This document shows, piece after piece, positions 1-64,000 of a DNA stretch of 64,000 nucleotides. Source of the DNA: Phycisphaerae bacterium. GTDB lineage: Bacteria; Planctomycetota; Phycisphaerae; UBA1845. The notes under the pieces were generated by a model. The model was given only the letters and a program-made list of their open reading frames with translations. It was not told where the DNA came from and searched no databases. The number at the start of each line of letters is the position of its first letter. The first letter of the stretch is position 1. The translations under genes and the position numbers were made by a program. The stretch spans positions 1,536,001 to 1,600,000 of the forward strand of contig CAXXGO010000001.1 in NCBI GenBank assembly GCA_963666835.2. Direction: 5' to 3'.

Positions 1-55
1 ATTCGAGGTCCGGCTTTCGGCCGAAAAGCGGGCTTTTGGGTTTCTGCTGGGCCAT
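1..55 (-). CDS. Possible 5' end of a gene running off the left edge (MAQQKPKSPLFGRKPDLE...)
   Basis: ATG at 55 on the minus strand, open to the edge; TTGACC-N17-TCTACT promoter-like element at ~116-88. Too short to identify. Confidence 0.3.
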   Translation of the reverse strand, partial: MAQQKPKSPLFGRKPDLE

Positions 56-301
56 GACGCGTCTCGTTCCACCCTGCGAATAACCCAAGTAGACAAAGAT
101 CGCCCTGCAAGGTCAAGAGAGAATCCACTTCCGTGAGCGGCTGTGCGGCTGCAATTGTACAAAGCCCTCCCCTGTCGATTCGCGCGTGGGGAGTTGGGAG
201 TGTGTGTTCCTCTACCCTGCCAAAGCAGGCGGTTGGTGGCGCGTATGCCCACGGAGGACGCAATGTGGGGCAGCCATTCTAACTGCCTGCTACCGCCCGT
301 C

Positions 302-1948
302 CTACAGCCGTTTCGGGCCGGCGGCTAGGACTTCATCCGGGCAGCCGGCGGCGAAGAGTTTGAAGTTCTCGATGTAGCGAGCCGCGAGGGCGTCGTATTT
401 CTTCCAGTAGTCGTCTTTGCTTCCCCAGGTGTTCTCGGGGACGAGGACGCCTTCCGGGACGCCGGGGCACGATACCGGTACGTCGAAGTCGAAGAGCTTA
501 TCCTTGCGGTACTCGACGTTCTGAAGAGTTCCGTCCAAAGCGGCGTTCAGCAACGCCCGCGTATGGTGGATGCTGATCCGCTTGCCGATGCCGAACTTGC
601 CCCCGGTCCAGCCGGTGTTTACCAGCCAGCACTGGGCGCCGTGCTTGGCCATCTTGTCCTTGAGCATGTTGGCGTACTTGAACGGATGATGCACCATGAA
701 CGGTGCCCCGAAGCAGGCACTAAACGTGATTTCCGGCTCGATTCCCAAGCCGACCTCGGTACCGGCCACCTTCGAGGTATACCCGCTAATAAAATGGTAC
801 ATCGACTGTTCGGGGTTCAAGCGGGCGATCGGCGGGAGCACTCCCTGGGCGTCGCATGTCAGGAAGATGACATTTTTCGGGTGCGATCGGACCGCTCCTC
901 CCGGTACGACATTCGGGATGAACTCCGCCGGGTACGACGCCCGCGTGTTCTCCGTCAGCATGTCATCGTCCAGGTCGATCCGCCGCGAAGTCGGATCGTA
1001 GACGACGTTCTCCAGAATCGTACCGAAGCTCCGCGTACACTTGTAGATCTGCGGTTCGTGTTCGGCGGAAAGCCGAATCACCTTGGCGTAGCAACCTCCC
1101 TCGAAGTTGAACACGCCCTCATCGCTCCAGCCGTGCTCGTCGTCGCCGATGAGCGCCCGGTTGGGATCGGCCGAAAGCGTCGTCTTGCCCGTGCCGCTGA
1201 GGCCGAAGAACAACGCGGCGTCGCCGCCTTTGCCCACGTTCGCCGAGCAGTGCATGGCCAGCACGCCCTTGCGCGGGAGCAAGAAGTTCATGATCGTGAA
1301 GATCGTCTTTTTGATCTCGCCCCCGTAGCTGGACCCGGCAACGATCGCCAGACGCTCGGCGAAGCTGATCAGCATGGCCGTGCCGGATCGCGTGCTGTCA
1401 ACGCGCGGGTCGGCCTTGAAGCTCGGCGAGGCGATCATCGTGAATTCCGGAACGTGTCTCTTCAGTTCGTCCTGGTTGTTGATGTTGATGAACATGTTGC
1501 GGGCGAACATGCTCTGCCATGCGAGGTCCGTGATGATGCGAATCGGCATCCGGTAGTCCGGATCGGCCCCGACGTAGCAGTCCTGAACGAACAACTCTTC
1601 GCCCTGCAGGTAGGCCTGCAGCCGCCCGCGCAGGGTATTGAACTTATCTTCGGTTATCGGGCGGTTGTACTCGCCCCAGGAGATCTCCTTTTCCGTTGTA
1701 TGCTCGCGCACGATGAATTTGTCCGCGGCGGCCCGCGCGGTGTGTTTTCCGGTATGGACCACGAACGGCCCGCCGTGTACGACGTGCCCTTCACCGCGGA
1801 AGACCGCCTCTTCGTACAGCGCGGACGTGGGGAGGTTCCAGAACACGCGGTCCAGGTGCGTCAGGCCGTGGTTTTCCAGCTTGAAATCGCTGGCCAGTTC
1901 ACCCGCATGCTTGACTGCCGGCGTATCGAATTCGAGGTACTTCGGCAT
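302..1948 (-). CDS. pckA: Phosphoenolpyruvate carboxykinase (ATP)
   Basis: FFGLSGTGKTTLS P-loop, LIGDDEHGW, FNFEGGCYAK, ENTRASYP. Start moved to ATG 1948 (MPKYLEF), which follows an AAGGA RBS. Confidence 0.97.
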   Translation of the reverse strand: MPKYLEFDTPAVKHAGELASDFKLENHGLTHLDRVFWNLPTSALYEEAVFRGEGHVVHGGPFVVHTGKHTARAAADKFIVREHTTEKEISWGEYNRPITEDKFNTLRGRLQAYLQGEELFVQDCYVGADPDYRMPIRIITDLAWQSMFARNMFININNQDELKRHVPEFTMIASPSFKADPRVDSTRSGTAMLISFAERLAIVAGSSYGGEIKKTIFTIMNFLLPRKGVLAMHCSANVGKGGDAALFFGLSGTGKTTLSADPNRALIGDDEHGWSDEGVFNFEGGCYAKVIRLSAEHEPQIYKCTRSFGTILENVVYDPTSRRIDLDDDMLTENTRASYPAEFIPNVVPGGAVRSHPKNVIFLTCDAQGVLPPIARLNPEQSMYHFISGYTSKVAGTEVGLGIEPEITFSACFGAPFMVHHPFKYANMLKDKMAKHGAQCWLVNTGWTGGKFGIGKRISIHHTRALLNAALDGTLQNVEYRKDKLFDFDVPVSCPGVPEGVLVPENTWGSKDDYWKKYDALAARYIENFKLFAAGCPDEVLAAGPKRL

Positions 1949-2069
1949 GGTCGATTCCTTGTGGCTTCTGAGCTGCCCGGCGGCAGCGATCAACTCTCGG
2001 CAACGACGCAGGCCACCACGTCGAATGCCCCGTCGGCCGCTCAGCTTCCGCGGGCGGCCGACAATGCCT

Positions 2070-3287
2070 CTACATCCAGTCCCTGACGAGTTTTCGCTCG
2101 CCAATATACAGTTCGTTGGGCGAATTCGGATCGAGAGCCCATTTCATCCGTTCGACGCCGACGGTGATGTCCTTGATGGCACCGCACGTGGACAACCGCA
2201 GATAGCCTTCCATCCCGAAATCCACGCCTGGAACGGTCGCTACGAGGACTTTCTCCAGAAGGAACTCCGCCAGTTTCTGGGAGTTCTTCTCGTAGACACT
2301 GAAGTCCACGAAGCAGTAGAACGAGCCGTCGGGCGGAGTGGCCCGCAGCCCGTCGAATGCGTTCAGTTGCTCCATCATTACGTTACGGTTGTTCTCAAGG
2401 GTGACGCGCAGATTGTCTACGCCCGACTGCACCCCGTTTATCGCGGCAACTGCAGCCCGCTGCAGCACGACGGACGGCCCGGAGGTCTGGTGCCCCTGAA
2501 TTGTGGTCATCCGCTCGATGAGTTTCTTGTTCGCCACCGCCCAGCCGATCCGGAACCCGGTCATGGCGTACTGCTTGGACACGCCGTTGATGACCACCAA
2601 CTTGGAGTTCTCACCTTGTTCTTTAGCGAAGTCGTAGCAGTTGATCGGCCGGCGACCGTCGAAGATGAGCCGGTGGTAGATGTCGTCCATAATCAGATAG
2701 ATCCCGCGTTTCTCGCAGAACTGGACGATATCGGCGATGAATTCCTTGGAGTACACCGCCCCGGAGGGGTTGTTCGGGCTATTGATGATGACGGCTTTGG
2801 TGTAGGACGTCACACGTTCTTCGAGGTCGGCAAGCCGGGGGTAGAACGACCCGTCCTCGGAGGCCACCGGGACCGGGACCGCCCCGCACAGCTTGACCAT
2901 CTCCGGGTAGCTGACCCAATATGGGGCGGGGAAGATGACCTCTTCTTGCGGGTTGAGGATGGCCTGGAGACAGACCATTAGCGCCTGCTTCGCCCCGCCG
3001 GAAGCCAGGACGTTCTCCGGCTCGACCTTGCGGTTGTAGAAATCGTCCGTGTAGCGAATAACCGCTTGCTTGAGGGCGGGGATCCCATCGGCGGGCGTGT
3101 ATCGAACTTCGCCCGAGTTGAGCAACCCGGCGGCGGCGATGAGCGCATCAACCGGCGCCATGCTCTTCGGCTCTCCACCGCCGAGGTGAATGACCTTCTC
3201 ACCCTTGTCCCGAAGGATGCCCACTTTCTCGTTGATCTTGAGGGTTGCCGACTCCCGGAGTCCCTTGGCAATCAAGCTTATGCTCAT
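2070..3287 (-). CDS. PLP-dependent class I/II aminotransferase (aspartate aminotransferase-like)
   Basis: INSPNNPSG, DDIYH, SKQYAMTGFRIGW (PLP lysine), PYWVSY. Start at MSISLIAK (3287). Confidence 0.93.
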   Translation of the reverse strand: MSISLIAKGLRESATLKINEKVGILRDKGEKVIHLGGGEPKSMAPVDALIAAAGLLNSGEVRYTPADGIPALKQAVIRYTDDFYNRKVEPENVLASGGAKQALMVCLQAILNPQEEVIFPAPYWVSYPEMVKLCGAVPVPVASEDGSFYPRLADLEERVTSYTKAVIINSPNNPSGAVYSKEFIADIVQFCEKRGIYLIMDDIYHRLIFDGRRPINCYDFAKEQGENSKLVVINGVSKQYAMTGFRIGWAVANKKLIERMTTIQGHQTSGPSVVLQRAAVAAINGVQSGVDNLRVTLENNRNVMMEQLNAFDGLRATPPDGSFYCFVDFSVYEKNSQKLAEFLLEKVLVATVPGVDFGMEGYLRLSTCGAIKDITVGVERMKWALDPNSPNELYIGERKLVRDWM

Positions 3288-3393
3288 CGCTTTTCCCTTG
3301 ACATTCGCGTCCCCGTCGGCCTTCGCCGGAGTGCCCGACCCCGACGGATTCTGCCGCCGACCGAAGACGGCACCCACTTAAGAGAAACGGCAA

Positions 3394-3422
3394 CATATAG
3401 GGATGTATGCCCGGCATGTCAA
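3394..3422 (-). promoter_or_regulatory. Sigma70-type promoter for the aminotransferase-pckA pair
   Basis: Minus strand TTGACA-N17-TATATG about 110 nt upstream of the start codon. Confidence 0.6.
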
Positions 3423-3915
3423 GGTCTGACCACAGTCGGAAAACGCAGTTGCGGCGGGCGGCTATCCCGCTCTAATCCCCGCCGCATCCGGCCGGCGAGG
3501 GGGAAGGAGCCCGCTGAAAACGGGGCGGTCTCGGGCCGATTCCTCTTCGCCGCACCAGGGGGCTTAAGCGCGGGGGCTGGTCTCGTCTTTAGCTCGGACT
3601 ATTCGTAAAGCTCGCGCAAGTGCGCCCAACTTACTGTAGCCTCACCCCTGTGGGTGACGCCACTGGAACACAGCGCGCTTCCGCGCCGGGGACAAGCCCC
3701 GACGCTACAGTGGTTCACGGCCTCTTTTACGTTCGGGTGATCCAGGTTAGAGGAATGACCTGCCACCGCGTCACGCATTTCAAGCGATTGTCGCGGTGTC
3801 TGCCGTCCCTCGACAATACGTCAATGATGACATATTTATGTCACTGAAGGGGCGTCTCGCGCAAAGATACCATCGTGCGCCCCCGGCTCCCACGCGACAT
3901 GAGTTTCCCACTTCC

Positions 3916-6615
3916 TTACGGGCAAGACCCCGGGTCCGAGAACGGGTATGGCTCGCCTCTGAAGGCGTCAACCAGAAGTTGGATGTCCGTGAAGTTGATC
4001 ACGAGATCGACCTCCTCCCCGGCCACGTCCGCCCACGTCCAGGGCGGGGCACCCTCGAGACCGGAGAACGCTTGGAGCGCCGCCTGAATGTCGTTCAGGT
4101 TGACGATCCCGTCCGGGCCGGTCCAGTAGACGTAGACCTTCTCGCCGACGATGTCGCCCCACTCTTTCGGTAGCGGTGCGGAAAGCGTAGCCACCTCGAC
4201 GGGAGACGAGAAGATCGTGCCGTTGCCGGTTGCGCGAATCTCGTAGTGTGCCGCCGGTACGATCTCGCAGTCGCCGAGATAAACCTCCGATTCGGTCCAG
4301 ATTCGATACGTCGGAGTGTCGACAATCCGGGAGACGAATTCACCCGAGCACTCTCCCGGGCAGCCGCGCTCCACCGGTTCACCGAGCCAGCCGACGATGC
4401 CGGGCGTCCCGGGTCCTTCGGTCATTTCAACCTGAAAAGCAACGTTGACGTCCTGGGTCCCGGTACCGATGGCTACGTAGCGGTTGGTGCCGGTGAACTC
4501 AGTCAGCTCCGGGGCGCTTACCTCGCATTCATCCGGTAAGCCGTTGCCGTTCACGTCAAGCGAGGTTCCGCCGGCAATGTCGTCGGCGTCCAGAATGCCG
4601 TTCCCGTTGCAGTCGCCAACGCGCAACAACGCGATCTGGGTTCCCCATTTGTTCACGCTGTGCCCGTATTCCTGGATGGTCCAGAAGTCGCTTTCGTTAT
4701 CGGGGTCCAGCGAGGTGTAGCTGTAGTCTCCCCAGCGGTTGCGTCCGTAGCTGTCGATGTTGTTCTGCGGACCGGTTCCGGCGCGATATTGCACCGGAGC
4801 GGCCATTTCGCCGAGCGAGTCACTTGCCCGGCGTCCGGTGAAATAAGCGCCGGCATATTGCGACGAGCTGGATCCGGTGAAGCCCATGGCCACGTCGCCG
4901 TGGGTGTTGACCATGATGGAGGGGAAGAAGTAGTGCAAAGAGCCGCTGCTGACCGTTCCGCTTTGAATCAGGGTTACTGAGACGGGGTCGATCTCGTACC
5001 AGCGACACGCGGCCCGCCCGCCGTAGTTGATGGTATGGCAGGTCCAGAGTGAACCGTCGCGATACACCGCGTTCATCAATCGGTCGCCGACGGTGTCCAG
5101 GTTTGTGCTGCTACCCAACGCCGGGGCGTCCGGGGGAGAACCAAACGATGGGACACTGACGTTTCCCACGTCCGTAATCGTCGCGGGATTCGTCGAGGCG
5201 TCTATTCTCCGGATGCGCAGCGAGGTCGAAGACCGGGTGGACACCACGTACTCTCCGGCGGGAGTGCCGAAGGTCTGGGCCGGTTGCAGTGCCCCGTCGT
5301 GCGGGAGGTTTCTAAAAGCCGTAACCGTGCCAAGGTACGGCGATGCACCGATCAGGGGATCCTTGTCGATCGCGAAGAGCGTCATTAGGTAGCTGCCCCC
5401 GACCATGTAGGCCCCGACGTAGATTCCGTGGGCGTCGACCCCGAGGGTGGGGTAGTCCGGCCACTTGCCCGTTTCGGCAATGAACGAGCTTTTGTACCAG
5501 CTTCCCGTGGGGTCGTCCGTTAACGAGACTGCTATGTAGATCCGCTCGGTGAAGTCCGAGACGATTACGATCCACCGGCCACTGTGCTGGTCGAATAAAA
5601 CTCGCGGATCGCCGTTAGAGCCCGGAAGGAACGAACCCAAGTACATGCTGGTAATCAACGCGCCAGTGGTCTTGTTGTAAACGGCGAACACGCGGTTGAT
5701 TGTCTCGACGAAGTGGTTCGGGCCGATCGCCCCATGCGTGTCGGGCGGATAACTGGAAGAGCCGCTGTCCCCGCGCTTTACCCCTTCGAAATCCCTTACG
5801 AGGGTGGGTGCGGTGCCTCCGTCCTGCAACGCCATCGCCACCCCACCGGTAGTTGCCTGGGGTCTCTCCGGTTCAGTGCCCGGCGGTAACTTAGGGGCGT
5901 GAATCGCCTGCTCCGGGCCAAAGTCGCCGGTCCCCGTCTCCCAGACCAAACCGTAGTACCGACTCCCGGTGAGCGACGTGCTATAGGTCACGTCCTCGAA
6001 GTCGAGCACGGTGGGCCCTTGCTCCGCTTCAGCGATCCGAGTGAAGGTCAAGTCGTCCAGGGCGTACCAGCCGGCGCCGTCTACGACCGGTTCGGCCTCG
6101 ATCACGATCCGGTTCACACCGCAGAGGTCCATTTCAAACCAAGCGGGCTCCTCTCCTATATTCCTGAACCACTCGGTTTGCTGGGTAGCCTCCCCGTTAA
6201 GGTAACCGGTTACGCGAACGCCTGTCGTCCACGATCCCCGTCCTCCTTGGCCGGCGAAGTACGCTCCGTGGACGTCGACGAGTTCCGGGAACCGAATTCC
6301 CATTTCGGTATCGCCCCATTTGTTCATGGCGTGATGTTCGCCAGATTTCGGCGAGGTGGTCGCCCGGCGGCCTGGAACGATCCAGCTTCCGGCGACGCCG
6401 TTGCGGGTGTGGCGGTCGAGCAGCCATTGTGCGGGGGCGGACGCCTCGCGGGCCAGGGCGTCGTCCAGGGTCTCCGTGACGCCGGTTCCGTACGTCGACT
6501 GGTCCACACGTTCGCCCGAGATTCTCTCCCCAGAGGCGACGGCGAGCGGAGTGGTCGTGCAGATCGCACCCGTAAGAACACCGATAAACGTCAGTATTGC
6601 CTTCTGTTGTTGCAT
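3916..6615 (-). CDS. Large secreted/surface protein with PPD...RWGDYS domain, Ca-binding DxNxNG repeats and dockerin-like C-terminus
   Basis: Signal peptide from MQQQKAIL; motifs YPPDTHGAIGPNHFVETIN, DYPTLG, RWGDYS; DCNGNGILD...DVNGNGLPDECE; C-terminal PDGIVNLNDIQ...DLVINFTDIQLLVDAF. Confidence 0.75.
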   Translation of the reverse strand: MQQQKAILTFIGVLTGAICTTTPLAVASGERISGERVDQSTYGTGVTETLDDALAREASAPAQWLLDRHTRNGVAGSWIVPGRRATTSPKSGEHHAMNKWGDTEMGIRFPELVDVHGAYFAGQGGRGSWTTGVRVTGYLNGEATQQTEWFRNIGEEPAWFEMDLCGVNRIVIEAEPVVDGAGWYALDDLTFTRIAEAEQGPTVLDFEDVTYSTSLTGSRYYGLVWETGTGDFGPEQAIHAPKLPPGTEPERPQATTGGVAMALQDGGTAPTLVRDFEGVKRGDSGSSSYPPDTHGAIGPNHFVETINRVFAVYNKTTGALITSMYLGSFLPGSNGDPRVLFDQHSGRWIVIVSDFTERIYIAVSLTDDPTGSWYKSSFIAETGKWPDYPTLGVDAHGIYVGAYMVGGSYLMTLFAIDKDPLIGASPYLGTVTAFRNLPHDGALQPAQTFGTPAGEYVVSTRSSTSLRIRRIDASTNPATITDVGNVSVPSFGSPPDAPALGSSTNLDTVGDRLMNAVYRDGSLWTCHTINYGGRAACRWYEIDPVSVTLIQSGTVSSGSLHYFFPSIMVNTHGDVAMGFTGSSSSQYAGAYFTGRRASDSLGEMAAPVQYRAGTGPQNNIDSYGRNRWGDYSYTSLDPDNESDFWTIQEYGHSVNKWGTQIALLRVGDCNGNGILDADDIAGGTSLDVNGNGLPDECEVSAPELTEFTGTNRYVAIGTGTQDVNVAFQVEMTEGPGTPGIVGWLGEPVERGCPGECSGEFVSRIVDTPTYRIWTESEVYLGDCEIVPAAHYEIRATGNGTIFSSPVEVATLSAPLPKEWGDIVGEKVYVYWTGPDGIVNLNDIQAALQAFSGLEGAPPWTWADVAGEEVDLVINFTDIQLLVDAFRGEPYPFSDPGSCP

Positions 6616-7090
6616 GACATCCCCTGCTGCGTTTTTGCCTTTTTGAACCGGTCGTCCCTCGCTCCGTTGAGGATTTCGGCCAGACAGACCCATCTAACAA
6701 CATACATGATCGGTTATGGGATTGCCACGGAATTATCCGGCGTGGAAGGTCGCCTTCGCGGGTTTTCCTTAGCGGATCTCGACTGAATTGTAATTGTTAG
6801 TGGTATCTTCGGTATCGCCGGTTTTCTGCGGATGAAGTGTCCATTCTGTTGTGTAACTGTGTCGCGAGGCATGATCGGGCGTTACTTGGTCCTCGGGTTT
6901 GCCAGGCAGCAGGTTATCGGGTAGAATTGGTATTGTGCATCGGGCCAAGTCGGATGGGGTATCAAAGAGGCGCGGAGTACGAAGAGACGGGAGAATCACC
7001 CGGCACGATGTCGGGCGGCTCTTTTATGGGTTGGTCACAGACCAACGGGGCTTAAGTGGCATATCCTGAACGGATTAAAAGGAGTGAATC

Positions 7091-7672
7091 ATGCGTAAGG
7101 TGATGGTTTTGTTAGTGGCAGGGATGGTGGTTGCCTGCGCGGCGCCGAGCTTGGCGTTGGCGGATGGGGCAAAAACGGCGCCGGTACCGGCAACGGATGC
7201 GACGATGAGCCTGAAGCCGTCGCAAGCGACCGTGAGTCCGGGCGACGTTGTAACAGTGGAGGTTCTGGTCAACAACATCAAGGGGCTGGCTTGCTATCAG
7301 GCGGCGGTCAAGGCCGTTGGCGGCGAGAAGGGTAAGCTGAGCGTGGAGGACATTATAATCGACACGGCTCGGGCGGACTACGTTTTCGGTAAGGCCCAGA
7401 AGCTTCCTGCCACGGACAAGGTGGGATTGCGTGCGGGTTGCACGTTGTGGGAGGGGTCAGTCGACGTATCGAAACCAGCCTACTTGGCGACGTTTAAGCT
7501 CCGTGCGTCTGAGGACGCCAAGGGGGTGTTCGAGATCGCCCTCAAGGCTGATCCGGAAGTCACGTTCCTGACGGATCGGGATGTCAAGAAGATTGCATTC
7601 AACAAGGTCGCGGCGAAGGTAACTGTTGAGCAGAAGTCGCCGCTTCGCAGCACGGAACGGAAAGCCGGATAG
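7091..7672 (+). CDS. Secreted cohesin-like domain protein
   Basis: AAGGAG RBS, signal peptide, beta-sandwich pattern SLKPSQATVSPGDVVTVEVLV...YLATFKLRASEDAKGVFEIAL resembling cohesins. Confidence 0.6.
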   Translation: MRKVMVLLVAGMVVACAAPSLALADGAKTAPVPATDATMSLKPSQATVSPGDVVTVEVLVNNIKGLACYQAAVKAVGGEKGKLSVEDIIIDTARADYVFGKAQKLPATDKVGLRAGCTLWEGSVDVSKPAYLATFKLRASEDAKGVFEIALKADPEVTFLTDRDVKKIAFNKVAAKVTVEQKSPLRSTERKAG

Positions 7673-7753
7673 GCCGGGCACTGGTTTCTGCTGATTCCTG
7701 ACAGCGCGTCCGTCAGTTCGCAGACGCGCCGGGAACGCAAAACGGCATTCTAT

Positions 7754-7792
7754 GGCGAGCCGCACCGGTCTACGGGCGGCTCGCCCTTTTTT
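7754..7792 (+). terminator. Rho-independent terminator
   Basis: GGCGAGCCGC...GCGGCTCGCC stem followed by a T run, between convergent genes. Confidence 0.65.
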
Positions 7793-7849
7793 GGGGCGAC
7801 ACGCGCGCAACATAGTCTTTGGGAGTTTCCCTGCAAGCGCGGACTCGTC

Positions 7850-8827
7850 TTATCCAACCTCGCGTTTCTGAAAAGCCGCGATAGCGATACACACAAGGCC
7901 GATCGTCAGAAGGGCCGCGTAGCCGGTGACCAGCCCCACGTACTTCAAGGGCACGACGGTTTCTACCGTGCCGGCCATCAGGCCATCGACGATCCAGAAT
8001 GGTCCCATATTTGGGATAACCCCATAGGCGATGTCGGCCACGAGGGATGTCTCGGCGTGCTGCCCGAAGGCGTAGTCGGAAATTATTCCGATGCCCAGCA
8101 CGCCGGTGCACGTCACGAGGGTCATCAGTTGCCCGAACCGGGTGGAGGCGGCCAGGGCGACGGTTGCGGTTATCAGAGTCATCAGCCAGACCAGGTACAC
8201 CGCGATGAAGACCTGCCCTCCGACGAAGTTGCTTGCAAAGGGAATGACATCCCAGTGCTCGTCGAACTTGGCGACGATTAGCACGGCGAGGGTAAGCAGC
8301 GGTATCAGGAATGCTATCACCGTCGTCGGGAAGTCCTTGTCATAGAAGTAGTTACAGAAAGCGGCGCAGGCCATGGACAAGACGACACTGCCGATTCCCA
8401 AGGCGAGGACCGGGGCATCCCACGGGTCCGAGGAGTTCTGGAGGACTCCGTGGCGCTGGGCGAGGATGAACACGAGGCTGCACAGGTAGAACGCGACGGA
8501 CAGGGCGGCGATCAGCCCGACGAACTTGCCCAGAATGAAGACCGGTCGGCTGATTGGCTTGGAGATCACCGTCAGTACGGTCTTGTTTTCGATTTCACGG
8601 CTCAACGTCCCGGCGGCACTGAAGGCCGACAAGAACAAACCACTCAACATCAGCGTAGAGAGACCCAGGTCCAAGAGGAGCTTGTCGTCGTCGTCGAGCG
8701 TGAAAGCCGCTAGAGAGACGTTCAGCACCAGAAGGACGGCCGTTGTCAGGAGGATCACGCCGTAGATCGGCTGGCGGAGGGTTTCCACGAACGTGTTTGA
8801 GGCTAACGAGAAGAAGCGCTGGAACAT
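7850..8827 (-). CDS. ABC-2 type transporter permease
   Basis: Multiple TM helices; REIENKTVLTVISKPISRPVFILGKFVG motif; start at MFQRFF. Confidence 0.85.
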   Translation of the reverse strand: MFQRFFSLASNTFVETLRQPIYGVILLTTAVLLVLNVSLAAFTLDDDDKLLLDLGLSTLMLSGLFLSAFSAAGTLSREIENKTVLTVISKPISRPVFILGKFVGLIAALSVAFYLCSLVFILAQRHGVLQNSSDPWDAPVLALGIGSVVLSMACAAFCNYFYDKDFPTTVIAFLIPLLTLAVLIVAKFDEHWDVIPFASNFVGGQVFIAVYLVWLMTLITATVALAASTRFGQLMTLVTCTGVLGIGIISDYAFGQHAETSLVADIAYGVIPNMGPFWIVDGLMAGTVETVVPLKYVGLVTGYAALLTIGLVCIAIAAFQKREVG

Positions 8828-9045
8828 GAGGTCGGGTTGCTCCGTCGAAGCTGTTTCGCTGACACCTTGGTCCGAGTTTGTTGCCGAGCACGCCCCTTGG
8901 GCTGCATGTTGGCACTCGTTGCCAGTTATAGTAAGCTGCCCGCGCGTTTCGACAAGCCGCACGTTGTGGCAGCCAAGTTCACCCTCATGGTACGCCCCGG
9001 TGGGTAGACCGGTTCGAGCCCCCGGGCAGTGAGCGGAATCAACGA

Positions 9046-11145
9046 ATGACCGAAACAGTGACATCTACCGATCGACGCGCCCAACACGTGGCGTTGATGG
9101 GCTTCATCATGCAGTTGGCCGCGTTCGGGACCCTGCTGGGGCTATCTGTCTGGGCGTCATCCGACGCGATAGCTGCGGTGGCGAGGTTCATGGTGATCGG
9201 GGTGCCCGTCTGGCTGGTCCTGTTCCTGGTATTCAAACAGGCTCAGCGAGTTGAGGCGGAGCGGCTGGAGACGGCCGAGCTGAAGCGGGCTCAGCAGTCC
9301 GGCGAGACCGCTTCGATATTTGATGTGGATGACGAGGACCTCCTTCTGGAGCAGAACCGCTTGATGTGGATGGCTCGCTGGCTGTTGCCGGCGGTCACGG
9401 TGGTTCTCTCGGCCTACTTGCTGCTGGGGCACTACCTGTGGTGGGGGTGGCCTCTTGATGTGGAGCAGGTGTTCGACGAAGGAGTAGTCCGGCGCACGCA
9501 GCAGCCCACGCTGATGATGTGGTTCGTTATCGGCGTCGGTTTCTTGTGTTTTCTTTATGCACGATATGCGATCACCCTGGCCCGCATGCGAGAGTGGCAC
9601 CTTCTGCGGGCCGGGGCGACGTGCATGGCGGGTAACGCGTTGGCGTGCCTGGGATTGTCAATAGCGCTGATGGTCGGCGTCACGGCCTCGTGGGCGGAGC
9701 CTCTGGTGGCGTTGTTGATGCGAATCGGCCTGGTCGTATTCGGTCTGGAATTCGCGATCAACTTCATCATGGACTTCTATCGTCCGCGCGTGCCGGACCA
9801 GATTCGGCGACCCTCGTTTGATAGTCGCCTCCTGGGGCTGGTAAGTGAGCCGGATGGGATTGCCAAGTCGATCGCGGATGCGGTTAATTATCAGTTTGGA
9901 TTCGAGGTCAGCTCGACGTGGTTCTATCAGTTGCTCCAACGCTGGCTGTTCCCGGTCGTGGTCGCCACCGCCGTGACTGTTCTGCTGCTCACCAGCGTGG
10001 TGATCGTGGATGCCGACGAGCAGGCGGTGGTTGAGCGATTCGGCAAGGAACCGACGGAGGTTTGGGAGCCGGGTCTGCACTTCAAACTTCCGTACCCGAT
10101 CGACATCGTCTACCGAGTGCCTGCCCGGCGCGTTAATGAGTTGATGGTCGGGGAGGCCGTCGAGGAGGATGACGAAAGTCTGACCAAGCCGGTCGTGTGG
10201 ACGGAAGTCCACGATTACATTCCGGAGCTGATGCTCGTTGTGGCTTCACCTAAGGACGAGGACGCGTCGGACGACTCGGAACTCGAAGCCGAGGAGGGAG
10301 AGGCCGGAGAGAGCGTCGCGGTCAGTCTTTTGCTGGCGTCGGTGCCTATCGAATACCGGATCAAAGATGTGCGGGACTACTTCTACACCTACGACGATCC
10401 CGTGAAGGTGTTGGAAGCGATAGCCTATCAGTACATGTCCGACTTCGCGGCGAGCGTTACTACCGAGGAGCTGATGGGTCCCGGACGCGAGGCGTTTAAT
10501 CGGAGGCTCAAGGAGCATATCCAGCAGCGTCTGGATGACCTCGACATCGGCATTGAAGTGGCCTTCACCGGTTTCCAGGGCGTTCACCCTCCCGCCAAGG
10601 GCGGAGTAGCGTCGGCCTACCTCGGCGTGGTGGCGGCTGAGGTGGGGATGCGAAGCCTGATTAATGCGGCCGAGCGCGAGGAGCTCAAGATCCTGACCGC
10701 TGTTGCCGGGACCAAGGCTCGGGCGGACGAGCTGGATGCTGCCATTCGCGAAAAAGACGCCCTGCGATCGCAATCCAAGCCGGACCCGCAAGCTTTGGCG
10801 GCGGCCGAACAGCGGGTCGAAGACCTTCTGATGGGTAACGTAGCCAAGGGGATTCCTCCGTTGAGCGGTGAAGCGGCGGCTCAGGTTGCCGCGGCGCGGG
10901 CCGAGGCGAGCAAGCTGATCAGCGAGGCGTCCGCGAAGGTCCGGGTGTTCGCGACGGAGGTGGCCGCGTACGAAGCGTCGCCGATGTTGTACAAGCAGCG
11001 TAAGCAAATCAGCGTCTATAAAGACCTTGATGATGTTCGGAAGTACTTGGTTATCGGCGATCCGTCGAACGTGATCGTCATTTTCGACACGAGTGAAGAA
11101 GGCGGGATTGATCGAGTGCTCCGCAAGGCGGGTGAGGACCAGTAA
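9046..11145 (+). CDS. SPFH/HflK-family protein with multi-TM N-terminal domain
   Basis: About 7 TM segments, then SVVIVDADEQAVVERFGK...PGLHFKLPYPID SPFH domain and an Ala/Glu coiled coil. Confidence 0.85.
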   Translation: MTETVTSTDRRAQHVALMGFIMQLAAFGTLLGLSVWASSDAIAAVARFMVIGVPVWLVLFLVFKQAQRVEAERLETAELKRAQQSGETASIFDVDDEDLLLEQNRLMWMARWLLPAVTVVLSAYLLLGHYLWWGWPLDVEQVFDEGVVRRTQQPTLMMWFVIGVGFLCFLYARYAITLARMREWHLLRAGATCMAGNALACLGLSIALMVGVTASWAEPLVALLMRIGLVVFGLEFAINFIMDFYRPRVPDQIRRPSFDSRLLGLVSEPDGIAKSIADAVNYQFGFEVSSTWFYQLLQRWLFPVVVATAVTVLLLTSVVIVDADEQAVVERFGKEPTEVWEPGLHFKLPYPIDIVYRVPARRVNELMVGEAVEEDDESLTKPVVWTEVHDYIPELMLVVASPKDEDASDDSELEAEEGEAGESVAVSLLLASVPIEYRIKDVRDYFYTYDDPVKVLEAIAYQYMSDFAASVTTEELMGPGREAFNRRLKEHIQQRLDDLDIGIEVAFTGFQGVHPPAKGGVASAYLGVVAAEVGMRSLINAAEREELKILTAVAGTKARADELDAAIREKDALRSQSKPDPQALAAAEQRVEDLLMGNVAKGIPPLSGEAAAQVAAARAEASKLISEASAKVRVFATEVAAYEASPMLYKQRKQISVYKDLDDVRKYLVIGDPSNVIVIFDTSEEGGIDRVLRKAGEDQ

Positions 11146-11189
11146 CACGCGGGATACAGGGGCCGCGCTACCAAAGGAGTCGTTAGGCA

Positions 11190-12107
11190 ATGAAGAATTT
11201 GGGCACCATTCTGGCTGCCGTGTTTCTCGCCGTCGTGCTGCTGCTGTACATGTGCACGTTCCAGGTGCGATTCACCGAGGTGGCGATCAAGAAGACCTGG
11301 GGCAAACCAGCGGAGCAGGCTATCGTTGATCCGGGTCTCAAGTTCAAGTGGCCGTTCCCGATCCAAAGCGTGGTGCTCTATGACAAGCGTATCCGGATCA
11401 TGGAGGATCGGACGGAGGAGACGCGTACGATTGACGCGAAGAACCTCTTTCTGACCACGTTCACCCTTTGGCGGATCGTGGATCCGGCGAAATTCCACAC
11501 GAACTTCCCGGCCGGGGTTGAGGAGGGTGAGAAGAAGCTCCGCACCACGATAATCACGCACAAACTGGCGGTTACCGGAAGGCACACGTTTGACGAGTTT
11601 GTGTCGACCGATCGTGCCGATCGCAAGATCGGCCAGATCGAACAGGAGATGTGGGACGCGATCAGTCGTGATGCCATCGAAGAGTATGGGGTCGAGATTA
11701 TCGGTTTTGGGATCAAGAAACTCGGGCTGCCCGAATCGGTGACGATGGCCATCTTCGAGAGTATGAAGTCGAACGAGGAGAAGAAGGCGGCGCGGTACTC
11801 GGCGGAAGGTGAGGCCCGGGCGGCGGAGACTCTGGCGAGGGCTCGCGCGGCCGAAGAACGCATCATGGCGACGGCGCGGCAGAAGGTTGCCGAGATCCAG
11901 GCGCGTGCCGAACGGGTGGTCAGCGAGTACTACAAGGAGTTTGACCGCTATCCCGAGTTGCGTATTTTCCTCGACGAGTTGCGTGCGGTAGCTGAGGCCC
12001 TGCGTGAGCGAACGACGTTAGTCATCGACACTAAACAGGCGCCGTGGAACGTCTTCGATGATGCGGCACGCGAAGAGAAAGCTCACCAGCGAGTGGAGCA
12101 GGACTAG
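11190..12107 (+). CDS. hflC: HflC-like SPFH protein
   Basis: N-terminal TM, PGLKFKWPFPIQSVVLYDKRI, WRIVDP, IFESMKSNEEKKAARYSAEGE. Confidence 0.85.
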   Translation: MKNLGTILAAVFLAVVLLLYMCTFQVRFTEVAIKKTWGKPAEQAIVDPGLKFKWPFPIQSVVLYDKRIRIMEDRTEETRTIDAKNLFLTTFTLWRIVDPAKFHTNFPAGVEEGEKKLRTTIITHKLAVTGRHTFDEFVSTDRADRKIGQIEQEMWDAISRDAIEEYGVEIIGFGIKKLGLPESVTMAIFESMKSNEEKKAARYSAEGEARAAETLARARAAEERIMATARQKVAEIQARAERVVSEYYKEFDRYPELRIFLDELRAVAEALRERTTLVIDTKQAPWNVFDDAAREEKAHQRVEQD

Positions 12108-12178
12108 GGAATTGCTGCAATTGCGAGGGCGGCGCCGCAGGCGACTGCGGGGTACTTAAGTAGATGGATTAGAACACC

Positions 12179-13477
12179 ATGCATATGCACGCGCACCACG
12201 ATCACCACTCTCATCGGGATCTCGATACCAAGGAGGAACCGCTGGATGCGGCTAATCAGTCCTTAGCGGACGCACTGCGGTCCAGCTTCGGGATCCTCAA
12301 GGTGATTATGATGGTTCTGGTGGTCCTGTACCTGGCCTCCAACGTGCGGTGTGTCGACACGCACGAGCAGGCTCTGCATTTACGGTTGGGGGCTCTGCTG
12401 CCCGGGGTTTATCAGCCGGGGCTGGTGTGGGCGTTCCCCTTCCCGATTGATGAGATTGTTCCTTTGCCGGCTAAGTCCAGCAACGAACTGCTGAACGACA
12501 GTCATACGTTTTACCACGGCCGGAGTGACGTGGGGAAGTCGCTAGCCGTGCTCAGCGGTGAGGCGTCCGGAGGAATCGACCCGGTTGGTCCGGGCGGCGC
12601 TCTCCTTACGGCGGATGCCGGACTCGTTCACGCCCGTTGGAAGGTCACCTACAAGATCGACGAGGTCGGTCGGTTTGTCACGAACTTCCTCGGCAACAAG
12701 GTAGAGGCCGCCGACGGATTGCTCGCGGTTGTCGTCGAGAACGCCGGGATTCACGTGGCCAGTGAGATGACCGCCGAAGAGATGATTCGGACCAGGGTGC
12801 ATGACGTACAGGATGAGATGAAGCGCCGTGTTAACGAGTGGCTTCGGAAGTTGGACAGCGGAGTCGTGGTAACCACGATCGAGATGTATGAACCGACGCC
12901 TCCCCTGCAGATCCGGGGAGTCTTCGACGCAACGCAGCGGGCGGAGAACATGAAAAAAAGAGCGATCGACCGCGCTCAACAGGAAAAGACCCAGATTCTG
13001 AGCCGGACTGCCGGCGGTGGGTACCAGGAGTTTGCGGAGCTGCTTGACAAGATTGAGGTTGAGGAGGCGGCCGGCCGGCCGATCAAGGCGCTTGAAGCCG
13101 AACTCGAGCAGTTGCTTGTGGACAAGGCGGAAGGAGAAGCCGGGCGGCTGATTCGAGAGGCCAGCGCCTATCACTCCGTGGTAGTCGGGCAAATGCAGAG
13201 CGACGTCGAACTCTATCGCACGCTGCTGCCGGAGTACGAGCGTAATCCAAAACTGCTGATCGCGCGGCTGTGGGAGCAAACCCGCCGGGCGATCTACGAT
13301 AACCCGGGGGTGACCAAGATATACCGTCCTTGCGAATCCGAGTTCCGACTCAAGATCCCGTTGGATCCGGAGCAGGAGCGGGTAGAAGAAGAGCGCCGAC
13401 TCCAACAGCAGGAGTATGATGTAAGCAAACTCAAAACGCCCAAACAAGTGCCTCTTGGTCCGGGCTACGACGGCTAG
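12179..13477 (+). CDS. Second HflK-like SPFH protein with His-rich N-terminus
   Basis: DAANQSLADALRSSF, PGLVWAFPFPIDEIV, LLTADAGLVH, LLPEYERNP. Confidence 0.8.
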   Translation: MHMHAHHDHHSHRDLDTKEEPLDAANQSLADALRSSFGILKVIMMVLVVLYLASNVRCVDTHEQALHLRLGALLPGVYQPGLVWAFPFPIDEIVPLPAKSSNELLNDSHTFYHGRSDVGKSLAVLSGEASGGIDPVGPGGALLTADAGLVHARWKVTYKIDEVGRFVTNFLGNKVEAADGLLAVVVENAGIHVASEMTAEEMIRTRVHDVQDEMKRRVNEWLRKLDSGVVVTTIEMYEPTPPLQIRGVFDATQRAENMKKRAIDRAQQEKTQILSRTAGGGYQEFAELLDKIEVEEAAGRPIKALEAELEQLLVDKAEGEAGRLIREASAYHSVVVGQMQSDVELYRTLLPEYERNPKLLIARLWEQTRRAIYDNPGVTKIYRPCESEFRLKIPLDPEQERVEEERRLQQQEYDVSKLKTPKQVPLGPGYDG

Positions 13478-13539
13478 CCGGCAACGGCCCCGGGCGTCAG
13501 GTGACGGGCGGAGGCGGTTGCCTAACGTGAGTTTTCTCG

Positions 13540-14766
13540 ATGGTTAAACAGTCACTCCCTGTGGTGCAGACCGCGGGGCTCTGCAAGACATTCAAGGACT
13601 TCTGGCGGCGACCTCGGGTCGAGGCGGTCAAGGACCTGAACCTGGCTATCAAGCCAGGAGAAGTGTTCGGATTGCTGGGGCCCAACGGCTCGGGCAAGAC
13701 GACCACGATCAAGATGCTGCTCGGTCTGCTGTACCCGTCGCGCGGGCGGATCTCGCTGTTCGGCAAAGCGCCGACGGATGTCGTGGTCAAAGCGCGGATC
13801 GGGTTCTTGCCGGAAGAGTCCTACCTCTATCGGTTCCTGGTGGCCCACGAGACGCTTGACTACTTCGGACGTCTTTTCCGATTGCCCAAAGCTCTCCGGA
13901 ATGAGCGGGCTGATCGGCTTCTCGATATGGTGGGATTGAAGCACGAGGCCAAACGTCCCCTGGGCGAGTATAGCAAGGGGATGGCCCGGCGGATCGGGTT
14001 GGCCCAGGCGCTGATCAACGATCCGGAGTTTCTGATTCTCGATGAGCCGACGACGGGGCTGGATCCAATCGGAGCGCGGCAGATCAAGGATCTGATTCGC
14101 GAACTTGGGGATAAGGGTAAGACGATCCTGCTTTCAAGCCACGTGCTGGCGGATGTCGAGGACGTCTGTGATCGCGTGACCATTCTTTACGGCGGACAGC
14201 AACGTGCGGCCGGCGACATCGGGGAACTGCTGAGCAAACGCGACGTCACCCAGATTACGACTCCCGCCCTGTCCGAAGAGACGGTTGAGCAGGTCCGCGG
14301 ACTCATCCAGAAGTTGGAGAAGAAGGACATCCTCGACGTGACCCATCCGCACCAGCGTTTGGAGGAGTTCTTCCTGCGAATCGTCGAGGAGGCCCAGGCG
14401 GCCAATATCGTCACCTCCGGAGCCCGGGCGGGGGGGGCCTTGCCCGAGTTTCTCAAGGTGCCCACCGCAGAAACGACGGCGGACGTGGTCGAGACCCTGG
14501 TCGAGGCGGCGGACCGGCCGAGTGTGGCAGTGCCGGTGACCCCGGCCGCGTTGCCGGAGCCGGCGGTGGAACCGTCGCGTGAAGTGCTGGACGATCTGCT
14601 ATCTACCCCGTCCTTGCGGTCGGATGATACCGCAGAGGAGCCTGCGGCACCCAAGGCCGCTACGGAACCGCCGCGGGCCTCGCGGGCGAGACCGGCAGCC
14701 GACAGCGGAGTGATCGACTCTCTGATCCAGCGGGCCGAGGACGGCGAGAACGAGGGTTCGAAGTAA
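13540..14766 (+). CDS. ABC transporter ATP-binding protein with Pro/Ala-rich C-terminal tail
   Basis: GPNGSGKTT, YSKGM signature, ILDEPTTGLD, SSH. Confidence 0.95.
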   Translation: MVKQSLPVVQTAGLCKTFKDFWRRPRVEAVKDLNLAIKPGEVFGLLGPNGSGKTTTIKMLLGLLYPSRGRISLFGKAPTDVVVKARIGFLPEESYLYRFLVAHETLDYFGRLFRLPKALRNERADRLLDMVGLKHEAKRPLGEYSKGMARRIGLAQALINDPEFLILDEPTTGLDPIGARQIKDLIRELGDKGKTILLSSHVLADVEDVCDRVTILYGGQQRAAGDIGELLSKRDVTQITTPALSEETVEQVRGLIQKLEKKDILDVTHPHQRLEEFFLRIVEEAQAANIVTSGARAGGALPEFLKVPTAETTADVVETLVEAADRPSVAVPVTPAALPEPAVEPSREVLDDLLSTPSLRSDDTAEEPAAPKAATEPPRASRARPAADSGVIDSLIQRAEDGENEGSK

Positions 14767-16181
14767 TGCCAATCTGGGCCGTTGCCAGACAGATGATCGC
14801 CGAAGGCATCAGGATGAAGATTGCCTTGGTTTTTCTGGCGTTGATTGGCGCCGTGATTGTGGGACTGCCCTTCTCGGTTGAGGGAGACAGCACGCTCTCC
14901 GGTGCGGTCCAGAGTTTCATGGCCTACGGCTTCTCTGCGACGGCGGTCCTTTTGAGCATGTTGACGATCTTCATGTCGCGGTCGCTCTCGGACGAGTTGG
15001 TCAACCGTCAGATCTTCCTGGTTATGACGAAGCCGGTATCCCGCTGGCAGTTCGTGGTGGGCAAATGGCTGGGGATCACCTGCCTGAACGCGGTGTTTCT
15101 GGTGTCTGCGGGTCTGACCATCTACGGGATGATCCATTACATCAGAATCAGCCACGGATCAGGCGCAGGCGAGGCTGAGCGGAGTTCGGAAAGGAAGGCG
15201 TTGGCAGAAGAGGTATTGGTGGCGCGGCATGCCCTGCGCGTCGTGCTCCCGGATTTTTCGAAGACGGCGGAGAGGGAATTCGATCGCAATGTTGAGGAGG
15301 GAGCTTACGCGGGAATCCCTGATTTCAATGTCGAGGCGGAGAAGGCTAGGCTTAGGAAGAAGCACGAAGCTCGTTGGCGGGTTGTTCCCCCGTTGAGCAG
15401 TAGGGTCTTTCGGTTCGAGAACGTGCTTTGCGAGCGCTCCCGGGAGGTGTTCATTCATTTGCGGTACAAAGCCGACGTGGTGAACTACGCTCCGGACGAA
15501 GTACTTCGAGCCGCGTGGGTCTTTGGGGACCCCGCCAATGAGACCCCGGAGTACATCGTTCCGATCCGGCACCGAGTCGATCGGTTCCACTCGATTCGCT
15601 TTCCATCAGACGCTGTTGCGGCGGATCACACTCTTCGGGTCGAGTTCGTCAACCGGAATCCGTTCCAGGGCGAGCGCCAGTTCGGCAATGTTATGGACTT
15701 TCGCAAGTCGAACGAGGTGGAAGTTCTGTTCGATGTCGGGTCCTTCGAGGGAAACGCGGTCCGGCTTATGGTCCTGATGATGTGCAAGCTGATGTTCCTG
15801 GCCGCCGTGGCGGTGCTTATGACGACGGTGTTTTCGTTTCCGGTGGCCTCCCTGGGGTCCTTCACCGTGTATGTTATCGCGGGGGCGCGGTCCTTTCTGA
15901 TGGAAGCCGTGGACTTCATGGGGGTCGGTTCGGATTCGATGTTCTCGTCTTTCAGTGCTTTCGCCGGCCAGTTGATCGCACATGTCATCACGATGGCTCA
16001 GTGGGTGGTGCCGGACTTCGGATACTACGACGGGGTGGAGACTCTGGTCAACGGCCGCAACGTGGGGCTGGTGTGGGTGTTGCAGGGGGTCGGCGAGCTG
16101 GTACTTCTGAAGACGGTTATCGTGCTGGGGTTGGCCGTGCTCCTGTTCCACCGGCGGGAAGTGGCGGAAGTTTCGGTGTAG
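14766..16181 (+). CDS. ABC-2 type permease with large extracytoplasmic loop
   Basis: TM helices and TKPVSRWQFVVGKWLG; start overlaps the ATPase stop (TAATG). Confidence 0.85.
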   Translation: MPIWAVARQMIAEGIRMKIALVFLALIGAVIVGLPFSVEGDSTLSGAVQSFMAYGFSATAVLLSMLTIFMSRSLSDELVNRQIFLVMTKPVSRWQFVVGKWLGITCLNAVFLVSAGLTIYGMIHYIRISHGSGAGEAERSSERKALAEEVLVARHALRVVLPDFSKTAEREFDRNVEEGAYAGIPDFNVEAEKARLRKKHEARWRVVPPLSSRVFRFENVLCERSREVFIHLRYKADVVNYAPDEVLRAAWVFGDPANETPEYIVPIRHRVDRFHSIRFPSDAVAADHTLRVEFVNRNPFQGERQFGNVMDFRKSNEVEVLFDVGSFEGNAVRLMVLMMCKLMFLAAVAVLMTTVFSFPVASLGSFTVYVIAGARSFLMEAVDFMGVGSDSMFSSFSAFAGQLIAHVITMAQWVVPDFGYYDGVETLVNGRNVGLVWVLQGVGELVLLKTVIVLGLAVLLFHRREVAEVSV

Positions 16182-16214
16182 ACGAGTCGAAGGCGTTCTT
16201 GAGGGTTTGAGCTG

Positions 16215-18197
16215 ATGTCGGAAACCAGGCCAGGCGTTCTTCCCGATCATCTGCGCGCCCGGCAGACCGCCGAGCGCCGCGAGTTCGGGGTGCAGGTTGT
16301 TGCCATACTTATGGCAGTAGTCTGCTTCTCCGCCGCGGCGTTGTTCACCGACGACATGAACGAGATTCGCAAGGAACGCCAGTTGGTGATCGACCCGGAG
16401 TCAACGAAAGGGCTTCCGTCGGATATCGCTTTGCTGGGGAAGCTCGGTACTTTTCGCGCTTTGGCGATTGACTGGGCTTCGATCCGAGCGGGGCGGCTTC
16501 GAGAGGAGGGCAAGACCTACGAGGCGTTGCAGCTTCATGAGACGATTTGCGTTTTGGCCCCGCGGTTCCCGAAGGTATGGGCCGACGCCGCGTGGAACAT
16601 GGCATACAACATCTCGGTCGAGCAATACTCCCCCGAGGGACGCTGGACCTGGGTGAAAAACGGCATCGAGCTTCTCCGCGACAGGGGTATCCAGTTCAAC
16701 ACGCGGGCACTGCTGCTGTACAAGGAGCTGGCTTACATCTACTGGCACAAAATCGGCGACATCATGGACGACGAGCATCTTAACTATCGTCGGGCCTTGG
16801 CAGTCGATATGGAACGCACCTTGGGCGCCCCCCCGGTCACCGTTGACGACGCGGGGTATATTGATTGGTTCCGCGAGATCGTCGAGGCGCCTCGGAACCT
16901 GCAGGGGTTCATCGAGGGTGACGTAGAAGTAAGGCATTTGGTCTCGGCACTCGAGGCGGTCGATCTTGCCCCGGACAGTTCGCTGCTGGAGTTCGTGGCG
17001 CGGCACGATCGGCCGGAGCTGCGCGAATCCGATCTCATCGAGAATCGTGCCGCATTGGACGCCGACCGGGCGGCCGGGTTGGCGGTCGTTTTCGACGAAG
17101 ACTCCGCCGAAGCACTTAAGCGGCTGCTCGCCGCGGTCAGGTCGAAGGTCCTGCGCGAGAAGCACAAGTTCGATCTGGATATGATGCTCCGCCTGATGGT
17201 CGAGGAGTATGGTCCACTCGACTGGCGCAACAACTTCGCCCATGCGTTGTACTGGGCGAGCCGCGGAGACGAGATGGCGAAGGACTATCACGGGCTCGAC
17301 CGCGCGGACCAGCTCAATACGGCGCGTCTGGTGTTCTTCTCGCTGCAGAGTCTGATCGACCGCGGACGGATGGTCCTCTATCCGGATTTCGATGACCCGT
17401 TCATGTCGTATTTGGATCTTAGCCCGGACACCCGTTATATCCCGTATCTTCACGACGCGTACATGCGGCTGGGGAAGAGGCTGCACGAGGATCACGAAGA
17501 CTACGTGGAGGGTACGCCCGGTCCGAAGTTCATGAACGGGTTTGTCACGGCCATGCAGAACTGGATATTCCTGCTCTACTTCGAAGGCGGAGAGCGGAAC
17601 CTGAAGCTGGCCGAGAACTACTACGCCTGGCTGCGCGAGTACAATCCGCACCCCGACGGTACGACGCAATCGCGATACATGAAGACTCTGGACGAGTTCG
17701 TCATGGGCGATGTTCTGAGCCAGCTTCAAACGTACCGGGCGGCGGGGGCGATCATCCGTAATCTGGTTACAAGAGGTCTGAAGCAGTACTCTTTGGGGCA
17801 AAAGCGAAGCGCTGCCACCTCGTTGGCGCGGGCCCAGTTGTGTCACGACTACTGGATGCAGGATTCGGACGCCGACATTAACGACCGGATGAAACTGGAA
17901 CCGCTGGACCGCATCGTTCGGAACCAGATCATCGACTTCATGAAGGAGCCTACGTTCGAGCCTCTGTTCAAGGCGCGCTTGTGGCGGGAGCTGCCGTTGG
18001 AGTACCGGCAGGTGACTTACGATTCTCTGCGCCAGTACTTCGGCGAGCTATGCGAGAGCCGCTCCCCGGTCTGGTCGGTTTCCGCGGCGTTTCCCGAGCC
18101 TGCGGGAATGAACGCGGCGCGCCGTCGGATGCAGAAGACAGGAGGCCCTTCGGAACCCGGAGCGGACGTCGAACAAGGCGAGAAGCACAAGGACTAA
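16215..18197 (+). CDS. Membrane-anchored helical protein of a planctomycete ABC-associated family (often labelled 'IRE-like')
   Basis: N-terminal TM, LGTFRALAIDW, WADAAWNMAYNIS, WTWVKNGIELLRD; operonic with the ABC genes. Family recalled from memory. Confidence 0.65.
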   Translation: MSETRPGVLPDHLRARQTAERREFGVQVVAILMAVVCFSAAALFTDDMNEIRKERQLVIDPESTKGLPSDIALLGKLGTFRALAIDWASIRAGRLREEGKTYEALQLHETICVLAPRFPKVWADAAWNMAYNISVEQYSPEGRWTWVKNGIELLRDRGIQFNTRALLLYKELAYIYWHKIGDIMDDEHLNYRRALAVDMERTLGAPPVTVDDAGYIDWFREIVEAPRNLQGFIEGDVEVRHLVSALEAVDLAPDSSLLEFVARHDRPELRESDLIENRAALDADRAAGLAVVFDEDSAEALKRLLAAVRSKVLREKHKFDLDMMLRLMVEEYGPLDWRNNFAHALYWASRGDEMAKDYHGLDRADQLNTARLVFFSLQSLIDRGRMVLYPDFDDPFMSYLDLSPDTRYIPYLHDAYMRLGKRLHEDHEDYVEGTPGPKFMNGFVTAMQNWIFLLYFEGGERNLKLAENYYAWLREYNPHPDGTTQSRYMKTLDEFVMGDVLSQLQTYRAAGAIIRNLVTRGLKQYSLGQKRSAATSLARAQLCHDYWMQDSDADINDRMKLEPLDRIVRNQIIDFMKEPTFEPLFKARLWRELPLEYRQVTYDSLRQYFGELCESRSPVWSVSAAFPEPAGMNAARRRMQKTGGPSEPGADVEQGEKHKD

Positions 18198-18224
18198 TGG
18201 TGCCGTTCGGATGTCAGGAGGTTG

Positions 18225-18734
18225 TTAACGTCTCCGGATCGCGGTACGCAGCAAGGCGGTCAGTCTCTCGCAGACGAATTCCCGAAAGACCTTACCGTCC
18301 AGATTGCGCAAGCGCAGCATAGGGCCGCTGACCAGTTCGCCGGCAATGTCGGGGGCATAACGGGTCTCGTGAAACGCGATGGCCTCCGTCGTTACCGTGC
18401 CCAGCAGTTGGGCGCGATACTCCCCGAAGCCGAATTCCATCTTGATTTCCCGTCCGCCGGACAGGAAGTTGGACACATCCAATTCGAGAGACACTCCCGA
18501 CGCTGCGTACTTCTCCTTTATCTCCATGAAGATACCGACGAGTTCATTGATGGTCAGTGTCCGAAGAGCTTGAATTCGGTCGGGCTCGTCGGGAGACGAA
18601 GCGGCCTGGGCCTTCTTCTCTCTTTCCTTAATGACGGTGAGCAGGGAGTCCAACTCGCTCTCCGAGGTGTGCTCCTTTGGCGGCGGAGGCCGGTTCTTCT
18701 CGATCAGCTTCTGATAGTCGCTCAAGGCGCACAC
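18225..18734 (-). CDS. Hypothetical protein
   Basis: 169-aa ORF with globular protein-like composition; start uncertain. Confidence 0.6.
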   Translation of the reverse strand: MCALSDYQKLIEKNRPPPPKEHTSESELDSLLTVIKEREKKAQAASSPDEPDRIQALRTLTINELVGIFMEIKEKYAASGVSLELDVSNFLSGGREIKMEFGFGEYRAQLLGTVTTEAIAFHETRYAPDIAGELVSGPMLRLRNLDGKVFREFVCERLTALLRTAIRRR

Positions 18735-19182
18735 AGAGAGTCCCCTGGGGTTGCCGTCATCGCGCTTTCTCCGCTACCGGGATTATCGGAGGTCGCGCGG
18801 CAGAGGTGGTCCGCGAAGGCGAAGGCGCACCGCTGTCTCTGTGTTGAATGTCGGACTGCGGGCGGAGTTGCTTGACCTCTCAACTTGGGGGGGCGGACTC
18901 GGTCCGGAAGGTGTTTCCCGGACCGACGTACGGGGACCGGGCTGGAGCCAGTCCCTCTTACTTCTTCAACGCATGACCGCATCTCCGGACTTGCGAGCCC
19001 CGTAAAGCTGAAAGGCGAGCCCGCTCTTTCACCTTGGTCATGGGAGGACCGACATAGAGAACGCGGCCTAAGATATACACGGAACGGGGAAGAGGCCTGC
19101 GTTTTCGGGGCGTCGCCCGGGTGCTGCCGGAGCGGGGGGCGGCGTTCGTCCGATAGCATCGTTAGCCGGAGCCGTTGAGAGA

Positions 19183-19210
19183 TTGACATGCCTCGCAGCG
19201 GTTCTAGGAT
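19183..19210 (+). promoter_or_regulatory. Sigma70-type promoter upstream of the FHA kinase
   Basis: TTGACA-N16-TAGGAT. Confidence 0.5.
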
Positions 19211-19343
19211 GGCCGGTCATACCACTCGGTTAAGCAGGAATTCGCGCTGCCCCGCGCGATTCCGGGCGGTCACGTATGGATACCGGCAGGTGAGTAGTTC
19301 CAGTCCTCCGGATGTGCGGTTGAGCGGCCAGGGAGCGTGAGCA

Positions 19344-21008
19344 TTGCCTACCCTTCATGTAATTGAGGGCCCGGACCAGGGTCGCACGTATCAAGTTCCC
19401 GCTGAATCCGCCGTCATTGGGCGGTCGTCGGAGGAGATTCAGTTGTCGGACGCGGGCAGCTCGCGTCGTCATGCGGAAATCCGCCGGGCTAACGGAGGCT
19501 GGCTCGTCGCCGATCTGGGAAGTTCAAACGGTACGCTTCTAAACGGGGAACCGGTGGTGTCGGTGGCGCCGCTGGGGGATGGGGATCACGTCAGAATCGG
19601 CAACACTGTTCTGGTTTTTGCGGCTCAGGAGCACATTGACGGATTCACCGGGGCTCAGCGGATTCGCGACCTGGTGGATCTCGATCTGGACGATCGCGTT
19701 GAGGAATCCGCGATCATTGAGGCCGTGGATACCTCCGAGGACAGTGTCATACTAAAGGCACCTGAGACCGCTGACGCGGTAGCCGCTTGGAACGTTGTTC
19801 ATCGGATTGCCGAGACGATGAGCACGCCGAGGTCCACGGAAGCGTTCCTGGAGAACACCGCAGACATTATTTTCGAGCATCTTGTTGCAGATCGGCTTGT
19901 GCTGCTCACTTGCGCCGGGCGGGGGAAGGAGTTGGTTCCCCAAGTTGTGCGCTACCGGACAACGGACCGCAGTCAACGGCCGCGGATTGTGACTTCGCGA
20001 TCCGTCGTCCAACACGTGGTAGAAACGCGCGACGGGGTACTTTGCGCGAATACGATGACGGAGGATCGTTTCCATCGGCACGGTAACGAGGACAGTATTC
20101 AGCAGATGGGAATGCGCAGCGTGATCTGCGTGCCTATCGTCGCGGGTGACGAGATTCACGGTGTGTGTCACCTGGACTGCGCCACGGCGCATCATACATA
20201 CACTCCGGAGCAGCTTCGCATCGCCGTGGCGATCGGCCGGTTGACCGGCATGGTGATCCAAAACGCGCGGCTAGTCGAAGAGCGGATGCGGACGGAGCGG
20301 TTGGCCGCGGTCGGAGAGGCGGCGGCGTATCTTTCTCATCACATCCGCAACATCTTACAGGGCTTGCAGGGTGGGGCGGATGTAGTGGAGCTGGGTTTCC
20401 GCAAGGAGAACCTCGGAATAACGAAATCCGGCTGGAGGCTCGTTAGCCGGAACCTGGACCGGATCTGCCAGCTCACCATGAACATGCTGACCTTCAGCAA
20501 GAAACGGCAGCCCCGGATCGACGTTACCCAGCTTAATACGATTGTCGAAGAGGTCGTAGGACTGGTGCGGGGACGGGCCGATGAGCGATCGATCAGCCTG
20601 GCGATGAAACTCGGCGATATTCCGGAAATCCCTCTGGACGTGGATGGCGTTCACCAGGCCGTTCACAACATTCTGATCAACGCGATCGACGTGGTTCCGG
20701 CGGATAGCGGTCGCGTCGACATCACCACGGCTCTGGATTCTGTCGGCGGATGTGTGGTGTTGTCGATTAGGGATAACGGCCCCGGCATTCCCCCGGAGGC
20801 GATTGAGACGATGTTCCAGGCCTTCCAGTCGTCCAAAGGGCATGGGGGGACCGGGCTCGGGCTGGCCGCGGCGAAGAAGATTGTCGATGAGCTCAACGGC
20901 CGACTGGAGGCGGACGGCGCGATCGATGCTGGGACGACCTTCCACATACGCCTTCCGCTGGTGCAGCCGAACAGTGGGGAGAATGGCGGATCCGATCCGG
21001 ACGAGTGA
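19344..21008 (+). CDS. FHA-GAF sensor histidine kinase
   Basis: FHA (IGRS, SRRHA, DLGSSNGT), GAF (SVICVPI), H-box LSHHIRN, N/G boxes (DNGPGI, GTGLGL). Confidence 0.93.
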   Translation: MPTLHVIEGPDQGRTYQVPAESAVIGRSSEEIQLSDAGSSRRHAEIRRANGGWLVADLGSSNGTLLNGEPVVSVAPLGDGDHVRIGNTVLVFAAQEHIDGFTGAQRIRDLVDLDLDDRVEESAIIEAVDTSEDSVILKAPETADAVAAWNVVHRIAETMSTPRSTEAFLENTADIIFEHLVADRLVLLTCAGRGKELVPQVVRYRTTDRSQRPRIVTSRSVVQHVVETRDGVLCANTMTEDRFHRHGNEDSIQQMGMRSVICVPIVAGDEIHGVCHLDCATAHHTYTPEQLRIAVAIGRLTGMVIQNARLVEERMRTERLAAVGEAAAYLSHHIRNILQGLQGGADVVELGFRKENLGITKSGWRLVSRNLDRICQLTMNMLTFSKKRQPRIDVTQLNTIVEEVVGLVRGRADERSISLAMKLGDIPEIPLDVDGVHQAVHNILINAIDVVPADSGRVDITTALDSVGGCVVLSIRDNGPGIPPEAIETMFQAFQSSKGHGGTGLGLAAAKKIVDELNGRLEADGAIDAGTTFHIRLPLVQPNSGENGGSDPDE

Positions 21009-21177
21009 GCATGCGGGAGCAGCGGCAAGGGCAAGTCCGGGGCGGCGTTTGGCGGATTCCCCTTCCTGACGGGCTAGTGCTTTGTCGCACGTAGAGGTTC
21101 GGGGCAATACCCACGGCGCTACGTTCCTGCGCCGCTCAAGAGCAGTTGCACACCCAGAACCCAGTCGTGACTCAGCA

Positions 21178-21552
21178 TTAATCGAACCCAAGTTGGGCGA
21201 GATCTTCCTCGGTGAGGCCGAAATGGTGCCCGACCTCATGAAAGACCGTCTTGCGGATTTGTCGCACCACCTGTCGGCGGTTTCGGCACATCCGCTCGAT
21301 GTTGCGTTGGTAGATGGTGATGTGATCGGGGAGGCTCATGCCCTGTTCTACGCTTCTTTCGGTCAGCGGGGTGCCGCGATAGAGTCCGAGCAGGTTCCGG
21401 CGACTGTCCAGGCCCATCGAGTCGATGATGTGTTCGTCCGGAACCGGTTCGACGTCTACGATCAGCTCGGACATGAACGGGCGCAACGGCTCGGGGATAT
21501 CCTCGAGCGCCTCAGCAACCAGTTTCGCGAACTCCTCGTCTGAAAGCCTCAT
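21178..21552 (-). CDS. Zincin-like metallopeptidase family protein
   Basis: LLGLYRGTPL, ITIYQRNI, HEVGHHFG (HExxH). Confidence 0.9.
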   Translation of the reverse strand: MRLSDEEFAKLVAEALEDIPEPLRPFMSELIVDVEPVPDEHIIDSMGLDSRRNLLGLYRGTPLTERSVEQGMSLPDHITIYQRNIERMCRNRRQVVRQIRKTVFHEVGHHFGLTEEDLAQLGFD

Positions 21553-21703
21553 GTCGTTTGGTTTCCACGCCGACGGGCGGCATTGCGGTCCCGGTGGTCA
21601 GCCTCAGTCTTCTCGAATAGCATAGCGGTGGATTATCGAGACCGGTAGTGCGGGGGCGGACCTCGCCCCGCGGTTTCGCACAGGTCCATCGGGAGAGCGG
21701 GAC

Positions 21704-22705
21704 ATGGGGCGATTCGGGTTGAGTACGAGGACTTCGACATTCGGGTTGGTCGCACTGTTGTGCGGGACCGTTCTCTCCGGCTGCAGCGCGCCCAGTCTGC
21801 TGATTACTCCCGTGTCCGGCAAGCGCGATCTTGTGGAAACGGTGCTGCAGCGGGACTCGATATGGGCTCGGGACAAGATTGCGCTGATCGATGTGACCGG
21901 GGTCATCATGAACGCTCCGACCCCCCAACTTCTGGGAGAGGGAGAGCACGCGGTCAGTTATCTTCTGGAACAGTTGGCGATGGCACGGCGTGACCCGAAG
22001 GTCCGCGCGGTTATCCTGCGAATAAACTCGCCCGGTGGAAGCGTTGTGGCCAGCGAGCTGATGTACGACGAGATCCGTCACTTTCGCGAAGCCGGGAAAC
22101 CGGTAGTAGCGGTCATGATGGATGTGGCGGCCAGCGGCGGATATTACATCGCCTGCGCTTGTGACGAGATTGTGGCCCAGCCGTCTACGGTAACCGGGAG
22201 CATCGGGGTCGTGATGCAACTGGTCGATCTGAGCGGAACGATGGAGATGATCGGGATTCGCAGCAACGCCATAACCTCGGGCGACTTCAAGGATGCCGGA
22301 TCGCCGTTCCGCGCTCTGCGGGATGACGAACGGAAGCTGTTCCAGGGGATTGTGGACGACATGTACGGCCGATTCGTGAAGGTCGTGGCCGAGGGGCGTC
22401 CGAATCTTGATGAGGCCGCTGTTAGGGAGCTGGCGGACGGGCGGGTCTTCACCGCGACCCAGGCTTTGGAGCACGGCCTGATCGATCGGATTACTATCTT
22501 CCGCGAGGCTATTAAGCAGATTAGGGAACGGATCGGGGCCAAACGGGTCCAGCTTGTAACTTACCGCCGCCGCACGGACTACCGGCCCAACTACTACGCG
22601 CTCGGGCCGCCGAATCCGCCGCAGCAGGTCAACCTGATCCAGTTGGATGTACCGCTAATGTCGAGCGCTCCGCGTTTCATGTACCTCTGGGCTCCGGGGC
22701 GATGA
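21704..22705 (+). CDS. sppA: Signal peptide peptidase SppA (short type, lipoprotein)
   Basis: LSGC lipobox, LRINSPGGSV, AASGGYYIA, TGSIGV, ADGRVFT. Confidence 0.93.
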   Translation: MGRFGLSTRTSTFGLVALLCGTVLSGCSAPSLLITPVSGKRDLVETVLQRDSIWARDKIALIDVTGVIMNAPTPQLLGEGEHAVSYLLEQLAMARRDPKVRAVILRINSPGGSVVASELMYDEIRHFREAGKPVVAVMMDVAASGGYYIACACDEIVAQPSTVTGSIGVVMQLVDLSGTMEMIGIRSNAITSGDFKDAGSPFRALRDDERKLFQGIVDDMYGRFVKVVAEGRPNLDEAAVRELADGRVFTATQALEHGLIDRITIFREAIKQIRERIGAKRVQLVTYRRRTDYRPNYYALGPPNPPQQVNLIQLDVPLMSSAPRFMYLWAPGR

Positions 22706-22776
22706 CGGGTAACCGATTATCCAATCAGGCCGGCTCTGATTCGCCGCGCGGCTAGCAGGTAACGAGGAGGCTAGTT

Positions 22777-25254
22777 GTGCCGGGTGCTCCGAAGGAACGG
22801 AAAGAAACACGGGGAGAACTCCGGTTGTCTTCGGCGGCGATTGGCGGGGTCAGCCGGCGTGGCGAGTGGCTTGTTCTGAGCGGTATTCTGCTGCTCGGAC
22901 TGGCGTTGCGCGTAGCCTACCTTTCTGAAGCTGCAACTACGCCGGAATTCTCCGCACCGGCAATCGATCCGGGTTACCATGACTACTGGGCTCGAGGACT
23001 GGTTACCGGTGATTGGACTCCACCGGAGGGTCAACCTGATCCGAGGATTACGTCCACTCCATACTTCGTGCCGCCGGGGTATCCATACTTTTTGGCTCTG
23101 GTCTATCGAGTAGCGGGATTGAGTTACGTTTCCCCTCGGGTTATGCAGCTTCTCCTGGGATTGGCGAATATCGGGCTGGCGTTTTGGTTGGCGAGGATCT
23201 GGTATGGCAAGACGGTGGCACTCGTATTTGCAGGGCTCATGTCCGTATACTGGGTGTTGATCTACTATGAGGGCCAGTTGCAAGAGCCGATTCTACTGGT
23301 CTTCTGCATCCTGGTGAGCCTGCACCTGATCGGCAGGTGGTTGAGCAATCGGTCGTGGTGGTGGGCGGCGCTCGGCGGGGTGCTGCTGGGGGCGGCTTCG
23401 CTGGTGCGGCCCAACGCGTTGGTGTTCGTGCCGATCGCAGGGCTCTGGATGTTGTGGGTAGGGCGAGGGCGGGCGGAGCGTCGCCGGAGTTTGCTTGCGG
23501 TTACCGGCCTTGTTGTAGGTGCCGTCGCGGCAATCTCCCCGGCCACGATTCGCAACTATGTGGTAGCGGACGATTTCGTTCTGATCTCGGCGAACGCCGG
23601 TGTTAACCTGTTCATCGGCAACAACGAGGACGCCGACGGTTTCTACTACGGCAGTCTTGGCGGGCTGGGGGAGTTTGGTACGTGCTTCGAGTATCCGCGG
23701 ATCGTCCGGCAAGTAGAGCTGGCGACCGGTAGACCGCTCAAGTACTCCGAGGTCTCTTCGTACTTCTCGGCCCGAGCTGTCAAGTACATTCGTGAGCACC
23801 CCGGGCGGACTCTGCGTATGACGATGAGAAAGGCGGCACTCTTTTGGGGGCCCCACGAGATCTCCCACAACCGCGTCGTCCACTATGACCGCTTGTTTTC
23901 GAAGGTCCTTGGCAACCTGCCCGGGGACTTCCCTTTGGTCGTAGCATTCTTCGCTCTCGGTGTCGCATCCATGTCATTAGAACTGCGAAGAACCACCGTT
24001 CAAGGCGGTGGGTGGACCGAACCGCAGAAGCTCTCGTTGCTGATCCTGCTAATGGTCCTGGGGTACTTCCTTTCGTATCTGCCGTTTTTCAGTACGGCGC
24101 GGTTCCGCGTCCCGATCATTCCGTTTCTTCTCCTTTTCGGAGCTTGCGGTCTGGACATGCTCGGACGGTTGGCGCGAGCGAAGGACTTTCGCCGGATTGC
24201 GGTATGGAGCGTCGTGGTGGGCGGGGTGTACGTGGTGGCGCGAATGTCGCCGGTGTCGTACGAGCCGGATCTTGCCGAGTGGTTGTCTGCTCGCGGAGAC
24301 GCCTGCCACCGGCTCAATGCCCCTGACCGGGCGGCCGTGTTCTTCAAAGAGTCGTTGAAGATCGACCCGGATAATCCGCGCGTCTACTGCAGTTTGGCGA
24401 TATCGCTCATGGAAACCGGGTCGGCGGCGGAGGCTGTGGCGGCTTGGGAGGACGCACTTCTCGTCGATCCCGGCAACGATCGAGCGCACTGTGATCTCGG
24501 CAACGCCTTGCTGCTGATGGGGCGACCGGACGAGGCGGAGCCCCATTTTGAGGCGGCCGTGCAGCTTCAGGCCAATTACCCCGCTCCCTACATCAATCTG
24601 GCTAATCTCAGCGCCGGGCGCGGTGATACGGATAGGGCTCTTCAACTCTACAGGCAGGCCCTGAGGCTGGCCCCCGATGCACCGGAGGTGCATGTCGGCA
24701 TGGGTATGGTGTTGGCCAGGCGCGGAGAATTCCAGGCTGCTGCCGCCAGTATTGAAGAAGCCCTGCGACTTCAACCCGATTGGCCGGATGCCTACGTGAA
24801 TCTGGGCGTGGTCTTCAAGGAGGCGGGGCAATTGCGAGAGGCTGCTGCCAGCTATCGGCGAGCGCTTCAGTTGCAGCCGGCTGACAGCAGAACGCACCAT
24901 AATCTGGGCGTGGTTCTCGAGGAACTCGGCGAGACCGACGCGGCCGTGCGCGAGTTTCTGAGGGCGATCGAGGTGTCGCCGGAGCAGGCCTTGACGTATC
25001 TGCGGCTGGGGGCGTTGATGCTCGAGCAAGGGCAAGCCGAACCGGCCCGGCGATATCTGGAGGTAGCATGCCGGCTGCTGCCCGACAGCGCGGAGGCACA
25101 TTTCGCTTACGCGAAAGCCCTCGAGCGGGAATCCGAAATCGGGGCGGCTCGAGCGGCGTTTGAAGCCGTTCTGCGGATTGACCCGGATCACGGTCCCGCC
25201 GCCGAGGGGCTGACTCGTCTGCGGGAGATGCCGGAAAGGGGTCCACCTCCATAG
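22777..25254 (+). CDS. GT-C (PMT/ArnT-like) membrane glycosyltransferase fused to TPR repeats
   Basis: IDPGYHDYWA, PPGYPYFLA, multiple TMs, LVRPN, NLFIGNN, ARFRVP; C-terminal TPRs. Confidence 0.85.
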   Translation: MPGAPKERKETRGELRLSSAAIGGVSRRGEWLVLSGILLLGLALRVAYLSEAATTPEFSAPAIDPGYHDYWARGLVTGDWTPPEGQPDPRITSTPYFVPPGYPYFLALVYRVAGLSYVSPRVMQLLLGLANIGLAFWLARIWYGKTVALVFAGLMSVYWVLIYYEGQLQEPILLVFCILVSLHLIGRWLSNRSWWWAALGGVLLGAASLVRPNALVFVPIAGLWMLWVGRGRAERRRSLLAVTGLVVGAVAAISPATIRNYVVADDFVLISANAGVNLFIGNNEDADGFYYGSLGGLGEFGTCFEYPRIVRQVELATGRPLKYSEVSSYFSARAVKYIREHPGRTLRMTMRKAALFWGPHEISHNRVVHYDRLFSKVLGNLPGDFPLVVAFFALGVASMSLELRRTTVQGGGWTEPQKLSLLILLMVLGYFLSYLPFFSTARFRVPIIPFLLLFGACGLDMLGRLARAKDFRRIAVWSVVVGGVYVVARMSPVSYEPDLAEWLSARGDACHRLNAPDRAAVFFKESLKIDPDNPRVYCSLAISLMETGSAAEAVAAWEDALLVDPGNDRAHCDLGNALLLMGRPDEAEPHFEAAVQLQANYPAPYINLANLSAGRGDTDRALQLYRQALRLAPDAPEVHVGMGMVLARRGEFQAAAASIEEALRLQPDWPDAYVNLGVVFKEAGQLREAAASYRRALQLQPADSRTHHNLGVVLEELGETDAAVREFLRAIEVSPEQALTYLRLGALMLEQGQAEPARRYLEVACRLLPDSAEAHFAYAKALERESEIGAARAAFEAVLRIDPDHGPAAEGLTRLREMPERGPPP

Positions 25255-25440
25255 TGTGCCGGCGTTGAGGAGGCGGTCTGTCTGTTCGGGCGCCGCAGGG
25301 CGTCGACGTCCGTCCGGCCCGCAGGTATTCGGCTGATTCCCCAGCGGGGCGGGTTTGGCCTCTGCGGCTTCGTCAGCGCGGGCTCCGGGTCGCGGGTGGA
25401 ACGCAACTTCTAGTTGACACGTAGCGTCGGCGCTGTTGTT

Positions 25441-26559
25441 ATGCTTCTCGTGCCTGACGATGATGATAGTTACACTCCGCAAGCGGTAATCGCCGCCGTC
25501 TGTGTCGATGAAGAGGCGTTCGACCGCCTGGGCCGCGTTCTGCGGTACCTGGCCGTAGGATTAGTTGACCAGGCCGTCCACGTTCGCTTGCTGAGTTCAG
25601 ACCGACGTATCGAGAGCTTAAGTCTGGGTCCGATTCAGACAGTGCTCCATGAGCCTATCGTGTGGCCTTTCGAGAACCGGCGGATCTCGAAAGTCTTGGA
25701 GGCGGCGGCGCACCAGGCTCCGACGGTTGTACACGGTCTGTCCGCGGGGTCATATCGGTTGGCCACGGCGTTGGCCGATGCCTTCGATGCCGATCTCGTG
25801 CTCCAGGTCACTTCGTTAACCGATTGCGATCGTATCGCCCAGATGGACCACGGGCGAGTGGGGGCGTTTTTGGCGTTCAGCGGTTCGCTGGCGCGGGTGT
25901 TGGAAGAACAACTGAAGGCGCCGGCGGATCGTATCGAGCTGGTGAGGCCCGGGATCCTGGCGTCGCAACAGATTGCCTGCTTCGCTCGGCCGGAAGGCAT
26001 CACTACGCTATTATGTACGGCCAACTTCGAGCGCGAGCGCGGGGTCGACCGGCTGATCGACGCAATTGACTTGCTGCGGCAGCGGGGTCACGAATTGCTG
26101 GCGTTTCTGTTGGGGCGTGGACGTCAGGAGTCCGCCCTTCGCCGCATGGTGCGGGATAGGAACCTCGCGTCGTACGTGGCGTTCGCTCATCCTCTGGGCG
26201 ATCACGCCGATGCGATGAAGAGCGCGGATATTTTCGTTCGTCCGACTAACGACGGGGTGTTCACCGCCGACGCTTTGCAGGCGATGGGGGCCGGCATGGC
26301 CGTGGTTTCGTTCCCCAGCACGGTTTGCGATTACCTTCGGCATGGCGAGACGGCCGTGATCTGTGCGGAGTCGACCGGGGTTGCGCTGGCCGATGCGTTG
26401 GAGGAGCTGATCGTCAACCGGGATCGGGCTCGGGAGGTCGCCGCCGCCAGTGCCGACTACGTTCGGTCTCACCACGCGATGAGCGCCATGGCCGAGCGGA
26501 CGGCCAACACGTACCGGAAACTCGCCCTCGCCCGGGCTACTTTCCCAATCACGGAGTAG
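25441..26559 (+). CDS. GT4-family glycosyltransferase (divergent)
   Basis: GT-B C-terminal pattern RERGVDRLIDAI...ADIFVRP...ALQAMGAG...LRHGETA. Confidence 0.75.
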   Translation: MLLVPDDDDSYTPQAVIAAVCVDEEAFDRLGRVLRYLAVGLVDQAVHVRLLSSDRRIESLSLGPIQTVLHEPIVWPFENRRISKVLEAAAHQAPTVVHGLSAGSYRLATALADAFDADLVLQVTSLTDCDRIAQMDHGRVGAFLAFSGSLARVLEEQLKAPADRIELVRPGILASQQIACFARPEGITTLLCTANFERERGVDRLIDAIDLLRQRGHELLAFLLGRGRQESALRRMVRDRNLASYVAFAHPLGDHADAMKSADIFVRPTNDGVFTADALQAMGAGMAVVSFPSTVCDYLRHGETAVICAESTGVALADALEELIVNRDRAREVAAASADYVRSHHAMSAMAERTANTYRKLALARATFPITE

Positions 26560-26597
26560 TCGGGGTGGATTCCGAAGCAGGACCGCATCCGGGTGAT

Positions 26598-29474
26598 ATG
26601 AAGTCCAAAGAGCTCCTTTGGGACACCCTCCGCGCGACCGTCAAGGGAGACGTTCGCACCGGCAATCTCACCAGAACGATCTACGCGACCGACGCCAGTA
26701 TCTATGAGGTCATTCCTGCGGGAGTTGTACTTCCGCGAGACATTGCGGACGTGGTAGCTACGGTAAAGGCGTGTCGAGTTGCCGGGGAATCGGTGGTTGC
26801 GAGAGGGGCGGGGACGGGACTTACGGGCGGGGCGATCGGTCCCGGGGTGCCGCTCGACCTCTCACGATACATGAACCGCATCGGCACGGTCGACGTGGCC
26901 GCTCGCACCGTCGAGGTGGAGCCCGGCGTAGTGTTGGATGAGCTGAACGCCCACCTGGCCGAGCATGGTCTGCAGTTCGGGGTGGACGTTGCCACGGGGA
27001 GCCGGGCGACTATCGGTGGGATGATCGCCAATAACTCCTGCGGCGCCCATTCCATCGTGCAGGGGCGAACGGTGGATCACGTCGTGGAGCTGACCGTTGT
27101 TCTGGCGGACGGGGAAGTTGCGACTTTCAGTCGGTTTGCGTCGTGCGAGGTTGCGTCCTCGTCCGAAGTGGTGCGGAACATCGAGGGCGAATTGGCCCGA
27201 ATCCGCGATACGTATGAGTCCGAGATTAAAGACCGGTTCCCCAAGATCCTGCGCAGTAATGCCGGGTATGGTCTGGACCGGCTGGGCCCGCGTTGCAGTA
27301 CGGTTAGTGCTGTGGATGTATTGTGCGGGAGCGAGGGCACGCTGGGGATTGTGGTGGGAGCCAAGCTGGACCTGGTCGAGCCGCCGCGATGTTGCGCGTT
27401 AGTGGTTCTGCACTTTGACGGTTTGCTCGAGGCTCTCGGGGTGGTTCCGGTGATTCTGCGTCATCGACCGGCCGCTATCGAGCTGGTGGACAAGCTGGTC
27501 CTCGACGCCGGGCGGGTGAACGCGGTGCTGCGGACCCGCTGCGATTTCCTTCAGGGCGATCCCTTGGCGATATTGGTGGTTGAGCTGACCGCCGATACCG
27601 AAGCCGAGTTGGAATCGAAGATCGAGAAGCTTCTTGCCGACCGTGAAGTGTCTGATGCCACGTTTGCGTCATCAACCGTTCGGGAGCCCCATCGACAGGC
27701 GGATGTCTGGAACCTGCGCAAGAGCGGCTTGGGTCTGCTGATGTCGAAGCCCGGAGACGAGCAGCCGTATGCGTTCATCGAAGATTCGGCGGTTGATCCG
27801 CGACGTCTGCGGGACTACATTGAACAGCTTTTGGAGATCTTGAACCGCGAGGGGGTCGAGGCGGGGTTCTACGCCCATGCCAGTGCCGGGTGCCTGCATA
27901 TTCGTCCCGTGCTCAATCTGCGGCGCGGAACGGACGTGGAGCGAATGCGGCGCATTGCCGAGGCGGTGGCGGACCTGGCCCTGCGGTTCGGCGGCACGAT
28001 AACCGGCGAGCACGGGGACGGGATTGTCCGGTCGTGTTGGCTCGAGAAGATGTACGGGGCGCGGATCGTTGAGGCTTTTGCCGAGGTGAAGCGGCTGTTC
28101 GATCCGGACAAAGTGCTCAACCCGCACAAGATCGTGGATCCCTGGCCCATGACCGAGCACTTGCGTTACGGCGCGGAGTTTGCGGCCCAGGCGGTCAAGA
28201 CCCATCTGGACTTCTCGCGGCACGGCGGGTTGGCGGGCTTGGCCAACATGTGCAGCGGGGTCGGACAGTGCCGACAAAAGGGCACAGGGACGATGTGTCC
28301 GTCCTATCAAGCCACCGGAGATGAACGCCATACGACCAGGGCGCGGGCGAATGCCTTACGGGTGGCATTGTCCAATCGAGGGCTTCTTGACGGGCTGGGC
28401 GATCCGGAGCTGGCCGAAGTGATGGACTTGTGCCTGTCGTGCAAGGCCTGCCGGACGGAGTGTCCGACCGGGGTGGATATGGCCCGGCTCAAGGCAGAGT
28501 ATCTGGCCCGGCGCAATCAGACCATGGGGGTCAGCAAGGGGGCGCGGTTGGTGGCTGATCTTCCGCGTCTTTCCCGGTTGGCGAGCCGGTTCCCGAGGAT
28601 GAGCAATCTTATCGCGCAAGCTCGTCCGGTGCGGGCTCTGGTTGAACATCGCTACGGTTTCGATCGGCGGATCCCGCTGCCGCGGTTTGCGAACCGTACG
28701 TTTCGGTCGTGGTTTCGCCGATGCCGCAAGCAAGAATCCGGTAGGGCGCATCCCCGCGGGCCGGTGGTGTTTTTTGTGGATACGTGGACTAATTTCTTCG
28801 TTCCGCAGGTCGGTATCGCCGTGGTGAAGGTGCTCGAGCGGATTGGTCATCGGGTTCTGTGCCCGGATACGGTGTGTTGCGGACGGCCGGCGATCAGCAA
28901 GGGGCTGTTGACCGAAGCCAGGCAGGCCGCCGAGCAGAATATAGCCGTGCTGGCCCCTCTCACGCGATCCGGGACGATGGTCGTCGGTGCCGAGCCGAGC
29001 TGTATTCTCACCTTGGTGGATGAGTATCCGCAACTGGTCCGCACTCAAGCCGCCCGGCGGATTGCGGGGCAGGCGGTGATGATCGAGACACTGCTGCGGC
29101 GCGTGTTGGATGAGGATCCGACGGCCCTCGATCCGCTCCGGCGTGATACGTTGCTGCTATATCACAGCCACTGTCATCAGAAGGCCCTGGTGGGATCCGA
29201 AGACGCGGTGGCGGTGCTGCGGCGTTTCTGTGCCGAGGGGTCGGCGGAGATCGACAGTGGCTGCTGTGGTATGGCCGGGGCCTTCGGGCACGAGGTGGGG
29301 CACTATGAAGTCTCCCGGGCCGTGGGGGAGGAACGGCTCTTCCCGGCCGTGCGTGCCCGCGGCGACGCCGCCATTGCCGCCGCGGGTTTCAGTTGTCGCC
29401 ACCAGATCGAGCACCACACCCATACCCCCGCGCGGCACCTCATTGAGTACCTGGCCGATGCGTTGGAGGGTTGA
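26598..29474 (+). CDS. FAD-binding, 4Fe-4S and CCG-domain oxidoreductase (GlcD/GlcF fusion, YdiJ-like)
   Basis: YATDAS, RGAGTGLTG, GSEGTLG, GEHGDG, CLSCKACRTECP, CCGRP, HCHQKA, CCGMAG. Confidence 0.92.
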   Translation: MKSKELLWDTLRATVKGDVRTGNLTRTIYATDASIYEVIPAGVVLPRDIADVVATVKACRVAGESVVARGAGTGLTGGAIGPGVPLDLSRYMNRIGTVDVAARTVEVEPGVVLDELNAHLAEHGLQFGVDVATGSRATIGGMIANNSCGAHSIVQGRTVDHVVELTVVLADGEVATFSRFASCEVASSSEVVRNIEGELARIRDTYESEIKDRFPKILRSNAGYGLDRLGPRCSTVSAVDVLCGSEGTLGIVVGAKLDLVEPPRCCALVVLHFDGLLEALGVVPVILRHRPAAIELVDKLVLDAGRVNAVLRTRCDFLQGDPLAILVVELTADTEAELESKIEKLLADREVSDATFASSTVREPHRQADVWNLRKSGLGLLMSKPGDEQPYAFIEDSAVDPRRLRDYIEQLLEILNREGVEAGFYAHASAGCLHIRPVLNLRRGTDVERMRRIAEAVADLALRFGGTITGEHGDGIVRSCWLEKMYGARIVEAFAEVKRLFDPDKVLNPHKIVDPWPMTEHLRYGAEFAAQAVKTHLDFSRHGGLAGLANMCSGVGQCRQKGTGTMCPSYQATGDERHTTRARANALRVALSNRGLLDGLGDPELAEVMDLCLSCKACRTECPTGVDMARLKAEYLARRNQTMGVSKGARLVADLPRLSRLASRFPRMSNLIAQARPVRALVEHRYGFDRRIPLPRFANRTFRSWFRRCRKQESGRAHPRGPVVFFVDTWTNFFVPQVGIAVVKVLERIGHRVLCPDTVCCGRPAISKGLLTEARQAAEQNIAVLAPLTRSGTMVVGAEPSCILTLVDEYPQLVRTQAARRIAGQAVMIETLLRRVLDEDPTALDPLRRDTLLLYHSHCHQKALVGSEDAVAVLRRFCAEGSAEIDSGCCGMAGAFGHEVGHYEVSRAVGEERLFPAVRARGDAAIAAAGFSCRHQIEHHTHTPARHLIEYLADALEG

Positions 29475-29480
29475 TAGTGG

Positions 29481-29905
29481 GGTGGCCCATGTTCTATTGA
29501 GTTTCCGGAATGACAATGTCGTGGCAGAACCGTGCGGGGTGCGGTTGCCTGGACATGGGGGAACCGACGACGATGCCCGCCGGCGATCGATGGCAGGTCT
29601 CGTGCCTCGACCATGCCCTACAAGATCAGACGGCAGGTCTCGTGCCTCGACCATGCCCTACGAAGAGTGCCAGTCGGGTGGCATGGGTCAACTTGTTGAC
29701 CCGTGGAGTAACAGCGTGTAGACAGGTGGCCCATGTTCTATTGAGTTTCCGGAATGACAATGTCGTGGCAGAACCGTGCGGGGTGCGGTTGCCTGGACAT
29801 GGGGGAACCGACGAAGATGCCCGCTGGCGATCGATGGCAGGTCTCGTGCCTCGACCATGCCCTACAAGATCAGACGGCAGGTCTCGTGCCTCGACCATGC
29901 CCTAC
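29481..29905. repeat. Direct duplication of a ~181-bp unit (29481-29661 and 29725-29905, offset 244)
   Basis: Near-identical copies beginning GGTGGCCCATGTTCTATTGAG and ending in two 40-bp units. Confidence 0.93.
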
Positions 29906-30146
29906 AAGAGCAGATGGCAGGTCTCGTGCCTCGACCATGCCCTACAAGATCAGACGGCAGGTCTCGTGGCTCGACCATGCCCTACAAGATCAGACGGCAG
30001 GTCTCGTGGCTCGACCATGCCCTACAAGATCAGACGGCAGGTCTCGTGGCTCGACCATGCCCTACAAGATCAGATGGCAGGTCTCGTGCCTCGACCATGC
30101 CCTACAAGAGCAGACGGCAGGTCTCGTGGCTTGACCGTGCCCGGCA
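29836..30146 (-). repeat. Tandem array of 40-bp GTAG-type REP-like units (7 full plus 1 degenerate; 2 more at 29592 and 29632)
   Basis: Unit GGCAGGTCTCGTGSCTCGACCATGCCCTACAAGAKCAGAY, period 40; minus strand reads GTAG followed by an imperfect palindrome; no unique spacers. Confidence 0.9.
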
Positions 30147-30178
30147 AGTGCGCATACCAAGCGGCCCACCGCTTTCGC

Positions 30179-30272
30179 GGCCGTTGAAAAAGGGCACAGG
30201 CACCTCGCCGAAAGCGTCGGATGGTGCTGTGAGCGCAAATCCGCTCGGAGCCGGTCCCCTTTTTCAACGGCC
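30179..30272. repeat. 94-bp inverted-repeat (MITE/REPIN-like) element, possible bidirectional terminator
   Basis: GGCCGTTGAAAAAGGG...CCCTTTTTCAACGGCC terminal inverted repeats between convergent genes; related copy at 38819-38901. Confidence 0.8.
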
Positions 30273-30280
30273 TCCCAAGG

Positions 30281-32434
30281 CTACTCCATACCCAGCACGC
30301 GAACCATGAAGGCCCATTCGTCGGCCACTTCCTCGATAGCCATCCAGGTGGGCTTGCCCCCGCCGTGCCCGGCTCTGGTCTCGATGCGAATCAGCGTCGG
30401 GGCCTTGCCGGCCTGGGCGGCCTGCAGGGCGGCGGCGTACTTGAAGCTGTGCGCCGGGACGACCCGGTCATCGTGATCGGCCGTGGTAATGAACGTGGCC
30501 GGGTACTTCGTGCCCGGTTTGATGTTGTGATACGGCGAGTATGCGTAGAGGGCCTTGAACTCTTCCGGGTCCTCCGGTGATCCGTAATCGGAGACCCAAG
30601 CCCATCCGATTGTGAACTTGTGGAACCGCAGCATGTCCATCACGCCGACGGCCGGCAGGCAGGCTCCGAACAGATCGGGCCTTTGGTTCATACACGCCCC
30701 GACCAGGGTCCCGCCGTTACTGCCCCCGCCGATCGCCAGCTTCGCCGGCTTGGTGTATTTGTTGTCGACGAGCCACTCCGCGGCCGCGATGAAATCGTCG
30801 AAACAGTTCTGCTTCTTGAGTTTCATGCCACCTTCGTGCCACTCCTTGCCGTATTCGCCGCCGCCGCGGATGTTGGCCATTGCATAGACCCCGCCCATCT
30901 CCATCCATACCAGCCTGCTCACGCTGAAGTAGGGCGTCAGCACGACGTTGAAACCGCCGTAGCCGTAGAGATACGTCGGGTTCTTGCCATTGAGTTTCAG
31001 GCCCTTCTTATGGGTGATGAACATCGGTACGCGGGTGCCGTCTTTGCTGTGGTAGAACACCTGCTTAGTCACGAAGCTGTCGGGATCGAAATCGACGGAG
31101 GGGCGGAAGAACAGGCTCTGCTTGCCGGTGTCCATGTCGTAGCGGTAGATCGATCCGGGGTCCGTAAAGCCCGTGAACGCGTAGAATGTCTCCGGATCGT
31201 CCTGTCGCCCGCCGAAACCGTAGGCTGACCCGATGCCCGGTAGCTTAACCTCGCGAATGAGCTTGCCGTTTAAGTCGAAGATCTTGACCTGGCTGTGGGC
31301 GTCCTTGAGGTACGAGGCCGCGAACTTGTGTCCGACCACGCCCGCTCCGCGAAGGGTCTCTTTCGCCTCGGGAATGACGTCTTTCCAGTTCGCCCGGTCG
31401 GGGCGGCGAAGATCGACCGCGATTACCCGCGAGCGCGGGGCGTCCTGGTCGGTCGAGAACCAGAACAGCGGACCTTCGTTGCCGGCGAAGTTGTACTGCG
31501 CGTCGAACCCGGTGATCAGCTCGACGACTTCCCCGTTGGGCGATTGCAGGTCTTTGTAGAAGATCTGGTTCTTTCGTTCCGAGCCTTTGTGGACGTTGAT
31601 GACCAGGTATCGCCCGTCCTCAGTTACGAAGCCGCCGAAGCTCCACTCCTTCTCGTCGGCCCGCTGATAGACCAGCCGGTCCTGCGTCTGCGGAGTTCCG
31701 ACCACGTGATAGTACAGCTTGTTGTAGTAGTTGGCGTCCTGCAGGGCCGCCCCTTCCTTCGGCTCGTCATACCGGCTGTAGTAGAAGCCCTTGTCGTCCT
31801 TGGTCCAGGAGACGCCGGAGAACTTGATCCACTTCAGATGGTCGGTGAGGTCCTTGCCCGTGTCGATGTTGCGGACCTTCCATTCGTTCCAGTCCGAGCC
31901 GGCGTCGGAGATGCCGTAGGCCACGAGTTTCGCATTATGGCTGACGGCGGTGCCGGCCAGGGATCTCGTGCCGTCCTCCGAGAACTTGTTCGGGTCGATC
32001 AATACCTTCGGTTCGGCGTCGAGAGACTCGGTCCAATACCGAACCGCATGGTCTTGGAGCCCGTCGTTTTTGGAGAAGAAGTAACGTCCGCCCTCCTTGT
32101 AGGGCATGCCGTGCTTCTCGTAATCCCACAGCGAGGTGATGCGCTCCTTGATGCGCTCCCGCGCCGGAATGTCTTCCAGGAATCCGAACGTCAGCTTGTT
32201 CTGGGCTTCGATCCACTCCCTGGTCTCCGGGGCGTCCGGGTCTTCCAGCCAACGATAGGGGTCCGCGACTTCCGCGCCATGGTAGACATCAACCTGATCG
32301 CCCATGCGGGCCTGAGGATAGTCGTAACCGCCGCCGAACATGGCACAACCGGAGCACGCCAGCGCCAACGCCAAAGCGCCGGCACAAAGCGCGACCGCCG
32401 GGTAACGATTTGAGGGTCTCAAAATTGCCATCAA
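30281..32434 (-). CDS. Prolyl oligopeptidase (S9A), probable lipoprotein
   Basis: DPYRWLED, GGSNGG (Ser), DHDDRV (Asp), AGHGG (His); lipobox-like ACSGC. Confidence 0.96.
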   Translation of the reverse strand: MMAILRPSNRYPAVALCAGALALALACSGCAMFGGGYDYPQARMGDQVDVYHGAEVADPYRWLEDPDAPETREWIEAQNKLTFGFLEDIPARERIKERITSLWDYEKHGMPYKEGGRYFFSKNDGLQDHAVRYWTESLDAEPKVLIDPNKFSEDGTRSLAGTAVSHNAKLVAYGISDAGSDWNEWKVRNIDTGKDLTDHLKWIKFSGVSWTKDDKGFYYSRYDEPKEGAALQDANYYNKLYYHVVGTPQTQDRLVYQRADEKEWSFGGFVTEDGRYLVINVHKGSERKNQIFYKDLQSPNGEVVELITGFDAQYNFAGNEGPLFWFSTDQDAPRSRVIAVDLRRPDRANWKDVIPEAKETLRGAGVVGHKFAASYLKDAHSQVKIFDLNGKLIREVKLPGIGSAYGFGGRQDDPETFYAFTGFTDPGSIYRYDMDTGKQSLFFRPSVDFDPDSFVTKQVFYHSKDGTRVPMFITHKKGLKLNGKNPTYLYGYGGFNVVLTPYFSVSRLVWMEMGGVYAMANIRGGGEYGKEWHEGGMKLKKQNCFDDFIAAAEWLVDNKYTKPAKLAIGGGSNGGTLVGACMNQRPDLFGACLPAVGVMDMLRFHKFTIGWAWVSDYGSPEDPEEFKALYAYSPYHNIKPGTKYPATFITTADHDDRVVPAHSFKYAAALQAAQAGKAPTLIRIETRAGHGGGKPTWMAIEEVADEWAFMVRVLGME

Positions 32435-32785
32435 CTGTCCCTTTCACACAGAACCGGTTCACCAGTAAGAGCCGCCCCCAGCGGCCGTCAGGTCCGCCTC
32501 GCCGAGTGGCGACGGCAGCACCTTCAACACCTGCAGCGCGGACTTGCCGCCCGGGGCACACCACGCCTTTGTAACCAACCCACGGACCCCGTACAAGCAG
32601 AGCCGCCAAGACCACGCCCCAGTTGACATCTTTTAACAGGATTGTACCGTTCCGCCTTTCCCTGGACCCCCGCATGTCCTCTGGTCACCGGGCCCGCGTC
32701 CCCGGACCTTCTCGACTTAATCGGTGCGGCACGCGCAAGCGACCGGCGTTTGGCGGATGAACGCGCAAGCTTGTCAGCCTTTGCG

Positions 32786-32965
32786 GCAGGTCTCGTACCG
32801 CGACCATGCCCTTCGAACCAGCTCGGCATCTGGCGGCGTGGCCACGTTCTTTTGAGTTTGGCGAATGCCGCAGTTTGTAGCATACGCGCGCGGAGTAGGG
32901 TCGCCTGAACACGGGGGAGCTGATGACAGTGCCTGCTCGCAGTCAACGGCAGATCTCGTGCGTTA
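32786..32965. repeat. Diverged copy of the REP unit and of the 181-bp element
   Basis: GGCAGGTCTCGTACCGCGACCATGCCC at ~32786, then GTGGCCACGTTCTTTTGAGTTT...CCTGAACACGGGGGAGCTGATGAC...GGCAGATCTCGTGC, colinear with 29481-29610. Confidence 0.75.
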
Positions 32966-33460
32966 ACCTTCGTCAGCGTCCTGTACGTAACGTAGGGATC
33001 CTGCGTGCGGCCTTTCGCACATCGCACGGAGTGACGCGAGTTCTCCACCTCTGAAGATGTGGGCCACCCGACGCTTCAGGCGAGCGGGCTCGTCGAAGTC
33101 CTTATTGGCACCCAATGCTTCGTACGACCAGGACTGACGAATTCGCTCATCAGCCGGTTGCGTCTTTCACCCTGCGAGGTCCCGACCGACCTGGCAAACG
33201 ACGGAATTAGCGAGTAATTAGTAATGTCCCCTTTCTCCCTTTCTTTCCGGATGGGTTTCTGGGAGGCACAAGGAGCCAGAGGCCGCCGTAGGCCCCTGGA
33301 GCAGGCAAACAGGCGTGATTCACGGCGAGAGCAACCGTTTTCGCTTGAACCGAGCAGGCCGTCCAGGTAGAGTGATTGCTGGAAGTTCAATGACTGGAGT
33401 ATTCCGGCTAAAGGGAGGTTCCGCACTTCAAGCCAAGCACCCCTGGATGGAGGGAAAAGG

Positions 33461-34726
33461 ATGATACGCCTGGAGGTAGCCGTCTTTCTTGCATTTGCGG
33501 TAGCCCTCGGTAAGACCGCGTCCGAGGCGCAGGCACAGAACATATACTGGACGGACAGTGATGGTCGCTCCATTCGCCGCGCTGACCTAGACGGTACGAA
33601 CATTGAGGAACTGGTTACGCGCACGCCGGGGTTTCCAGCGGGAATAGCTCTGGACTTGTCGGCAGGCCGGATGTTTTGGGTCGAGTCGTCCGACGGAGAT
33701 TACTTTGGCGGTCGTGATCCATCGATTCGCCGCGGTCAGCTCGATGGTCTTGGCGTCGCGACGGTGTTCGCAGAGTCGTGGATGTACCCGCGGGACATCA
33801 CCCTCAACGTGAACGAGGGTAAGATGTATTGGAGTAGCGGAGTGTGTCGCGGCTGCTTGTGCAACGGCTTTCCCTCAATCCAGCGCGCTGACCTGGATGG
33901 TTCGGACCATGAGTTCCTCGCCGGGGAGACATCTTGTGCCCCGCGGGGGATTGCTCTCGATCCCTCGGCCGGCAAAATCTACTGGACCGACTGGGGAGGA
34001 TGCGGTATGCTCTTCACCATTCCTCCAACGCTCCAGCGCGCTAACCTGGACGGATCAGACCTCGAGATCCTCATCGACACCGACGTCTTCGACCCGGAGG
34101 CAATTGCTCTCGACTTGAGCGCCGGCAAGATGTACTGGACCGAACTCGCGACGTGGGGCGACGTTCCCGCAAGAATCCGGCGGGCCAATCTGGACGGATC
34201 CGAGATCGAAGACCTGGTGACTTACGGCCTATCCAAGCCCAAAGGGATCGCCCTTGATCTCGCCGCGAACAAGATGTACTGGACCGACTCGGGTACCGAC
34301 ACAATCAGGCGCGCCAATCTTGATGGCTCCGGCATTGAAACCGTGGTCTCCGCCACCTCGGCAGGCGCGAGCCCAACCGGTATTGCCCTCGATCTCACCG
34401 GCGCCTGCTGCCAAGTCAACGGAACGTGCGTCGACATGGACGGCACGGTCTGCGTGAATCAGGGTGGCAACCCCGGCGGGGCCGGTACAGTTTGCGACGG
34501 CGACCAGGACGGCGACGGCTTGGACAGATTCTGCGGCGACGACTGCCCGAACGACCCACACAAAACCTCCCTGGGCATCTGCGGCTGCGGCGTTGACGAC
34601 TCCCTTTTTGCCCCTGAATGCCTGGGTATTCCCACGGTCTCTGTGTGGGGGATGATAGTCTTGACGCTGCTTTTGCTCACCGCCGGGAAGGTCTGCTTCA
34701 CCAAGTACCGGCGCGAAGCTCAGTAG
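33461..34726 (+). CDS. YWTD (LDL-receptor class B) beta-propeller surface protein with Cys-rich linker and IPTL-CTERM
   Basis: Repeated GIALD...KMYWTD...IRRANLDGS; GACC, DDCPNDP; IPTVSVWG plus TM plus basic tail. Confidence 0.9.
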   Translation: MIRLEVAVFLAFAVALGKTASEAQAQNIYWTDSDGRSIRRADLDGTNIEELVTRTPGFPAGIALDLSAGRMFWVESSDGDYFGGRDPSIRRGQLDGLGVATVFAESWMYPRDITLNVNEGKMYWSSGVCRGCLCNGFPSIQRADLDGSDHEFLAGETSCAPRGIALDPSAGKIYWTDWGGCGMLFTIPPTLQRANLDGSDLEILIDTDVFDPEAIALDLSAGKMYWTELATWGDVPARIRRANLDGSEIEDLVTYGLSKPKGIALDLAANKMYWTDSGTDTIRRANLDGSGIETVVSATSAGASPTGIALDLTGACCQVNGTCVDMDGTVCVNQGGNPGGAGTVCDGDQDGDGLDRFCGDDCPNDPHKTSLGICGCGVDDSLFAPECLGIPTVSVWGMIVLTLLLLTAGKVCFTKYRREAQ

Positions 34727-35158
34727 CCTCCGAGGCCTTGGCCAGGGTCCTCGCGGCTTGCCTCCGGACTCCACGGCACCGCCAGGAGCCTCTGAAGCCC
34801 GGTCAGTCTTTCCGTGACTGCGGCGGAAAGAGACGTAACCATGGTACTGCGGTATCGCGACCCGAGCGGCCGAGCACAGTGCTCTGACACGGTGAGCGCT
34901 ACCGTGGTGATGGTCAAGCTGAAGCAGAAAGGTGTCAGGAGGAGTTTCTCGGGAACATTAACGCGAGTGCCGGGCTACGAGAACAGGATGCCTCTCTGTC
35001 AGAAGCGCCGGGGCTCGTCGATAACGCCTCGGTCTGCGGAGCGTTGCGTCGGCATGGCCATTCCCCAAAGCACTGGAAAACCAACCTGGGAAAGTTGCCC
35101 CCCTCGCGCGGAAACGACCCCTTTATCCAGATTCTCTCAATGCGTTATCTGCTATCTT

Positions 35159-35186
35159 CATGGCCACGCAAGCGTGGCGCATGGCA
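35159..35186. repeat. REP-like palindrome forming the 5' exon of the intron
   Basis: CATGGCCACGC-AA-GCGTGGCGCATG hairpin ending CATGGCA. Confidence 0.65.
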
Positions 35187-35187
35187 G

Positions 35188-36096
35188 GAGCAGCCGACAA
35201 GGCTGCGGATCTTATGGGGTGAGAGTCCCCTCGCCGTCAGTTTCCCGGTTCGGACGGCTAGCTTATTCGATGCACGTGTCTGGTAACAGCACGTGTTCTG
35301 CTCGAACGAAAACGCCACGGCTGCCCTGCAGGCTCAGAACTGCAGCGGTGGGAGCGATCGGGGTGGCAAGCAAACTTGGAGGCCTGAACATTAGTGAATG
35401 GCTGCAGCTGCGAAAGTACGCCCGCTCGGGAAATCGCTGGAGCGGATTATTGCGGGAAAGCCGACCCGATTGCCATGCGGGGAAGGCCGACGTCATCGAG
35501 GGAAGAAACGGGAATGTGCACCTCGACGACCCGCCGCGGTAGGGACCCAGGCATCCAAGGAAAGATCTGCAGAGATAACGTCGGGAAGGGCCATCTCCCA
35601 GCAGGGACTGGCGACAACCTGCGAAGACTCGCCGACCAAGGCAACGACCGTAGGCGGCGAGAGGGATTTGGTCCGGCGCATGGGCCCGTATGAGCGATGA
35701 AGGCGGGGTAATGCCCGCTGACGTAGCCCGCGAGGCTGCGACGTGACGGGTAACGCCCGAAGCGTGCAAAGGGGCCCTGGATACTTGGCGGTCCTGGGGC
35801 GCTCCCGGACATTGAGCCGGGATCGAGCGTACCCTTAAAGAGTGGACGAGCGTCGCATGCAAACCACAGCCAAGAGGGGCGTATACGAGCCAGCGTTTGA
35901 GTTTCCTTGGTTGTGGGCAGGCAGTGGCGGGACAAGCCAAGGTCAGAACCGGACTCGGGAAATCCGACCGTCCGGGATCGTAGGGGGGCCTCGGGAAACG
36001 TGGCTCATGGTGGAACTGTGAACCCACTCCGCAACCGAAAGGGCGGATCTGGAAACCCTCCACCTAAAAGCGCGCGCGCCCGAGTTCTATCCCGAC
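35188..36096 (+). mobile_element. ORF-less group II intron (~909 nt)
   Basis: D5-like GAACCGGACTCGGGAAATCCGACCGTCCGGGATC (35946-35979); long D6 ending GTTCTATCCCGAC; D3-like GATGAAGGCGGGGTAATGCCCGC...AAAGGGGCCC; D1 elements GGGTGAGAGTCCC and GAAAGCCGAC...GGGGAAGGC; EBS1 TGCCATG (35471-35477) complementary to exon CATGGCA (35180-35186); no RT ORF. The 5' boundary is 35187 or 35188. Confidence 0.88.
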
Positions 36097-36142
36097 CCCG
36101 CCACCCGTTGCCTTCCTCTATAAGGGGCGGGGAATCCGGTGG

Positions 36143-38032
36143 TTAACCCGTTGCGTCTTTCACCAGCAAATCGTTTATCCGTTCGGCGAAGGCGGTGGGG
36201 TCCTCCAGCTTTGAGCCTTCGGCGATCAGGGCCTGGTCGTAGAAGAGGTGCGCGTATTTCTCGATCCGCGGGTCGGCGGGGTCTTTCTTGTGCAGATCAC
36301 GCACGGCCAGGACGGCTCGGTGCGCGGGGTTCAGTTCAAGCGTCTGCCGGGGACGGTCCGCGGCATCGCTGCGTCCGATTCGCTCCATGATCCGGCTTAT
36401 ATGCACGCCCATGGCGCCTTCGTCGAGGACCAGGCAGGCGGCGCTCTCGTTCATTCTCGTTGACAGGCGGACGTCCTTGACGCTCTCCAGGTGCTTACTC
36501 AGGTCCTTGAGCAGGTCGGCGAATTCGGTCCGGGCTTCGTCCAGCTTCTCCTTCTCGGTCTCGTCGGCGTCCAGCGCGCCTCTGTCCGCGGCCTTGAGCT
36601 TCTTGCCCTTGTATTCGGGCAGGGACGAGATCATGAACTCGTCGAACGGGTCGGTCATCAGAAGAACGTCGAATCCTCGGCTCCTGAACGCCTCGACGTG
36701 CGGGGAACGGGCGAGAAGGTCGCGGTCTTCGCCGACGAGGTAGAATATCTCTTCCTGCCCGTCGGGCATGGCCTCCACGTATTTGTCGAGGGTCGTGTAT
36801 TTGCCGGACTCAGTGGCGACGGACTCGAAGAGGGTGAGTCCGGCGATCCGCTCGCGGTTGGACCAGTCGTGAGTGACGCCTTCCCGGAGAATGCTCCCCA
36901 ACTCCTCGTGAAACTCGACGTAGGCGTCGTAGTCCTCGGTCCGCAGTTCCTCCAACGCCGAGAGGACCCGCTTGACGATGTTCTTCTGGATCTTGCCCAG
37001 AAGCGGGTTCTGTTGGAGCATCTCGCGGGATACGTTCAGGGGCAGGTCGGTGCAGTCCACCACGCCGCGCACGAACCGCAGGTAGCCGGGCAGAAGCGCC
37101 TCGCAATGGTCCGTGATGAACACCCGCCGGACGTAAAGGTGCAGTTGCGACTTCGGCTCCCCCCAAGCTAAGTCCAGCGGCTTGTGCTTGGGAATGTATA
37201 CGAGCACGCGGAACTCCGTAGCGCCCTCGGCGACGTAGTGGATCGTCTTGACCGGGTCGTGAAAGTCGCGCGAGATGTGTTTGTAGAACTCCTTGTGCTC
37301 TTCCTCGGTTACCTCGGACTTGGGGCGGAGCCAGATGGCCTTGCGGGTGTTGAGCGTCTCCTCCGTGACGGTTTTCACCCCTTCGTCGTCTTCCTTTTCG
37401 ACGTCCATGACTACGGGGTGCTCGATGAAGTCGGAGAACTTGGTCACCACGCGGCGCAGACGCATCGGCTGCAGGTATTCGCGGGCATCTTCGCGCAGGT
37501 GCAGGGTGACGTCCGTTCCACGGGTCTCTTTCTCGACCGATTCGATCGTATACTCGCCCTGGCCGTCGGATTCCCATCTGACTCCGGCGTCCTTCGCCCC
37601 GCCCGGCCGCGATAGCACCGTAACGCGATCGGCGACGATGAACGAAGCGTAGAAGCCGACCCCGAACTGTCCGATCAGGTCCGGGCGGTTCTTCACGTCG
37701 GCTTGGGCGAGGTTTTGCAGAAACGCCTGTGTGCCCGACTTGGCGATAGTGCCCAACTCGTCGACGATGGACTCACGGGACATGCCCGTTCCGTTGTCAG
37801 AGACGGTGAGCGTACCGGCGGTCTCGTCGACCGAGATACGGATCTTCCAATCGGAATCACCTTCCAGGAGATCCTCGTTTTCAAGCGAGTTGAACCGGAC
37901 GCGATCGATGGCGTCACACCCGTTACTGATCAGCTCCCTAAGGAACACATCCTTGTCGGAGTAGAGTGAGTGGGTGATGATGTCGAGGAGCTGTTTCAGT
38001 TCCGTCTTGAATTCGAGCGTTTCTGCGCTCAT
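36143..38032 (-). CDS. htpG: Molecular chaperone HtpG (Hsp90)
   Basis: SLYSDKDVFLRELISN, DNGTGM, LGTIAKSGT, IGQFGVGFY, DLPLNVSRE. Confidence 0.97.
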   Translation of the reverse strand: MSAETLEFKTELKQLLDIITHSLYSDKDVFLRELISNGCDAIDRVRFNSLENEDLLEGDSDWKIRISVDETAGTLTVSDNGTGMSRESIVDELGTIAKSGTQAFLQNLAQADVKNRPDLIGQFGVGFYASFIVADRVTVLSRPGGAKDAGVRWESDGQGEYTIESVEKETRGTDVTLHLREDAREYLQPMRLRRVVTKFSDFIEHPVVMDVEKEDDEGVKTVTEETLNTRKAIWLRPKSEVTEEEHKEFYKHISRDFHDPVKTIHYVAEGATEFRVLVYIPKHKPLDLAWGEPKSQLHLYVRRVFITDHCEALLPGYLRFVRGVVDCTDLPLNVSREMLQQNPLLGKIQKNIVKRVLSALEELRTEDYDAYVEFHEELGSILREGVTHDWSNRERIAGLTLFESVATESGKYTTLDKYVEAMPDGQEEIFYLVGEDRDLLARSPHVEAFRSRGFDVLLMTDPFDEFMISSLPEYKGKKLKAADRGALDADETEKEKLDEARTEFADLLKDLSKHLESVKDVRLSTRMNESAACLVLDEGAMGVHISRIMERIGRSDAADRPRQTLELNPAHRAVLAVRDLHKKDPADPRIEKYAHLFYDQALIAEGSKLEDPTAFAERINDLLVKDATG

Positions 38033-38261
38033 CGTACTCTCCTTCCGCCCGTCAACCGCAACATGAGTTTTCTAACGTCTCGCCCAGCCGGTCTCCCCGC
38101 CCGACCCTTGCTGGGGAGCTTGCGTGCGGATTATACCGGCCGTCTCCGAGCCGGTGCAACGCCACGCAGGTGGCGGCGCGGATGTTGGCGGATAGAAGGG
38201 GGGAGGATAGACTCCGTGGTAGGATGCCTCGTCGGCGGTTGTTCAAACGGAGAAACCTCTA

Positions 38262-38822
38262 ATGGCCCGACTTGATGTAGACCCGAACCGGTGGATGGAA
38301 CGGCCGCAGATCGCGCAGGAGACCCACGCGCGGATGGCGGACGAGGGGATCATCCTCGCTGCTTCGGACAGAGGCGGCCGGCTTAATCCCATGACGATCG
38401 GGTGGGGCGTGTTCGGTTGGATCTGGGGCCGCCCGGTGTTCACGGTTCTGGTTCGGCCGTCGCGTTATACGTACGAGTGCGTTGAGGCCACCGGCGATTT
38501 TACTGTGAACGTTCAGCCGGCGGATCGGCGCGATCTGGCCGATATCTGCGGGGCATCATCGGGACGCGACAGGGACAAGATGGCGGATCTGGGTTTGACC
38601 ACACTGCCCAGCCGGAAGATTACGAGCCCCGGAATCGCCGAGTGCCCGATCGTCTTCGAGTGCATGGTCGTCCATTGCAACGACGTCCTTCCCCCGGAAC
38701 TGGCCGCGGACATCACGCGCACGTATTACACGGATGGGGACTTTCACCGTTGCTACTACGGGGAGATTCTCAATATCTCCGTTGACCGGGACAAGTTCGA
38801 CTGCGGATGGGACGCGTGTTGA
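38262..38822 (+). CDS. Flavin reductase-like protein
   Basis: NPMTIGWG, VRPSRYTYE, ICGASSGRDRDK, FHRCYYGEI. Confidence 0.88.
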   Translation: MARLDVDPNRWMERPQIAQETHARMADEGIILAASDRGGRLNPMTIGWGVFGWIWGRPVFTVLVRPSRYTYECVEATGDFTVNVQPADRRDLADICGASSGRDRDKMADLGLTTLPSRKITSPGIAECPIVFECMVVHCNDVLPPELAADITRTYYTDGDFHRCYYGEILNISVDRDKFDCGWDAC

Positions 38823-38901
38823 AAAAGGGAGACGGCTCCGAGCCGGTTTCTACTTACGGTATCAGAAGACCCCTTCGGCGAGTTGCCTGTGCCTTTCTTC
38901 A
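38819..38901. repeat. Second, inverted and diverged copy of the 94-bp element
   Basis: TTGAAAAAGGGAGACGGCTCCGAGC...TTCGGCGAGTTGCCTGTGCCTTTCTTCA matches the reverse complement of 30184-30267. Confidence 0.75.
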
Positions 38902-38940
38902 TTACGGGTGGAGAATCCGGCAGATTGGGAGGATTGAATT

Positions 38941-39450
38941 GTGGAAGTGCTTGACGTTATCACCAAACGGTGCAGCGTTCGCTCTTACTCAGACCGTGCC
39001 GTGGAACGCGACAAGATCGACCGGTTGCTCGAAGCGGCGCGGCTGGCGCCGTCGGCCAGCAACCGGCAGGAGTGGCGGTTTGTGGTGGTCACCGATCACG
39101 ACATGCGCAACGCTCTCATGGAGGCGGCGAGCCGGCAACCGTTTGTTGCGCAGGCGCCGGTGGTCATTGCCGCGTGTGCCCAGACCGACGGGCACGTAAT
39201 GCGTTGCGGGCAGCCGTGCTATCCAATCGATGTCGCTATTGCCGTTGACCATATCACGCTCCAGGCGGTGGCGGAGGGGTTGGGTACTTGCTGGATCGGG
39301 GCGTTCGATGAGATTCAGGTCAAGGAGCTTCTGGCCATTCCGCAGGACGTTCGGGTCGTGGAGCTTCTGACGGTGGGCTATCCGGCAGGCGGACGGCCGC
39401 AACGCTCCCGCGTGCCGATGGACCGGATCGTCCATTGGGAGAAATGGTAG
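38941..39450 (+). CDS. Nitroreductase family protein
   Basis: RCSVRSY, APSASNRQEWRFVVV, GLGTCWIGAF, VGYP. Confidence 0.93.
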   Translation: MEVLDVITKRCSVRSYSDRAVERDKIDRLLEAARLAPSASNRQEWRFVVVTDHDMRNALMEAASRQPFVAQAPVVIAACAQTDGHVMRCGQPCYPIDVAIAVDHITLQAVAEGLGTCWIGAFDEIQVKELLAIPQDVRVVELLTVGYPAGGRPQRSRVPMDRIVHWEKW

Positions 39451-39461
39451 GGCTGCTCCCC

Positions 39462-40202
39462 TCAGAGATGGTTCACCCAGATGGCGGCCGGAATCGATGC
39501 GATCAGCAGAAACGCCGCTATCACATCCGCACGGGACACAGTTACTTCACGCAGGAAGGTGCGGTGGCGATGGAGACCGAAAGCTCGGCCCTCCATCGAT
39601 AGCGAGAGCGAATGGGCGGTGCGCAGAGCCGATACCAACAGCGGCAAGCAAAGGTGACGCAGGATCAGCCCCCAGCGACGCGGACCCCGGGCGTCGTAGG
39701 CGACCCCACGCACCAACTGGGCCTGATAGACGTTGTGGGCTTCCACGCGGAAGATCGGGGCCAGGCGCAGCGCTGTGACCAGCGTGAACCCCCAACGGTA
39801 GGGCAATCCAGCGCGCATCAGACCGCACGCCAGAGAGACCGGGTCGGTGGTGACCACGAATAGAGTGCTCATCAGCACGACGGCCAGCAGGCGACCTGCC
39901 GCACGGGTACCCGAGGTCAAGCCGGCGTCGGTGGCCGGTCCGAAGACCGGGTTCCCGCCACTGCCGGACAGGGAATGAGTCGCAAAGATTACGAGTCCGA
40001 GGGTCAGCCAAACCCTCTTGCCCGGGATACGCCACGGGGCGACCCCCGCGGTCCACAGCAGCACTATCGCAAGCCCCATGCCGATTAGCGGGGCGGCGGT
40101 CGAACTGGAGGCGAACACGATGATCGTTCCCCATGCAAGCCAACCGAGCTTCACCAGGGGGTGAAGACCGTGGGTGACTGACTTACCGGGCTGATAGTCC
40201 AT
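39462..40202 (-). CDS. ecfT: ECF transporter T component
   Basis: LHPLVKL, TTDP, ALRLAP, conserved Arg motifs QLVRG and SMEGRAF. Confidence 0.9.
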   Translation of the reverse strand: MDYQPGKSVTHGLHPLVKLGWLAWGTIIVFASSSTAAPLIGMGLAIVLLWTAGVAPWRIPGKRVWLTLGLVIFATHSLSGSGGNPVFGPATDAGLTSGTRAAGRLLAVVLMSTLFVVTTDPVSLACGLMRAGLPYRWGFTLVTALRLAPIFRVEAHNVYQAQLVRGVAYDARGPRRWGLILRHLCLPLLVSALRTAHSLSLSMEGRAFGLHRHRTFLREVTVSRADVIAAFLLIASIPAAIWVNHL

Positions 40203-40205
40203 CGT

Positions 40206-41765
40206 TTATCCTGAAGCCGTCTCATCCGCAGTCGGATTACTTACCGACGGCGCGTACGCGCCAAATCCCATCTTTCGGAGCTGCTCGAAGGCCGCGTGGA
40301 CCGGTGCGTCGATGATTATGCGCCCGCCGGCTATGAATAGCACGCGCGTACAGGCTCGGACAACGACTCGCGGGTCATGGGTTACGAGCAAGCCTGCGCC
40401 CCATTGCGGCTTGCCGGCATCTTGGTCGCCATTCAAGGCGTCTTGGAGCTTGCCGCCGATCGTATCGAGCATAAGCGTTATATTGCGCGAGTCCTGCCCG
40501 GCGAACGGCTCGTCCATCAGGAGCAGCCGGGGGTGGTGCAGGATTGCCGAGATCAGGTTGAGCCGCCTTTTCTGCCCCCAGCTCAGCCGGTAGGGATGGT
40601 CCTCGCTCCGAGCGGCAAGTCCGGCAGTCTTCAGAAGACGAGCAGCCTCCGGTTCTTCTGCCGTGCCGGGTGGTTTGAGGTTACGCACGGCGAACAGCAA
40701 CTCACTCCAGACGGTGTCGGCCACCAGTTGGTGATCGGCGTTTTGAAACACCATGCCGACACGTTGAGCCAGGCGCGAGACCGCCACGGGGGTGACATCC
40801 ATATCGCACACGCGAATCGAGCCACGGACCGGTTGCACCAGGCCCATCAGGCAACGCAACAGGGTCGATTTCCCGCCGCCGTTGGGACCGAGAAGGGCCA
40901 CGACCTCACCCGGTCGGATAGTAAGGTCGATATCCTGGAGGATCGTGCTTCCGCCTAGTTCAACGGTAGTGTCCGACACTTCAACCAGCGGTTGTGCCGT
41001 GATTTCGACCCGAGTGCTAAGGTCGTTGCCCAGGCGTCCCGGATCCGGGTCCGCCAGGTACGACGGGCATACGTTTGACACGGCATCCCCACGCAGATCG
41101 GTAACGACCTGCCCTTCCTCCAGAACGACCAAACGCGGCTTCAGGGGAAGCAGATGGGCGAGCTTATGTTCTACAATGACCACGGTGAGTTTCTTCTCGC
41201 GGCACAACGCTGCCAGCGTGTGAAACAGGTCGCGGGACGCCTGGGGGTCGAGACTGGCGGTCGGTTCATCGAGAATAAGAGCCTCCGGATGACCCGCAAC
41301 CACCGAAGCGACGGCGACGCGTTGCTGCTCTCCGCCGGACAGCGTGGCCAGCGTCCGCCCGGCAAGGTGGGTGATCGACAGCAGCTCCATTGCTTCCGCG
41401 CGGCGTGCCAGGATCTCGTCCACCGGCAGGCCGCGGTTTTCCAGCCCGAAGGCGACCTCGTCATCGACGGTCAGAGTGGCGAAATGGGCTTCCGGGTTCT
41501 GTTGGACCAGAGCGATACTCTCGGAAACTTGGTGAAGGGGGGTGGTGAGGACATCGTGATCCGCAATGCGGATGCTGCCCTCAGTGTCGCCGGCGTGTCT
41601 TCCCACGAGGAGTCCGCAGGCGGCCAGTGCCAAAGAAGTTTTGCCGGATCCACTAGTGCCGGCGATTGCGACGAACTCTCCGCGGGCAATCTGCAGGGAG
41701 ACTTCGCGCAGCGCCCAGCATTCCGAGCCCTCGAAACGCCATCCGAATCGGTCGAGGTGGATCAT
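40206..41765 (-). CDS. ECF transporter tandem ATPase (A-A' fusion)
   Basis: Two ABC domains: GTSGSGKT/QNPE/LSGGEQQR and GPNGGGKST/FQNADHQ/LSWGQKRR. Confidence 0.92.
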   Translation of the reverse strand: MIHLDRFGWRFEGSECWALREVSLQIARGEFVAIAGTSGSGKTSLALAACGLLVGRHAGDTEGSIRIADHDVLTTPLHQVSESIALVQQNPEAHFATLTVDDEVAFGLENRGLPVDEILARRAEAMELLSITHLAGRTLATLSGGEQQRVAVASVVAGHPEALILDEPTASLDPQASRDLFHTLAALCREKKLTVVIVEHKLAHLLPLKPRLVVLEEGQVVTDLRGDAVSNVCPSYLADPDPGRLGNDLSTRVEITAQPLVEVSDTTVELGGSTILQDIDLTIRPGEVVALLGPNGGGKSTLLRCLMGLVQPVRGSIRVCDMDVTPVAVSRLAQRVGMVFQNADHQLVADTVWSELLFAVRNLKPPGTAEEPEAARLLKTAGLAARSEDHPYRLSWGQKRRLNLISAILHHPRLLLMDEPFAGQDSRNITLMLDTIGGKLQDALNGDQDAGKPQWGAGLLVTHDPRVVVRACTRVLFIAGGRIIIDAPVHAAFEQLRKMGFGAYAPSVSNPTADETASG

Positions 41766-42502
41766 GGCAGCGCCGCAGACTGGATGGAGGACGTTTCCGG
41801 GTCTGGCGAGGGGCTATTCGGTGGGGCATCGGCGCGCGAAGATGCCAGGTAGATTACCGCGATGGTCAGAGCCACCGCCGCCGCGGAATACCCCACATCG
41901 GTCCAGCGGCGGCCGGCGGTCGGTTTAGCCGGGCTCATCCCCAACGTGCCGATTACGCCGGCGGTGTGCAGAGTTCGGAGCAGCCACCACCCGAGCACTC
42001 CGGCCAGCAGAGTCCCGCTGGCGAAGGCAACGAAGGCCAATGTGGTCAGGGCGGTGCTTACCTGCCCTTTCGCATTGAGTGAGGCGGCGCAGGATAGGAC
42101 GAGGACATTACTGGCGGTCCCGGCCCCGCCGGCGAGTATGAACGTCAACACGTGATGACGCCGGGCGAGAAGCAACCACACCAGGTCTACGGTGACGCCC
42201 GCCACCACGCAGTAGGCCATAACGGGCAAGCCGAGGGGACTCCCCGACAGCAGCTCGACCGAGCCCTTAAGTACGCCGGTTATGGTCGCGGCGCCGGGCT
42301 TGCGCACCAGCCCCACGGCCAGCACCAGCCAGAGAACGTGTACGCCCGCCGCCGGTTGCGCGCCTACCGGAATGACGATGACGGAGTGCATCGCGGCGCG
42401 GATATTGCTTACCGCTGCGCCGGACACGCCACCGAGAGCGGCCAGCGCCGCCATGACGAGCAACTCGTGCAAGGAGAAGAACTGACGTGGCGGCTGGCTC
42501 AT
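41762..42502 (-). CDS. ECF transporter S component (YkoE-like), substrate unknown
   Basis: 6-7 TMs, LLVMAALAALGG, LVRKPGAA, operonic with ECF A and T. Confidence 0.82.
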   Translation of the reverse strand: MSQPPRQFFSLHELLVMAALAALGGVSGAAVSNIRAAMHSVIVIPVGAQPAAGVHVLWLVLAVGLVRKPGAATITGVLKGSVELLSGSPLGLPVMAYCVVAGVTVDLVWLLLARRHHVLTFILAGGAGTASNVLVLSCAASLNAKGQVSTALTTLAFVAFASGTLLAGVLGWWLLRTLHTAGVIGTLGMSPAKPTAGRRWTDVGYSAAAVALTIAVIYLASSRADAPPNSPSPDPETSSIQSAALP

Positions 42503-42517
42503 ACCTTTCGCTCGAGG

Positions 42518-43063
42518 CTATGGCTTTGGCTCAAACGTAATCCGGCTGACGTTTCTAATCCAGTAGTCCCCGGCCTTCTTCGGGGGGATCAACTTGATGG
42601 GACGCTTGGGAGTCTTGTCGGCCAGCCAAACGCCCTCGCCGGTCTGCAGGGCTACGACGGCGTATTCAAGGTCGTCGCGGGTGCACTCTTTCTGGTAACC
42701 GTCCGAAGCTTCGACGATTACGGTCATAGGGCCGGGCTTGATGCCGGCTTCGGCCGTAAGGTGCGCCAGGGCCGGACCGCGCCAGCTTTCGACTCCGTCC
42801 GGACCGTGGGACCTCAACTGCTTGACTTCGTTGAGGTTCACCATCGGCATGCGGGCCATCTCTGCGAAGGTGAAGGACCTGGGGCTGGCAAGTCCCGAGC
42901 CGGCAAGTTCGAGCGTCCAGGTTATCTGAGGGATCTCCATCATTGACTCCGATTGTCCCGCGGTCGTTGAAGCGCCGCCCATCCGAGGCGTTGCGCACCC
43001 AGATAACACCAAAATGCCGATAGATGCAAATCCGATTGCCGGCGTCAGGCCGAACGACTTCAT
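42518..43063 (-). CDS. Lipoprotein with sulfite-oxidase-type molybdopterin-binding fold, lacking the canonical Mo-ligating Cys
   Basis: LSGC lipobox; WTLELAG...PRSFTFAEMARMP, WRGPALAHL, ASDGY, PIKLIPP...YWIRNVSRI. Confidence 0.72.
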   Translation of the reverse strand: MKSFGLTPAIGFASIGILVLSGCATPRMGGASTTAGQSESMMEIPQITWTLELAGSGLASPRSFTFAEMARMPMVNLNEVKQLRSHGPDGVESWRGPALAHLTAEAGIKPGPMTVIVEASDGYQKECTRDDLEYAVVALQTGEGVWLADKTPKRPIKLIPPKKAGDYWIRNVSRITFEPKP

Positions 43064-43081
43064 ATCATTCCTCTCGTACGG

Positions 43082-44254
43082 TTACTCGATTTCGAGAATC
43101 CGGAGCAAGTTAACGTAGTCCAGCAGGTCTACGTCTCCGTCGTAGTCCAGGTCCATCATCAGGCAGTGCTGAGTCGGGTGTCCGAAGTCGGGCCGGGCCC
43201 ACGCCGGCGGATCGCATCCCTCGCCGGCGGGGTCGCAGAGCGGCCCGGTGAGGCACTCGGCGAACCTGGCCAGGTCGCTTCCACTATCGACCTCTCCGTC
43301 GTTGTTGCCATCGCCGCAGATAGCCAGGTCCGCCGAGCTCAGAGTGATGAGCTGGTAGTAATCGTAGCCCGTGTCCGGGTTTGTGTATTGTTCGAACAGG
43401 CCTGTTACCGCGCAGAAGTGCCGTCCTTTCTCAATGAAAGGGTGGTAATCTTCCCAAGAGTCCTTGTCGGCGTTCATGTAGTCGGCGGCCCAGCAATCAT
43501 CCCCGTCGGGCGTCTGCAGGTTGTAGTTGTCGTTCTCTTTGCCCAGGTTCCATTCGGTGATCGTGACATTCCGCACAGTTAAACGCATCGCCTCGAGTGG
43601 TTCGGGGTCGTGATTCTCCACGTACCACTCGTCACCCGGGTATTGCAGAGGTGCCGGGATGCGCGTAACCGGGCATAGAATCGGTGGCGGCAGCGGGTTA
43701 TTTCGGCTGACGATCGTGCATGTGGGACTATTGATGGGGTACCATTGCAGAAACGTGCCTCCCCGATGCTCTTCCACCTCAATGTCCGTAATCGTCACCC
43801 AATCGCCTACGCGGATATTGTCGTACAAACCGGGTCCGCCCGTCCAGTCCTTGGCCTGGATGCCGCCCCAGGCATCCGGATGGCTGGGGTCCTGCAGCAT
43901 AATCCGGGGACGGTATCCCGGGAACTTGCCGATCACGATACCCCCGGCGAAATCGATCAGCTCTCCGTCGTATACGCTGACGTCGCCGTCGAACGTGTTG
44001 GATTGGAGCTCGTAGATCGTGAGGGGATCGGCTGAGACGGCATTGGCCGCCGGAGCCGGGGCCCACAGGGCGGCGGCGACGATCAATGCCGCTCCGATGG
44101 ACGTGAGGTTGCCTTTCCTCCCCGACTCACCAAGGAAGGGGGAGGGGAGGTTTGTCTCCGTTTGCCCGCCCGCCCCTCTTTCCCTCCTCGGCAAAGGGGG
44201 AAGAGTCCCGACCGATCTGTATCGAAACGGCAGTAGCAGCTTCTTTCCGCGCAT
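43082..44254 (-). CDS. Secreted protein with one conserved module plus dockerin-like C-terminus
   Basis: LTIYELQSN...WGGIQAKD...WAADYMN...YDYYQL; tail GDGNNDGEVD...DLDYDGDVDLLDY. Start uncertain. Confidence 0.78.
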   Translation of the reverse strand: MRGKKLLLPFRYRSVGTLPPLPRRERGAGGQTETNLPSPFLGESGRKGNLTSIGAALIVAAALWAPAPAANAVSADPLTIYELQSNTFDGDVSVYDGELIDFAGGIVIGKFPGYRPRIMLQDPSHPDAWGGIQAKDWTGGPGLYDNIRVGDWVTITDIEVEEHRGGTFLQWYPINSPTCTIVSRNNPLPPPILCPVTRIPAPLQYPGDEWYVENHDPEPLEAMRLTVRNVTITEWNLGKENDNYNLQTPDGDDCWAADYMNADKDSWEDYHPFIEKGRHFCAVTGLFEQYTNPDTGYDYYQLITLSSADLAICGDGNNDGEVDSGSDLARFAECLTGPLCDPAGEGCDPPAWARPDFGHPTQHCLMMDLDYDGDVDLLDYVNLLRILEIE

Positions 44255-44392
44255 TCTTTCGTTTACCTCGTCAGCCCGCCTGTTGCGGGAGATTATGAAG
44301 ATCTTTCAGGGGTCGATGCCGCAAGCTCAAGTTTCCGCATGCCACTGATGTGGCACGGTTACCGATTCGTGAACTTGGTCAATAGATCCATA

Positions 44393-45292
44393 CTACGCGA
44401 CGCTCGTTTGCCGGCGGGTGTACAAGACAGTTCCCGCCGTCAGCAGCAACAGTAGCATCACGATAGCCCCCCACGCTGACACGGTGGGGACGCCGTCGCC
44501 GTGCTCTGCAATATCCGCCGCCGATGCCGTGCAAAGCTGATAGTAGTCCCAGTCGGTATCCGGGTTCTTGTACTGTTCGAGCATGCCGGTCACGCTGGCG
44601 AAGCTCGCCCCGGTGACGATACGCGAGTCGTATTCGTTGGGGGGCTCGAGGTCGGCATTCATGTAGTCCGCCGCCCAGAGCAGGTCGCTGTCCTGGCTCA
44701 GTTCGTAGTTATCCGCGGCTTTGCCAAGCCCCATTTGCGCGACGGTGACGTCGCCGACGGTCACGCGCATGGCCTCATAGGGTTCAGCGTCGTGATTCTC
44801 CACGAACCAGCCGCCCGTCTCGTCGTCGTAAACCGGGGCGGGGATCTGGCTTGCCGTCAGGGCGATCGGCGCGGGCAGGGGGTTCCCCTGGCTGACGACC
44901 GTGAAACCGGGAGTGTACGGGGGCTGCCAGTGCAGCATGGTGTTACCCCGATACTCCTCCACGAGCATGTTGGTCAGGCTAACCCAATCTCCGATCTCGA
45001 CATTGTTGTAGAGTTCGTCGTTTGTCCAGTCTTTGACCTGAATTCCTCCCCAGCCGGTCGCATTCGCCGGATCCTGCAGGGCGATGCGATACCGGTAACC
45101 GGGGAACTTGCCGACGACGATTCCTCCGACGCAGTCGATAGTCTGCGTGTCGTAAACGCTGGCATCGCCGTCGGTGGTGTTGGACTGAAGCTCATAGATC
45201 GTAAGCGGGTCGGCCGATGCCGGGGCGGCGCATGCGGCGATTCCCGTCAGCCCCAACATCCCCCAGGCGATTGATCTGCAGATTCCGGACAT
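44393..45292 (-). CDS. Secreted protein with one conserved module plus IPTL-CTERM
   Basis: Signal peptide, same module, VPTVSAWG plus TM plus RR tail; GGAG RBS. Confidence 0.85.
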   Translation of the reverse strand: MSGICRSIAWGMLGLTGIAACAAPASADPLTIYELQSNTTDGDASVYDTQTIDCVGGIVVGKFPGYRYRIALQDPANATGWGGIQVKDWTNDELYNNVEIGDWVSLTNMLVEEYRGNTMLHWQPPYTPGFTVVSQGNPLPAPIALTASQIPAPVYDDETGGWFVENHDAEPYEAMRVTVGDVTVAQMGLGKAADNYELSQDSDLLWAADYMNADLEPPNEYDSRIVTGASFASVTGMLEQYKNPDTDWDYYQLCTASAADIAEHGDGVPTVSAWGAIVMLLLLLTAGTVLYTRRQTSVA

Positions 45293-45325
45293 GGTCTCCT
45301 CTCCTTCGCTGTAAAGCACGAAACG

Positions 45326-45373
45326 GCCGACCGATCCATCGCCTCCTTTATTGAAGGCGACGAATCGGTCGGC
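45326..45373. other. Intergenic hairpin inside the operon (possible mRNA stabiliser or attenuator)
   Basis: GCCGACCGAT..TCGCCT / AGGCGA..ATCGGTCGGC inverted repeat. Confidence 0.45.
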
Positions 45374-45405
45374 ACGCTCGCCTTATCTACTCAAGCCGCT
45401 TAATG

Positions 45406-47622
45406 TCAATCGCAATGCACACGGCGGCCATTCCCGAAGTTCACCTTGGCCGCGGTGATAAGCAGCAGGGCCAGGATAGCCAAGCCCCACTCTGATACGG
45501 TCGGGATAGTCCCCATCGACTCGAGGTCGTCGGCCGACCGTGTACACACCTGGTAGTAGTCCCATCCGGCCGACGATTTCGTGTACTGCTCCACAATGCC
45601 CGTAATCCGGGGAAGCAGCGCGTCGGTGTGAATCCGTGGGTCGTACGGACCCCCGGCGTCGGTGTTCATGTAGTCGGTTGCCCAGGCGATGGTGCCGCTG
45701 CGGGTCACTTCGTAGTTGTCATCGGCCTTGCCCAGGTCCATCTGGCCGACGACGACGTTCTGCAGCGTCACGAGCATACTCTCGTAAGGCTCGGTCAGCC
45801 CGTGGTTAGGGGGGTAAACCAAGTCTGCCGGATCCAGCAGTTTGGGCGCCGGGACGGTGTTCCCGCTGCTCTCCACGGTGAAGCTGACGTTCGGGGAGTA
45901 ACTCGTCCGATACTGCAGGAACGTCGTACCGCGGTACTCTTCCACGAAGATGTTCTCGAAGCTGATCCAATCTCCGACGGACACGTTGTTGGAAAGCGCT
46001 CCGCCTTGGCCGTCTTTGACGACGATGGCGCCCCAGGTCGACTGACCCGGATCGCGCAGGTACACGCGGTCGTTGAATCCCTGCCAAACGTGCGTCACTA
46101 CGCCGCCTACGACGTCGACAATCTGATCCGCGTAGGGTGAATCCCCGTTCGGATCCGTGGTGTACTGGATTTCCGCGATGGACAGCGGTGGCGGCACCGG
46201 CACGATGTCGGCGGCCGAGCGGCTGAGTAGTTGATAGTAGTCCCATCCGGAAGACGTCTTGGTGTATTGCTCGACGACTCCGGTGACGCTCTGCAGCTTG
46301 GCTCCGGGGAAGACCCGCGGGTCGTACGGTGCTCCGGCGTCGACGTTCATGTAGTCACTGCCCCACGCCAGATCACTACCCTGGAACAGCTCGTAGTTGT
46401 CTCCCGCCTTGCCCAGATCGATCTGGCCCACGATGGGGCCGACCAGCTTGACTACCATGCTCTCGTACGGCTCACTCGCCGCGTGATCGACCAGCACCGG
46501 GAGGTCCTCTACGCTCAGCTCGGTTACCTCGGGAACCTCGTTACCGGTGCTCTCGATGGTAAAGCTGACGTTCGGAGAGAAACTCGTTCGATACTGCAGG
46601 AACGTGGTCCCCCGGTACTCCTCCGCCAGGATGTTCTCGAAGCTGACCCAGTCTCCGACGGATACATTGTTGGAAAGCGCTCCGCCCTCGCCGTCTTTCA
46701 CGACGATTGCGCCCCAGGTGGGCTGGGCCGGATCGCGCAGGTACACACGGTCGTTGAACCCGTGCCAGATATGAGTCACCACGCCGCCCACAACGTCGAT
46801 GATCTGATCCGCATAGGGCGAGTCCCCGGCCGGGTCCGTGGTGTACTGGATGTCGTAGATGGACAGCGGCGCCGGTACCGGCACGATGTCGGCGGCCGCA
46901 CGGCTGAGCAACTGGTAGTAATCCCATCCGGAGGACGTGTTGGTGTACTGCTCGACGATTCCGGTGATGCTCTGCAGCTTGGCCCCGGGGAAGATCCGCG
47001 GGTCATACGGAGCTCCGGCGTCGACATTCATGTAGTCACTGCCCCACGCAAGATCACTACCCTGGAACAGCTCGTAGTTGTCCTCGGCCTTACCCAAATC
47101 GATCTGGCCCACGATGGGGCCGACCAGCTTGACGATCATGCTCTCGTACGGCTCACTCGCCGCGTGATCGACCGGCACCGGGAGGTCTTCAACACTGAGC
47201 TCGGTTACTTCGGGAACCTCGTTACCGGTGCTCTCGACGGTAAACGCGACGGCCGGGGCGTTCGCGCGATCGAACTGCAGGAAGGTTGTCCCCTTGCTTT
47301 CTTCGATCAGGATGGCGTCGAAGCTGACCCAGTCGCCGATTTCGACTCCGGCGATCAAATCACCTTCGGAGTCCTTGACGCAGATGGCTCCCCAGGTCGG
47401 TTGGGTGGGATCCTGCAAGTACACCCGGTCTCGAAAGCCCGACCACTTGTGAATCACGACGCCGCCGGTCACGTCGTGGATCTGTCCGTCGTAACTCGAT
47501 GCATCTCCGTCGGTGGTGTTGGATTGGATTTCGTAGATTGACAGCTCTGCCGCTTCCCCGACGCCCGCCCAACTAGCCGCGGCTGCCAGAGCCAAGGCGA
47601 ACATCAGACAGTCCCGTTTCAT
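45406..47622 (-). CDS. Secreted protein with three tandem ~227-aa modules plus IPTL-CTERM
   Basis: Signal peptide; three LSIxxIQ...WGAI.VKD...EPYESM...DYMN...WDYYQ modules; IPTVSEWG plus TM. Confidence 0.9.
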   Translation of the reverse strand: MKRDCLMFALALAAAASWAGVGEAAELSIYEIQSNTTDGDASSYDGQIHDVTGGVVIHKWSGFRDRVYLQDPTQPTWGAICVKDSEGDLIAGVEIGDWVSFDAILIEESKGTTFLQFDRANAPAVAFTVESTGNEVPEVTELSVEDLPVPVDHAASEPYESMIVKLVGPIVGQIDLGKAEDNYELFQGSDLAWGSDYMNVDAGAPYDPRIFPGAKLQSITGIVEQYTNTSSGWDYYQLLSRAAADIVPVPAPLSIYDIQYTTDPAGDSPYADQIIDVVGGVVTHIWHGFNDRVYLRDPAQPTWGAIVVKDGEGGALSNNVSVGDWVSFENILAEEYRGTTFLQYRTSFSPNVSFTIESTGNEVPEVTELSVEDLPVLVDHAASEPYESMVVKLVGPIVGQIDLGKAGDNYELFQGSDLAWGSDYMNVDAGAPYDPRVFPGAKLQSVTGVVEQYTKTSSGWDYYQLLSRSAADIVPVPPPLSIAEIQYTTDPNGDSPYADQIVDVVGGVVTHVWQGFNDRVYLRDPGQSTWGAIVVKDGQGGALSNNVSVGDWISFENIFVEEYRGTTFLQYRTSYSPNVSFTVESSGNTVPAPKLLDPADLVYPPNHGLTEPYESMLVTLQNVVVGQMDLGKADDNYEVTRSGTIAWATDYMNTDAGGPYDPRIHTDALLPRITGIVEQYTKSSAGWDYYQVCTRSADDLESMGTIPTVSEWGLAILALLLITAAKVNFGNGRRVHCD

Positions 47623-47695
47623 AGCTACCCTCCGTACTCAGCGTGTTTCTCGCGATGGTCGACCGAGCCTACTCGGACGACATACTCGCGTAGGT

Positions 47696-48565
47696 TCATC
47701 TCTTCTTCCGCGTTCGTCGCGTGGCGTCGTCTGCGACCTTGATTTCTTCAGGTGCCGGGTAGGGATACCAGTTGATATCATCCCGCGGCGGAAGTTCCTG
47801 ATCCGCGTCCCATTCATCCTTCCAGACGCGGGTGCGCAATTCCGTGTGGCCGTCGGCATACAAGAGGTTACCCCCAAGCCCGGATTGCCCTTGGCGGTGC
47901 CGGGCGGAGAACGACTTGGGATAACTTCCGCTGTGCTTACCCGCGCCTCGGTAGGTGATCTTCCCGTCAAAACCCTTGCGCGGATCCAGCAACTGATCGA
48001 ACATTACGATGGTTCGCTGTGGGCATGTGATTCTCGCGGAATCCAGAAACGACGGCATCGGGTAGCCCAGGCTATCCGGAGGAGGCCACGCATTCCGATC
48101 CAGCTCCAGACACGAGTTCATCGAGTAGCTGAAGTAGCCGTCCCGCTCCGGGCGATAGCTGTATACCTCGCGTCCGCCAATCGGCACTGCGGAAGGACAC
48201 TGGAAGAACGTGCTGTCGTCCGGACGCTCGAATCGCGGATGGTCTCGCCAAGCGGGCAGATCCAGCATGGGAGGAAGAACGTCCGCCCAGCCGTGCCAAT
48301 CGGCCACGTCTTCTTCGCTGACACGCGGATGGTCCAATGCCCGCGGGCCTCGATCAAGCCCGTCGCAGTGCGGATAATACCCTGCGTTCTCGGCTGCGTA
48401 GCACGTGAACGCGACGCCCCATTGCTTCATGCGAGAAGCACATACCACCTGCTTGGCCTGGGCTCTGGCGGCACTTAGCGACGGCGACAGAATGGCCAAC
48501 AACAGCGCCACAATCGCTATGACCACGAGCAGCTCGATCAGCGAGAAACCTGCCCTTGGGTGCAA
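47696..48565 (-). CDS. Prepilin-type N-terminal cleavage/methylation protein, DUF1559 / H-X9-DG-CTERM type
   Basis: GFSLIELLVVIAIVALLLAILSPSLSAAR...C..RMKQWG; FFQCPS; RH...GNLLYADGH. TTG at 48565 preferred because ATG 48598 lies inside the -10 element. Confidence 0.88.
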   Translation of the reverse strand: MHPRAGFSLIELLVVIAIVALLLAILSPSLSAARAQAKQVVCASRMKQWGVAFTCYAAENAGYYPHCDGLDRGPRALDHPRVSEEDVADWHGWADVLPPMLDLPAWRDHPRFERPDDSTFFQCPSAVPIGGREVYSYRPERDGYFSYSMNSCLELDRNAWPPPDSLGYPMPSFLDSARITCPQRTIVMFDQLLDPRKGFDGKITYRGAGKHSGSYPKSFSARHRQGQSGLGGNLLYADGHTELRTRVWKDEWDADQELPPRDDINWYPYPAPEEIKVADDATRRTRKKR

Positions 48566-48578
48566 TTCGGCCTTAAAC

Positions 48579-48602
48579 CGTTGTGTTTTGTGGAGCATAT
48601 CG
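48579..48602. promoter_or_regulatory. Putative ModE box 1 (repressor position)
   Basis: CGTTGTGTT-N6-AGCATATCG; matches box 2 and the ModE-type CGNTAT...ATANCG palindrome; overlaps the -10. Confidence 0.68.
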
Positions 48603-48622
48603 CGATGCAAAAAAAAAGACAA
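48594..48622 (-). promoter_or_regulatory. Sigma70-type promoter of the pilin-surface protein-ECF operon
   Basis: Minus strand TTGTCT-N17-TATGCT. Confidence 0.68.
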
Positions 48623-48780
48623 CCACTCGCAAACACCCGCCGCGCCAGGCGATGGACCAACCTGCGTCTTTTTCCTGGCGCAAACGATCCGGGAATAGTG
48701 TATCATAGCGTCCGATAGGGCGGCAATAGGGTTTCTTTGGTTTTTTGGGACCCGCCCAAGCGATTCTCAGGGTCTGCGCC

Positions 48781-49299
48781 GTGGGCATCACGATCGTCTC
48801 AGCCGGCAAGGGTGAAGGTAAGACCACGTTCCTGTGTGAGAGCGCGGCTCGGCTAGCGGCGCTGGGGCGAACGGTGGGTGGGATCGCCTCACCCGCAGTG
48901 TTCGAGGATGACCGCCGGGTCGGGTATGACCTCTTGGACCTGAGGGCGGGCAACCGCAGACGGCTTGCCCAGGTCGCGAAATCCTCGACGGCCACTAATA
49001 CTGTAGGAATGTATCGTCTAGGGGACGCGGCCGTGACCGAGGGGAACATCAGCATCATCTCGGCCGTGCGGGACCGCCTGGACGTCGTCATTCTCGATGA
49101 GGTCGGCCCGCTGGAGTTTCGGGGGGGCGGCTGGGCGCCTGCTTTGGAGGTCGCGCTGCGGGAATGTTCGCCGGGGCAGGAGCTGATTATCGTGGTTCGG
49201 CCGTCGCTTGTGGATGAACTGCCCAAGCGCTTTCCGTCCGACATGTGGGCCTCTGCCGAGCGGATCTCTCCACCCTGGCCTGCCTCGCTGTGGCGGTGA
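48781..49299 (+). CDS. P-loop NTPase (THEP1/NTPase_1 or DUF2478-like)
   Basis: GKGEGKTT, VGGIASP, RVGYDLLDL, VILDEVGPLE, IVVR. Confidence 0.82.
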   Translation: MGITIVSAGKGEGKTTFLCESAARLAALGRTVGGIASPAVFEDDRRVGYDLLDLRAGNRRRLAQVAKSSTATNTVGMYRLGDAAVTEGNISIISAVRDRLDVVILDEVGPLEFRGGGWAPALEVALRECSPGQELIIVVRPSLVDELPKRFPSDMWASAERISPPWPASLWR

Positions 49300-49447
49300 C
49301 CAAAGCCGGCTATGCCGTTCTTATTACGCCCCTTCTCATAGAGTGAGCGGGTTCCTTCATTTGACGCTACGGCCTCAAGCCGGGAAGCTGTGGGCGAACA
49401 AGTGCGCTCAAGCCGCGGTGGCTCGAGCCCGGTTCGCGGAGGAGCAA

Positions 49448-49891
49448 GTGACCAGAAACCACCCCGGTCCCCGTAGGCCTCAGACGCATTCCGAAGACGA
49501 GCCCGAAAACAAGGGCTGGGAGGGACGTTTGCGCCTTTGGGTCGCGGTCAATGGGCACAATGCCCTCGGGCCCGGCAAGGTTCGATTGCTCGAAGCGATA
49601 GCCAGGACCAGTTCATTGTCGGCGGCCGCAAAGGACCTGCGGATGAGCTACCGATTGGCGTGGCAGCACCTGCGAGTGATTGAGGAACGAACGGGTTTAA
49701 CGGTCGTGGAGCCCCAGCGCGGCGGCCCGAGCGGGGGCGGCACCGATCTAACGCCGGAGGGTCGGGCGCTGCTCAAGGCGTACGACAGTTTCCGGCGGGA
49801 GGTCGAGGAGTTCATGGACTCGGCCTGCGCCCGACACTTCTCGGCGTGGGCGCCGCCACCGGGCGGAGAGTCCGACTCTGACTCAGAGTAG
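49448..49891 (+). CDS. modE: ModE-family winged-helix regulator (DNA-binding domain only)
   Basis: LGPGKVRLLEAIARTSSLSAAAKDLRMSYRLAW...RGGPSGGGTDLTPEG; GTG start after GGAG; no TOBE domain. Confidence 0.88.
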   Translation: MTRNHPGPRRPQTHSEDEPENKGWEGRLRLWVAVNGHNALGPGKVRLLEAIARTSSLSAAAKDLRMSYRLAWQHLRVIEERTGLTVVEPQRGGPSGGGTDLTPEGRALLKAYDSFRREVEEFMDSACARHFSAWAPPPGGESDSDSE

Positions 49892-49902
49892 TAGACGAAG
49901 CG

Positions 49903-50556
49903 CTACGCGGACGCACCGGAAGAGGAACCGGCTATTGCTGCGCGCAGACGTGCGACCATTGCCGGTGGCGGTGGGGCTGTTGCCAAGTCGGCCAGCCACG
50001 TGAAACGCGGGCGAAGCGTGGGATACTCGCGTACGAGCCGGTCGGCCTCGGTTGCCGCCAGGCTGGTCGGCGCATTGATGAGCAAGTCCGAGACGAGCGG
50101 CAGAACGGTCTCGGTACTCGGCTTCATTTCCTTTGGCGGGGGGCGGACGATCAAAATGACGGCAACGGGTCGCAGCAGCCGCACAGCGCTGGAACTCTCG
50201 ACGATGATCGGTGTGTCTATGGGGAAGAGGTCGAGGGCGTGTTGCAGCCCAGGGTCGAGTCCGGCACCCTCGTGCCGGAGGATCTCGACCTGTTTCGCCC
50301 CGGCTTGCAGGTATTGCTCCGTATCCATGCCCACCCGGTCGAGATCGGCGGAATCCTCCATGAAGTACCGCCCGGCGCCGGCTTGATCTGCAGGCGTTCT
50401 TGCGTCGTGGCGTCTGTGAAGAGGGCGGACCTTCAGGCATCCCAGACCTCCCCCGAGGCAGCGGAGCAGCCGCGTCACGAAGACGGTCTTTCCAGAACCG
50501 GAGTGCGGTCCGATGACCGAGAGAATCGTTCTGCTCGTCGCGGCAGATCCGCCCAT
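49903..50556 (-). CDS. MobB-like P-loop protein
   Basis: ILSVIGPHSGSGKT, GCLKV, DTEQYLQAGA, IIVESSS; starts immediately after the fdhD stop. Confidence 0.65.
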   Translation of the reverse strand: MGGSAATSRTILSVIGPHSGSGKTVFVTRLLRCLGGGLGCLKVRPLHRRHDARTPADQAGAGRYFMEDSADLDRVGMDTEQYLQAGAKQVEILRHEGAGLDPGLQHALDLFPIDTPIIVESSSAVRLLRPVAVILIVRPPPKEMKPSTETVLPLVSDLLINAPTSLAATEADRLVREYPTLRPRFTWLADLATAPPPPAMVARLRAAIAGSSSGASA

Positions 50557-50557
50557 C

Positions 50558-51406
50558 TCAGTCCACCACCCGCTGGTATCCGGTATAGATATTCATCCGG
50601 CGACCACGAAGGAAGCCGACCACGGTGAGCCCGAAACGGCGAGCCCACTCCACCCCCATCGCAGTCGGCGCGGACGACGACGCGAGGATGGGGACGCCGT
50701 GGGCAACGGCCTTGCCGATGATCTCGGCCGAGACCCGACCGCTGGTGAGCGCGATCTTGTCTGACAGATCCAGCTTGCGTTGCACGGCCATTCCGGCCAC
50801 TTTATCGAAGGCGTTGTGGCGGCCGACATCTTCAGCGGTAAAAAGGAGACTTTCGGTGTCGGCAATGCCGCAGGCGTGTACCCCGCCGGTCAGGCGGTAA
50901 AGGGAGCTGGCGCGGCCGAACTCTCGCCCCCGAGCGGCAAGTTGCTCCGCAGAGATTGTGACGGGGTTGTCCAAAGGGCGGCAATCAGCCAGGCGGGACG
51001 GGTCACGGCCGGTCCCGCCGCCGCCGCATCCTGTTCCAAACGTCCACCTCCGATGGATTGCCTCCATGGCGTCATCGTCGAACAGCCCGGTGCATCTGAC
51101 TTGCCCGCTCTCGGTGTCGAAGCACACTTCCGGCATCTCCCGGCGGTCTCGGCACAGGCCCTCGGATATCAGGAATCCCAGAGCCAACGCCTCGACATCG
51201 CGCGGAAGCGCCAGCATAGCGAGAATAGGTGTATCGTTGACGACCAGCTCGATTCTGCGCTCCCGAATAAGCCGGTCGTTTACGGCCGTGCATTCTCCGG
51301 AGGGTGAATACCGGCGAATCGGCCATGCGATCATCTGATCTGCGTCGGCGGCATCGTTTGGTGGCGGTCCATCCACGTTTTCTTCGAGATGCTCGTTCTC
51401 TGTCAT
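50558..51406 (-). CDS. fdhD: Formate dehydrogenase accessory sulfurtransferase FdhD
   Basis: LALGFLISEG, GTGCG, TGGVHAC, EDVGRHNAFDK, TSGRVSAEI, SAPT. Confidence 0.95.
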   Translation of the reverse strand: MTENEHLEENVDGPPPNDAADADQMIAWPIRRYSPSGECTAVNDRLIRERRIELVVNDTPILAMLALPRDVEALALGFLISEGLCRDRREMPEVCFDTESGQVRCTGLFDDDAMEAIHRRWTFGTGCGGGGTGRDPSRLADCRPLDNPVTISAEQLAARGREFGRASSLYRLTGGVHACGIADTESLLFTAEDVGRHNAFDKVAGMAVQRKLDLSDKIALTSGRVSAEIIGKAVAHGVPILASSSAPTAMGVEWARRFGLTVVGFLRGRRMNIYTGYQRVVD

Positions 51407-51718
51407 GTTGCCTCGGGTGGCTCGGTGTTCCAGCGTCAGCTTTCAACGGATTCAGCAGCCTGCGTGCGATGGCTGAGCGAAAGTCAGCATAGGGGGATAG
51501 CCGAGATCGTTCAACGCGGCTTGCACAAGGAAGCGGATCGTCGGCACGGGCTCGCGTGCGGCGGGAAGCGCGGGGCGGTTTCCGGTGGGACCGGCAAAGG
51601 ACGTCGTTGAGTGACGTTACGACAACCGGTGTCATTCGCCGAACACAAGGTGCGCTCCGCACGGAAAGCGTGCGAAACAAGTCTGCATTTGACGTGCGGC
51701 CCGGCGGGCGCGCGGCGT

Positions 51719-51742
51719 GGTTATGTTCAGGGAAGCATAACG
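51719..51742. promoter_or_regulatory. Putative ModE box 2 (upstream, activator-like position for fdh)
   Basis: GGTTATGTT-N6-AGCATAACG palindrome in the fdhD/fdnG divergent spacer. Confidence 0.7.
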
Positions 51743-51780
51743 CAAGCCCTTGATCCAAACGAACTTACGTAGTGCCACGG

Positions 51781-51809
51781 TTGACGCTGGTAGATGCGGT
51801 GTCTAAGCT
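51781..51809 (+). promoter_or_regulatory. Sigma70-type promoter for the fdh operon
   Basis: TTGACG-N17-TAAGCT. Confidence 0.6.
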
Positions 51810-52094
51810 GAGCGTGAGCTGGCGAGGTCAGGTTGGTGAAGTAAACGTGGCGTCGAGGATCTCGTCGCAGTGCCGGGTTTCGTGCCGGCGTGTTCTCTTT
51901 CGATTCGGTGGTGCCTGCTCCCCATCGGCGCGGCGTCGTTTTGGCGTGGTGCGGCTGCTGTCAGGGGGCGGCCGGCGACCTTTGGAGATACAGCCTGAAA
52001 TGGTGCCGTGCAGTTGGCACCTTTAATCTAGTTTACGGATTTTGTATCGGCCAATGAGACGTATCCAACGTTTTCGTAGGTATAGGAGATACCG

Positions 52095-55000
52095 ATGCTA
52101 TTGACACGCAGAGAATTCCTTAAGACTTCTGCGGTTACCGCCGGGGTCGCCGTCACCGGGATGGGCTTTGCGCTCAGTCCGGTGAAAGCGCACGCGGCGG
52201 AACTCCGCAAGAATCTCGAGGAGGCTACGCAAACGACGACTATATGCCCGTATTGCGGTTGCGGGTGTGGGTTTGTCGTGCACGCCTCGGGCGGCAAGGT
52301 CATCAACATCGAGGGCGATTCCGAGCACCCCATCAATCAGGGTACGGCATGCTCGAAGGGGTCCGCGTTGTTCCAGATGGCCGGTGGAAACAACGAGAAC
52401 CGTTTGCAGACGGTGCGCTACCGTGCACCGAATGCAACCGAGTGGGAGGAAGTGAGTTGGGAGTGGGCGGTGGAGCGTATCGCACAGCGGGTCAAGGAAA
52501 CTCGCGACGCGACGTTCGAGACGGTCAACGCTGCCGGCAATACGGTCAACCGCACGCTGGCGATCGGTTCGTTGGGTAGTGCCGCTCTCGATAACGAGGA
52601 GTGCTGGCTCTATCAGAAGATGTTGCGTGCCCTCGGCCTGGTGTACATCGAACACCAGGCGCGGAACTGACACTCTGCCACAGTCTCCAGTTTGGCGACT
52701 TCGTTCGGCAGAGGGGCCATGACTAACCACTGGATCGACATCGGCAACAGCGATGTCATCCTGATCATGGGATCCAACGCAGCAGAGAACCATCCGATCT
52801 CGATGCGTTGGGTGAACAAGGCTCGCGAGAGCGGGGCCAAGATGATCCACGTCGACCCCCGGTTCACCAGAACTTCGGCGGTTGCGGACATCTATGCATC
52901 GCTTAGAAGCGGGTCCGACATTGCGTTCTTGGGTGGGATGATCAATTACATCCTTGAGAACGGGTATATTCACGAGGAGTACGTCAAGGAATATACGAAC
53001 GCCAGTTTCCTGATTAATGAGGATTTCGCGTTTAACGACGGGTTGTTCAGCGGCCACGACGGCGATAGGACCTACGATACGACGACGTGGGCTTTCCAGA
53101 CGGACGCCGACGGGGTTATTGTCAAGGACAAGACCCTTGAGGATCCCAACTGCGTTTACCAGTTCCTCAAGACGCATTATTCTCGCTACGACCTGGAGAC
53201 CGTATCAGGCATCACCGGTACTCCCGAGGACAAGCTTCAAGAGGTCTACGAGGCCTACGTTGGCGCGTGCTACGAACCGGGTAAAGCCGGAACGATCATG
53301 TACGCGATGGGCTGGACCCAGCACACGGTCGGTGCTCAGAACATCCGGGCAATGTCGATCGCCCAGTTGTTGTTGGGCAACATCGGCGTGTCGGGCGGCG
53401 GAGTCAACGCTTTGCGCGGTGAGTCCAATGTGCAGGGCTCCACGGACCAATGTCTGCTGTACCATATTCTGCCGGGTTACCTCAAGAGTCCGCAGGACAA
53501 CTGGACGGATCTGGACACATATAACGAGTCGGCGCGGGCGCTTACGACGCTCGAACCGCGCAGCGCCAACTGGTGGAGTCATACGCCGGAGTATATAGCC
53601 AGCTTCCTAAAGGCCATGTACGGCACCGAGGCTACGGCGGACAACGACTTCGCGTATAGTTGGCTGCCGAAGCGCGATGCCGGGGTCAATTATGCGTGGC
53701 AGCCGATGTTCGATGCCATGTACAAGCAGGAGGAGGGGAAGGAGATTAAGGGCTTCTTCGCCTGGGGGCAGAACCCCGCCTGCAGCAGCGGTAACGTCAA
53801 CAAGATCCGGGCCGCCTTGGCCAAGCTGGACTGGTTGGTGTGCGTCAACATCTACAGCACCGAAACCTCGGAGTTCTGGCGCGGGCCTGACATGGACCCG
53901 GAGAACATCGCTACTGAGGTGTTCGAGCTGCCCGCAGCCGCGTCGTTCGAGAAGGAAGGCAGCGTCACCAACTCGGGCCGGTGGGCTCAGTGGCGCTATG
54001 CGGCGATTGACCCTCCGGGCGATGCGAAGCCGGACGCGGAGATTATGAACGATCTGTGGATCGCCATCACCGGGCTCTACGAGGCGGACGGTGAATTCCC
54101 CGATCCGATTCTCGGCTGCAAGTGGGATTACTTTGACGGGCCGGACATCCCAACCGTCATGCTTGCCAAGGAAATCAACGGGTACAACCTTGACGCGGAC
54201 GGCAATCCCACCGGACTGGTTGACAAGTTCACCTTGCTGGCGAGTGACGGGACGACGTCTTCGGGTAACTGGCTCTACTGCCAGTCGTACAACGAAGACG
54301 GCAACAACATGGCTCGGCGCACTGTGGAGACCGAGGGTATCGGTTTGAACGCCGAGTGGGCGTGGTGCTGGCCGATCAATCGCCGGATCATCTACAACCG
54401 CGCCAGCGTCGATTTGCTGGGGCAGCCGTACGATGAGGATCACCCGGTCATTACCTGGAACGGAACCGGCTGGGACGGTGATGTTCCGGACGGTGGTTGG
54501 GCTCCGATGAACAACGAGGACGGGACGGAGAATCCGGATTCGAAGTTGCCCTTCATTATGCAGACCAACGGGGTAGCGCAGGTCTTCGGTAATATGACGG
54601 ATGGTCCGGTCCCCGAGCACTATGAACCGCTGGAGTCGCCGTTGACGGAAAACCCGATGACGGGCAACTCGCAGCGGTTGAATCCGGCAGTATACGTGCC
54701 TCCGGCCGACGAGATGAACGCGGTAGCCACGCCGGGAGGTACGGACTACCCGATCATCTGTTCGACGTACCGGGTGACCGAGCACTGGCAGAGCGGGGTG
54801 ATGACGCGGTGGATACCCTGGTTGAACGAGCTTCATCCGGACATGTTTGTCGAGATGTCGGAAGAGCTTGCTGAAGAGAAGAGCATCACCAACGGTGAAT
54901 GGGTCAAGGTGAGTAGTGCTCGCGGTGAGGTTCGGGCGGTGGCTGTCGTTACGAAGCGCTTCAAACCGTTCACTATCGAGGGCAATACGGTTCATCAAGT

Positions 55001-55151
55001 CGGAATACCGTGGTGTTACGGCTGGGTTGCACCGCTGATGGACAAGACTCGGGCGAGTAGCGCCAATCTATTGAGTCCGAACGTCGGCGATCCGAATACC
55101 CGAATTCCGGAAAGCAAGGCCTTTATGGTCAATATTGAGAAGGAGGCTTAG
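52095..55151 (+). CDS. fdnG: Selenocysteine-containing periplasmic formate dehydrogenase alpha subunit (1018 aa; TGA 52668-52670 read as Sec)
   Basis: Tat signal TRREFLK; CPYCGCGC...CSKG; IEHQARN-TGA-HSATVSSLATSFGRGAMTNHW in one frame, joining the two listed ORFs at the conserved Sec-His site. Confidence 0.96.
52671..52713 (+). promoter_or_regulatory. Bacterial SECIS hairpin
   Basis: CTCTGCC...GGCAGAG outer stem, AGTC/GACT and CCA/TGG inner stems with a G-containing apical loop, directly after the UGA. Confidence 0.8.
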
Positions 55152-55154
55152 ACC

Positions 55155-55826
55155 ATGGCAGTCAACGGAAAAGCATTCTTGATCGACACGACCAAGTGTA
55201 CTGCTTGCCGGGCCTGCCAGGTGGCCTGCAAGCAGTGGAACGAGTTGGCGGCGGAGACGACCGAGAACCGCGGCGGCTACGAAAACCCGCCGGATTTCAC
55301 GGCTAACACGTGGCTGCGTGTGCAATTCAAAGAGACCGAGCGTTCGGATGGTTCACTGGCGTGGACGTTCGTTCGGAGCTCGTGCCGGCATTGCATCGAT
55401 GCTCCGTGTAAGCAGGAAGCTGCCAATAGCGATTCGATCACTATTGATAGTGACACCGGAGCGGTGCTCTTCGGCGAGGGTACGAAGGACGAATCCTACG
55501 CGGCAATCCGAACGGCGTGCCCGTTCGACATTCCGCGGCAGGATTCCGAAGGGCAGCTCTTCAAGTGTCGGATGTGCGTGGATCGGGTGGACAACGAGGA
55601 TCTGGAGGCAGCCGCTGACAGAATCCCGGCCTGTGCCAAGGTCTGTACGACCGGGGCAATCACGTTTGGCGATTACGCGGACATAACCGCGGCGGCGGAC
55701 GCCCGGCTGGCTGAAGTCATTGCCGAGGGGTTCACCAACGCCACGATTCTGGATCGAAATGACGTGCGGCTGCTTATCTTGTTGGCCGAGCCGGCCGGCA
55801 TGTATTCGCTGACTACGCGTGGATGA
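55155..55826 (+). CDS. fdnH: Formate dehydrogenase iron-sulfur beta subunit (no TM anchor)
   Basis: CTACRACQVACKQWN, CRHCIDAPC, CPFDIPR, KCRMCVDR, PACAKVCTTGAI. Confidence 0.92.
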   Translation: MAVNGKAFLIDTTKCTACRACQVACKQWNELAAETTENRGGYENPPDFTANTWLRVQFKETERSDGSLAWTFVRSSCRHCIDAPCKQEAANSDSITIDSDTGAVLFGEGTKDESYAAIRTACPFDIPRQDSEGQLFKCRMCVDRVDNEDLEAAADRIPACAKVCTTGAITFGDYADITAAADARLAEVIAEGFTNATILDRNDVRLLILLAEPAGMYSLTTRG

Positions 55827-56755
55827 TGTACGGGATGAGTAAGTCTGCATCATTAGGTATGAAAGACCGCCCGTCGGTAGAGACGCTTGAGCGCCGGGCC
55901 AAGGCTATACTCAAAGCCCGCCCCGCCTACAAGGAAATGGTCGATTTCTATTTGACCGTTTTCCGTAAGCAGTTGGAGTGGCGGGACCGGCTGACGGTTC
56001 GGCCCGAGGCGGTAACCCCGGAGCAGGTACGAGACTGCCTGTCCGGTGGGGCGCCCCTGGCCGAGAGTTACGATCCGGGGATCGCGAAGGAGTCTCTCGT
56101 CGAGTTCTGGCGGGAGATGAAGTCCGTATTCGGTCGCGGGAACGAGACTCTGCAGGCGGCGGTCACGCAGATCGACGGTGCTGAGCAAGCCGGCGAGTTC
56201 AAACCGGGGGCTTGGTTGTTGCGACAGCGCCCGGATTGTCCGGAGCTTCTTTCGGACACCGCGCGCGAGCTCGGCGTTGCTGAGCCCATCTTGGCCTCGT
56301 TGACCAGGGCGGTGGTCTTTCCGCACTGGCAGGTTGTGGCCGAGAGCTGGCTTCCGGACGATCGCCTTGATTACTGGCGGAAGTTCCGGTGTCCGGTCTG
56401 TGGAGGCGCTCCGGAGTTGGCGGAGACCTGCACGGAGGCCAGCACTTCCGAATGTGTTTCCGCGGCGGTTCGGCGTTTGATGCACTGCGCGTTCTGCAGT
56501 GCCCGTTGGGCGGTTCCGGTGCTGGAGTGTCCCTCCTGCGGGTCTACGCAATCAGGTGATGCCAAGTATCTGTTTACGTCTGACGAGCCGGAGTTGCGGA
56601 TAGATTTTTGTAAGAGTTGCAGCCACTACGTTAAGGTGGTTGACGGTGACAAGGTTGGTGGGCGGATCTACGTGGGGCTCGAGCTGCTGGCCGCGGCTCA
56701 TCTCGATATGATTGCCCAGGAGAAGAACCTTTCGCCGCTGCAAGTGTGTGCGTGA
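55823..56755 (+). CDS. fdhE: Formate dehydrogenase maturation protein FdhE
   Basis: CPVCG, CAFCSARW, CPSCG, CKSCSHYVK, HLDMIAQE. Start may be slightly downstream. Confidence 0.9.
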   Translation: MMYGMSKSASLGMKDRPSVETLERRAKAILKARPAYKEMVDFYLTVFRKQLEWRDRLTVRPEAVTPEQVRDCLSGGAPLAESYDPGIAKESLVEFWREMKSVFGRGNETLQAAVTQIDGAEQAGEFKPGAWLLRQRPDCPELLSDTARELGVAEPILASLTRAVVFPHWQVVAESWLPDDRLDYWRKFRCPVCGGAPELAETCTEASTSECVSAAVRRLMHCAFCSARWAVPVLECPSCGSTQSGDAKYLFTSDEPELRIDFCKSCSHYVKVVDGDKVGGRIYVGLELLAAAHLDMIAQEKNLSPLQVCA

Positions 56756-56793
56756 TGTTTCGTAAGTGTATTGAGGAATAAGGGGCTACAACG

Positions 56794-57381
56794 ATGAAGA
56801 TTACCGCTCCTAGATATGGAAGCACGGTAGTTTCGTTAGCCATAAGCGTGTTTCTGGTGGGCTTCGTCTTCCTGGGCGTGGGTTGTCCGCCGGTGACGCC
56901 AATGCCGGAATGTACGGCGGACGCCGACTGCGATGACGGGCTCTTCTGCAACGGTGCGGAAACCTGTGTCGCCGAGGCGTGCGTGGCCGGAACGGACCCG
57001 TGTGACGGCGGTGAGTGCGACGAGGAGAACGACCAGTGTGTCGCGGCCGGATGCACGTCCGATGCGGATTGCGCTGATGGCGAGTTCTGTGATCTTGTTT
57101 CCGGTGAGTGTGCGACGAACGAGAACCTCTACGAGGAAGCTGCGTTCGATCACGACCTGCACCGGACCACAATGAGCATTGCCTGCGATTCGTGCCATCA
57201 CGATGGCGCCGGGTTCGTGACCTGTGATACGTGTCACGATCGGGACGAGGTTGTCGGCGGAATCGTGGTGCTGAAGGATGCCATGCACAACGCAGATAGC
57301 GGGTGCCGGGCATGCCACGACGACGAAACGGCGGACGGGCTCTGGGACTGTTCGAAGTGCCACACGGGGCTTAGCGACTGA
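56794..57381 (+). CDS. Lipoprotein tetraheme cytochrome c3-like protein with Cys-rich spacer
   Basis: GVGC lipobox; Cys-rich repeats; FDHDLH, CDSCHH, CDTCH, AMH, CRACH, CSKCH. Confidence 0.85.
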
Positions 57382-57457
57382 TCTACGCCGAAGCCTCAAG
57401 GCCAAGTGGGCACATGCCGTGCCCGGGTTTGTGTTGTTAGCTGATTGAGATCACCCT

Positions 57458-57493
57458 GGGGGTGTCGGCCGTTGGTCGGCACCCCCTTACTTT
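57458..57493 (+). terminator. Rho-independent terminator of the fdh operon
   Basis: GGGGGTGTCGGCC-GTT-GGTCGGCACCCCC followed by TTACTTT. Confidence 0.65.
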
Positions 57494-57987
57494 GCGCGCG
57501 GACATTGCGGGTCTGCCGGGGTGGGGCAGAAGCACTGCAAGCACTGGGGCAGCCGGTTTCAGGTGGCCAAGGCAAGCTGGCGGTTGGCGAGGATAACCGT
57601 GGAGTTCGTGCAGCACCACGTTCCGGTTTCGGCCAGCCCATGTCTCCGATATCCACACAGGGCCGTAGGTGACTGACATGTGTCATTTCTTATAGGACGA
57701 CGATATCGGACCAGGGATGTCCCTGTGGTTGTGGGAGACGGGATATCGTCATGGCGGTGATCCGGGCCGCCGATCAAGCAGGAGGATACGTTCGTTGGAT
57801 TGGGCGTTAGTGTGGAGACGGTGTGCGGGGGCGCGAGCGCAACCGGTGCTGCCTTCTCCTTGAGCCGCTTCGCGACGCGGACCGGGTGAAAAACGGTTGC
57901 GGGAGCGGATAGGCTGACGTGTGGGAACACTGAGCGTCGGGCGCGCCGGAGCCGGATGGGTGATTGCGTAAGCGGAGCATCCTAAAG

Positions 57988-60900
57988 ATGATCAACAGCC
58001 GCCTACTCGTTGTCGTGGGGATTGTGTTTCTCTTGGTACTCGGCGCTGGAATCGGCTCCGCCCGCCGGATCCAGCAGTCCGGCCTCGAGGAGGATCTCCG
58101 GCTCCGGGCCGCGGGTTTTGAACGACATTTCAATAAGCTCGTTTCCACCGAGGCGGAGGTGATGTCCGGCAGGGTCGGACCGCTTCCGGATGACGGGAGC
58201 CTCCCGGGCGTTTGGATAGCCCGCGAGCCGGCTGCCGTGCTGAGACACGTCGCTCCGAAGCTGGCCGCGATCCGGCGGGATTGGGATGTCGAGTTCGTGC
58301 TCGCAATCGAGAAGCAGCACACAAGCCCGGGCGACTGGGACAAGCACACTGGGGTTCCCGAACGGAATGGGTATCCAGCCCAGTTCAGCGAGTTCGTGGT
58401 CATTGAACACTCGCTCCCGCAAGTGCCCCCGGGCCTGGAACGCCGGTTGGCCGTGACGCAACAAGAGACGGGGCGGGCTGTGTTTGATATCGATGCCGGT
58501 GCGCGGTCGTACGTCGGGCAGGGACTGCCCGTTGTTGACGCGGAGGGTGATCGGATCGGCAGTGTTCTGGTCCTCAGCGACGTTACTTCCCAACGATCCG
58601 CGATGTGGGTCTGGAGTGTCGGGTTCGGTCTCACGGCCGGGTTGGTGATGTGCGCGGGACTTCTGCTGTCTGGCGTATTGGGGCAGCGCGGGCAACTCCG
58701 GCCTGCTGCCGCGCAGGACGCCGCGGGCTCGATCGAACAGGAAAGGGAGCCCGGCGGTATCGCTGGAGGATTCGGTAGCGGTCCCGCTGAGGGCGATTCG
58801 ACAACGGATGCGTTACGCAGATCGGAACAAGTGATCGCGGCCGCATTCCGGGCGAGTCCGATGGCAATCGGAGTAAGTGCGCTTGAGGACGGGCGTTTCA
58901 TCGAGGTGAACGATAGCTTCATTCGCGCTGCCGGTTACGACCGTGGCTCGATTATCGGGCACACGCTCGTGGAACTCGGTATCTGGGCGGATGAAGGCGA
59001 GCGCAAGCAGTTTGTGCGCGAGCTTGCACATGAGGGGCTTGTGCGCGATCGGGAGTTCAAATTTCAGTCCGGTACGGGCGAGCGTCTTACGATGCAGGTA
59101 TCGGCAGAGCTGATTGAACTTGACGGTCGGCAGTACATTCTGACTACCGCGATAGATGTTTCGGCGCGTAGCCGAGCGGAGGACGAACTTCGACGCAACC
59201 GAGAGTTACTGCAGAACGTCCTGGCTAATACCCCCGATTGCGTCTCGTGGAAGGACAGAGACTCGGTCTATCTCGGGTGTAATGAGAATTTCGCCAAAGT
59301 CGCCGGAATAGGCTCCCCGGCGGATATCGTCGGGAAGAGGGACCACGACTTACCGTGGACGACGGGAGAGGCGAGCTTCTTCATTGAGTGCGATCGCGCC
59401 GTCATGGACCATGGCCATCCCATGGTCAACATCGAGGAGACGCAGGTTCGATCTGACGGCACGGAAGCGGTCATTCTCACGAACAAAATCCCGCTCAGTG
59501 ACGCCACCGGTCAGGTCGTCGGCATTCTCGGAATCTACGCGGATATCACGGAACGCAAGCGGTCCGAGGAGGCTATCCGCGAGAGTGGCCGGCGGTTGTC
59601 GATGGCACTCAACGCAAGTAATGCGGCGGTCTGGGAGATGGACTGCGAGACGGGCGAATTCCTGACGGATGACTCGTCGACCAGGCTTCTGGGGTATCCG
59701 ATTGGAGAGCTGGGCCGGACTCTCGGGGAGTGGAGCAAGCTGCAGCACCCCGATGACGTGGACGACGTGGCGAGGGCCTACAACGCCTTCCTTAGTGGGA
59801 ATACGGAGAGCTACACGTGCGAGTACCGCATACGGGCGGCGGACGGCCAATGGAAATGGCTCCACACGCAAGGCAAGGCCGTCGAGTGGGATAATGAGTG
59901 CCGGCCGGTGCGGATGGTCGGGACAACCATGGATGTCACGTCGCGGCGGACGGCCGAGGAGACCGTACGAAGGCACAATGAGATTCTGGAGAAGACGGTT
60001 GCCGAGCGGACGGTGGAGTATGAGGCCGCTAAGGAGGCCGCCGAGGCCGCCAATCGCACCAAGAGCGAGTTCCTGGCAAACATGAGCCACGAGATTCGCA
60101 CCCCGATGACTGCGATTCTGGGCTACGCCGACATCCTCCTGCGTCATGGCCGCCGAGCGGGCGAGGCGTGCGAGGGACTCGACGCCGTTCGCACGATCAA
60201 GCGTAACGGAGAACACCTGCTCGGTCTGATCAATGATATCCTGGATCTGTCGAAAATCGAAGCGGGTAAGATGATTGTGGAGAGCATCCCGTACTCGCCC
60301 TGCAGGCTTATCGCGGAAGTTGCCTCGGCTGTGGCATTCCGCGCGGAAGAGAAGGGGCTCTCTTTCGACAACGAGTATATCGGAGAGGTGCCCGAGACGA
60401 TCCAAACCGACCCGATGCGCTTGCGACAGATCCTCATCAATCTCATTGCCAACGCCGTCAAGTTCACCGAAGTCGGCGGCGTGCGGCTTGTGACCCGCTA
60501 TATCGGCGATGCCGACGGCCCTCAAATGCAATTCGACGTTATTGACACCGGTATTGGCATGACCGAGGAGGAGTCACGGAGGTTATTCCGCCCCTTCACG
60601 CAGGCAGATGCGTCCACGACCCGACGGTTCGGCGGTACGGGCTTGGGGTTGACGATCAGCAAACGTTTCGCCAACGCGCTGGGAGGAGACGTTGAGGTCG
60701 TCGAGACCAACGAAGGGGTTGGGACGCGCTTCCGTGCAGTGGTAAGCGCAGGGTCGATGGGTCGGGTGAAGATGGTTTACGATCCCCTCGCGGCGACGGT
60801 TGTCGCTGCTTACGAAGCCAAAGAGGCGAGCGATACCAGTGACATCAATCTGCACGGGTGTAGTATCCTGCTGGCCGAAGACGCCCCGGTCAACCGGGAT

Positions 60901-61656
60901 TTGATCAGCTATCTCCTCGGCGAAGCCGGGGCGGACGTTCACGCCGTCGAGAACGGGGAGGCTGCCGTAGACGCTGCGTTGAGCGCGGCCGACATGGGCA
61001 ATCCGTATGACATGATCCTCATGGACATGCAGATGCCCGTTATGGATGGATACGAGGCCACGCGACTGTTACGCGACAAAGCGTACACCGGGCCGATCAT
61101 CGCCCTTACGGCTCACGCTATGGCCGGGGACCGTGAGAAGTGCATCCGGGCCGGCTGTGACGACTTTGCCACCAAGCCGATAGACCGGATCCGACTGTTG
61201 TCGACGATTCGGGCGTACGTTCCCGAGACGGGCGAGGGTCTCGCGCCGGAAGTGTTGGAGCCGGCGGTCGATTTGGACGGTTTCACCCCGGCCGAGTCTG
61301 CTTCGGAGTCGTTTGACTATGAAGCCTTACTCGGTCGGTGCGTGGGCAATGTCGAGTTTGCGGGCAAGATGATCTCCAAATACCTCGAGTCGCTCGCCGG
61401 TGAGTTGGAGCAGATTGAACAGGCGGTTCGGGGCGGGGTCCTTGATGAGGCGGCCCGCAGAGCTCACAAACTCAAAGGTGCGTCCGGCAACGTCGGAGTC
61501 GTCGGTCTGCAAAGAATCGCCAGAGACCTCGAACAGGCAGCCAGGGAGGAAGACGCGGAGCGGTGCAGTATGCTGCTGCCGCGTCTGCACAAGGAATCTC
61601 AAGCGGTGCAGCAGGTAATCGCTCAATTCTTGGAGCTTGAAACGGAGGTGTCTTAG
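57988..61656 (+). CDS. Hybrid sensor histidine kinase (2 TM, 3 PAS, HisKA, HATPase, REC, HPt)
   Basis: FLANMSHEIRTPM, NAVKFT, DTGIGM, GGTGLGL, ILMDMQMPVMDG, AHKLKGAS. Confidence 0.95.
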   Translation: MINSRLLVVVGIVFLLVLGAGIGSARRIQQSGLEEDLRLRAAGFERHFNKLVSTEAEVMSGRVGPLPDDGSLPGVWIAREPAAVLRHVAPKLAAIRRDWDVEFVLAIEKQHTSPGDWDKHTGVPERNGYPAQFSEFVVIEHSLPQVPPGLERRLAVTQQETGRAVFDIDAGARSYVGQGLPVVDAEGDRIGSVLVLSDVTSQRSAMWVWSVGFGLTAGLVMCAGLLLSGVLGQRGQLRPAAAQDAAGSIEQEREPGGIAGGFGSGPAEGDSTTDALRRSEQVIAAAFRASPMAIGVSALEDGRFIEVNDSFIRAAGYDRGSIIGHTLVELGIWADEGERKQFVRELAHEGLVRDREFKFQSGTGERLTMQVSAELIELDGRQYILTTAIDVSARSRAEDELRRNRELLQNVLANTPDCVSWKDRDSVYLGCNENFAKVAGIGSPADIVGKRDHDLPWTTGEASFFIECDRAVMDHGHPMVNIEETQVRSDGTEAVILTNKIPLSDATGQVVGILGIYADITERKRSEEAIRESGRRLSMALNASNAAVWEMDCETGEFLTDDSSTRLLGYPIGELGRTLGEWSKLQHPDDVDDVARAYNAFLSGNTESYTCEYRIRAADGQWKWLHTQGKAVEWDNECRPVRMVGTTMDVTSRRTAEETVRRHNEILEKTVAERTVEYEAAKEAAEAANRTKSEFLANMSHEIRTPMTAILGYADILLRHGRRAGEACEGLDAVRTIKRNGEHLLGLINDILDLSKIEAGKMIVESIPYSPCRLIAEVASAVAFRAEEKGLSFDNEYIGEVPETIQTDPMRLRQILINLIANAVKFTEVGGVRLVTRYIGDADGPQMQFDVIDTGIGMTEEESRRLFRPFTQADASTTRRFGGTGLGLTISKRFANALGGDVEVVETNEGVGTRFRAVVSAGSMGRVKMVYDPLAATVVAAYEAKEASDTSDINLHGCSILLAEDAPVNRDLISYLLGEAGADVHAVENGEAAVDAALSAADMGNPYDMILMDMQMPVMDGYEATRLLRDKAYTGPIIALTAHAMAGDREKCIRAGCDDFATKPIDRIRLLSTIRAYVPETGEGLAPEVLEPAVDLDGFTPAESASESFDYEALLGRCVGNVEFAGKMISKYLESLAGELEQIEQAVRGGVLDEAARRAHKLKGASGNVGVVGLQRIARDLEQAAREEDAERCSMLLPRLHKESQAVQQVIAQFLELETEVS

Positions 61657-61658
61657 CC

Positions 61659-62708
61659 ATGGCCAGAGAGATACGCGCATGCCCGGTGCTTGTGGTGGAT
61701 GACGACGAGATCACGCGGAGCATGCTTAAACACGTCCTCGAGGCCGCGGATTACGAGGTTTACACGGCGTCCGGTGGGAACGAGGCCTGGGAAGTTCTTA
61801 ACCGAACCGGCTGCCGACTGGTGATCTCTGACTGGATGATGCCCGACGGCGACGGCCTGCAGTTGTGCGAGCGCATTCGGCAGAACGACCTGTTCGGTTA
61901 TGTGTACGTGATCCTCCTGACCAACCGCGATAAGCCGGAGGACATTGTCCAGGGGCTCACCGCGGGGGCCGACGATTTTCTCACCAAGCCTTTCAACCCT
62001 GATGAAATACGAGTTCGCGTTCGGGCCGGTGAGCGGATTATCACGTTGGAAGCGCGCGACGTCGCTATCTTCGCGATGGCCAGGTTGGCCGAGTCCCGCG
62101 ATCCGGAGACCGGGGCGCACCTCGAGCGGATGCGGTGTTTCTGCCGCATCCTGGCCGAAGATCTTCGAGAACGGGGCATCTTCCCGGAGGTCGATGAATC
62201 GTACGTACGCATGATCTACTTGACGGCTCCGCTGCACGACATTGGCAAGGTAGGGATTCCGGATGTCGTGTTACTCAAACCGGGGAGGCTGGTCGACTCG
62301 GAATTCGAGATCATGAAGACGCACACGCTCATCGGGGCGGAAACGCTGGAGGCTGCGCTGCGTCAGTACCCCAAGGCCGACTATCTACAGATGGCCTACG
62401 ATATTGCTCTGTCCCACCATGAACGCTACGATGGCTCCGGTTACCCGCGAGGTTTAAGTGGGAACGACATTCCGCTGTCAGGTCGGATTACCGCTCTGGC
62501 GGATGTGTACGATGCGATTAGCTCGGCGCGGGTGTACAAGTCGGCCTTCAGCCACGATGTTACCCGCGAGATAATCATCAAGGGCGAAGGTACGCATTTC
62601 GATCCGGAGGTAGTGGAGTCGTTTCGCAGGACCGAAGATGTCTTTGATGAGACGCGGCGACGCTTGGAGACTGCTGATCCGAGCAGTCTTGCGTTGCAGT
62701 CAGCCTAG
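61659..62708 (+). CDS. Response regulator with HD-GYP phosphodiesterase domain
   Basis: VVDDD, SDWMMP, KPF; RDPETGAH, LHDIGK, HHERYDGSGYP, ADVYDA. Confidence 0.95.
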   Translation: MAREIRACPVLVVDDDEITRSMLKHVLEAADYEVYTASGGNEAWEVLNRTGCRLVISDWMMPDGDGLQLCERIRQNDLFGYVYVILLTNRDKPEDIVQGLTAGADDFLTKPFNPDEIRVRVRAGERIITLEARDVAIFAMARLAESRDPETGAHLERMRCFCRILAEDLRERGIFPEVDESYVRMIYLTAPLHDIGKVGIPDVVLLKPGRLVDSEFEIMKTHTLIGAETLEAALRQYPKADYLQMAYDIALSHHERYDGSGYPRGLSGNDIPLSGRITALADVYDAISSARVYKSAFSHDVTREIIIKGEGTHFDPEVVESFRRTEDVFDETRRRLETADPSSLALQSA

Positions 62709-62887
62709 GTCGGCGCGGAGCACCGGAGGCGGCCGTTCGGAGGCGAGTTGACTCGGCGGTTGCCGCGCGGAGCTGGCTTCTCTCGCCGGCGGATCGAGGA
62801 TCTGATTCGGTTCGGGCAGGTGGCTTGTCGATGGTCATGCGGATGTCAGAATCGCAATATCACTCCGCAATCTCTCGGATCTGCCGG

Positions 62888-64000
62888 ATGACGAAGCGCT
62901 CCGTGTTCCTGGGAGTGCTGGCCGTCGGCCTGTCGGCGATTGGCTGCGGCGTTGATTGGAGCTACGTGCTTCCTGCGGCTGCCGGCCAGATCCGCTTGCT
63001 TAGTGAGAGCATTCCAATCTCGCAGGCGATTGCCGGCGGCGATCTGACGGAGGAACAAGTCGCCAAGTTGGAGCTGATCCGAGACGTTCGAGTATATGCG
63101 CGGGATGTGCTCGGTTTGGAAGTGGCGAACAACTACACGAGATTCTACGACTCCCACGGTGAGCCGGTGGCGTTCAACATCTCGGCCAGTCGAAAGGACC
63201 GCTTCGAACCGACCACGTGGACGTTCCCCATCGTAGGGACCATGCCTTATCTCGGGTACTTCGACGCCGCGGCGGCGAACGCGGAATATGAGGAGCTCTC
63301 CGCCCAGGGGCTGGACGTCTTCATGTATGAGATAGACGCCTACAGCGGATTGGAGTACTTTGCGAATCCGGTTCTGTCTCCAATGCTGGAGCGAAACGAA
63401 ATCGGCCTGGCTGAGACGGTTATCCATGAGCTTCTGCACGCTACAGTGTGGCGGCCCAGCGACACGACCTTCAACGAGAGCCTGGCCACGTTTTACGGGC
63501 GGACCGGAGCGGTGGAGTATTTCGCCAGCGAGTTCTCCGACCGGCCGGATCTGGTCCAGGATGCCGAGGAGAGGTTCGAGGATGCCGATCGGTATAGTGA
63601 CTTCGCATTGTCACTATATCAGGAGTTGGACGCGTTTTATTCGTCCGACCTTGCCAGCGCGGACAAGATTGCCGGTCGCGAGGCAGTCTATCAAGACGGG
63701 CGGGATCGGTTCGCCGCTGAGGTGCAACCGTTGATGAACCAGCCGGAACGGTATGAGTGGGTCGCGGTTCTGCCCACGAACAACGCCTGGATGCTCGGAG
63801 TACGGCGATACAACCTCGATCTCGACGTGTTTGATCGGGTACTCGAAGCTGCGGGGCGAGATTGGGCGGAAGCGCTGCAGCGGTTTCGGTCAGCGGCTGC
63901 GGCGGCGGATCCGTATTCCTACCTGGAACAATGGTTAGAATCCGGGTCAGAGCCGAAGACCTCTACGGCGGCTCCGCAAGGCGATGTCGAGCACGCCCGG
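62888..64000 (+). CDS. Putative zinc aminopeptidase lipoprotein, 3' truncated (absent from the ORF track)
   Basis: Hand translation: MTKRSVFLGVLAVGLSAIGC lipobox, WTFPIVGTMPYLGYF, IHELLHATVW (HExxH), FNESLATF; open to the window edge. Confidence 0.85.
   Translation, partial: MTKRSVFLGVLAVGLSAIGCGVDWSYVLPAAAGQIRLLSESIPISQAIAGGDLTEEQVAKLELIRDVRVYARDVLGLEVANNYTRFYDSHGEPVAFNISASRKDRFEPTTWTFPIVGTMPYLGYFDAAAANAEYEELSAQGLDVFMYEIDAYSGLEYFANPVLSPMLERNEIGLAETVIHELLHATVWRPSDTTFNESLATFYGRTGAVEYFASEFSDRPDLVQDAEERFEDADRYSDFALSLYQELDAFYSSDLASADKIAGREAVYQDGRDRFAAEVQPLMNQPERYEWVAVLPTNNAWMLGVRRYNLDLDVFDRVLEAAGRDWAEALQRFRSAAAAADPYSYLEQWLESGSEPKTSTAAPQGDVEHAR

Follow-up and report, generated by a model that had tools for sequence, protein, structure and literature searches.

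Introduction

RmInt1 of Sinorhizobium meliloti reportedly homes into the multicopy ISRm2011-2 in a sequence-specific manner and with a preference for the lagging-strand template. The intron described here resembles RmInt1 in its multicopy target, in its sequence-specific homing and, as we infer, in a lagging-template preference, but RmInt1 moves autonomously and targets an insertion sequence, not a short hairpin repeat. Like TeI3 of Thermosynechococcus elongatus, the element is an ORF-less, multicopy intron of the IIB type with good pairing between the guide sequences EBS1-3 and their targets IBS1-3 (EBS2 being putative in our element), and the accessible text on TeI3 provides the precedent for a mobilisation of ORF-less introns in trans (PMC2882425). 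Some TeI3 copies are nested in other introns and mobilised in trans, as the same text describes; members of the family of our element nest likewise, and mobilisation in trans is proposed for them. TeI3 arose by ORF deletion in a close relative within the same genome and retains ORF remnants (PMC2882425, accessible text), unlike our element, whose family crosses phyla, has no relative bearing a reverse transcriptase (RT) among the matches listed, and is characterized by an AAC catalytic triad and a GGAGC start. While TeI3 and TeI4 form a closely related pair, the ribozymes of the candidate helpers considered below resemble the element in domains 5 and 6 (D5/D6) only.

C.te.I1 of Clostridium tetani is ORF-less as well and resides, like our element, in a genome without a related intron protein, but it is class B-like, has no EBS2, plays a role in splicing rather than spread, and in the accessible text its authors found no close relatives (PMC3919590). 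With group IIC introns, the element shares the use of a hairpin that is abundant between genes and offers a safe target many times over; for these introns, the accessible parts of PMC4424553 and PMC7923331 describe an EBS1 of 3-4 bp, no EBS2, a CGC triad and recognition of structure, whereas our element has a 7-nt EBS1, a likely EBS2 and a IIB fold. The IIB layout with EBS1, EBS3 and a likely EBS2 and a weak match to the Rfam model D1-D4-4 are shared with bacterial class E/F introns, and the long, structured D6 is as described for IIF in the accessible text of PMC3753933 and PMC3552965. According to the same accessible text, however, class E/F introns encode an RT, and the class rests on RT phylogeny, which is inapplicable to an RT-less element.

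A review of 2015 distinguishes, in its accessible text, three types of targets, i.e. homing sites, terminators and attC sites, and expects that few bacterial introns lacking an ORF have escaped notice, except for those with a domain V unlike the known ones (PMC4424553). The family of our element fits this exception. It is widespread and gene-less, and its altered catalytic hairpin escapes the Rfam D5 model and hence pipelines built on that model, on which survey pipelines rely according to the accessible text of PMC8919778 and PMC12350094. The accessible literature contained no description of the family or of homing into REP sequences; supplements, subscription journals or the intron database may list the family.

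The element and its copies

The window, i.e. the whole 64,000-nt stretch of the Phycisphaerae genome that was analysed, carries on its + strand an ORF-less IIB-like group II intron of 910 nt (35187..36096, GGAGC...AC), the boundaries of which are given by the comparison of filled and empty sites. The initial annotation had described a scaffold of about 909 nt and expected an optional G between CATGGCA and CCCG in the empty site. The six-domain intron stood up to analysis, but its length had to be corrected: unoccupied repeats read CATGGCA/CCCG with no additional G, so the intron starts with GGAGC, and the first G belongs to it. The sequence strings quoted in that annotation were all recovered (the hairpin from 35159, CATGGCA at 35180-35186, TGCCATG at 35471-35477 and CGCCACG at 35313-35319), and there is indeed no RT ORF within 35187-36096, with a domain 4 of 158 nt (about 160 nt had been estimated). 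The insertion is exact and lacks a target-site duplication.

By BLAST, the intron was detected in the genome as four full-length copies, together with two short fragments of its 3' part, and a family profile search of the genome gave nothing beyond these. The intron probably has spread recently; the full copies vary at 6 of 910 positions, and their flanks differ. In the best-matching sequencing run, which may be the source sample, the read depth was 21-23 over the intron and 4-6 over the flanks, and this roughly 4-5-fold excess argues that the multiple copies are not an assembly artefact. Beyond this genome, a full-length copy was absent from 60 related genomes searched, a near-full-length relative occurred in 1 of 400 genomes of the phylum, and there were no intron matches in viral contigs and phages and three partial ones in plasmids. 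Both fragments are truncated at the 5' side and comprise part of D6 (contig C1, 375980-376086 and 304331-304411). One of them lies inside the repeat, with a 7-base repeat on either side and microhomology at the join, as expected for abortive cDNA synthesis or a later deletion.

Upstream of the intron and on the same strand lies a gene for a 421-aa protein without NCBIfam hit (33461..34726, +), which is a possible source of read-through transcription, and a search for sigma-70-like promoters in 34700-36250 found none. On the other side, the convergent htpG gene (36143..38032, - strand) is uninterrupted. One RNA run contained, as contigs, only a relative with about 95% identity to the intron. 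Among the contigs of the RNA runs there was no spliced junction, a result that, being drawn from contigs, does not argue against splicing.

The target repeat and its occupancy

The 5' exon is a hairpin repeat (35159..35186, +), and the 3' exon (36097..36100, +), as defined by filled versus empty sites, consists of the IBS3 base C and the rest of the repeat tail. Allowing up to 6 mismatches, the 27-mer of the palindrome had 68 matches in the genome, most of them empty, versus 1 in a block-shuffled genome; the repeat thus is multicopy, as had been supposed, and the expected common 5' flank was found for three of the four full copies, which sit at CATGGCA/CCCG of the palindrome, while the fourth lies outside any such repeat. 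These 68 matches belong to a group of 238 sites that have their tail in common. An empty repeat copy folds at -12.3 kcal/mol (DNA parameters). Short matches to the palindrome occurred in 4 of the 36 genomes searched from the same family, and a relative with about 96% identity to the intron, detected in a sequencing run of a different study, lies behind this type of repeat as well (one 106-nt contig).

The repeat is short, multicopy and outside genes (verified for the window copy, roughly checked for the others). REP sequences, in the accessible text of PMC3733652, are defined by a GTAG or CGTC tag and by flanking a RAYT gene. The palindrome has neither tag, its opposite strand ending with GGGTG, and none of eight tested Y1 transposase-like loci (nine matches in the genome) lies within 5.7 kb of this repeat subfamily; for these reasons we name it "REP-like".

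The abundance of the repeat and the presence of these Y1 transposase-like matches could speak for a spread as DNA, either through gene conversion among the repeats or with the help of a tyrosine transposase that mobilises them, and an active ribozyme would then be unnecessary. Yet the sequences beyond the repeat and the repeat variants themselves differ from copy to copy, one copy is outside repeats, the tested Y1 loci are not near this repeat subfamily, and the covariation of guides and flanks across the family, described below, needs an RNA-guided insertion. We therefore regard a spread as DNA as highly improbable.

A perfect IBS1 followed by C or by the intron was found at 44 of the 68 matches, and overall occupancy is low, with 4 of these 44 sites filled. 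The filled sites are unevenly distributed: 3 of 6 matching sites on the + strand (one of them filled by a truncated copy) versus 1 of 38 on the - strand, a post hoc comparison with a Fisher p of 0.006, or 0.045 if full copies only are counted. As the GC skew of contig C1 is positive in 39 of 44 bins, + likely is the lagging-strand template there; over the first 1 Mb of contig C6, the skew is ambiguous.

Guide sequences and recognition

EBS1 (35471..35477, +) is the sole reverse complement of IBS1 (35180..35186, +; 7/7 complementary) in the intron. The assignment of TGCCATG/CATGGCA as EBS1/IBS1 in the initial annotation is confirmed by covariation with the flanks across the family: in 31 dereplicated relatives, each EBS1 column pairs with the corresponding exon position from -1 to -7 in 30-31 cases (Watson-Crick or G-U), with Watson-Crick counts about 2-3.5-fold above expectation. 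In a second, separately picked set, at least five of six pairs are formed in 24 of 29 members, with misaligned rows counted as misses. EBS3 (G35542, +) forms its pair with position +1 of the 3' exon, being Watson-Crick in 28 of 31 relatives versus 10.8 expected and in 27 of 29 members of the second set. Nearby, the four copies carry either A or G at base 35545, in contrast to the T of most family members, and a mismatch near EBS3 results.

The signal for EBS2 is weaker and its register varies: columns 35417-35422 covary with exon positions -10 to -16, the best column being paired in 25 of 31 relatives versus 11.8 expected, and the putative EBS2 (35417..35421, +) would form four Watson-Crick pairs and one G-U pair with a putative IBS2 (35172..35176, +). 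CGCCACG (35313-35319), considered as an alternative EBS2, was rejected, as 35314-35318 are a strand of internal helix 8, which is paired in 100% of cells; its match to CGTGGCG, already suspected to be fortuitous, hence is due to chance. In runs X17 and X8, relatives with about 95% identity over 35222-35606 have altered EBS1 and EBS2 bases, and judged by its sequence the changed EBS1 would fit a CATGCCA tail, the commoner form among related repeats.

Is it the sequence or the hairpin that is recognised? Hairpin targets recur in the family, including repeats, attC-like sites and D5 hairpins, and the repeat might accordingly be recognised as a structure, in the way group IIC introns recognise terminators and attC sites. 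However, the element has a full 7-nt EBS1 plus a likely EBS2 and an EBS3, and folding would probably hide IBS2 and most of IBS1, which are located within the hairpin arm. Moreover, the flank of the fourth copy, which is no repeat, fits all three guides, with an IBS1 that includes one wobble, a perfect IBS2 (5/5 Watson-Crick, one base nearer to the junction) and an IBS3. Because of this copy, recognition appears to be based on sequence and not on the hairpin, and we consider structure recognition unlikely. The homing into repeats as such is ordinary homing at an abundant target.

Ribozyme fold and deviating core

The six-domain fold that had been proposed is supported by covariation in a 183-pair model, in which 94.4% of the cells are paired versus 76.9% in shuffled and 34-46% in slid controls, with two-sided changes at 130 of the 183 pairs. 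These counts are inflated by the relatedness of the sequences, and the structure was drawn with the same alignment in view. Two helices score poorly where the alignment is loose (68% and 66%). As an unrestricted pair scan yields many composition-driven false pairs, stacked helices alone were retained; a minimum free energy fold of the whole element (z -3.8) failed to give the covarying structure and was set aside.

Domain 1 (35194..35584, +) contains the alpha (35242-47/35509-14) and beta (35354-58/35433-37) pairings, which correspond to helices 5 and 10 and are paired in 98% and 97% of cells. At 35190-35206, a short hairpin could form in competition with the basal helix of D1, and it shows partial covariation across the family. 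Domain 2 (35588..35674, +) is followed by the J2/3 linker (35675..35681, +) with gamma (G35678), domain 3 (35682..35777, +) with covarying helices 22-26, and domain 4 (35784..35941, +) with a conserved structure. D5 (35946..35979, +) is a 34-nt hairpin in which an additional base faces the AAC triad (35947-49) and which has a CC bulge, and the long D6 (35983..36093, +; helices 32-33) has the bulged A36089 as eighth base from the 3' end, which is unpaired within a covarying stem.

The core deviates from the textbook at several points. All 29 members that had been selected through their 5' end carry AAC as the triad, with neither AGC nor CGC among them. In the J2/3 linker, gamma covaries with the last base of the intron (A in four members that end with T), and it is mostly followed by C-A in the family, where G-A is the usual form. 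The natural AAC triad with a matching J2/3 change represents a test case for the catalytic triplex. While the 3' AC fits the AY boundary, the 5' GGAGC is off the GUGYG consensus and apparently one base longer. At gathering thresholds, no Rfam model matched in the window; at E<=10, weak D1 matches but no D5 appeared, so that the suggested Rfam check was positive for D1-D4-4 only as a weak match (30 bits, cut-off 49), and RF00029, the D5 model, does not detect the D5. IIC traits (short EBS1, lack of EBS2, CGC triad, requirement for an upstream stem-loop) were not found. By its layout, the element is best described as a IIB-like group II intron, for which splicing is predicted, and since its triad and 5' end deviate from the textbook forms, it is classified most suitably as a variant lineage.

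A five-pair contact between the loops of D2 (35608-35612) and D4 (35889-35893) covaries, being formed in 97% of cells in the first set and fully paired in 27 of 29 members of the second. This loop-loop pairing is a candidate tertiary kissing contact, and to our knowledge it is not among the named group II interactions.

A widespread family apparently without its own RT

Family members were collected in two ways. The first set, based on an exact D5 35-mer in GTDB genomes, comprises at least 119 loci and includes, among the matches listed, Bacillota, Actinomycetota, Planctomycetota, Proteobacteria and others. Of 129 listed D5 matches (some loci overlap), 65 have a 5' start in reach, 63 of them at less than 1 kb, whereas the two long members (2.46 and 2.49 kb) hold ORFs that by eye are transposase-like and not RTs. 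Dereplication of 64 sequences gave the 31 aligned relatives, the closest of which, among the matches listed, is 75% identical to the window intron. The second set, picked by the 5' end alone in metagenomes, has at least 120 matches.

Among the matches listed, 92 of 96 distinct D5 loci have an ORF-less D4 directly upstream; none of the 96 has an RT C-terminus there, and one carries a mid-RT fragment. Of the 45 listed second-set loci with at least 950 nt downstream, 34 extend to D6 and contain no ORF, the others being truncated or unmatched; none of the 45, which match a near-exact motif, has an RT in D4. One locus (L214) has a short RT C-terminal remnant following its D2 and is a chimera in which a family 5' half is joined to an RT intron's 3' end. 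The near-exact-motif matches listed include no autonomous member.

These observations bear on the question whether the element simply arose by deletion from a closely related autonomous intron, which the assembly lacks or which was lost recently. Such an origin is the usual pattern for bacterial ORF-less introns in the accessible text of PMC4424553 and PMC2882425, and the genome is only 92% complete, but the profile search revealed only the four copies and two fragments, no RT-bearing member occurs at the listed D5 or 5'-end loci, and the D4 structure is conserved across phyla. A deletion derivative thus seems to be a poor explanation, about as unlikely as structure recognition.

The flanks of the 31 representatives, assigned by eye from known motifs, place 23 in other group II introns, three in hairpin repeats and one in an attC-like site, with four unassigned. 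On this sequence evidence, repeat homing appears to be the exception in the family, whose usual targets are other group II introns. Besides our element, two Bacillota members sit in multicopy hairpin repeats. Gracilibacillus massiliensis has 13 family copies with 98-100% identity; for the repeat that flanks them there are 356 candidate sites, and among the 30 examined out of 40 listed, 5 are occupied and 25 empty; in Virgibacillus profundi, 1 is filled and 11 are empty of 12 examined (26 repeat matches). By eye, the three repeats look unrelated in sequence, and more than one origin of repeat homing is therefore likely. Of the 29 second-set members, 6 are inserted at CGTTAGG/C, which agrees with the attC consensus quoted in the accessible text of PMC7923331; such top-strand insertions are L206, L216, L232, L243, L244, L276 and L038. 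Family copies also occur in tandem, head-to-tail (L076/L077), and two copies lie within one host D5 (L040).

Candidate helpers and proposed mechanism

An RT-encoding intron elsewhere in the genome had been anticipated. Of the 14 RT matches in the genome, 12 belong to near-identical copies of one intron, a further one to a different intron and the last to a long fusion. RT introns are thus present, 13 in number, but none of them is closely related to the element: their RNAs resemble it in D5/D6 only, and a closely related RT-bearing intron in the same genome, as in case of TeI3, was not found in this assembly. The likeliest helper is the 1.9-kb RT intron present in 12 copies or the single intron with a 472-aa RT. 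Both proteins pass the NCBIfam group II RT cut-off, look endonuclease-free from their length and the families hit, and presumably are class E-like. The 12 copies (L001-L012, contigs C1, C6 and C7) lie downstream of a hairpin repeat, 11 of them on the + strand.

Among 33 carrier genomes, 21 encode an RT similar to that of the 12-copy intron (E<=1e-80), compared with 13 of 150 and 14 of 100 controls; 12 of the 33 carriers have no such RT, and 2 no match even at 1e-10, many of these assemblies being incomplete or having split copies. The co-occurrence is suggestive but confounded by the nesting of family members in those introns and by genome kinship.

We consider it probable that the element is an ORF-less IIB-like intron with guides matching the REP-like repeat, which splices, reverse-splices and is copied by the RT of an unrelated intron. 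The intron RNA would be transcribed by read-through and splice out as a lariat, with A36089 as the presumed branch point. Guided by EBS1-3, it would then reverse-splice into single-stranded repeat DNA at the replication fork, presumably in the lagging-strand template, and the RT for copying the inserted RNA to DNA would be provided by an unrelated intron of the same cell. Against this explanation count the AAC triad and the GGAGC start, which are off the textbook core, the low occupancy of the matching sites and the unrelatedness of the helper ribozymes.

Alternatively, splicing and integration could be free of maturase, with any available RT serving only as polymerase. Protein-free integration by a group II ribozyme has reportedly been observed (PMC11754743), there is no related helper ribozyme in the genome, and the extra D2-D4 pairing could stabilise the fold. 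The enrichment of one RT clade in carriers, on the other hand, fits a preferred partner, and the conserved D4 loops may resemble a protein-binding site. We thus see this alternative as rather unlikely, and prefer the borrowed RT of an unrelated intron. The family offers a candidate D2-D4 contact and a proposed case of mobilisation by an unrelated RT, and the genome is a ready test set with one intron, 44 matching sites and two candidate helpers.

A more far-reaching reading is possible, which we hold only tentatively: the family might be an old, cross-phylum, protein-less lineage, a bacterial counterpart of SINEs. Its core would have been rewired (AAC triad, C in J2/3, longer 5' end), a structured D4, locked by D2, would have replaced the ORF and would capture unrelated RTs, and the guides would have been repeatedly retargeted to abundant sites, i.e. 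other introns, attC-like sites and REP-like repeats.

Some further loci deserve mention. The window contains a tandem 40-bp array at 29585-30142 that consists of a GTAG-tagged repeat (9 units matched), the core of which has 668 matches in the genome. An ORF-deleted intron lies behind a GTAG-type repeat (L173, contig C6 near 259959), an internally deleted copy of it is found near 234412 on the same contig (L172), and a lone D5/D6 is located on contig C5 near 79022 (L171). The long RT fusion is a 958-aa frame (L174, C6:1807500-1812500), whose parts flanking the RT domain resemble, by eye, Cas6 and Cas1.

Follow-up and report, generated by a model that had tools for sequence, protein, structure and literature searches.

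A candidate planctomycete operon for the salvage of the Mo/W-pyranopterin cofactor, combining an ECF transporter, a SUOX-fold lipoprotein, and pilin-like and OB-OB surface proteins

The window, a 64,000-nucleotide stretch of a Phycisphaerae genome, raises the question of how a bacterium with a selenocysteine formate dehydrogenase obtains the cofactor of that enzyme. To our knowledge, prokaryotes have so far been assumed to depend on making their own Moco. In the host assembly, which is 92% complete (~6 Mb genome) and against which all absences given here are to be read, moaA, moaC, moaE, and moeA were not found (controls for this search were positive in 11 of 14 known genomes), and homologue searches recovered no MoaC, MoeA, TupA, TupB, or WtpA. 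The only PF00994 match reads as CinA, and the substrate-binding-protein matches are not ModA; the periplasmic oxyanion-binding protein and ABC permease typical of ModABC, TupABC, and WtpABC are found neither in the operon described below nor anywhere in the host, which extends to the whole genome what the sequence-only reading had noted for the window. The host does carry a mobA-like gene, tRNA-Sec, fdhD, and the formate dehydrogenase. Since this enzyme needs bis-MGD and the pterin-making and metal-insertion genes are not found, the inventory supports our proposal, which we regard as probable, that an operon next to the dehydrogenase genes imports (salvages) extracellular Mo/W-pyranopterin cofactor. 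The sequence-only reading likewise favored uptake of the pterin cofactor, whole or in part, and this proposal passed each genomic test (host genes, linkage, and riboswitches); its alternative, capture of bare Mo/W, is unlikely because the moeA needed for metal insertion was not found.

The operon comprises eight co-oriented minus-strand genes between 39462 and 48598 with intergenic gaps of 3, -4, 15, 18, 138, 113, and 73 nt, and gene calls and domain matches uphold its initial description as an eight-gene unit including ECF S, A-A', and T genes. The T component (CbiQ family, 88 bits; 39462..40202), an A-A' double ABC ATPase (40206..41765), and an S component of the YkoE family (PF09819, 61 bits; 41762..42502) with one extra C-terminal hydrophobic segment make up a group I ECF gene set in one operon, S and T being single-copy in the genome. 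The closest solved S component is YkoE itself (PDB 5edl, E 1.6e-17), in keeping with the PF09819 assignment. Like the group I thiamine/HMP transporter YkoEDC of Bacillus subtilis, the system shows the S-AA'-T order, a fused double ATPase, and the same S-component Pfam family. However, of the YkoE thiamine ligands (Trp49, Glu77, Gln95, and Tyr46; PMC5037267) only the Glu77 position is kept, as an invariant Glu, the others aligning to His, Ala, and Ala, respectively. It further differs from YkoEDC in being preceded by a Moco riboswitch or a ModE-type box rather than a TPP switch, and in its additional SUOX-fold, OB-OB, and pilin-like partners.

Next to the S gene lies a lipoprotein gene (42518..43063, minus strand), whose product matches PF00174 (30 bits; cut-off 24) and whose structure model matches SorA, YedY, and PruR (7kos, 7kom, 7rkb), so that the sulfite-oxidase (SUOX) fold first assigned to it stands. 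Although it has the Mo-domain fold of the sulfite oxidase family, it lacks the conserved Mo-ligating cysteine: across 48 aligned rows, the lipobox Cys23 is the sole invariant cysteine, Cys127 not being conserved. It shares with PruR the fold, export, the missing cysteine, and approximate size. A Trp is invariant and a D-G-Y motif is present; of the 35 type-1 rows, all have Trp168 and 34 have Tyr123, possible counterparts of the pterin-stacking Trp and Tyr of PruR. Unlike PruR and the wider SUOX family, to which it is 16-22% identical, it is lipid-anchored or, in related systems, fused to the S component (5 of 98 S homologues) or to TupA, with SUOX-like domains also adjoining WtpA. Moreover, its neighbors are ECF genes, whereas PruR is cotranscribed with a DcpA-type regulator, so that the partner of the lipoprotein is a transporter rather than a signaling enzyme. 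According to the available text of PMC13259868, the structurally close PruR has small pterins as its ligands and is deemed unlikely to accommodate Moco, which speaks against the salvage proposal.

The remaining four genes code for the pilin-like and surface proteins. The first gene of the operon (47696..48598, minus strand) specifies a 300-aa pilin-like protein with an N-methyl prepilin motif, belonging to a conserved orthologue group whose profile gives it 525 bits versus ≤80 for the other pilin-like genes of the genome. Of its earlier description as a DUF1559 pilin-like protein, the pilin-like part holds; PF07596 (DUF1559, SBP_bac_10) finds no Pfam match in the protein, the DUF1559-like character being supported by a weak match in one orthologue (E 0.015) and by 31% of the members of the top Atlas look-alike cluster. 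It is followed on the same strand by surface protein 1 (45406..47622; signal peptide, three OB-OB modules, IPTL-CTERM-like anchor), surface protein 2 (44393..45292, or from 45319; one module, IPTL-CTERM-like tail), and surface protein 3 (43082..44254; one module and a C-terminal tail without a Pfam match that we take to be dockerin/EF-hand-like). Their earlier characterization as paralogs is confirmed by five copies of a single ~235-aa module, 37-58% identical and absent elsewhere in the host genome; the model of surface protein 2 (pLDDT 92.5) yields OB-fold structural matches with Z up to 12.2. A nuclease role was considered for the modules and rejected, as no catalytic domain occurs in the window's proteins; of the 150 long, distant relatives listed, 25 were scanned, and these include a single protein with an Exo_endo_phos domain and another with a PLD domain. 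When the lipoprotein and, at longer lengths, the module served as word-index queries, nothing but the window's own proteins was retrieved.

Upstream of the pilin gene, a conserved site is the probable sigma70-type promoter of the operon (48697..48726, minus strand), with a -35 TTGCCG (48726-48721), an 18-nt spacer, and a -10 TACACT (48702-48697) preceded by TG. By eye, its TTGC-N17/18-TA..(C/G)T layout recurs in about nine of 14 aligned leaders; a consensus scanner did not report it. The promoter originally placed ~100 nt downstream (48622-48594; TTGTCT-17-TATGCT) is probably misassigned: the scanner is silent there too, its -35 is not conserved, and its -10 contains the pilin start codon, with an in-frame ATG inside it in all 14 pilin-bearing homologues. 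It might serve as a secondary promoter in combination with the TTG at codon 12 of the pilin gene. A riboswitch in the window's leader was rejected, there being no Rfam match and no folding signal (z -0.3 against shuffles; z below -2 in only two of eight leaders).

Close behind a conserved run of Ts, a 24-bp palindrome (48579..48602; CG-N-TATGCT-N6-AGCAYA-N-CG) overlaps the start codon of the pilin gene; this putative operator of ModE geometry scores as the top site of the 6 Mb genome (31.8 bits, followed by 19.3 and 15.9) with a matrix built without it. The palindrome is retained in two loci from which the pilin gene is missing (L032, L102), and in L199, a variant cassette, it covers a good -10. 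In L030, L101, L113, and L181, all short loci, no box exceeds 13 bits. The genome's second-ranking copy (51719..51742, 19.3 bits) lies 38 nt upstream of a promoter-like TTGACG-17-TAAGCT (51781-51809) ahead of the formate dehydrogenase gene, with the same placement in L021, L026, and L193. The available text of PMC545781 gives the E. coli ModE consensus as ATCGNTATATA-N6-TATATANCGAT, with which these sites share the CG...CG 24-bp spacing, and as in a ModE regulon they would mark an uptake operon and a molybdoenzyme promoter. In contrast to the ModE regulons of ModABC, TupABC, or WtpABC, the half-site is TATGCT, the transporter is of the ECF type, and the regulator (49208..49891, plus strand, start uncertain; homologues in 15 operon loci) consists of the DNA-binding domain alone, its HTH occupying the last ~110 codons, with no molybdate-binding (TOBE/mop) domains. 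The modE gene and box of the sequence-only reading are real, but because this ModE lacks the molybdate sensor we can only infer that the operon is ModE-repressed.

The other neighbors named at the outset are likewise present. The divergent gene codes for an NTPase_1/DUF2478-type P-loop NTPase (48745..49299, plus strand; likely start GTG at 48781) that travels with the operon, a homologue occurring in 26 of 161 loci and in the L199 cassette. Beyond modE come a MobB-like P-loop protein (49903..50556, minus strand; a weak match below the cut-off), the FdhD sulfurtransferase (50558..51406, minus strand), and the Tat-exported alpha subunit of formate dehydrogenase-N (fdnG; 52095..55151, plus strand), whose in-frame TGA (selenocysteine) at 52668 is conserved in three of four homologues and replaced by Cys in the fourth.

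Homologous operons are tied to Mo/W genes and their control elements, a linkage that the sequence-only reading had set as a test. In Anaerolineae, a Moco/Wco riboswitch precedes the S gene, with Rfam matches at 17 of 20 loci; a profile places the riboswitch upstream of S at 86 of 120 loci. The Phycisphaerae copies have the ModE-geometry palindrome, present also at the fdh promoter; judged by riboswitch and box sequence, the transporter would thus be under Mo/W-cofactor-type control in two phyla, which supports salvage. Among 52 genomes with the S component, moeA was found in 31, moaC in 24, and moaA in 23; 27 lack both moaA and moaC, and 18 lack all three, completeness figures being missing for most carriers. 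AOR and/or fdhD occurs in 17 of these 18, and in the remaining one an XDH-family enzyme and a MobA-like gene adjoin the operon; one carrier given as a single 3.79 Mb record (G208) has a formate dehydrogenase without moaA, moaC, or moeA. In a sample of 161 Anaerolineae, all five genomes lacking the three genes carry the S component, and moeA is missing from 5 of 11 carriers versus 4 of 150 non-carriers, those four having moaA and moaC; moaC is missing from 12 of 16 Phycisphaerae-type carriers versus 7 of 46 fdhD-positive non-carriers. As the carriers are partly kin and not independent, Fisher values for these contrasts overstate the association. Auxotrophs are not the only carriers, as 24 of the 52 keep moaC, and four fdhD-positive Phycisphaerae (G054, G063, G139, G153) lack moeA and moaC and yet have no S component by a single-protein query, nor the lipoprotein in the three searched for it. 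In G125, a genome without moeA and moaC, the pilin, module, NTPase, and ModE with its box recur beside fdhD/FDH. Another family, likewise devoid of moaC and moeA, combines the pilin and OB-OB cassette with a different membrane protein, which in L199 shows neither alignment to the S profile nor a Pfam match.

Several other substrates or roles were weighed against salvage. Uptake of a small pterin or early precursor (cPMP or neopterin-type), as bound by PruR, into a partial or unknown synthesis route would fit the PruR-like size of the lipoprotein (target-normalised TM 0.65-0.69 to PruR structures), its Trp and D-G-Y motif, and the nine carriers that retain moeA without moaA and moaC. It is nonetheless quite improbable, as moaE and moeA are also lacking in the host, where cPMP could not be matured; moaE was not found in any of five moeA-only carriers tested, and we know of no simple pterin that serves as a Moco precursor. 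Import of molybdate, tungstate, or a metal chelate, which would place the system alongside Mod, Tup, and Wtp as a fourth importer, could account for a host without any of these, for the tupB genes in 10 Anaerolineae loci, and for the SUOX-like fusions to TupA, and ModE-type control is classic for oxyanion uptake in the accessible part of PMC545781. Yet bare metal would be useless to the 18 carriers without moaA, moaC, and moeA, a second oxyanion importer would be redundant in the many carriers with Tup in the same operon, and the S component comes from a vitamin-binding family. Further, as the E. coli Moco RNA responds only with MoeA according to the available text of PMC2408646, molybdate alone is not its signal, and we consider this reading very improbable.

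An outward or local role in delivering, recycling, or storing cofactor for extracytoplasmic enzymes would agree with the Tat signal of the neighboring dehydrogenase, with the many carriers that synthesize the cofactor themselves, and with AA_kinase-family (presumably molybdenum-storage-like) genes in four loci. ECF complexes, however, are importers, and export leaves retention in genomes without synthesis genes unexplained, rendering it highly improbable. The least credible alternative is a conventional importer of thiamine/HMP (YkoEDC) or cobalamin lying near fdh by chance, with the moa absence an assembly gap: YkoE is the closest solved relative, sources name some homologues thiamin/HMP permeases, a few loci have corrinoid genes nearby, and the host is incomplete. 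Against it, no TPP riboswitch occurs in the window or in 27 scanned loci, the cobalamin riboswitches at two loci both lie on the other strand, whereas the Moco switch directly adjoins S, Trp49 and Gln95 of YkoE are replaced, and synthesis-gene loss tracks the transporter in the control sample.

On the favored salvage proposal, the exosortase-anchored OB-OB proteins and the pilin-like protein would gather cofactor or cofactor-bearing fragments at the surface and help them cross the outer envelope, the weakest step of the scheme. The SUOX-fold lipoprotein would then hold the pterin non-catalytically and pass it to the S component, and the S-T-AA' complex would bring it in. The imported species would have to carry its metal in this host; a MobA-like enzyme might add GMP, FdhD might sulfurate the product, and the fdnG-encoded dehydrogenase would be the client. 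The HTH-only ModE might damp the salvage operon from the downstream palindrome and act at the fdh promoter from the upstream one. More tentatively, and with appreciable doubt, the pilin-like and tandem-OB proteins might form the surface/outer-membrane stage of a cofactor relay in planctomycetes without a Moco pathway, served by one of two unrelated inner-membrane carriers, with the sensor-less ModE reading cofactor status via a partner. If so, this would be a TonB-independent, pilin-mediated uptake of a metal cofactor, giving one DUF1559-like pilin a defined substrate.

The proposed role parallels the cobamide scavenging relays (BtuB/BtuG-type and CbrT-type ECF) in pairing an auxotroph with surface capture of a complex cofactor and cofactor-sensing control; it differs in the cofactor and in the pilin-like protein, there being no TonB receptor among the recurring neighbors of the Phycisphaerae loci. 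In C. elegans, protein-bound Moco is stable and is taken up ready-made from the diet (bioRxiv 10.1101/2020.10.08.332338), a comparable acquisition, albeit in an animal and with no transporter named in the abstract. Searches of the open literature, outside the supplements and RegPrecise lists belonging to PMC2408646, PMC3766115, and PMC6147048, turned up no paper that ascribes the uptake of Moco/Wco to an ECF transporter. For 305 bacteria with molybdoenzymes and no complete synthesis pathway, the accessible text of Peng et al., 2018 (PMC6147048) suggests either new genes for synthesis or enzymes without metal; such organisms would be explained by a salvage importer. It would also add a substrate class to the ECF transporters, suggest a concrete first function for a pilin-like protein of planctomycetes, and provide a Moco carrier and importer that could help load recombinant Mo/W enzymes, and it would make Moco/Wco a cofactor that is cross-fed like B12 in anaerobic communities.

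The eight minus-strand genes at 39462-48598, which the sequence-only reading had described as one operon for a pilin-like protein, surface proteins, a lipoprotein and an ECF transporter, are all present as described. Pfam and NCBIfam searches identify a CbiQ-type T component, a double ABC ATPase (A-A′), an S component of the PF09819 family, a lipoprotein with a weak PF00174 match and a first gene product with a prepilin N-methyl motif. The three secreted surface proteins share one module in five copies, with no further copy in the host genome (G000), where S, T and the lipoprotein are each single-copy. On the opposite flank the same searches recover an NTPase, a ModE-type HTH protein, FdhD, formate dehydrogenase-N subunits and, weakly, a MobB-like protein. 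Three of four homologues share the TGA codon of the formate dehydrogenase (FDH) at 52668, the remaining one having Cys there; as the genome also encodes tRNA-Sec, the enzyme looks intact. Its probable electron acceptor is a lipoprotein, encoded after fdhE (56794-57381) and conserved in locus L193, that combines Cys-rich repeats with a cytochrome c3-like domain. Flavin-reductase-like and nitroreductase genes (38262-39450) converge on the operon end, the former keeping its position in L025 and L107, and a GC-rich imperfect inverted repeat (44096-44200), weakly matched at one other place in the genome, lies inside the 5′ end of the gene for surface protein 3 and extends its signal region.

The sequence-only reading had held that missing cofactor synthesis genes would favor salvage, and family searches of G000 (6.0 Mb, 92.3% complete) found none of moaA, moaC, moaE, and moeA, each of these families being detected in 11 of 14 control genomes. 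Queries from relatives recovered no orthologue of MoaC, MoeA, TupA, TupB, or WtpA; the matches to binding proteins look to be PstS, iron-type or AcfC-like, the two best having no match to ModA. The single PF00994 match is, we take it from its sequence, CinA. An AOR-like ORF is also present, as is a MobA-like gene elsewhere in the genome, for which MobA is the best match at scores below cut-offs. On these gene searches, the host keeps the late cofactor steps and a client enzyme without detected pterin synthesis or metal insertion. The genome further encodes a 1241-aa protein in which GltD-like, ferredoxin and FDH/NuoG-like domains are joined (G000:C1:151441-155163) and two SBP_bac_11 proteins (C1:1000158-1001402 and C6:928853-930154), not ModA by NCBIfam, which lack adjacent permeases and bear a C-terminal extension that is presumably DsrE-like.

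This pattern of loss was followed in 52 genomes carrying the S component (G000, G197, and 50 from the best 80 genome loci, comprising all 16 best-scoring or non-Chloroflexota types and then mostly larger contigs). These carriers contain moeA in 31, moaC in 24, moaA in 23, fdhD in 38, and AOR in 42 cases. Both moaA and moaC are absent from 27, of which nine keep moeA (moaE was found in none of the five such genomes tested) and 18 lack it; AOR and/or fdhD persist in 17 of these 18, with 14 AOR matches in G224 alone. G208, a single 3.79 Mb record, has FDH and none of moaA, moaC, and moeA, and in G197 the genes next to the operon include one for an XDH-family enzyme and a mobA-like one. An evenly drawn set of 161 Anaerolineae, to which the centre genome belongs, contains 11 genomes with a strong S match and seven with a weak one, the latter counted as non-carriers. 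AOR occurs in 143 of the set and moeA is absent from nine, namely five carriers, which have neither moaA nor moaC, and four non-carriers, which have both. A sample of 201 Phycisphaerae yielded a clear S match only in G000 and G197, and fdhD in 47; the 46 fdhD-positive genomes besides G000 have moeA in 40 and moaC in 39, and of the 16 Phycisphaerae-type carriers (G000, G197, G201-G214), four have moaC. The Fisher values for the control comparisons (5e-7 and 2e-5) overstate the significance, because related genomes are not independent samples and most carriers have no stated completeness.

The S alignment matches 155 loci in genomes and 231 in metagenomes; the best 80 of each set, overlapping in organisms, were compared together with L181. 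These 161 homologous loci encode T in 109, the lipoprotein in 75, the NTPase in 26, the module in 23, the pilin in 14, and fdhA in seven cases. The predicted linkage to Mo/W genes recurs beyond the window: HTH-only ModE is found in 15 loci with the Phycisphaerae gene order, which is that of the window, and Anaerolineae-type loci include tupB in 10, moaC in five, and XDH-family enzymes in five. In the Anaerolineae loci, S-AA′-T is accompanied by SUOX-fold lipoproteins, by a protein with a CXXCH motif and, in 55 loci, by a lipoprotein of the PF01663 phosphodiesterase family. In the Anaerolineae locus L066, S itself carries a fused PF00174 domain, and such PF09819+PF00174 fusions (5/98 S homologues) tie the lipoprotein domain to S. 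The CXXCH-bearing protein, cytochrome c-like, membrane-anchored and without a Pfam or NCBIfam match (L073:10320-11237 and 69 other loci), is encoded after T in the majority of Anaerolineae operons and also in the Phycisphaerae locus L033, and could keep the cofactor reduced. Tungstate-binding TupA is fused to Cys-less SUOX-like domains in L081:8177-9862, L084:8174-9853, and L060:18141-19820, and a tandem-domain lipoprotein adjoins WtpA in L184. A Firmicute version in Anoxynatronum (L085/L088) has SLH-anchored and large multi-SUOX-domain proteins, a metallophosphoesterase and an XDH-family enzyme, and carries upstream both a Moco RNA and a site resembling the palindrome.

The Moco/Wco riboswitch RF01055 was detected with Rfam in 4/4 Anaerolineae and 0/3 Phycisphaerae loci, and upstream of S, on its strand, in 17 of 20 further loci. 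Of 120 non-Phycisphaerae loci, 86 have a match to a profile built from six such RNAs in the 400 nt preceding S, and 102 have one anywhere in the locus; the host genome has none. Tandem Moco riboswitches in L048 (16532-17230), L036, L115, L121, and L134 stand ahead of a small protein that has no annotation and ends with the motif CQLGLF, and ahead of lipoproteins with SUOX domains, on the strand that faces the ECF operon. Phycisphaerae leaders share a 24-bp palindrome in place of the riboswitch. When the genome is scored with a matrix built on 12 sites from homologues, leaving out the window itself and two near-duplicates, the top site is 48579-48602 of the window; the runner-up, 51719-51742, lies between fdhD and fdnG and recurs in L021, L026, and L193. 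The palindrome is retained in L032 and L102, where the pilin gene is absent, and is thus no coding artefact; the matrix scan did not find it in L030, L101, L113, and L181. The proposed ModE-type box stands as the best genome site, with spacing equal to the E. coli ModE consensus of PMC545781. The regulator is HTH-only, a form of ModE that this paper also mentions and whose sensing it describes as unclear. The promoter placed at 48622-48594 is probably not the main one, since the pilin ATG lies inside the box in 14/14 homologues and a better-conserved promoter is found about 100 nt upstream. An invariant T run precedes the palindrome by 5-9 nt (48603-48625 and homologous leaders); in some leaders (L025, L128) a strong hairpin stands before it, as in an intrinsic terminator, but the window's own leader has no such hairpin.

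Neither moeA nor moaC was found in five of the Phycisphaerae control genomes. One from a different family, G125, has in its fdhD region (L199:1700-5078), adjoining an NAD-linked FDH, a cassette of HTH-only ModE, an orthologous pilin, a PEP-CTERM-tailed OB-OB module protein, an unrelated membrane protein and the NTPase, with the palindrome over a TTGACT-17-TATGCT promoter. The membrane protein has no Pfam match, no ECF T or ATPase was seen in the 14 kb contig, and the cassette may represent a second type of cofactor carrier; the other four genomes have nothing like it near fdhD. The G125 cassette thus places the pilin, module and NTPase in the Mo/W regulon whether or not the YkoE-like ECF transporter is present. 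The operon pilins (mean column identity 65%) are far apart from the other pilin-like genes of the genome, which also encodes a prepilin peptidase homologue. The module model (pLDDT 92.5) comprises two OB domains, structurally matching Teb1 OB best (Z 12.2) along with POT1 and RPA; it has 72 matching clusters at E below 1e-30 and distant relatives among secreted multidomain proteins, and may bind a pterin-nucleotide.

As rivals to cofactor import, uptake of thiamine or B12, of oxyanion or of a small pterin and outward delivery of the cofactor were weighed; each is at odds with one or more of the points tested. Import of thiamine or B12 draws on the S profile, for which YkoE is the only match among solved structures; of the YkoE thiamine ligands named in the available text (PMC5037267), alignments show Glu77 kept in S but not Trp49, Gln95, or Tyr46. 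TPP or B12 riboswitches in homologous operons would, for the sequence-only reading, have refuted its proposal; by Rfam the 20 further loci have no TPP riboswitch, and their two cobalamin switches lie on the strand opposite to S. For an oxyanion importer, the regulatory RNA is relevant: the E. coli Moco RNA responds only with MoeA present, so molybdate alone is not its signal, as far as the available text goes (PMC2408646). The lipoprotein, whose model (pLDDT 86) matches SorA, SoxC, YedY, and PruR, conserves Trp168, a D-G-Y motif and a K/R-S/T pair, the lipobox Cys being its only invariant Cys. PruR, a Cys-less pterin binder of the SUOX fold, is stated in the accessible part of its description to be too small for Moco (PMC13259868), a caution for reading the lipoprotein as a Moco binder.

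With synthesis genes not found, control of Mo/W type and gene loss tracking S, the evidence best fits the preferred proposal of the sequence-only reading: the operon probably imports Mo/W-pyranopterin cofactor. The imported cofactor would be metal-loaded in this host; MoeA might reload metal in the nine moeA-only carriers, and the Anaerolineae phosphodiesterase might trim the cofactor from MGD. We found no account of bacterial Moco/Wco import by ECF transporters in the literature, including the available portions of PMC3766115, PMC7759655, and PMC13119186. Uptake of protein-bound Moco has been shown in C. elegans (bioRxiv 10.1101/2020.10.08.332338), and 305 bacterial genomes with orphan molybdoenzymes were left unexplained (PMC6147048), both per the accessible text. 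From gene content and context, the ECF core would be of a known kind with a new substrate, to which the window would add ModE-type control and the pilin/OB-OB cassette.
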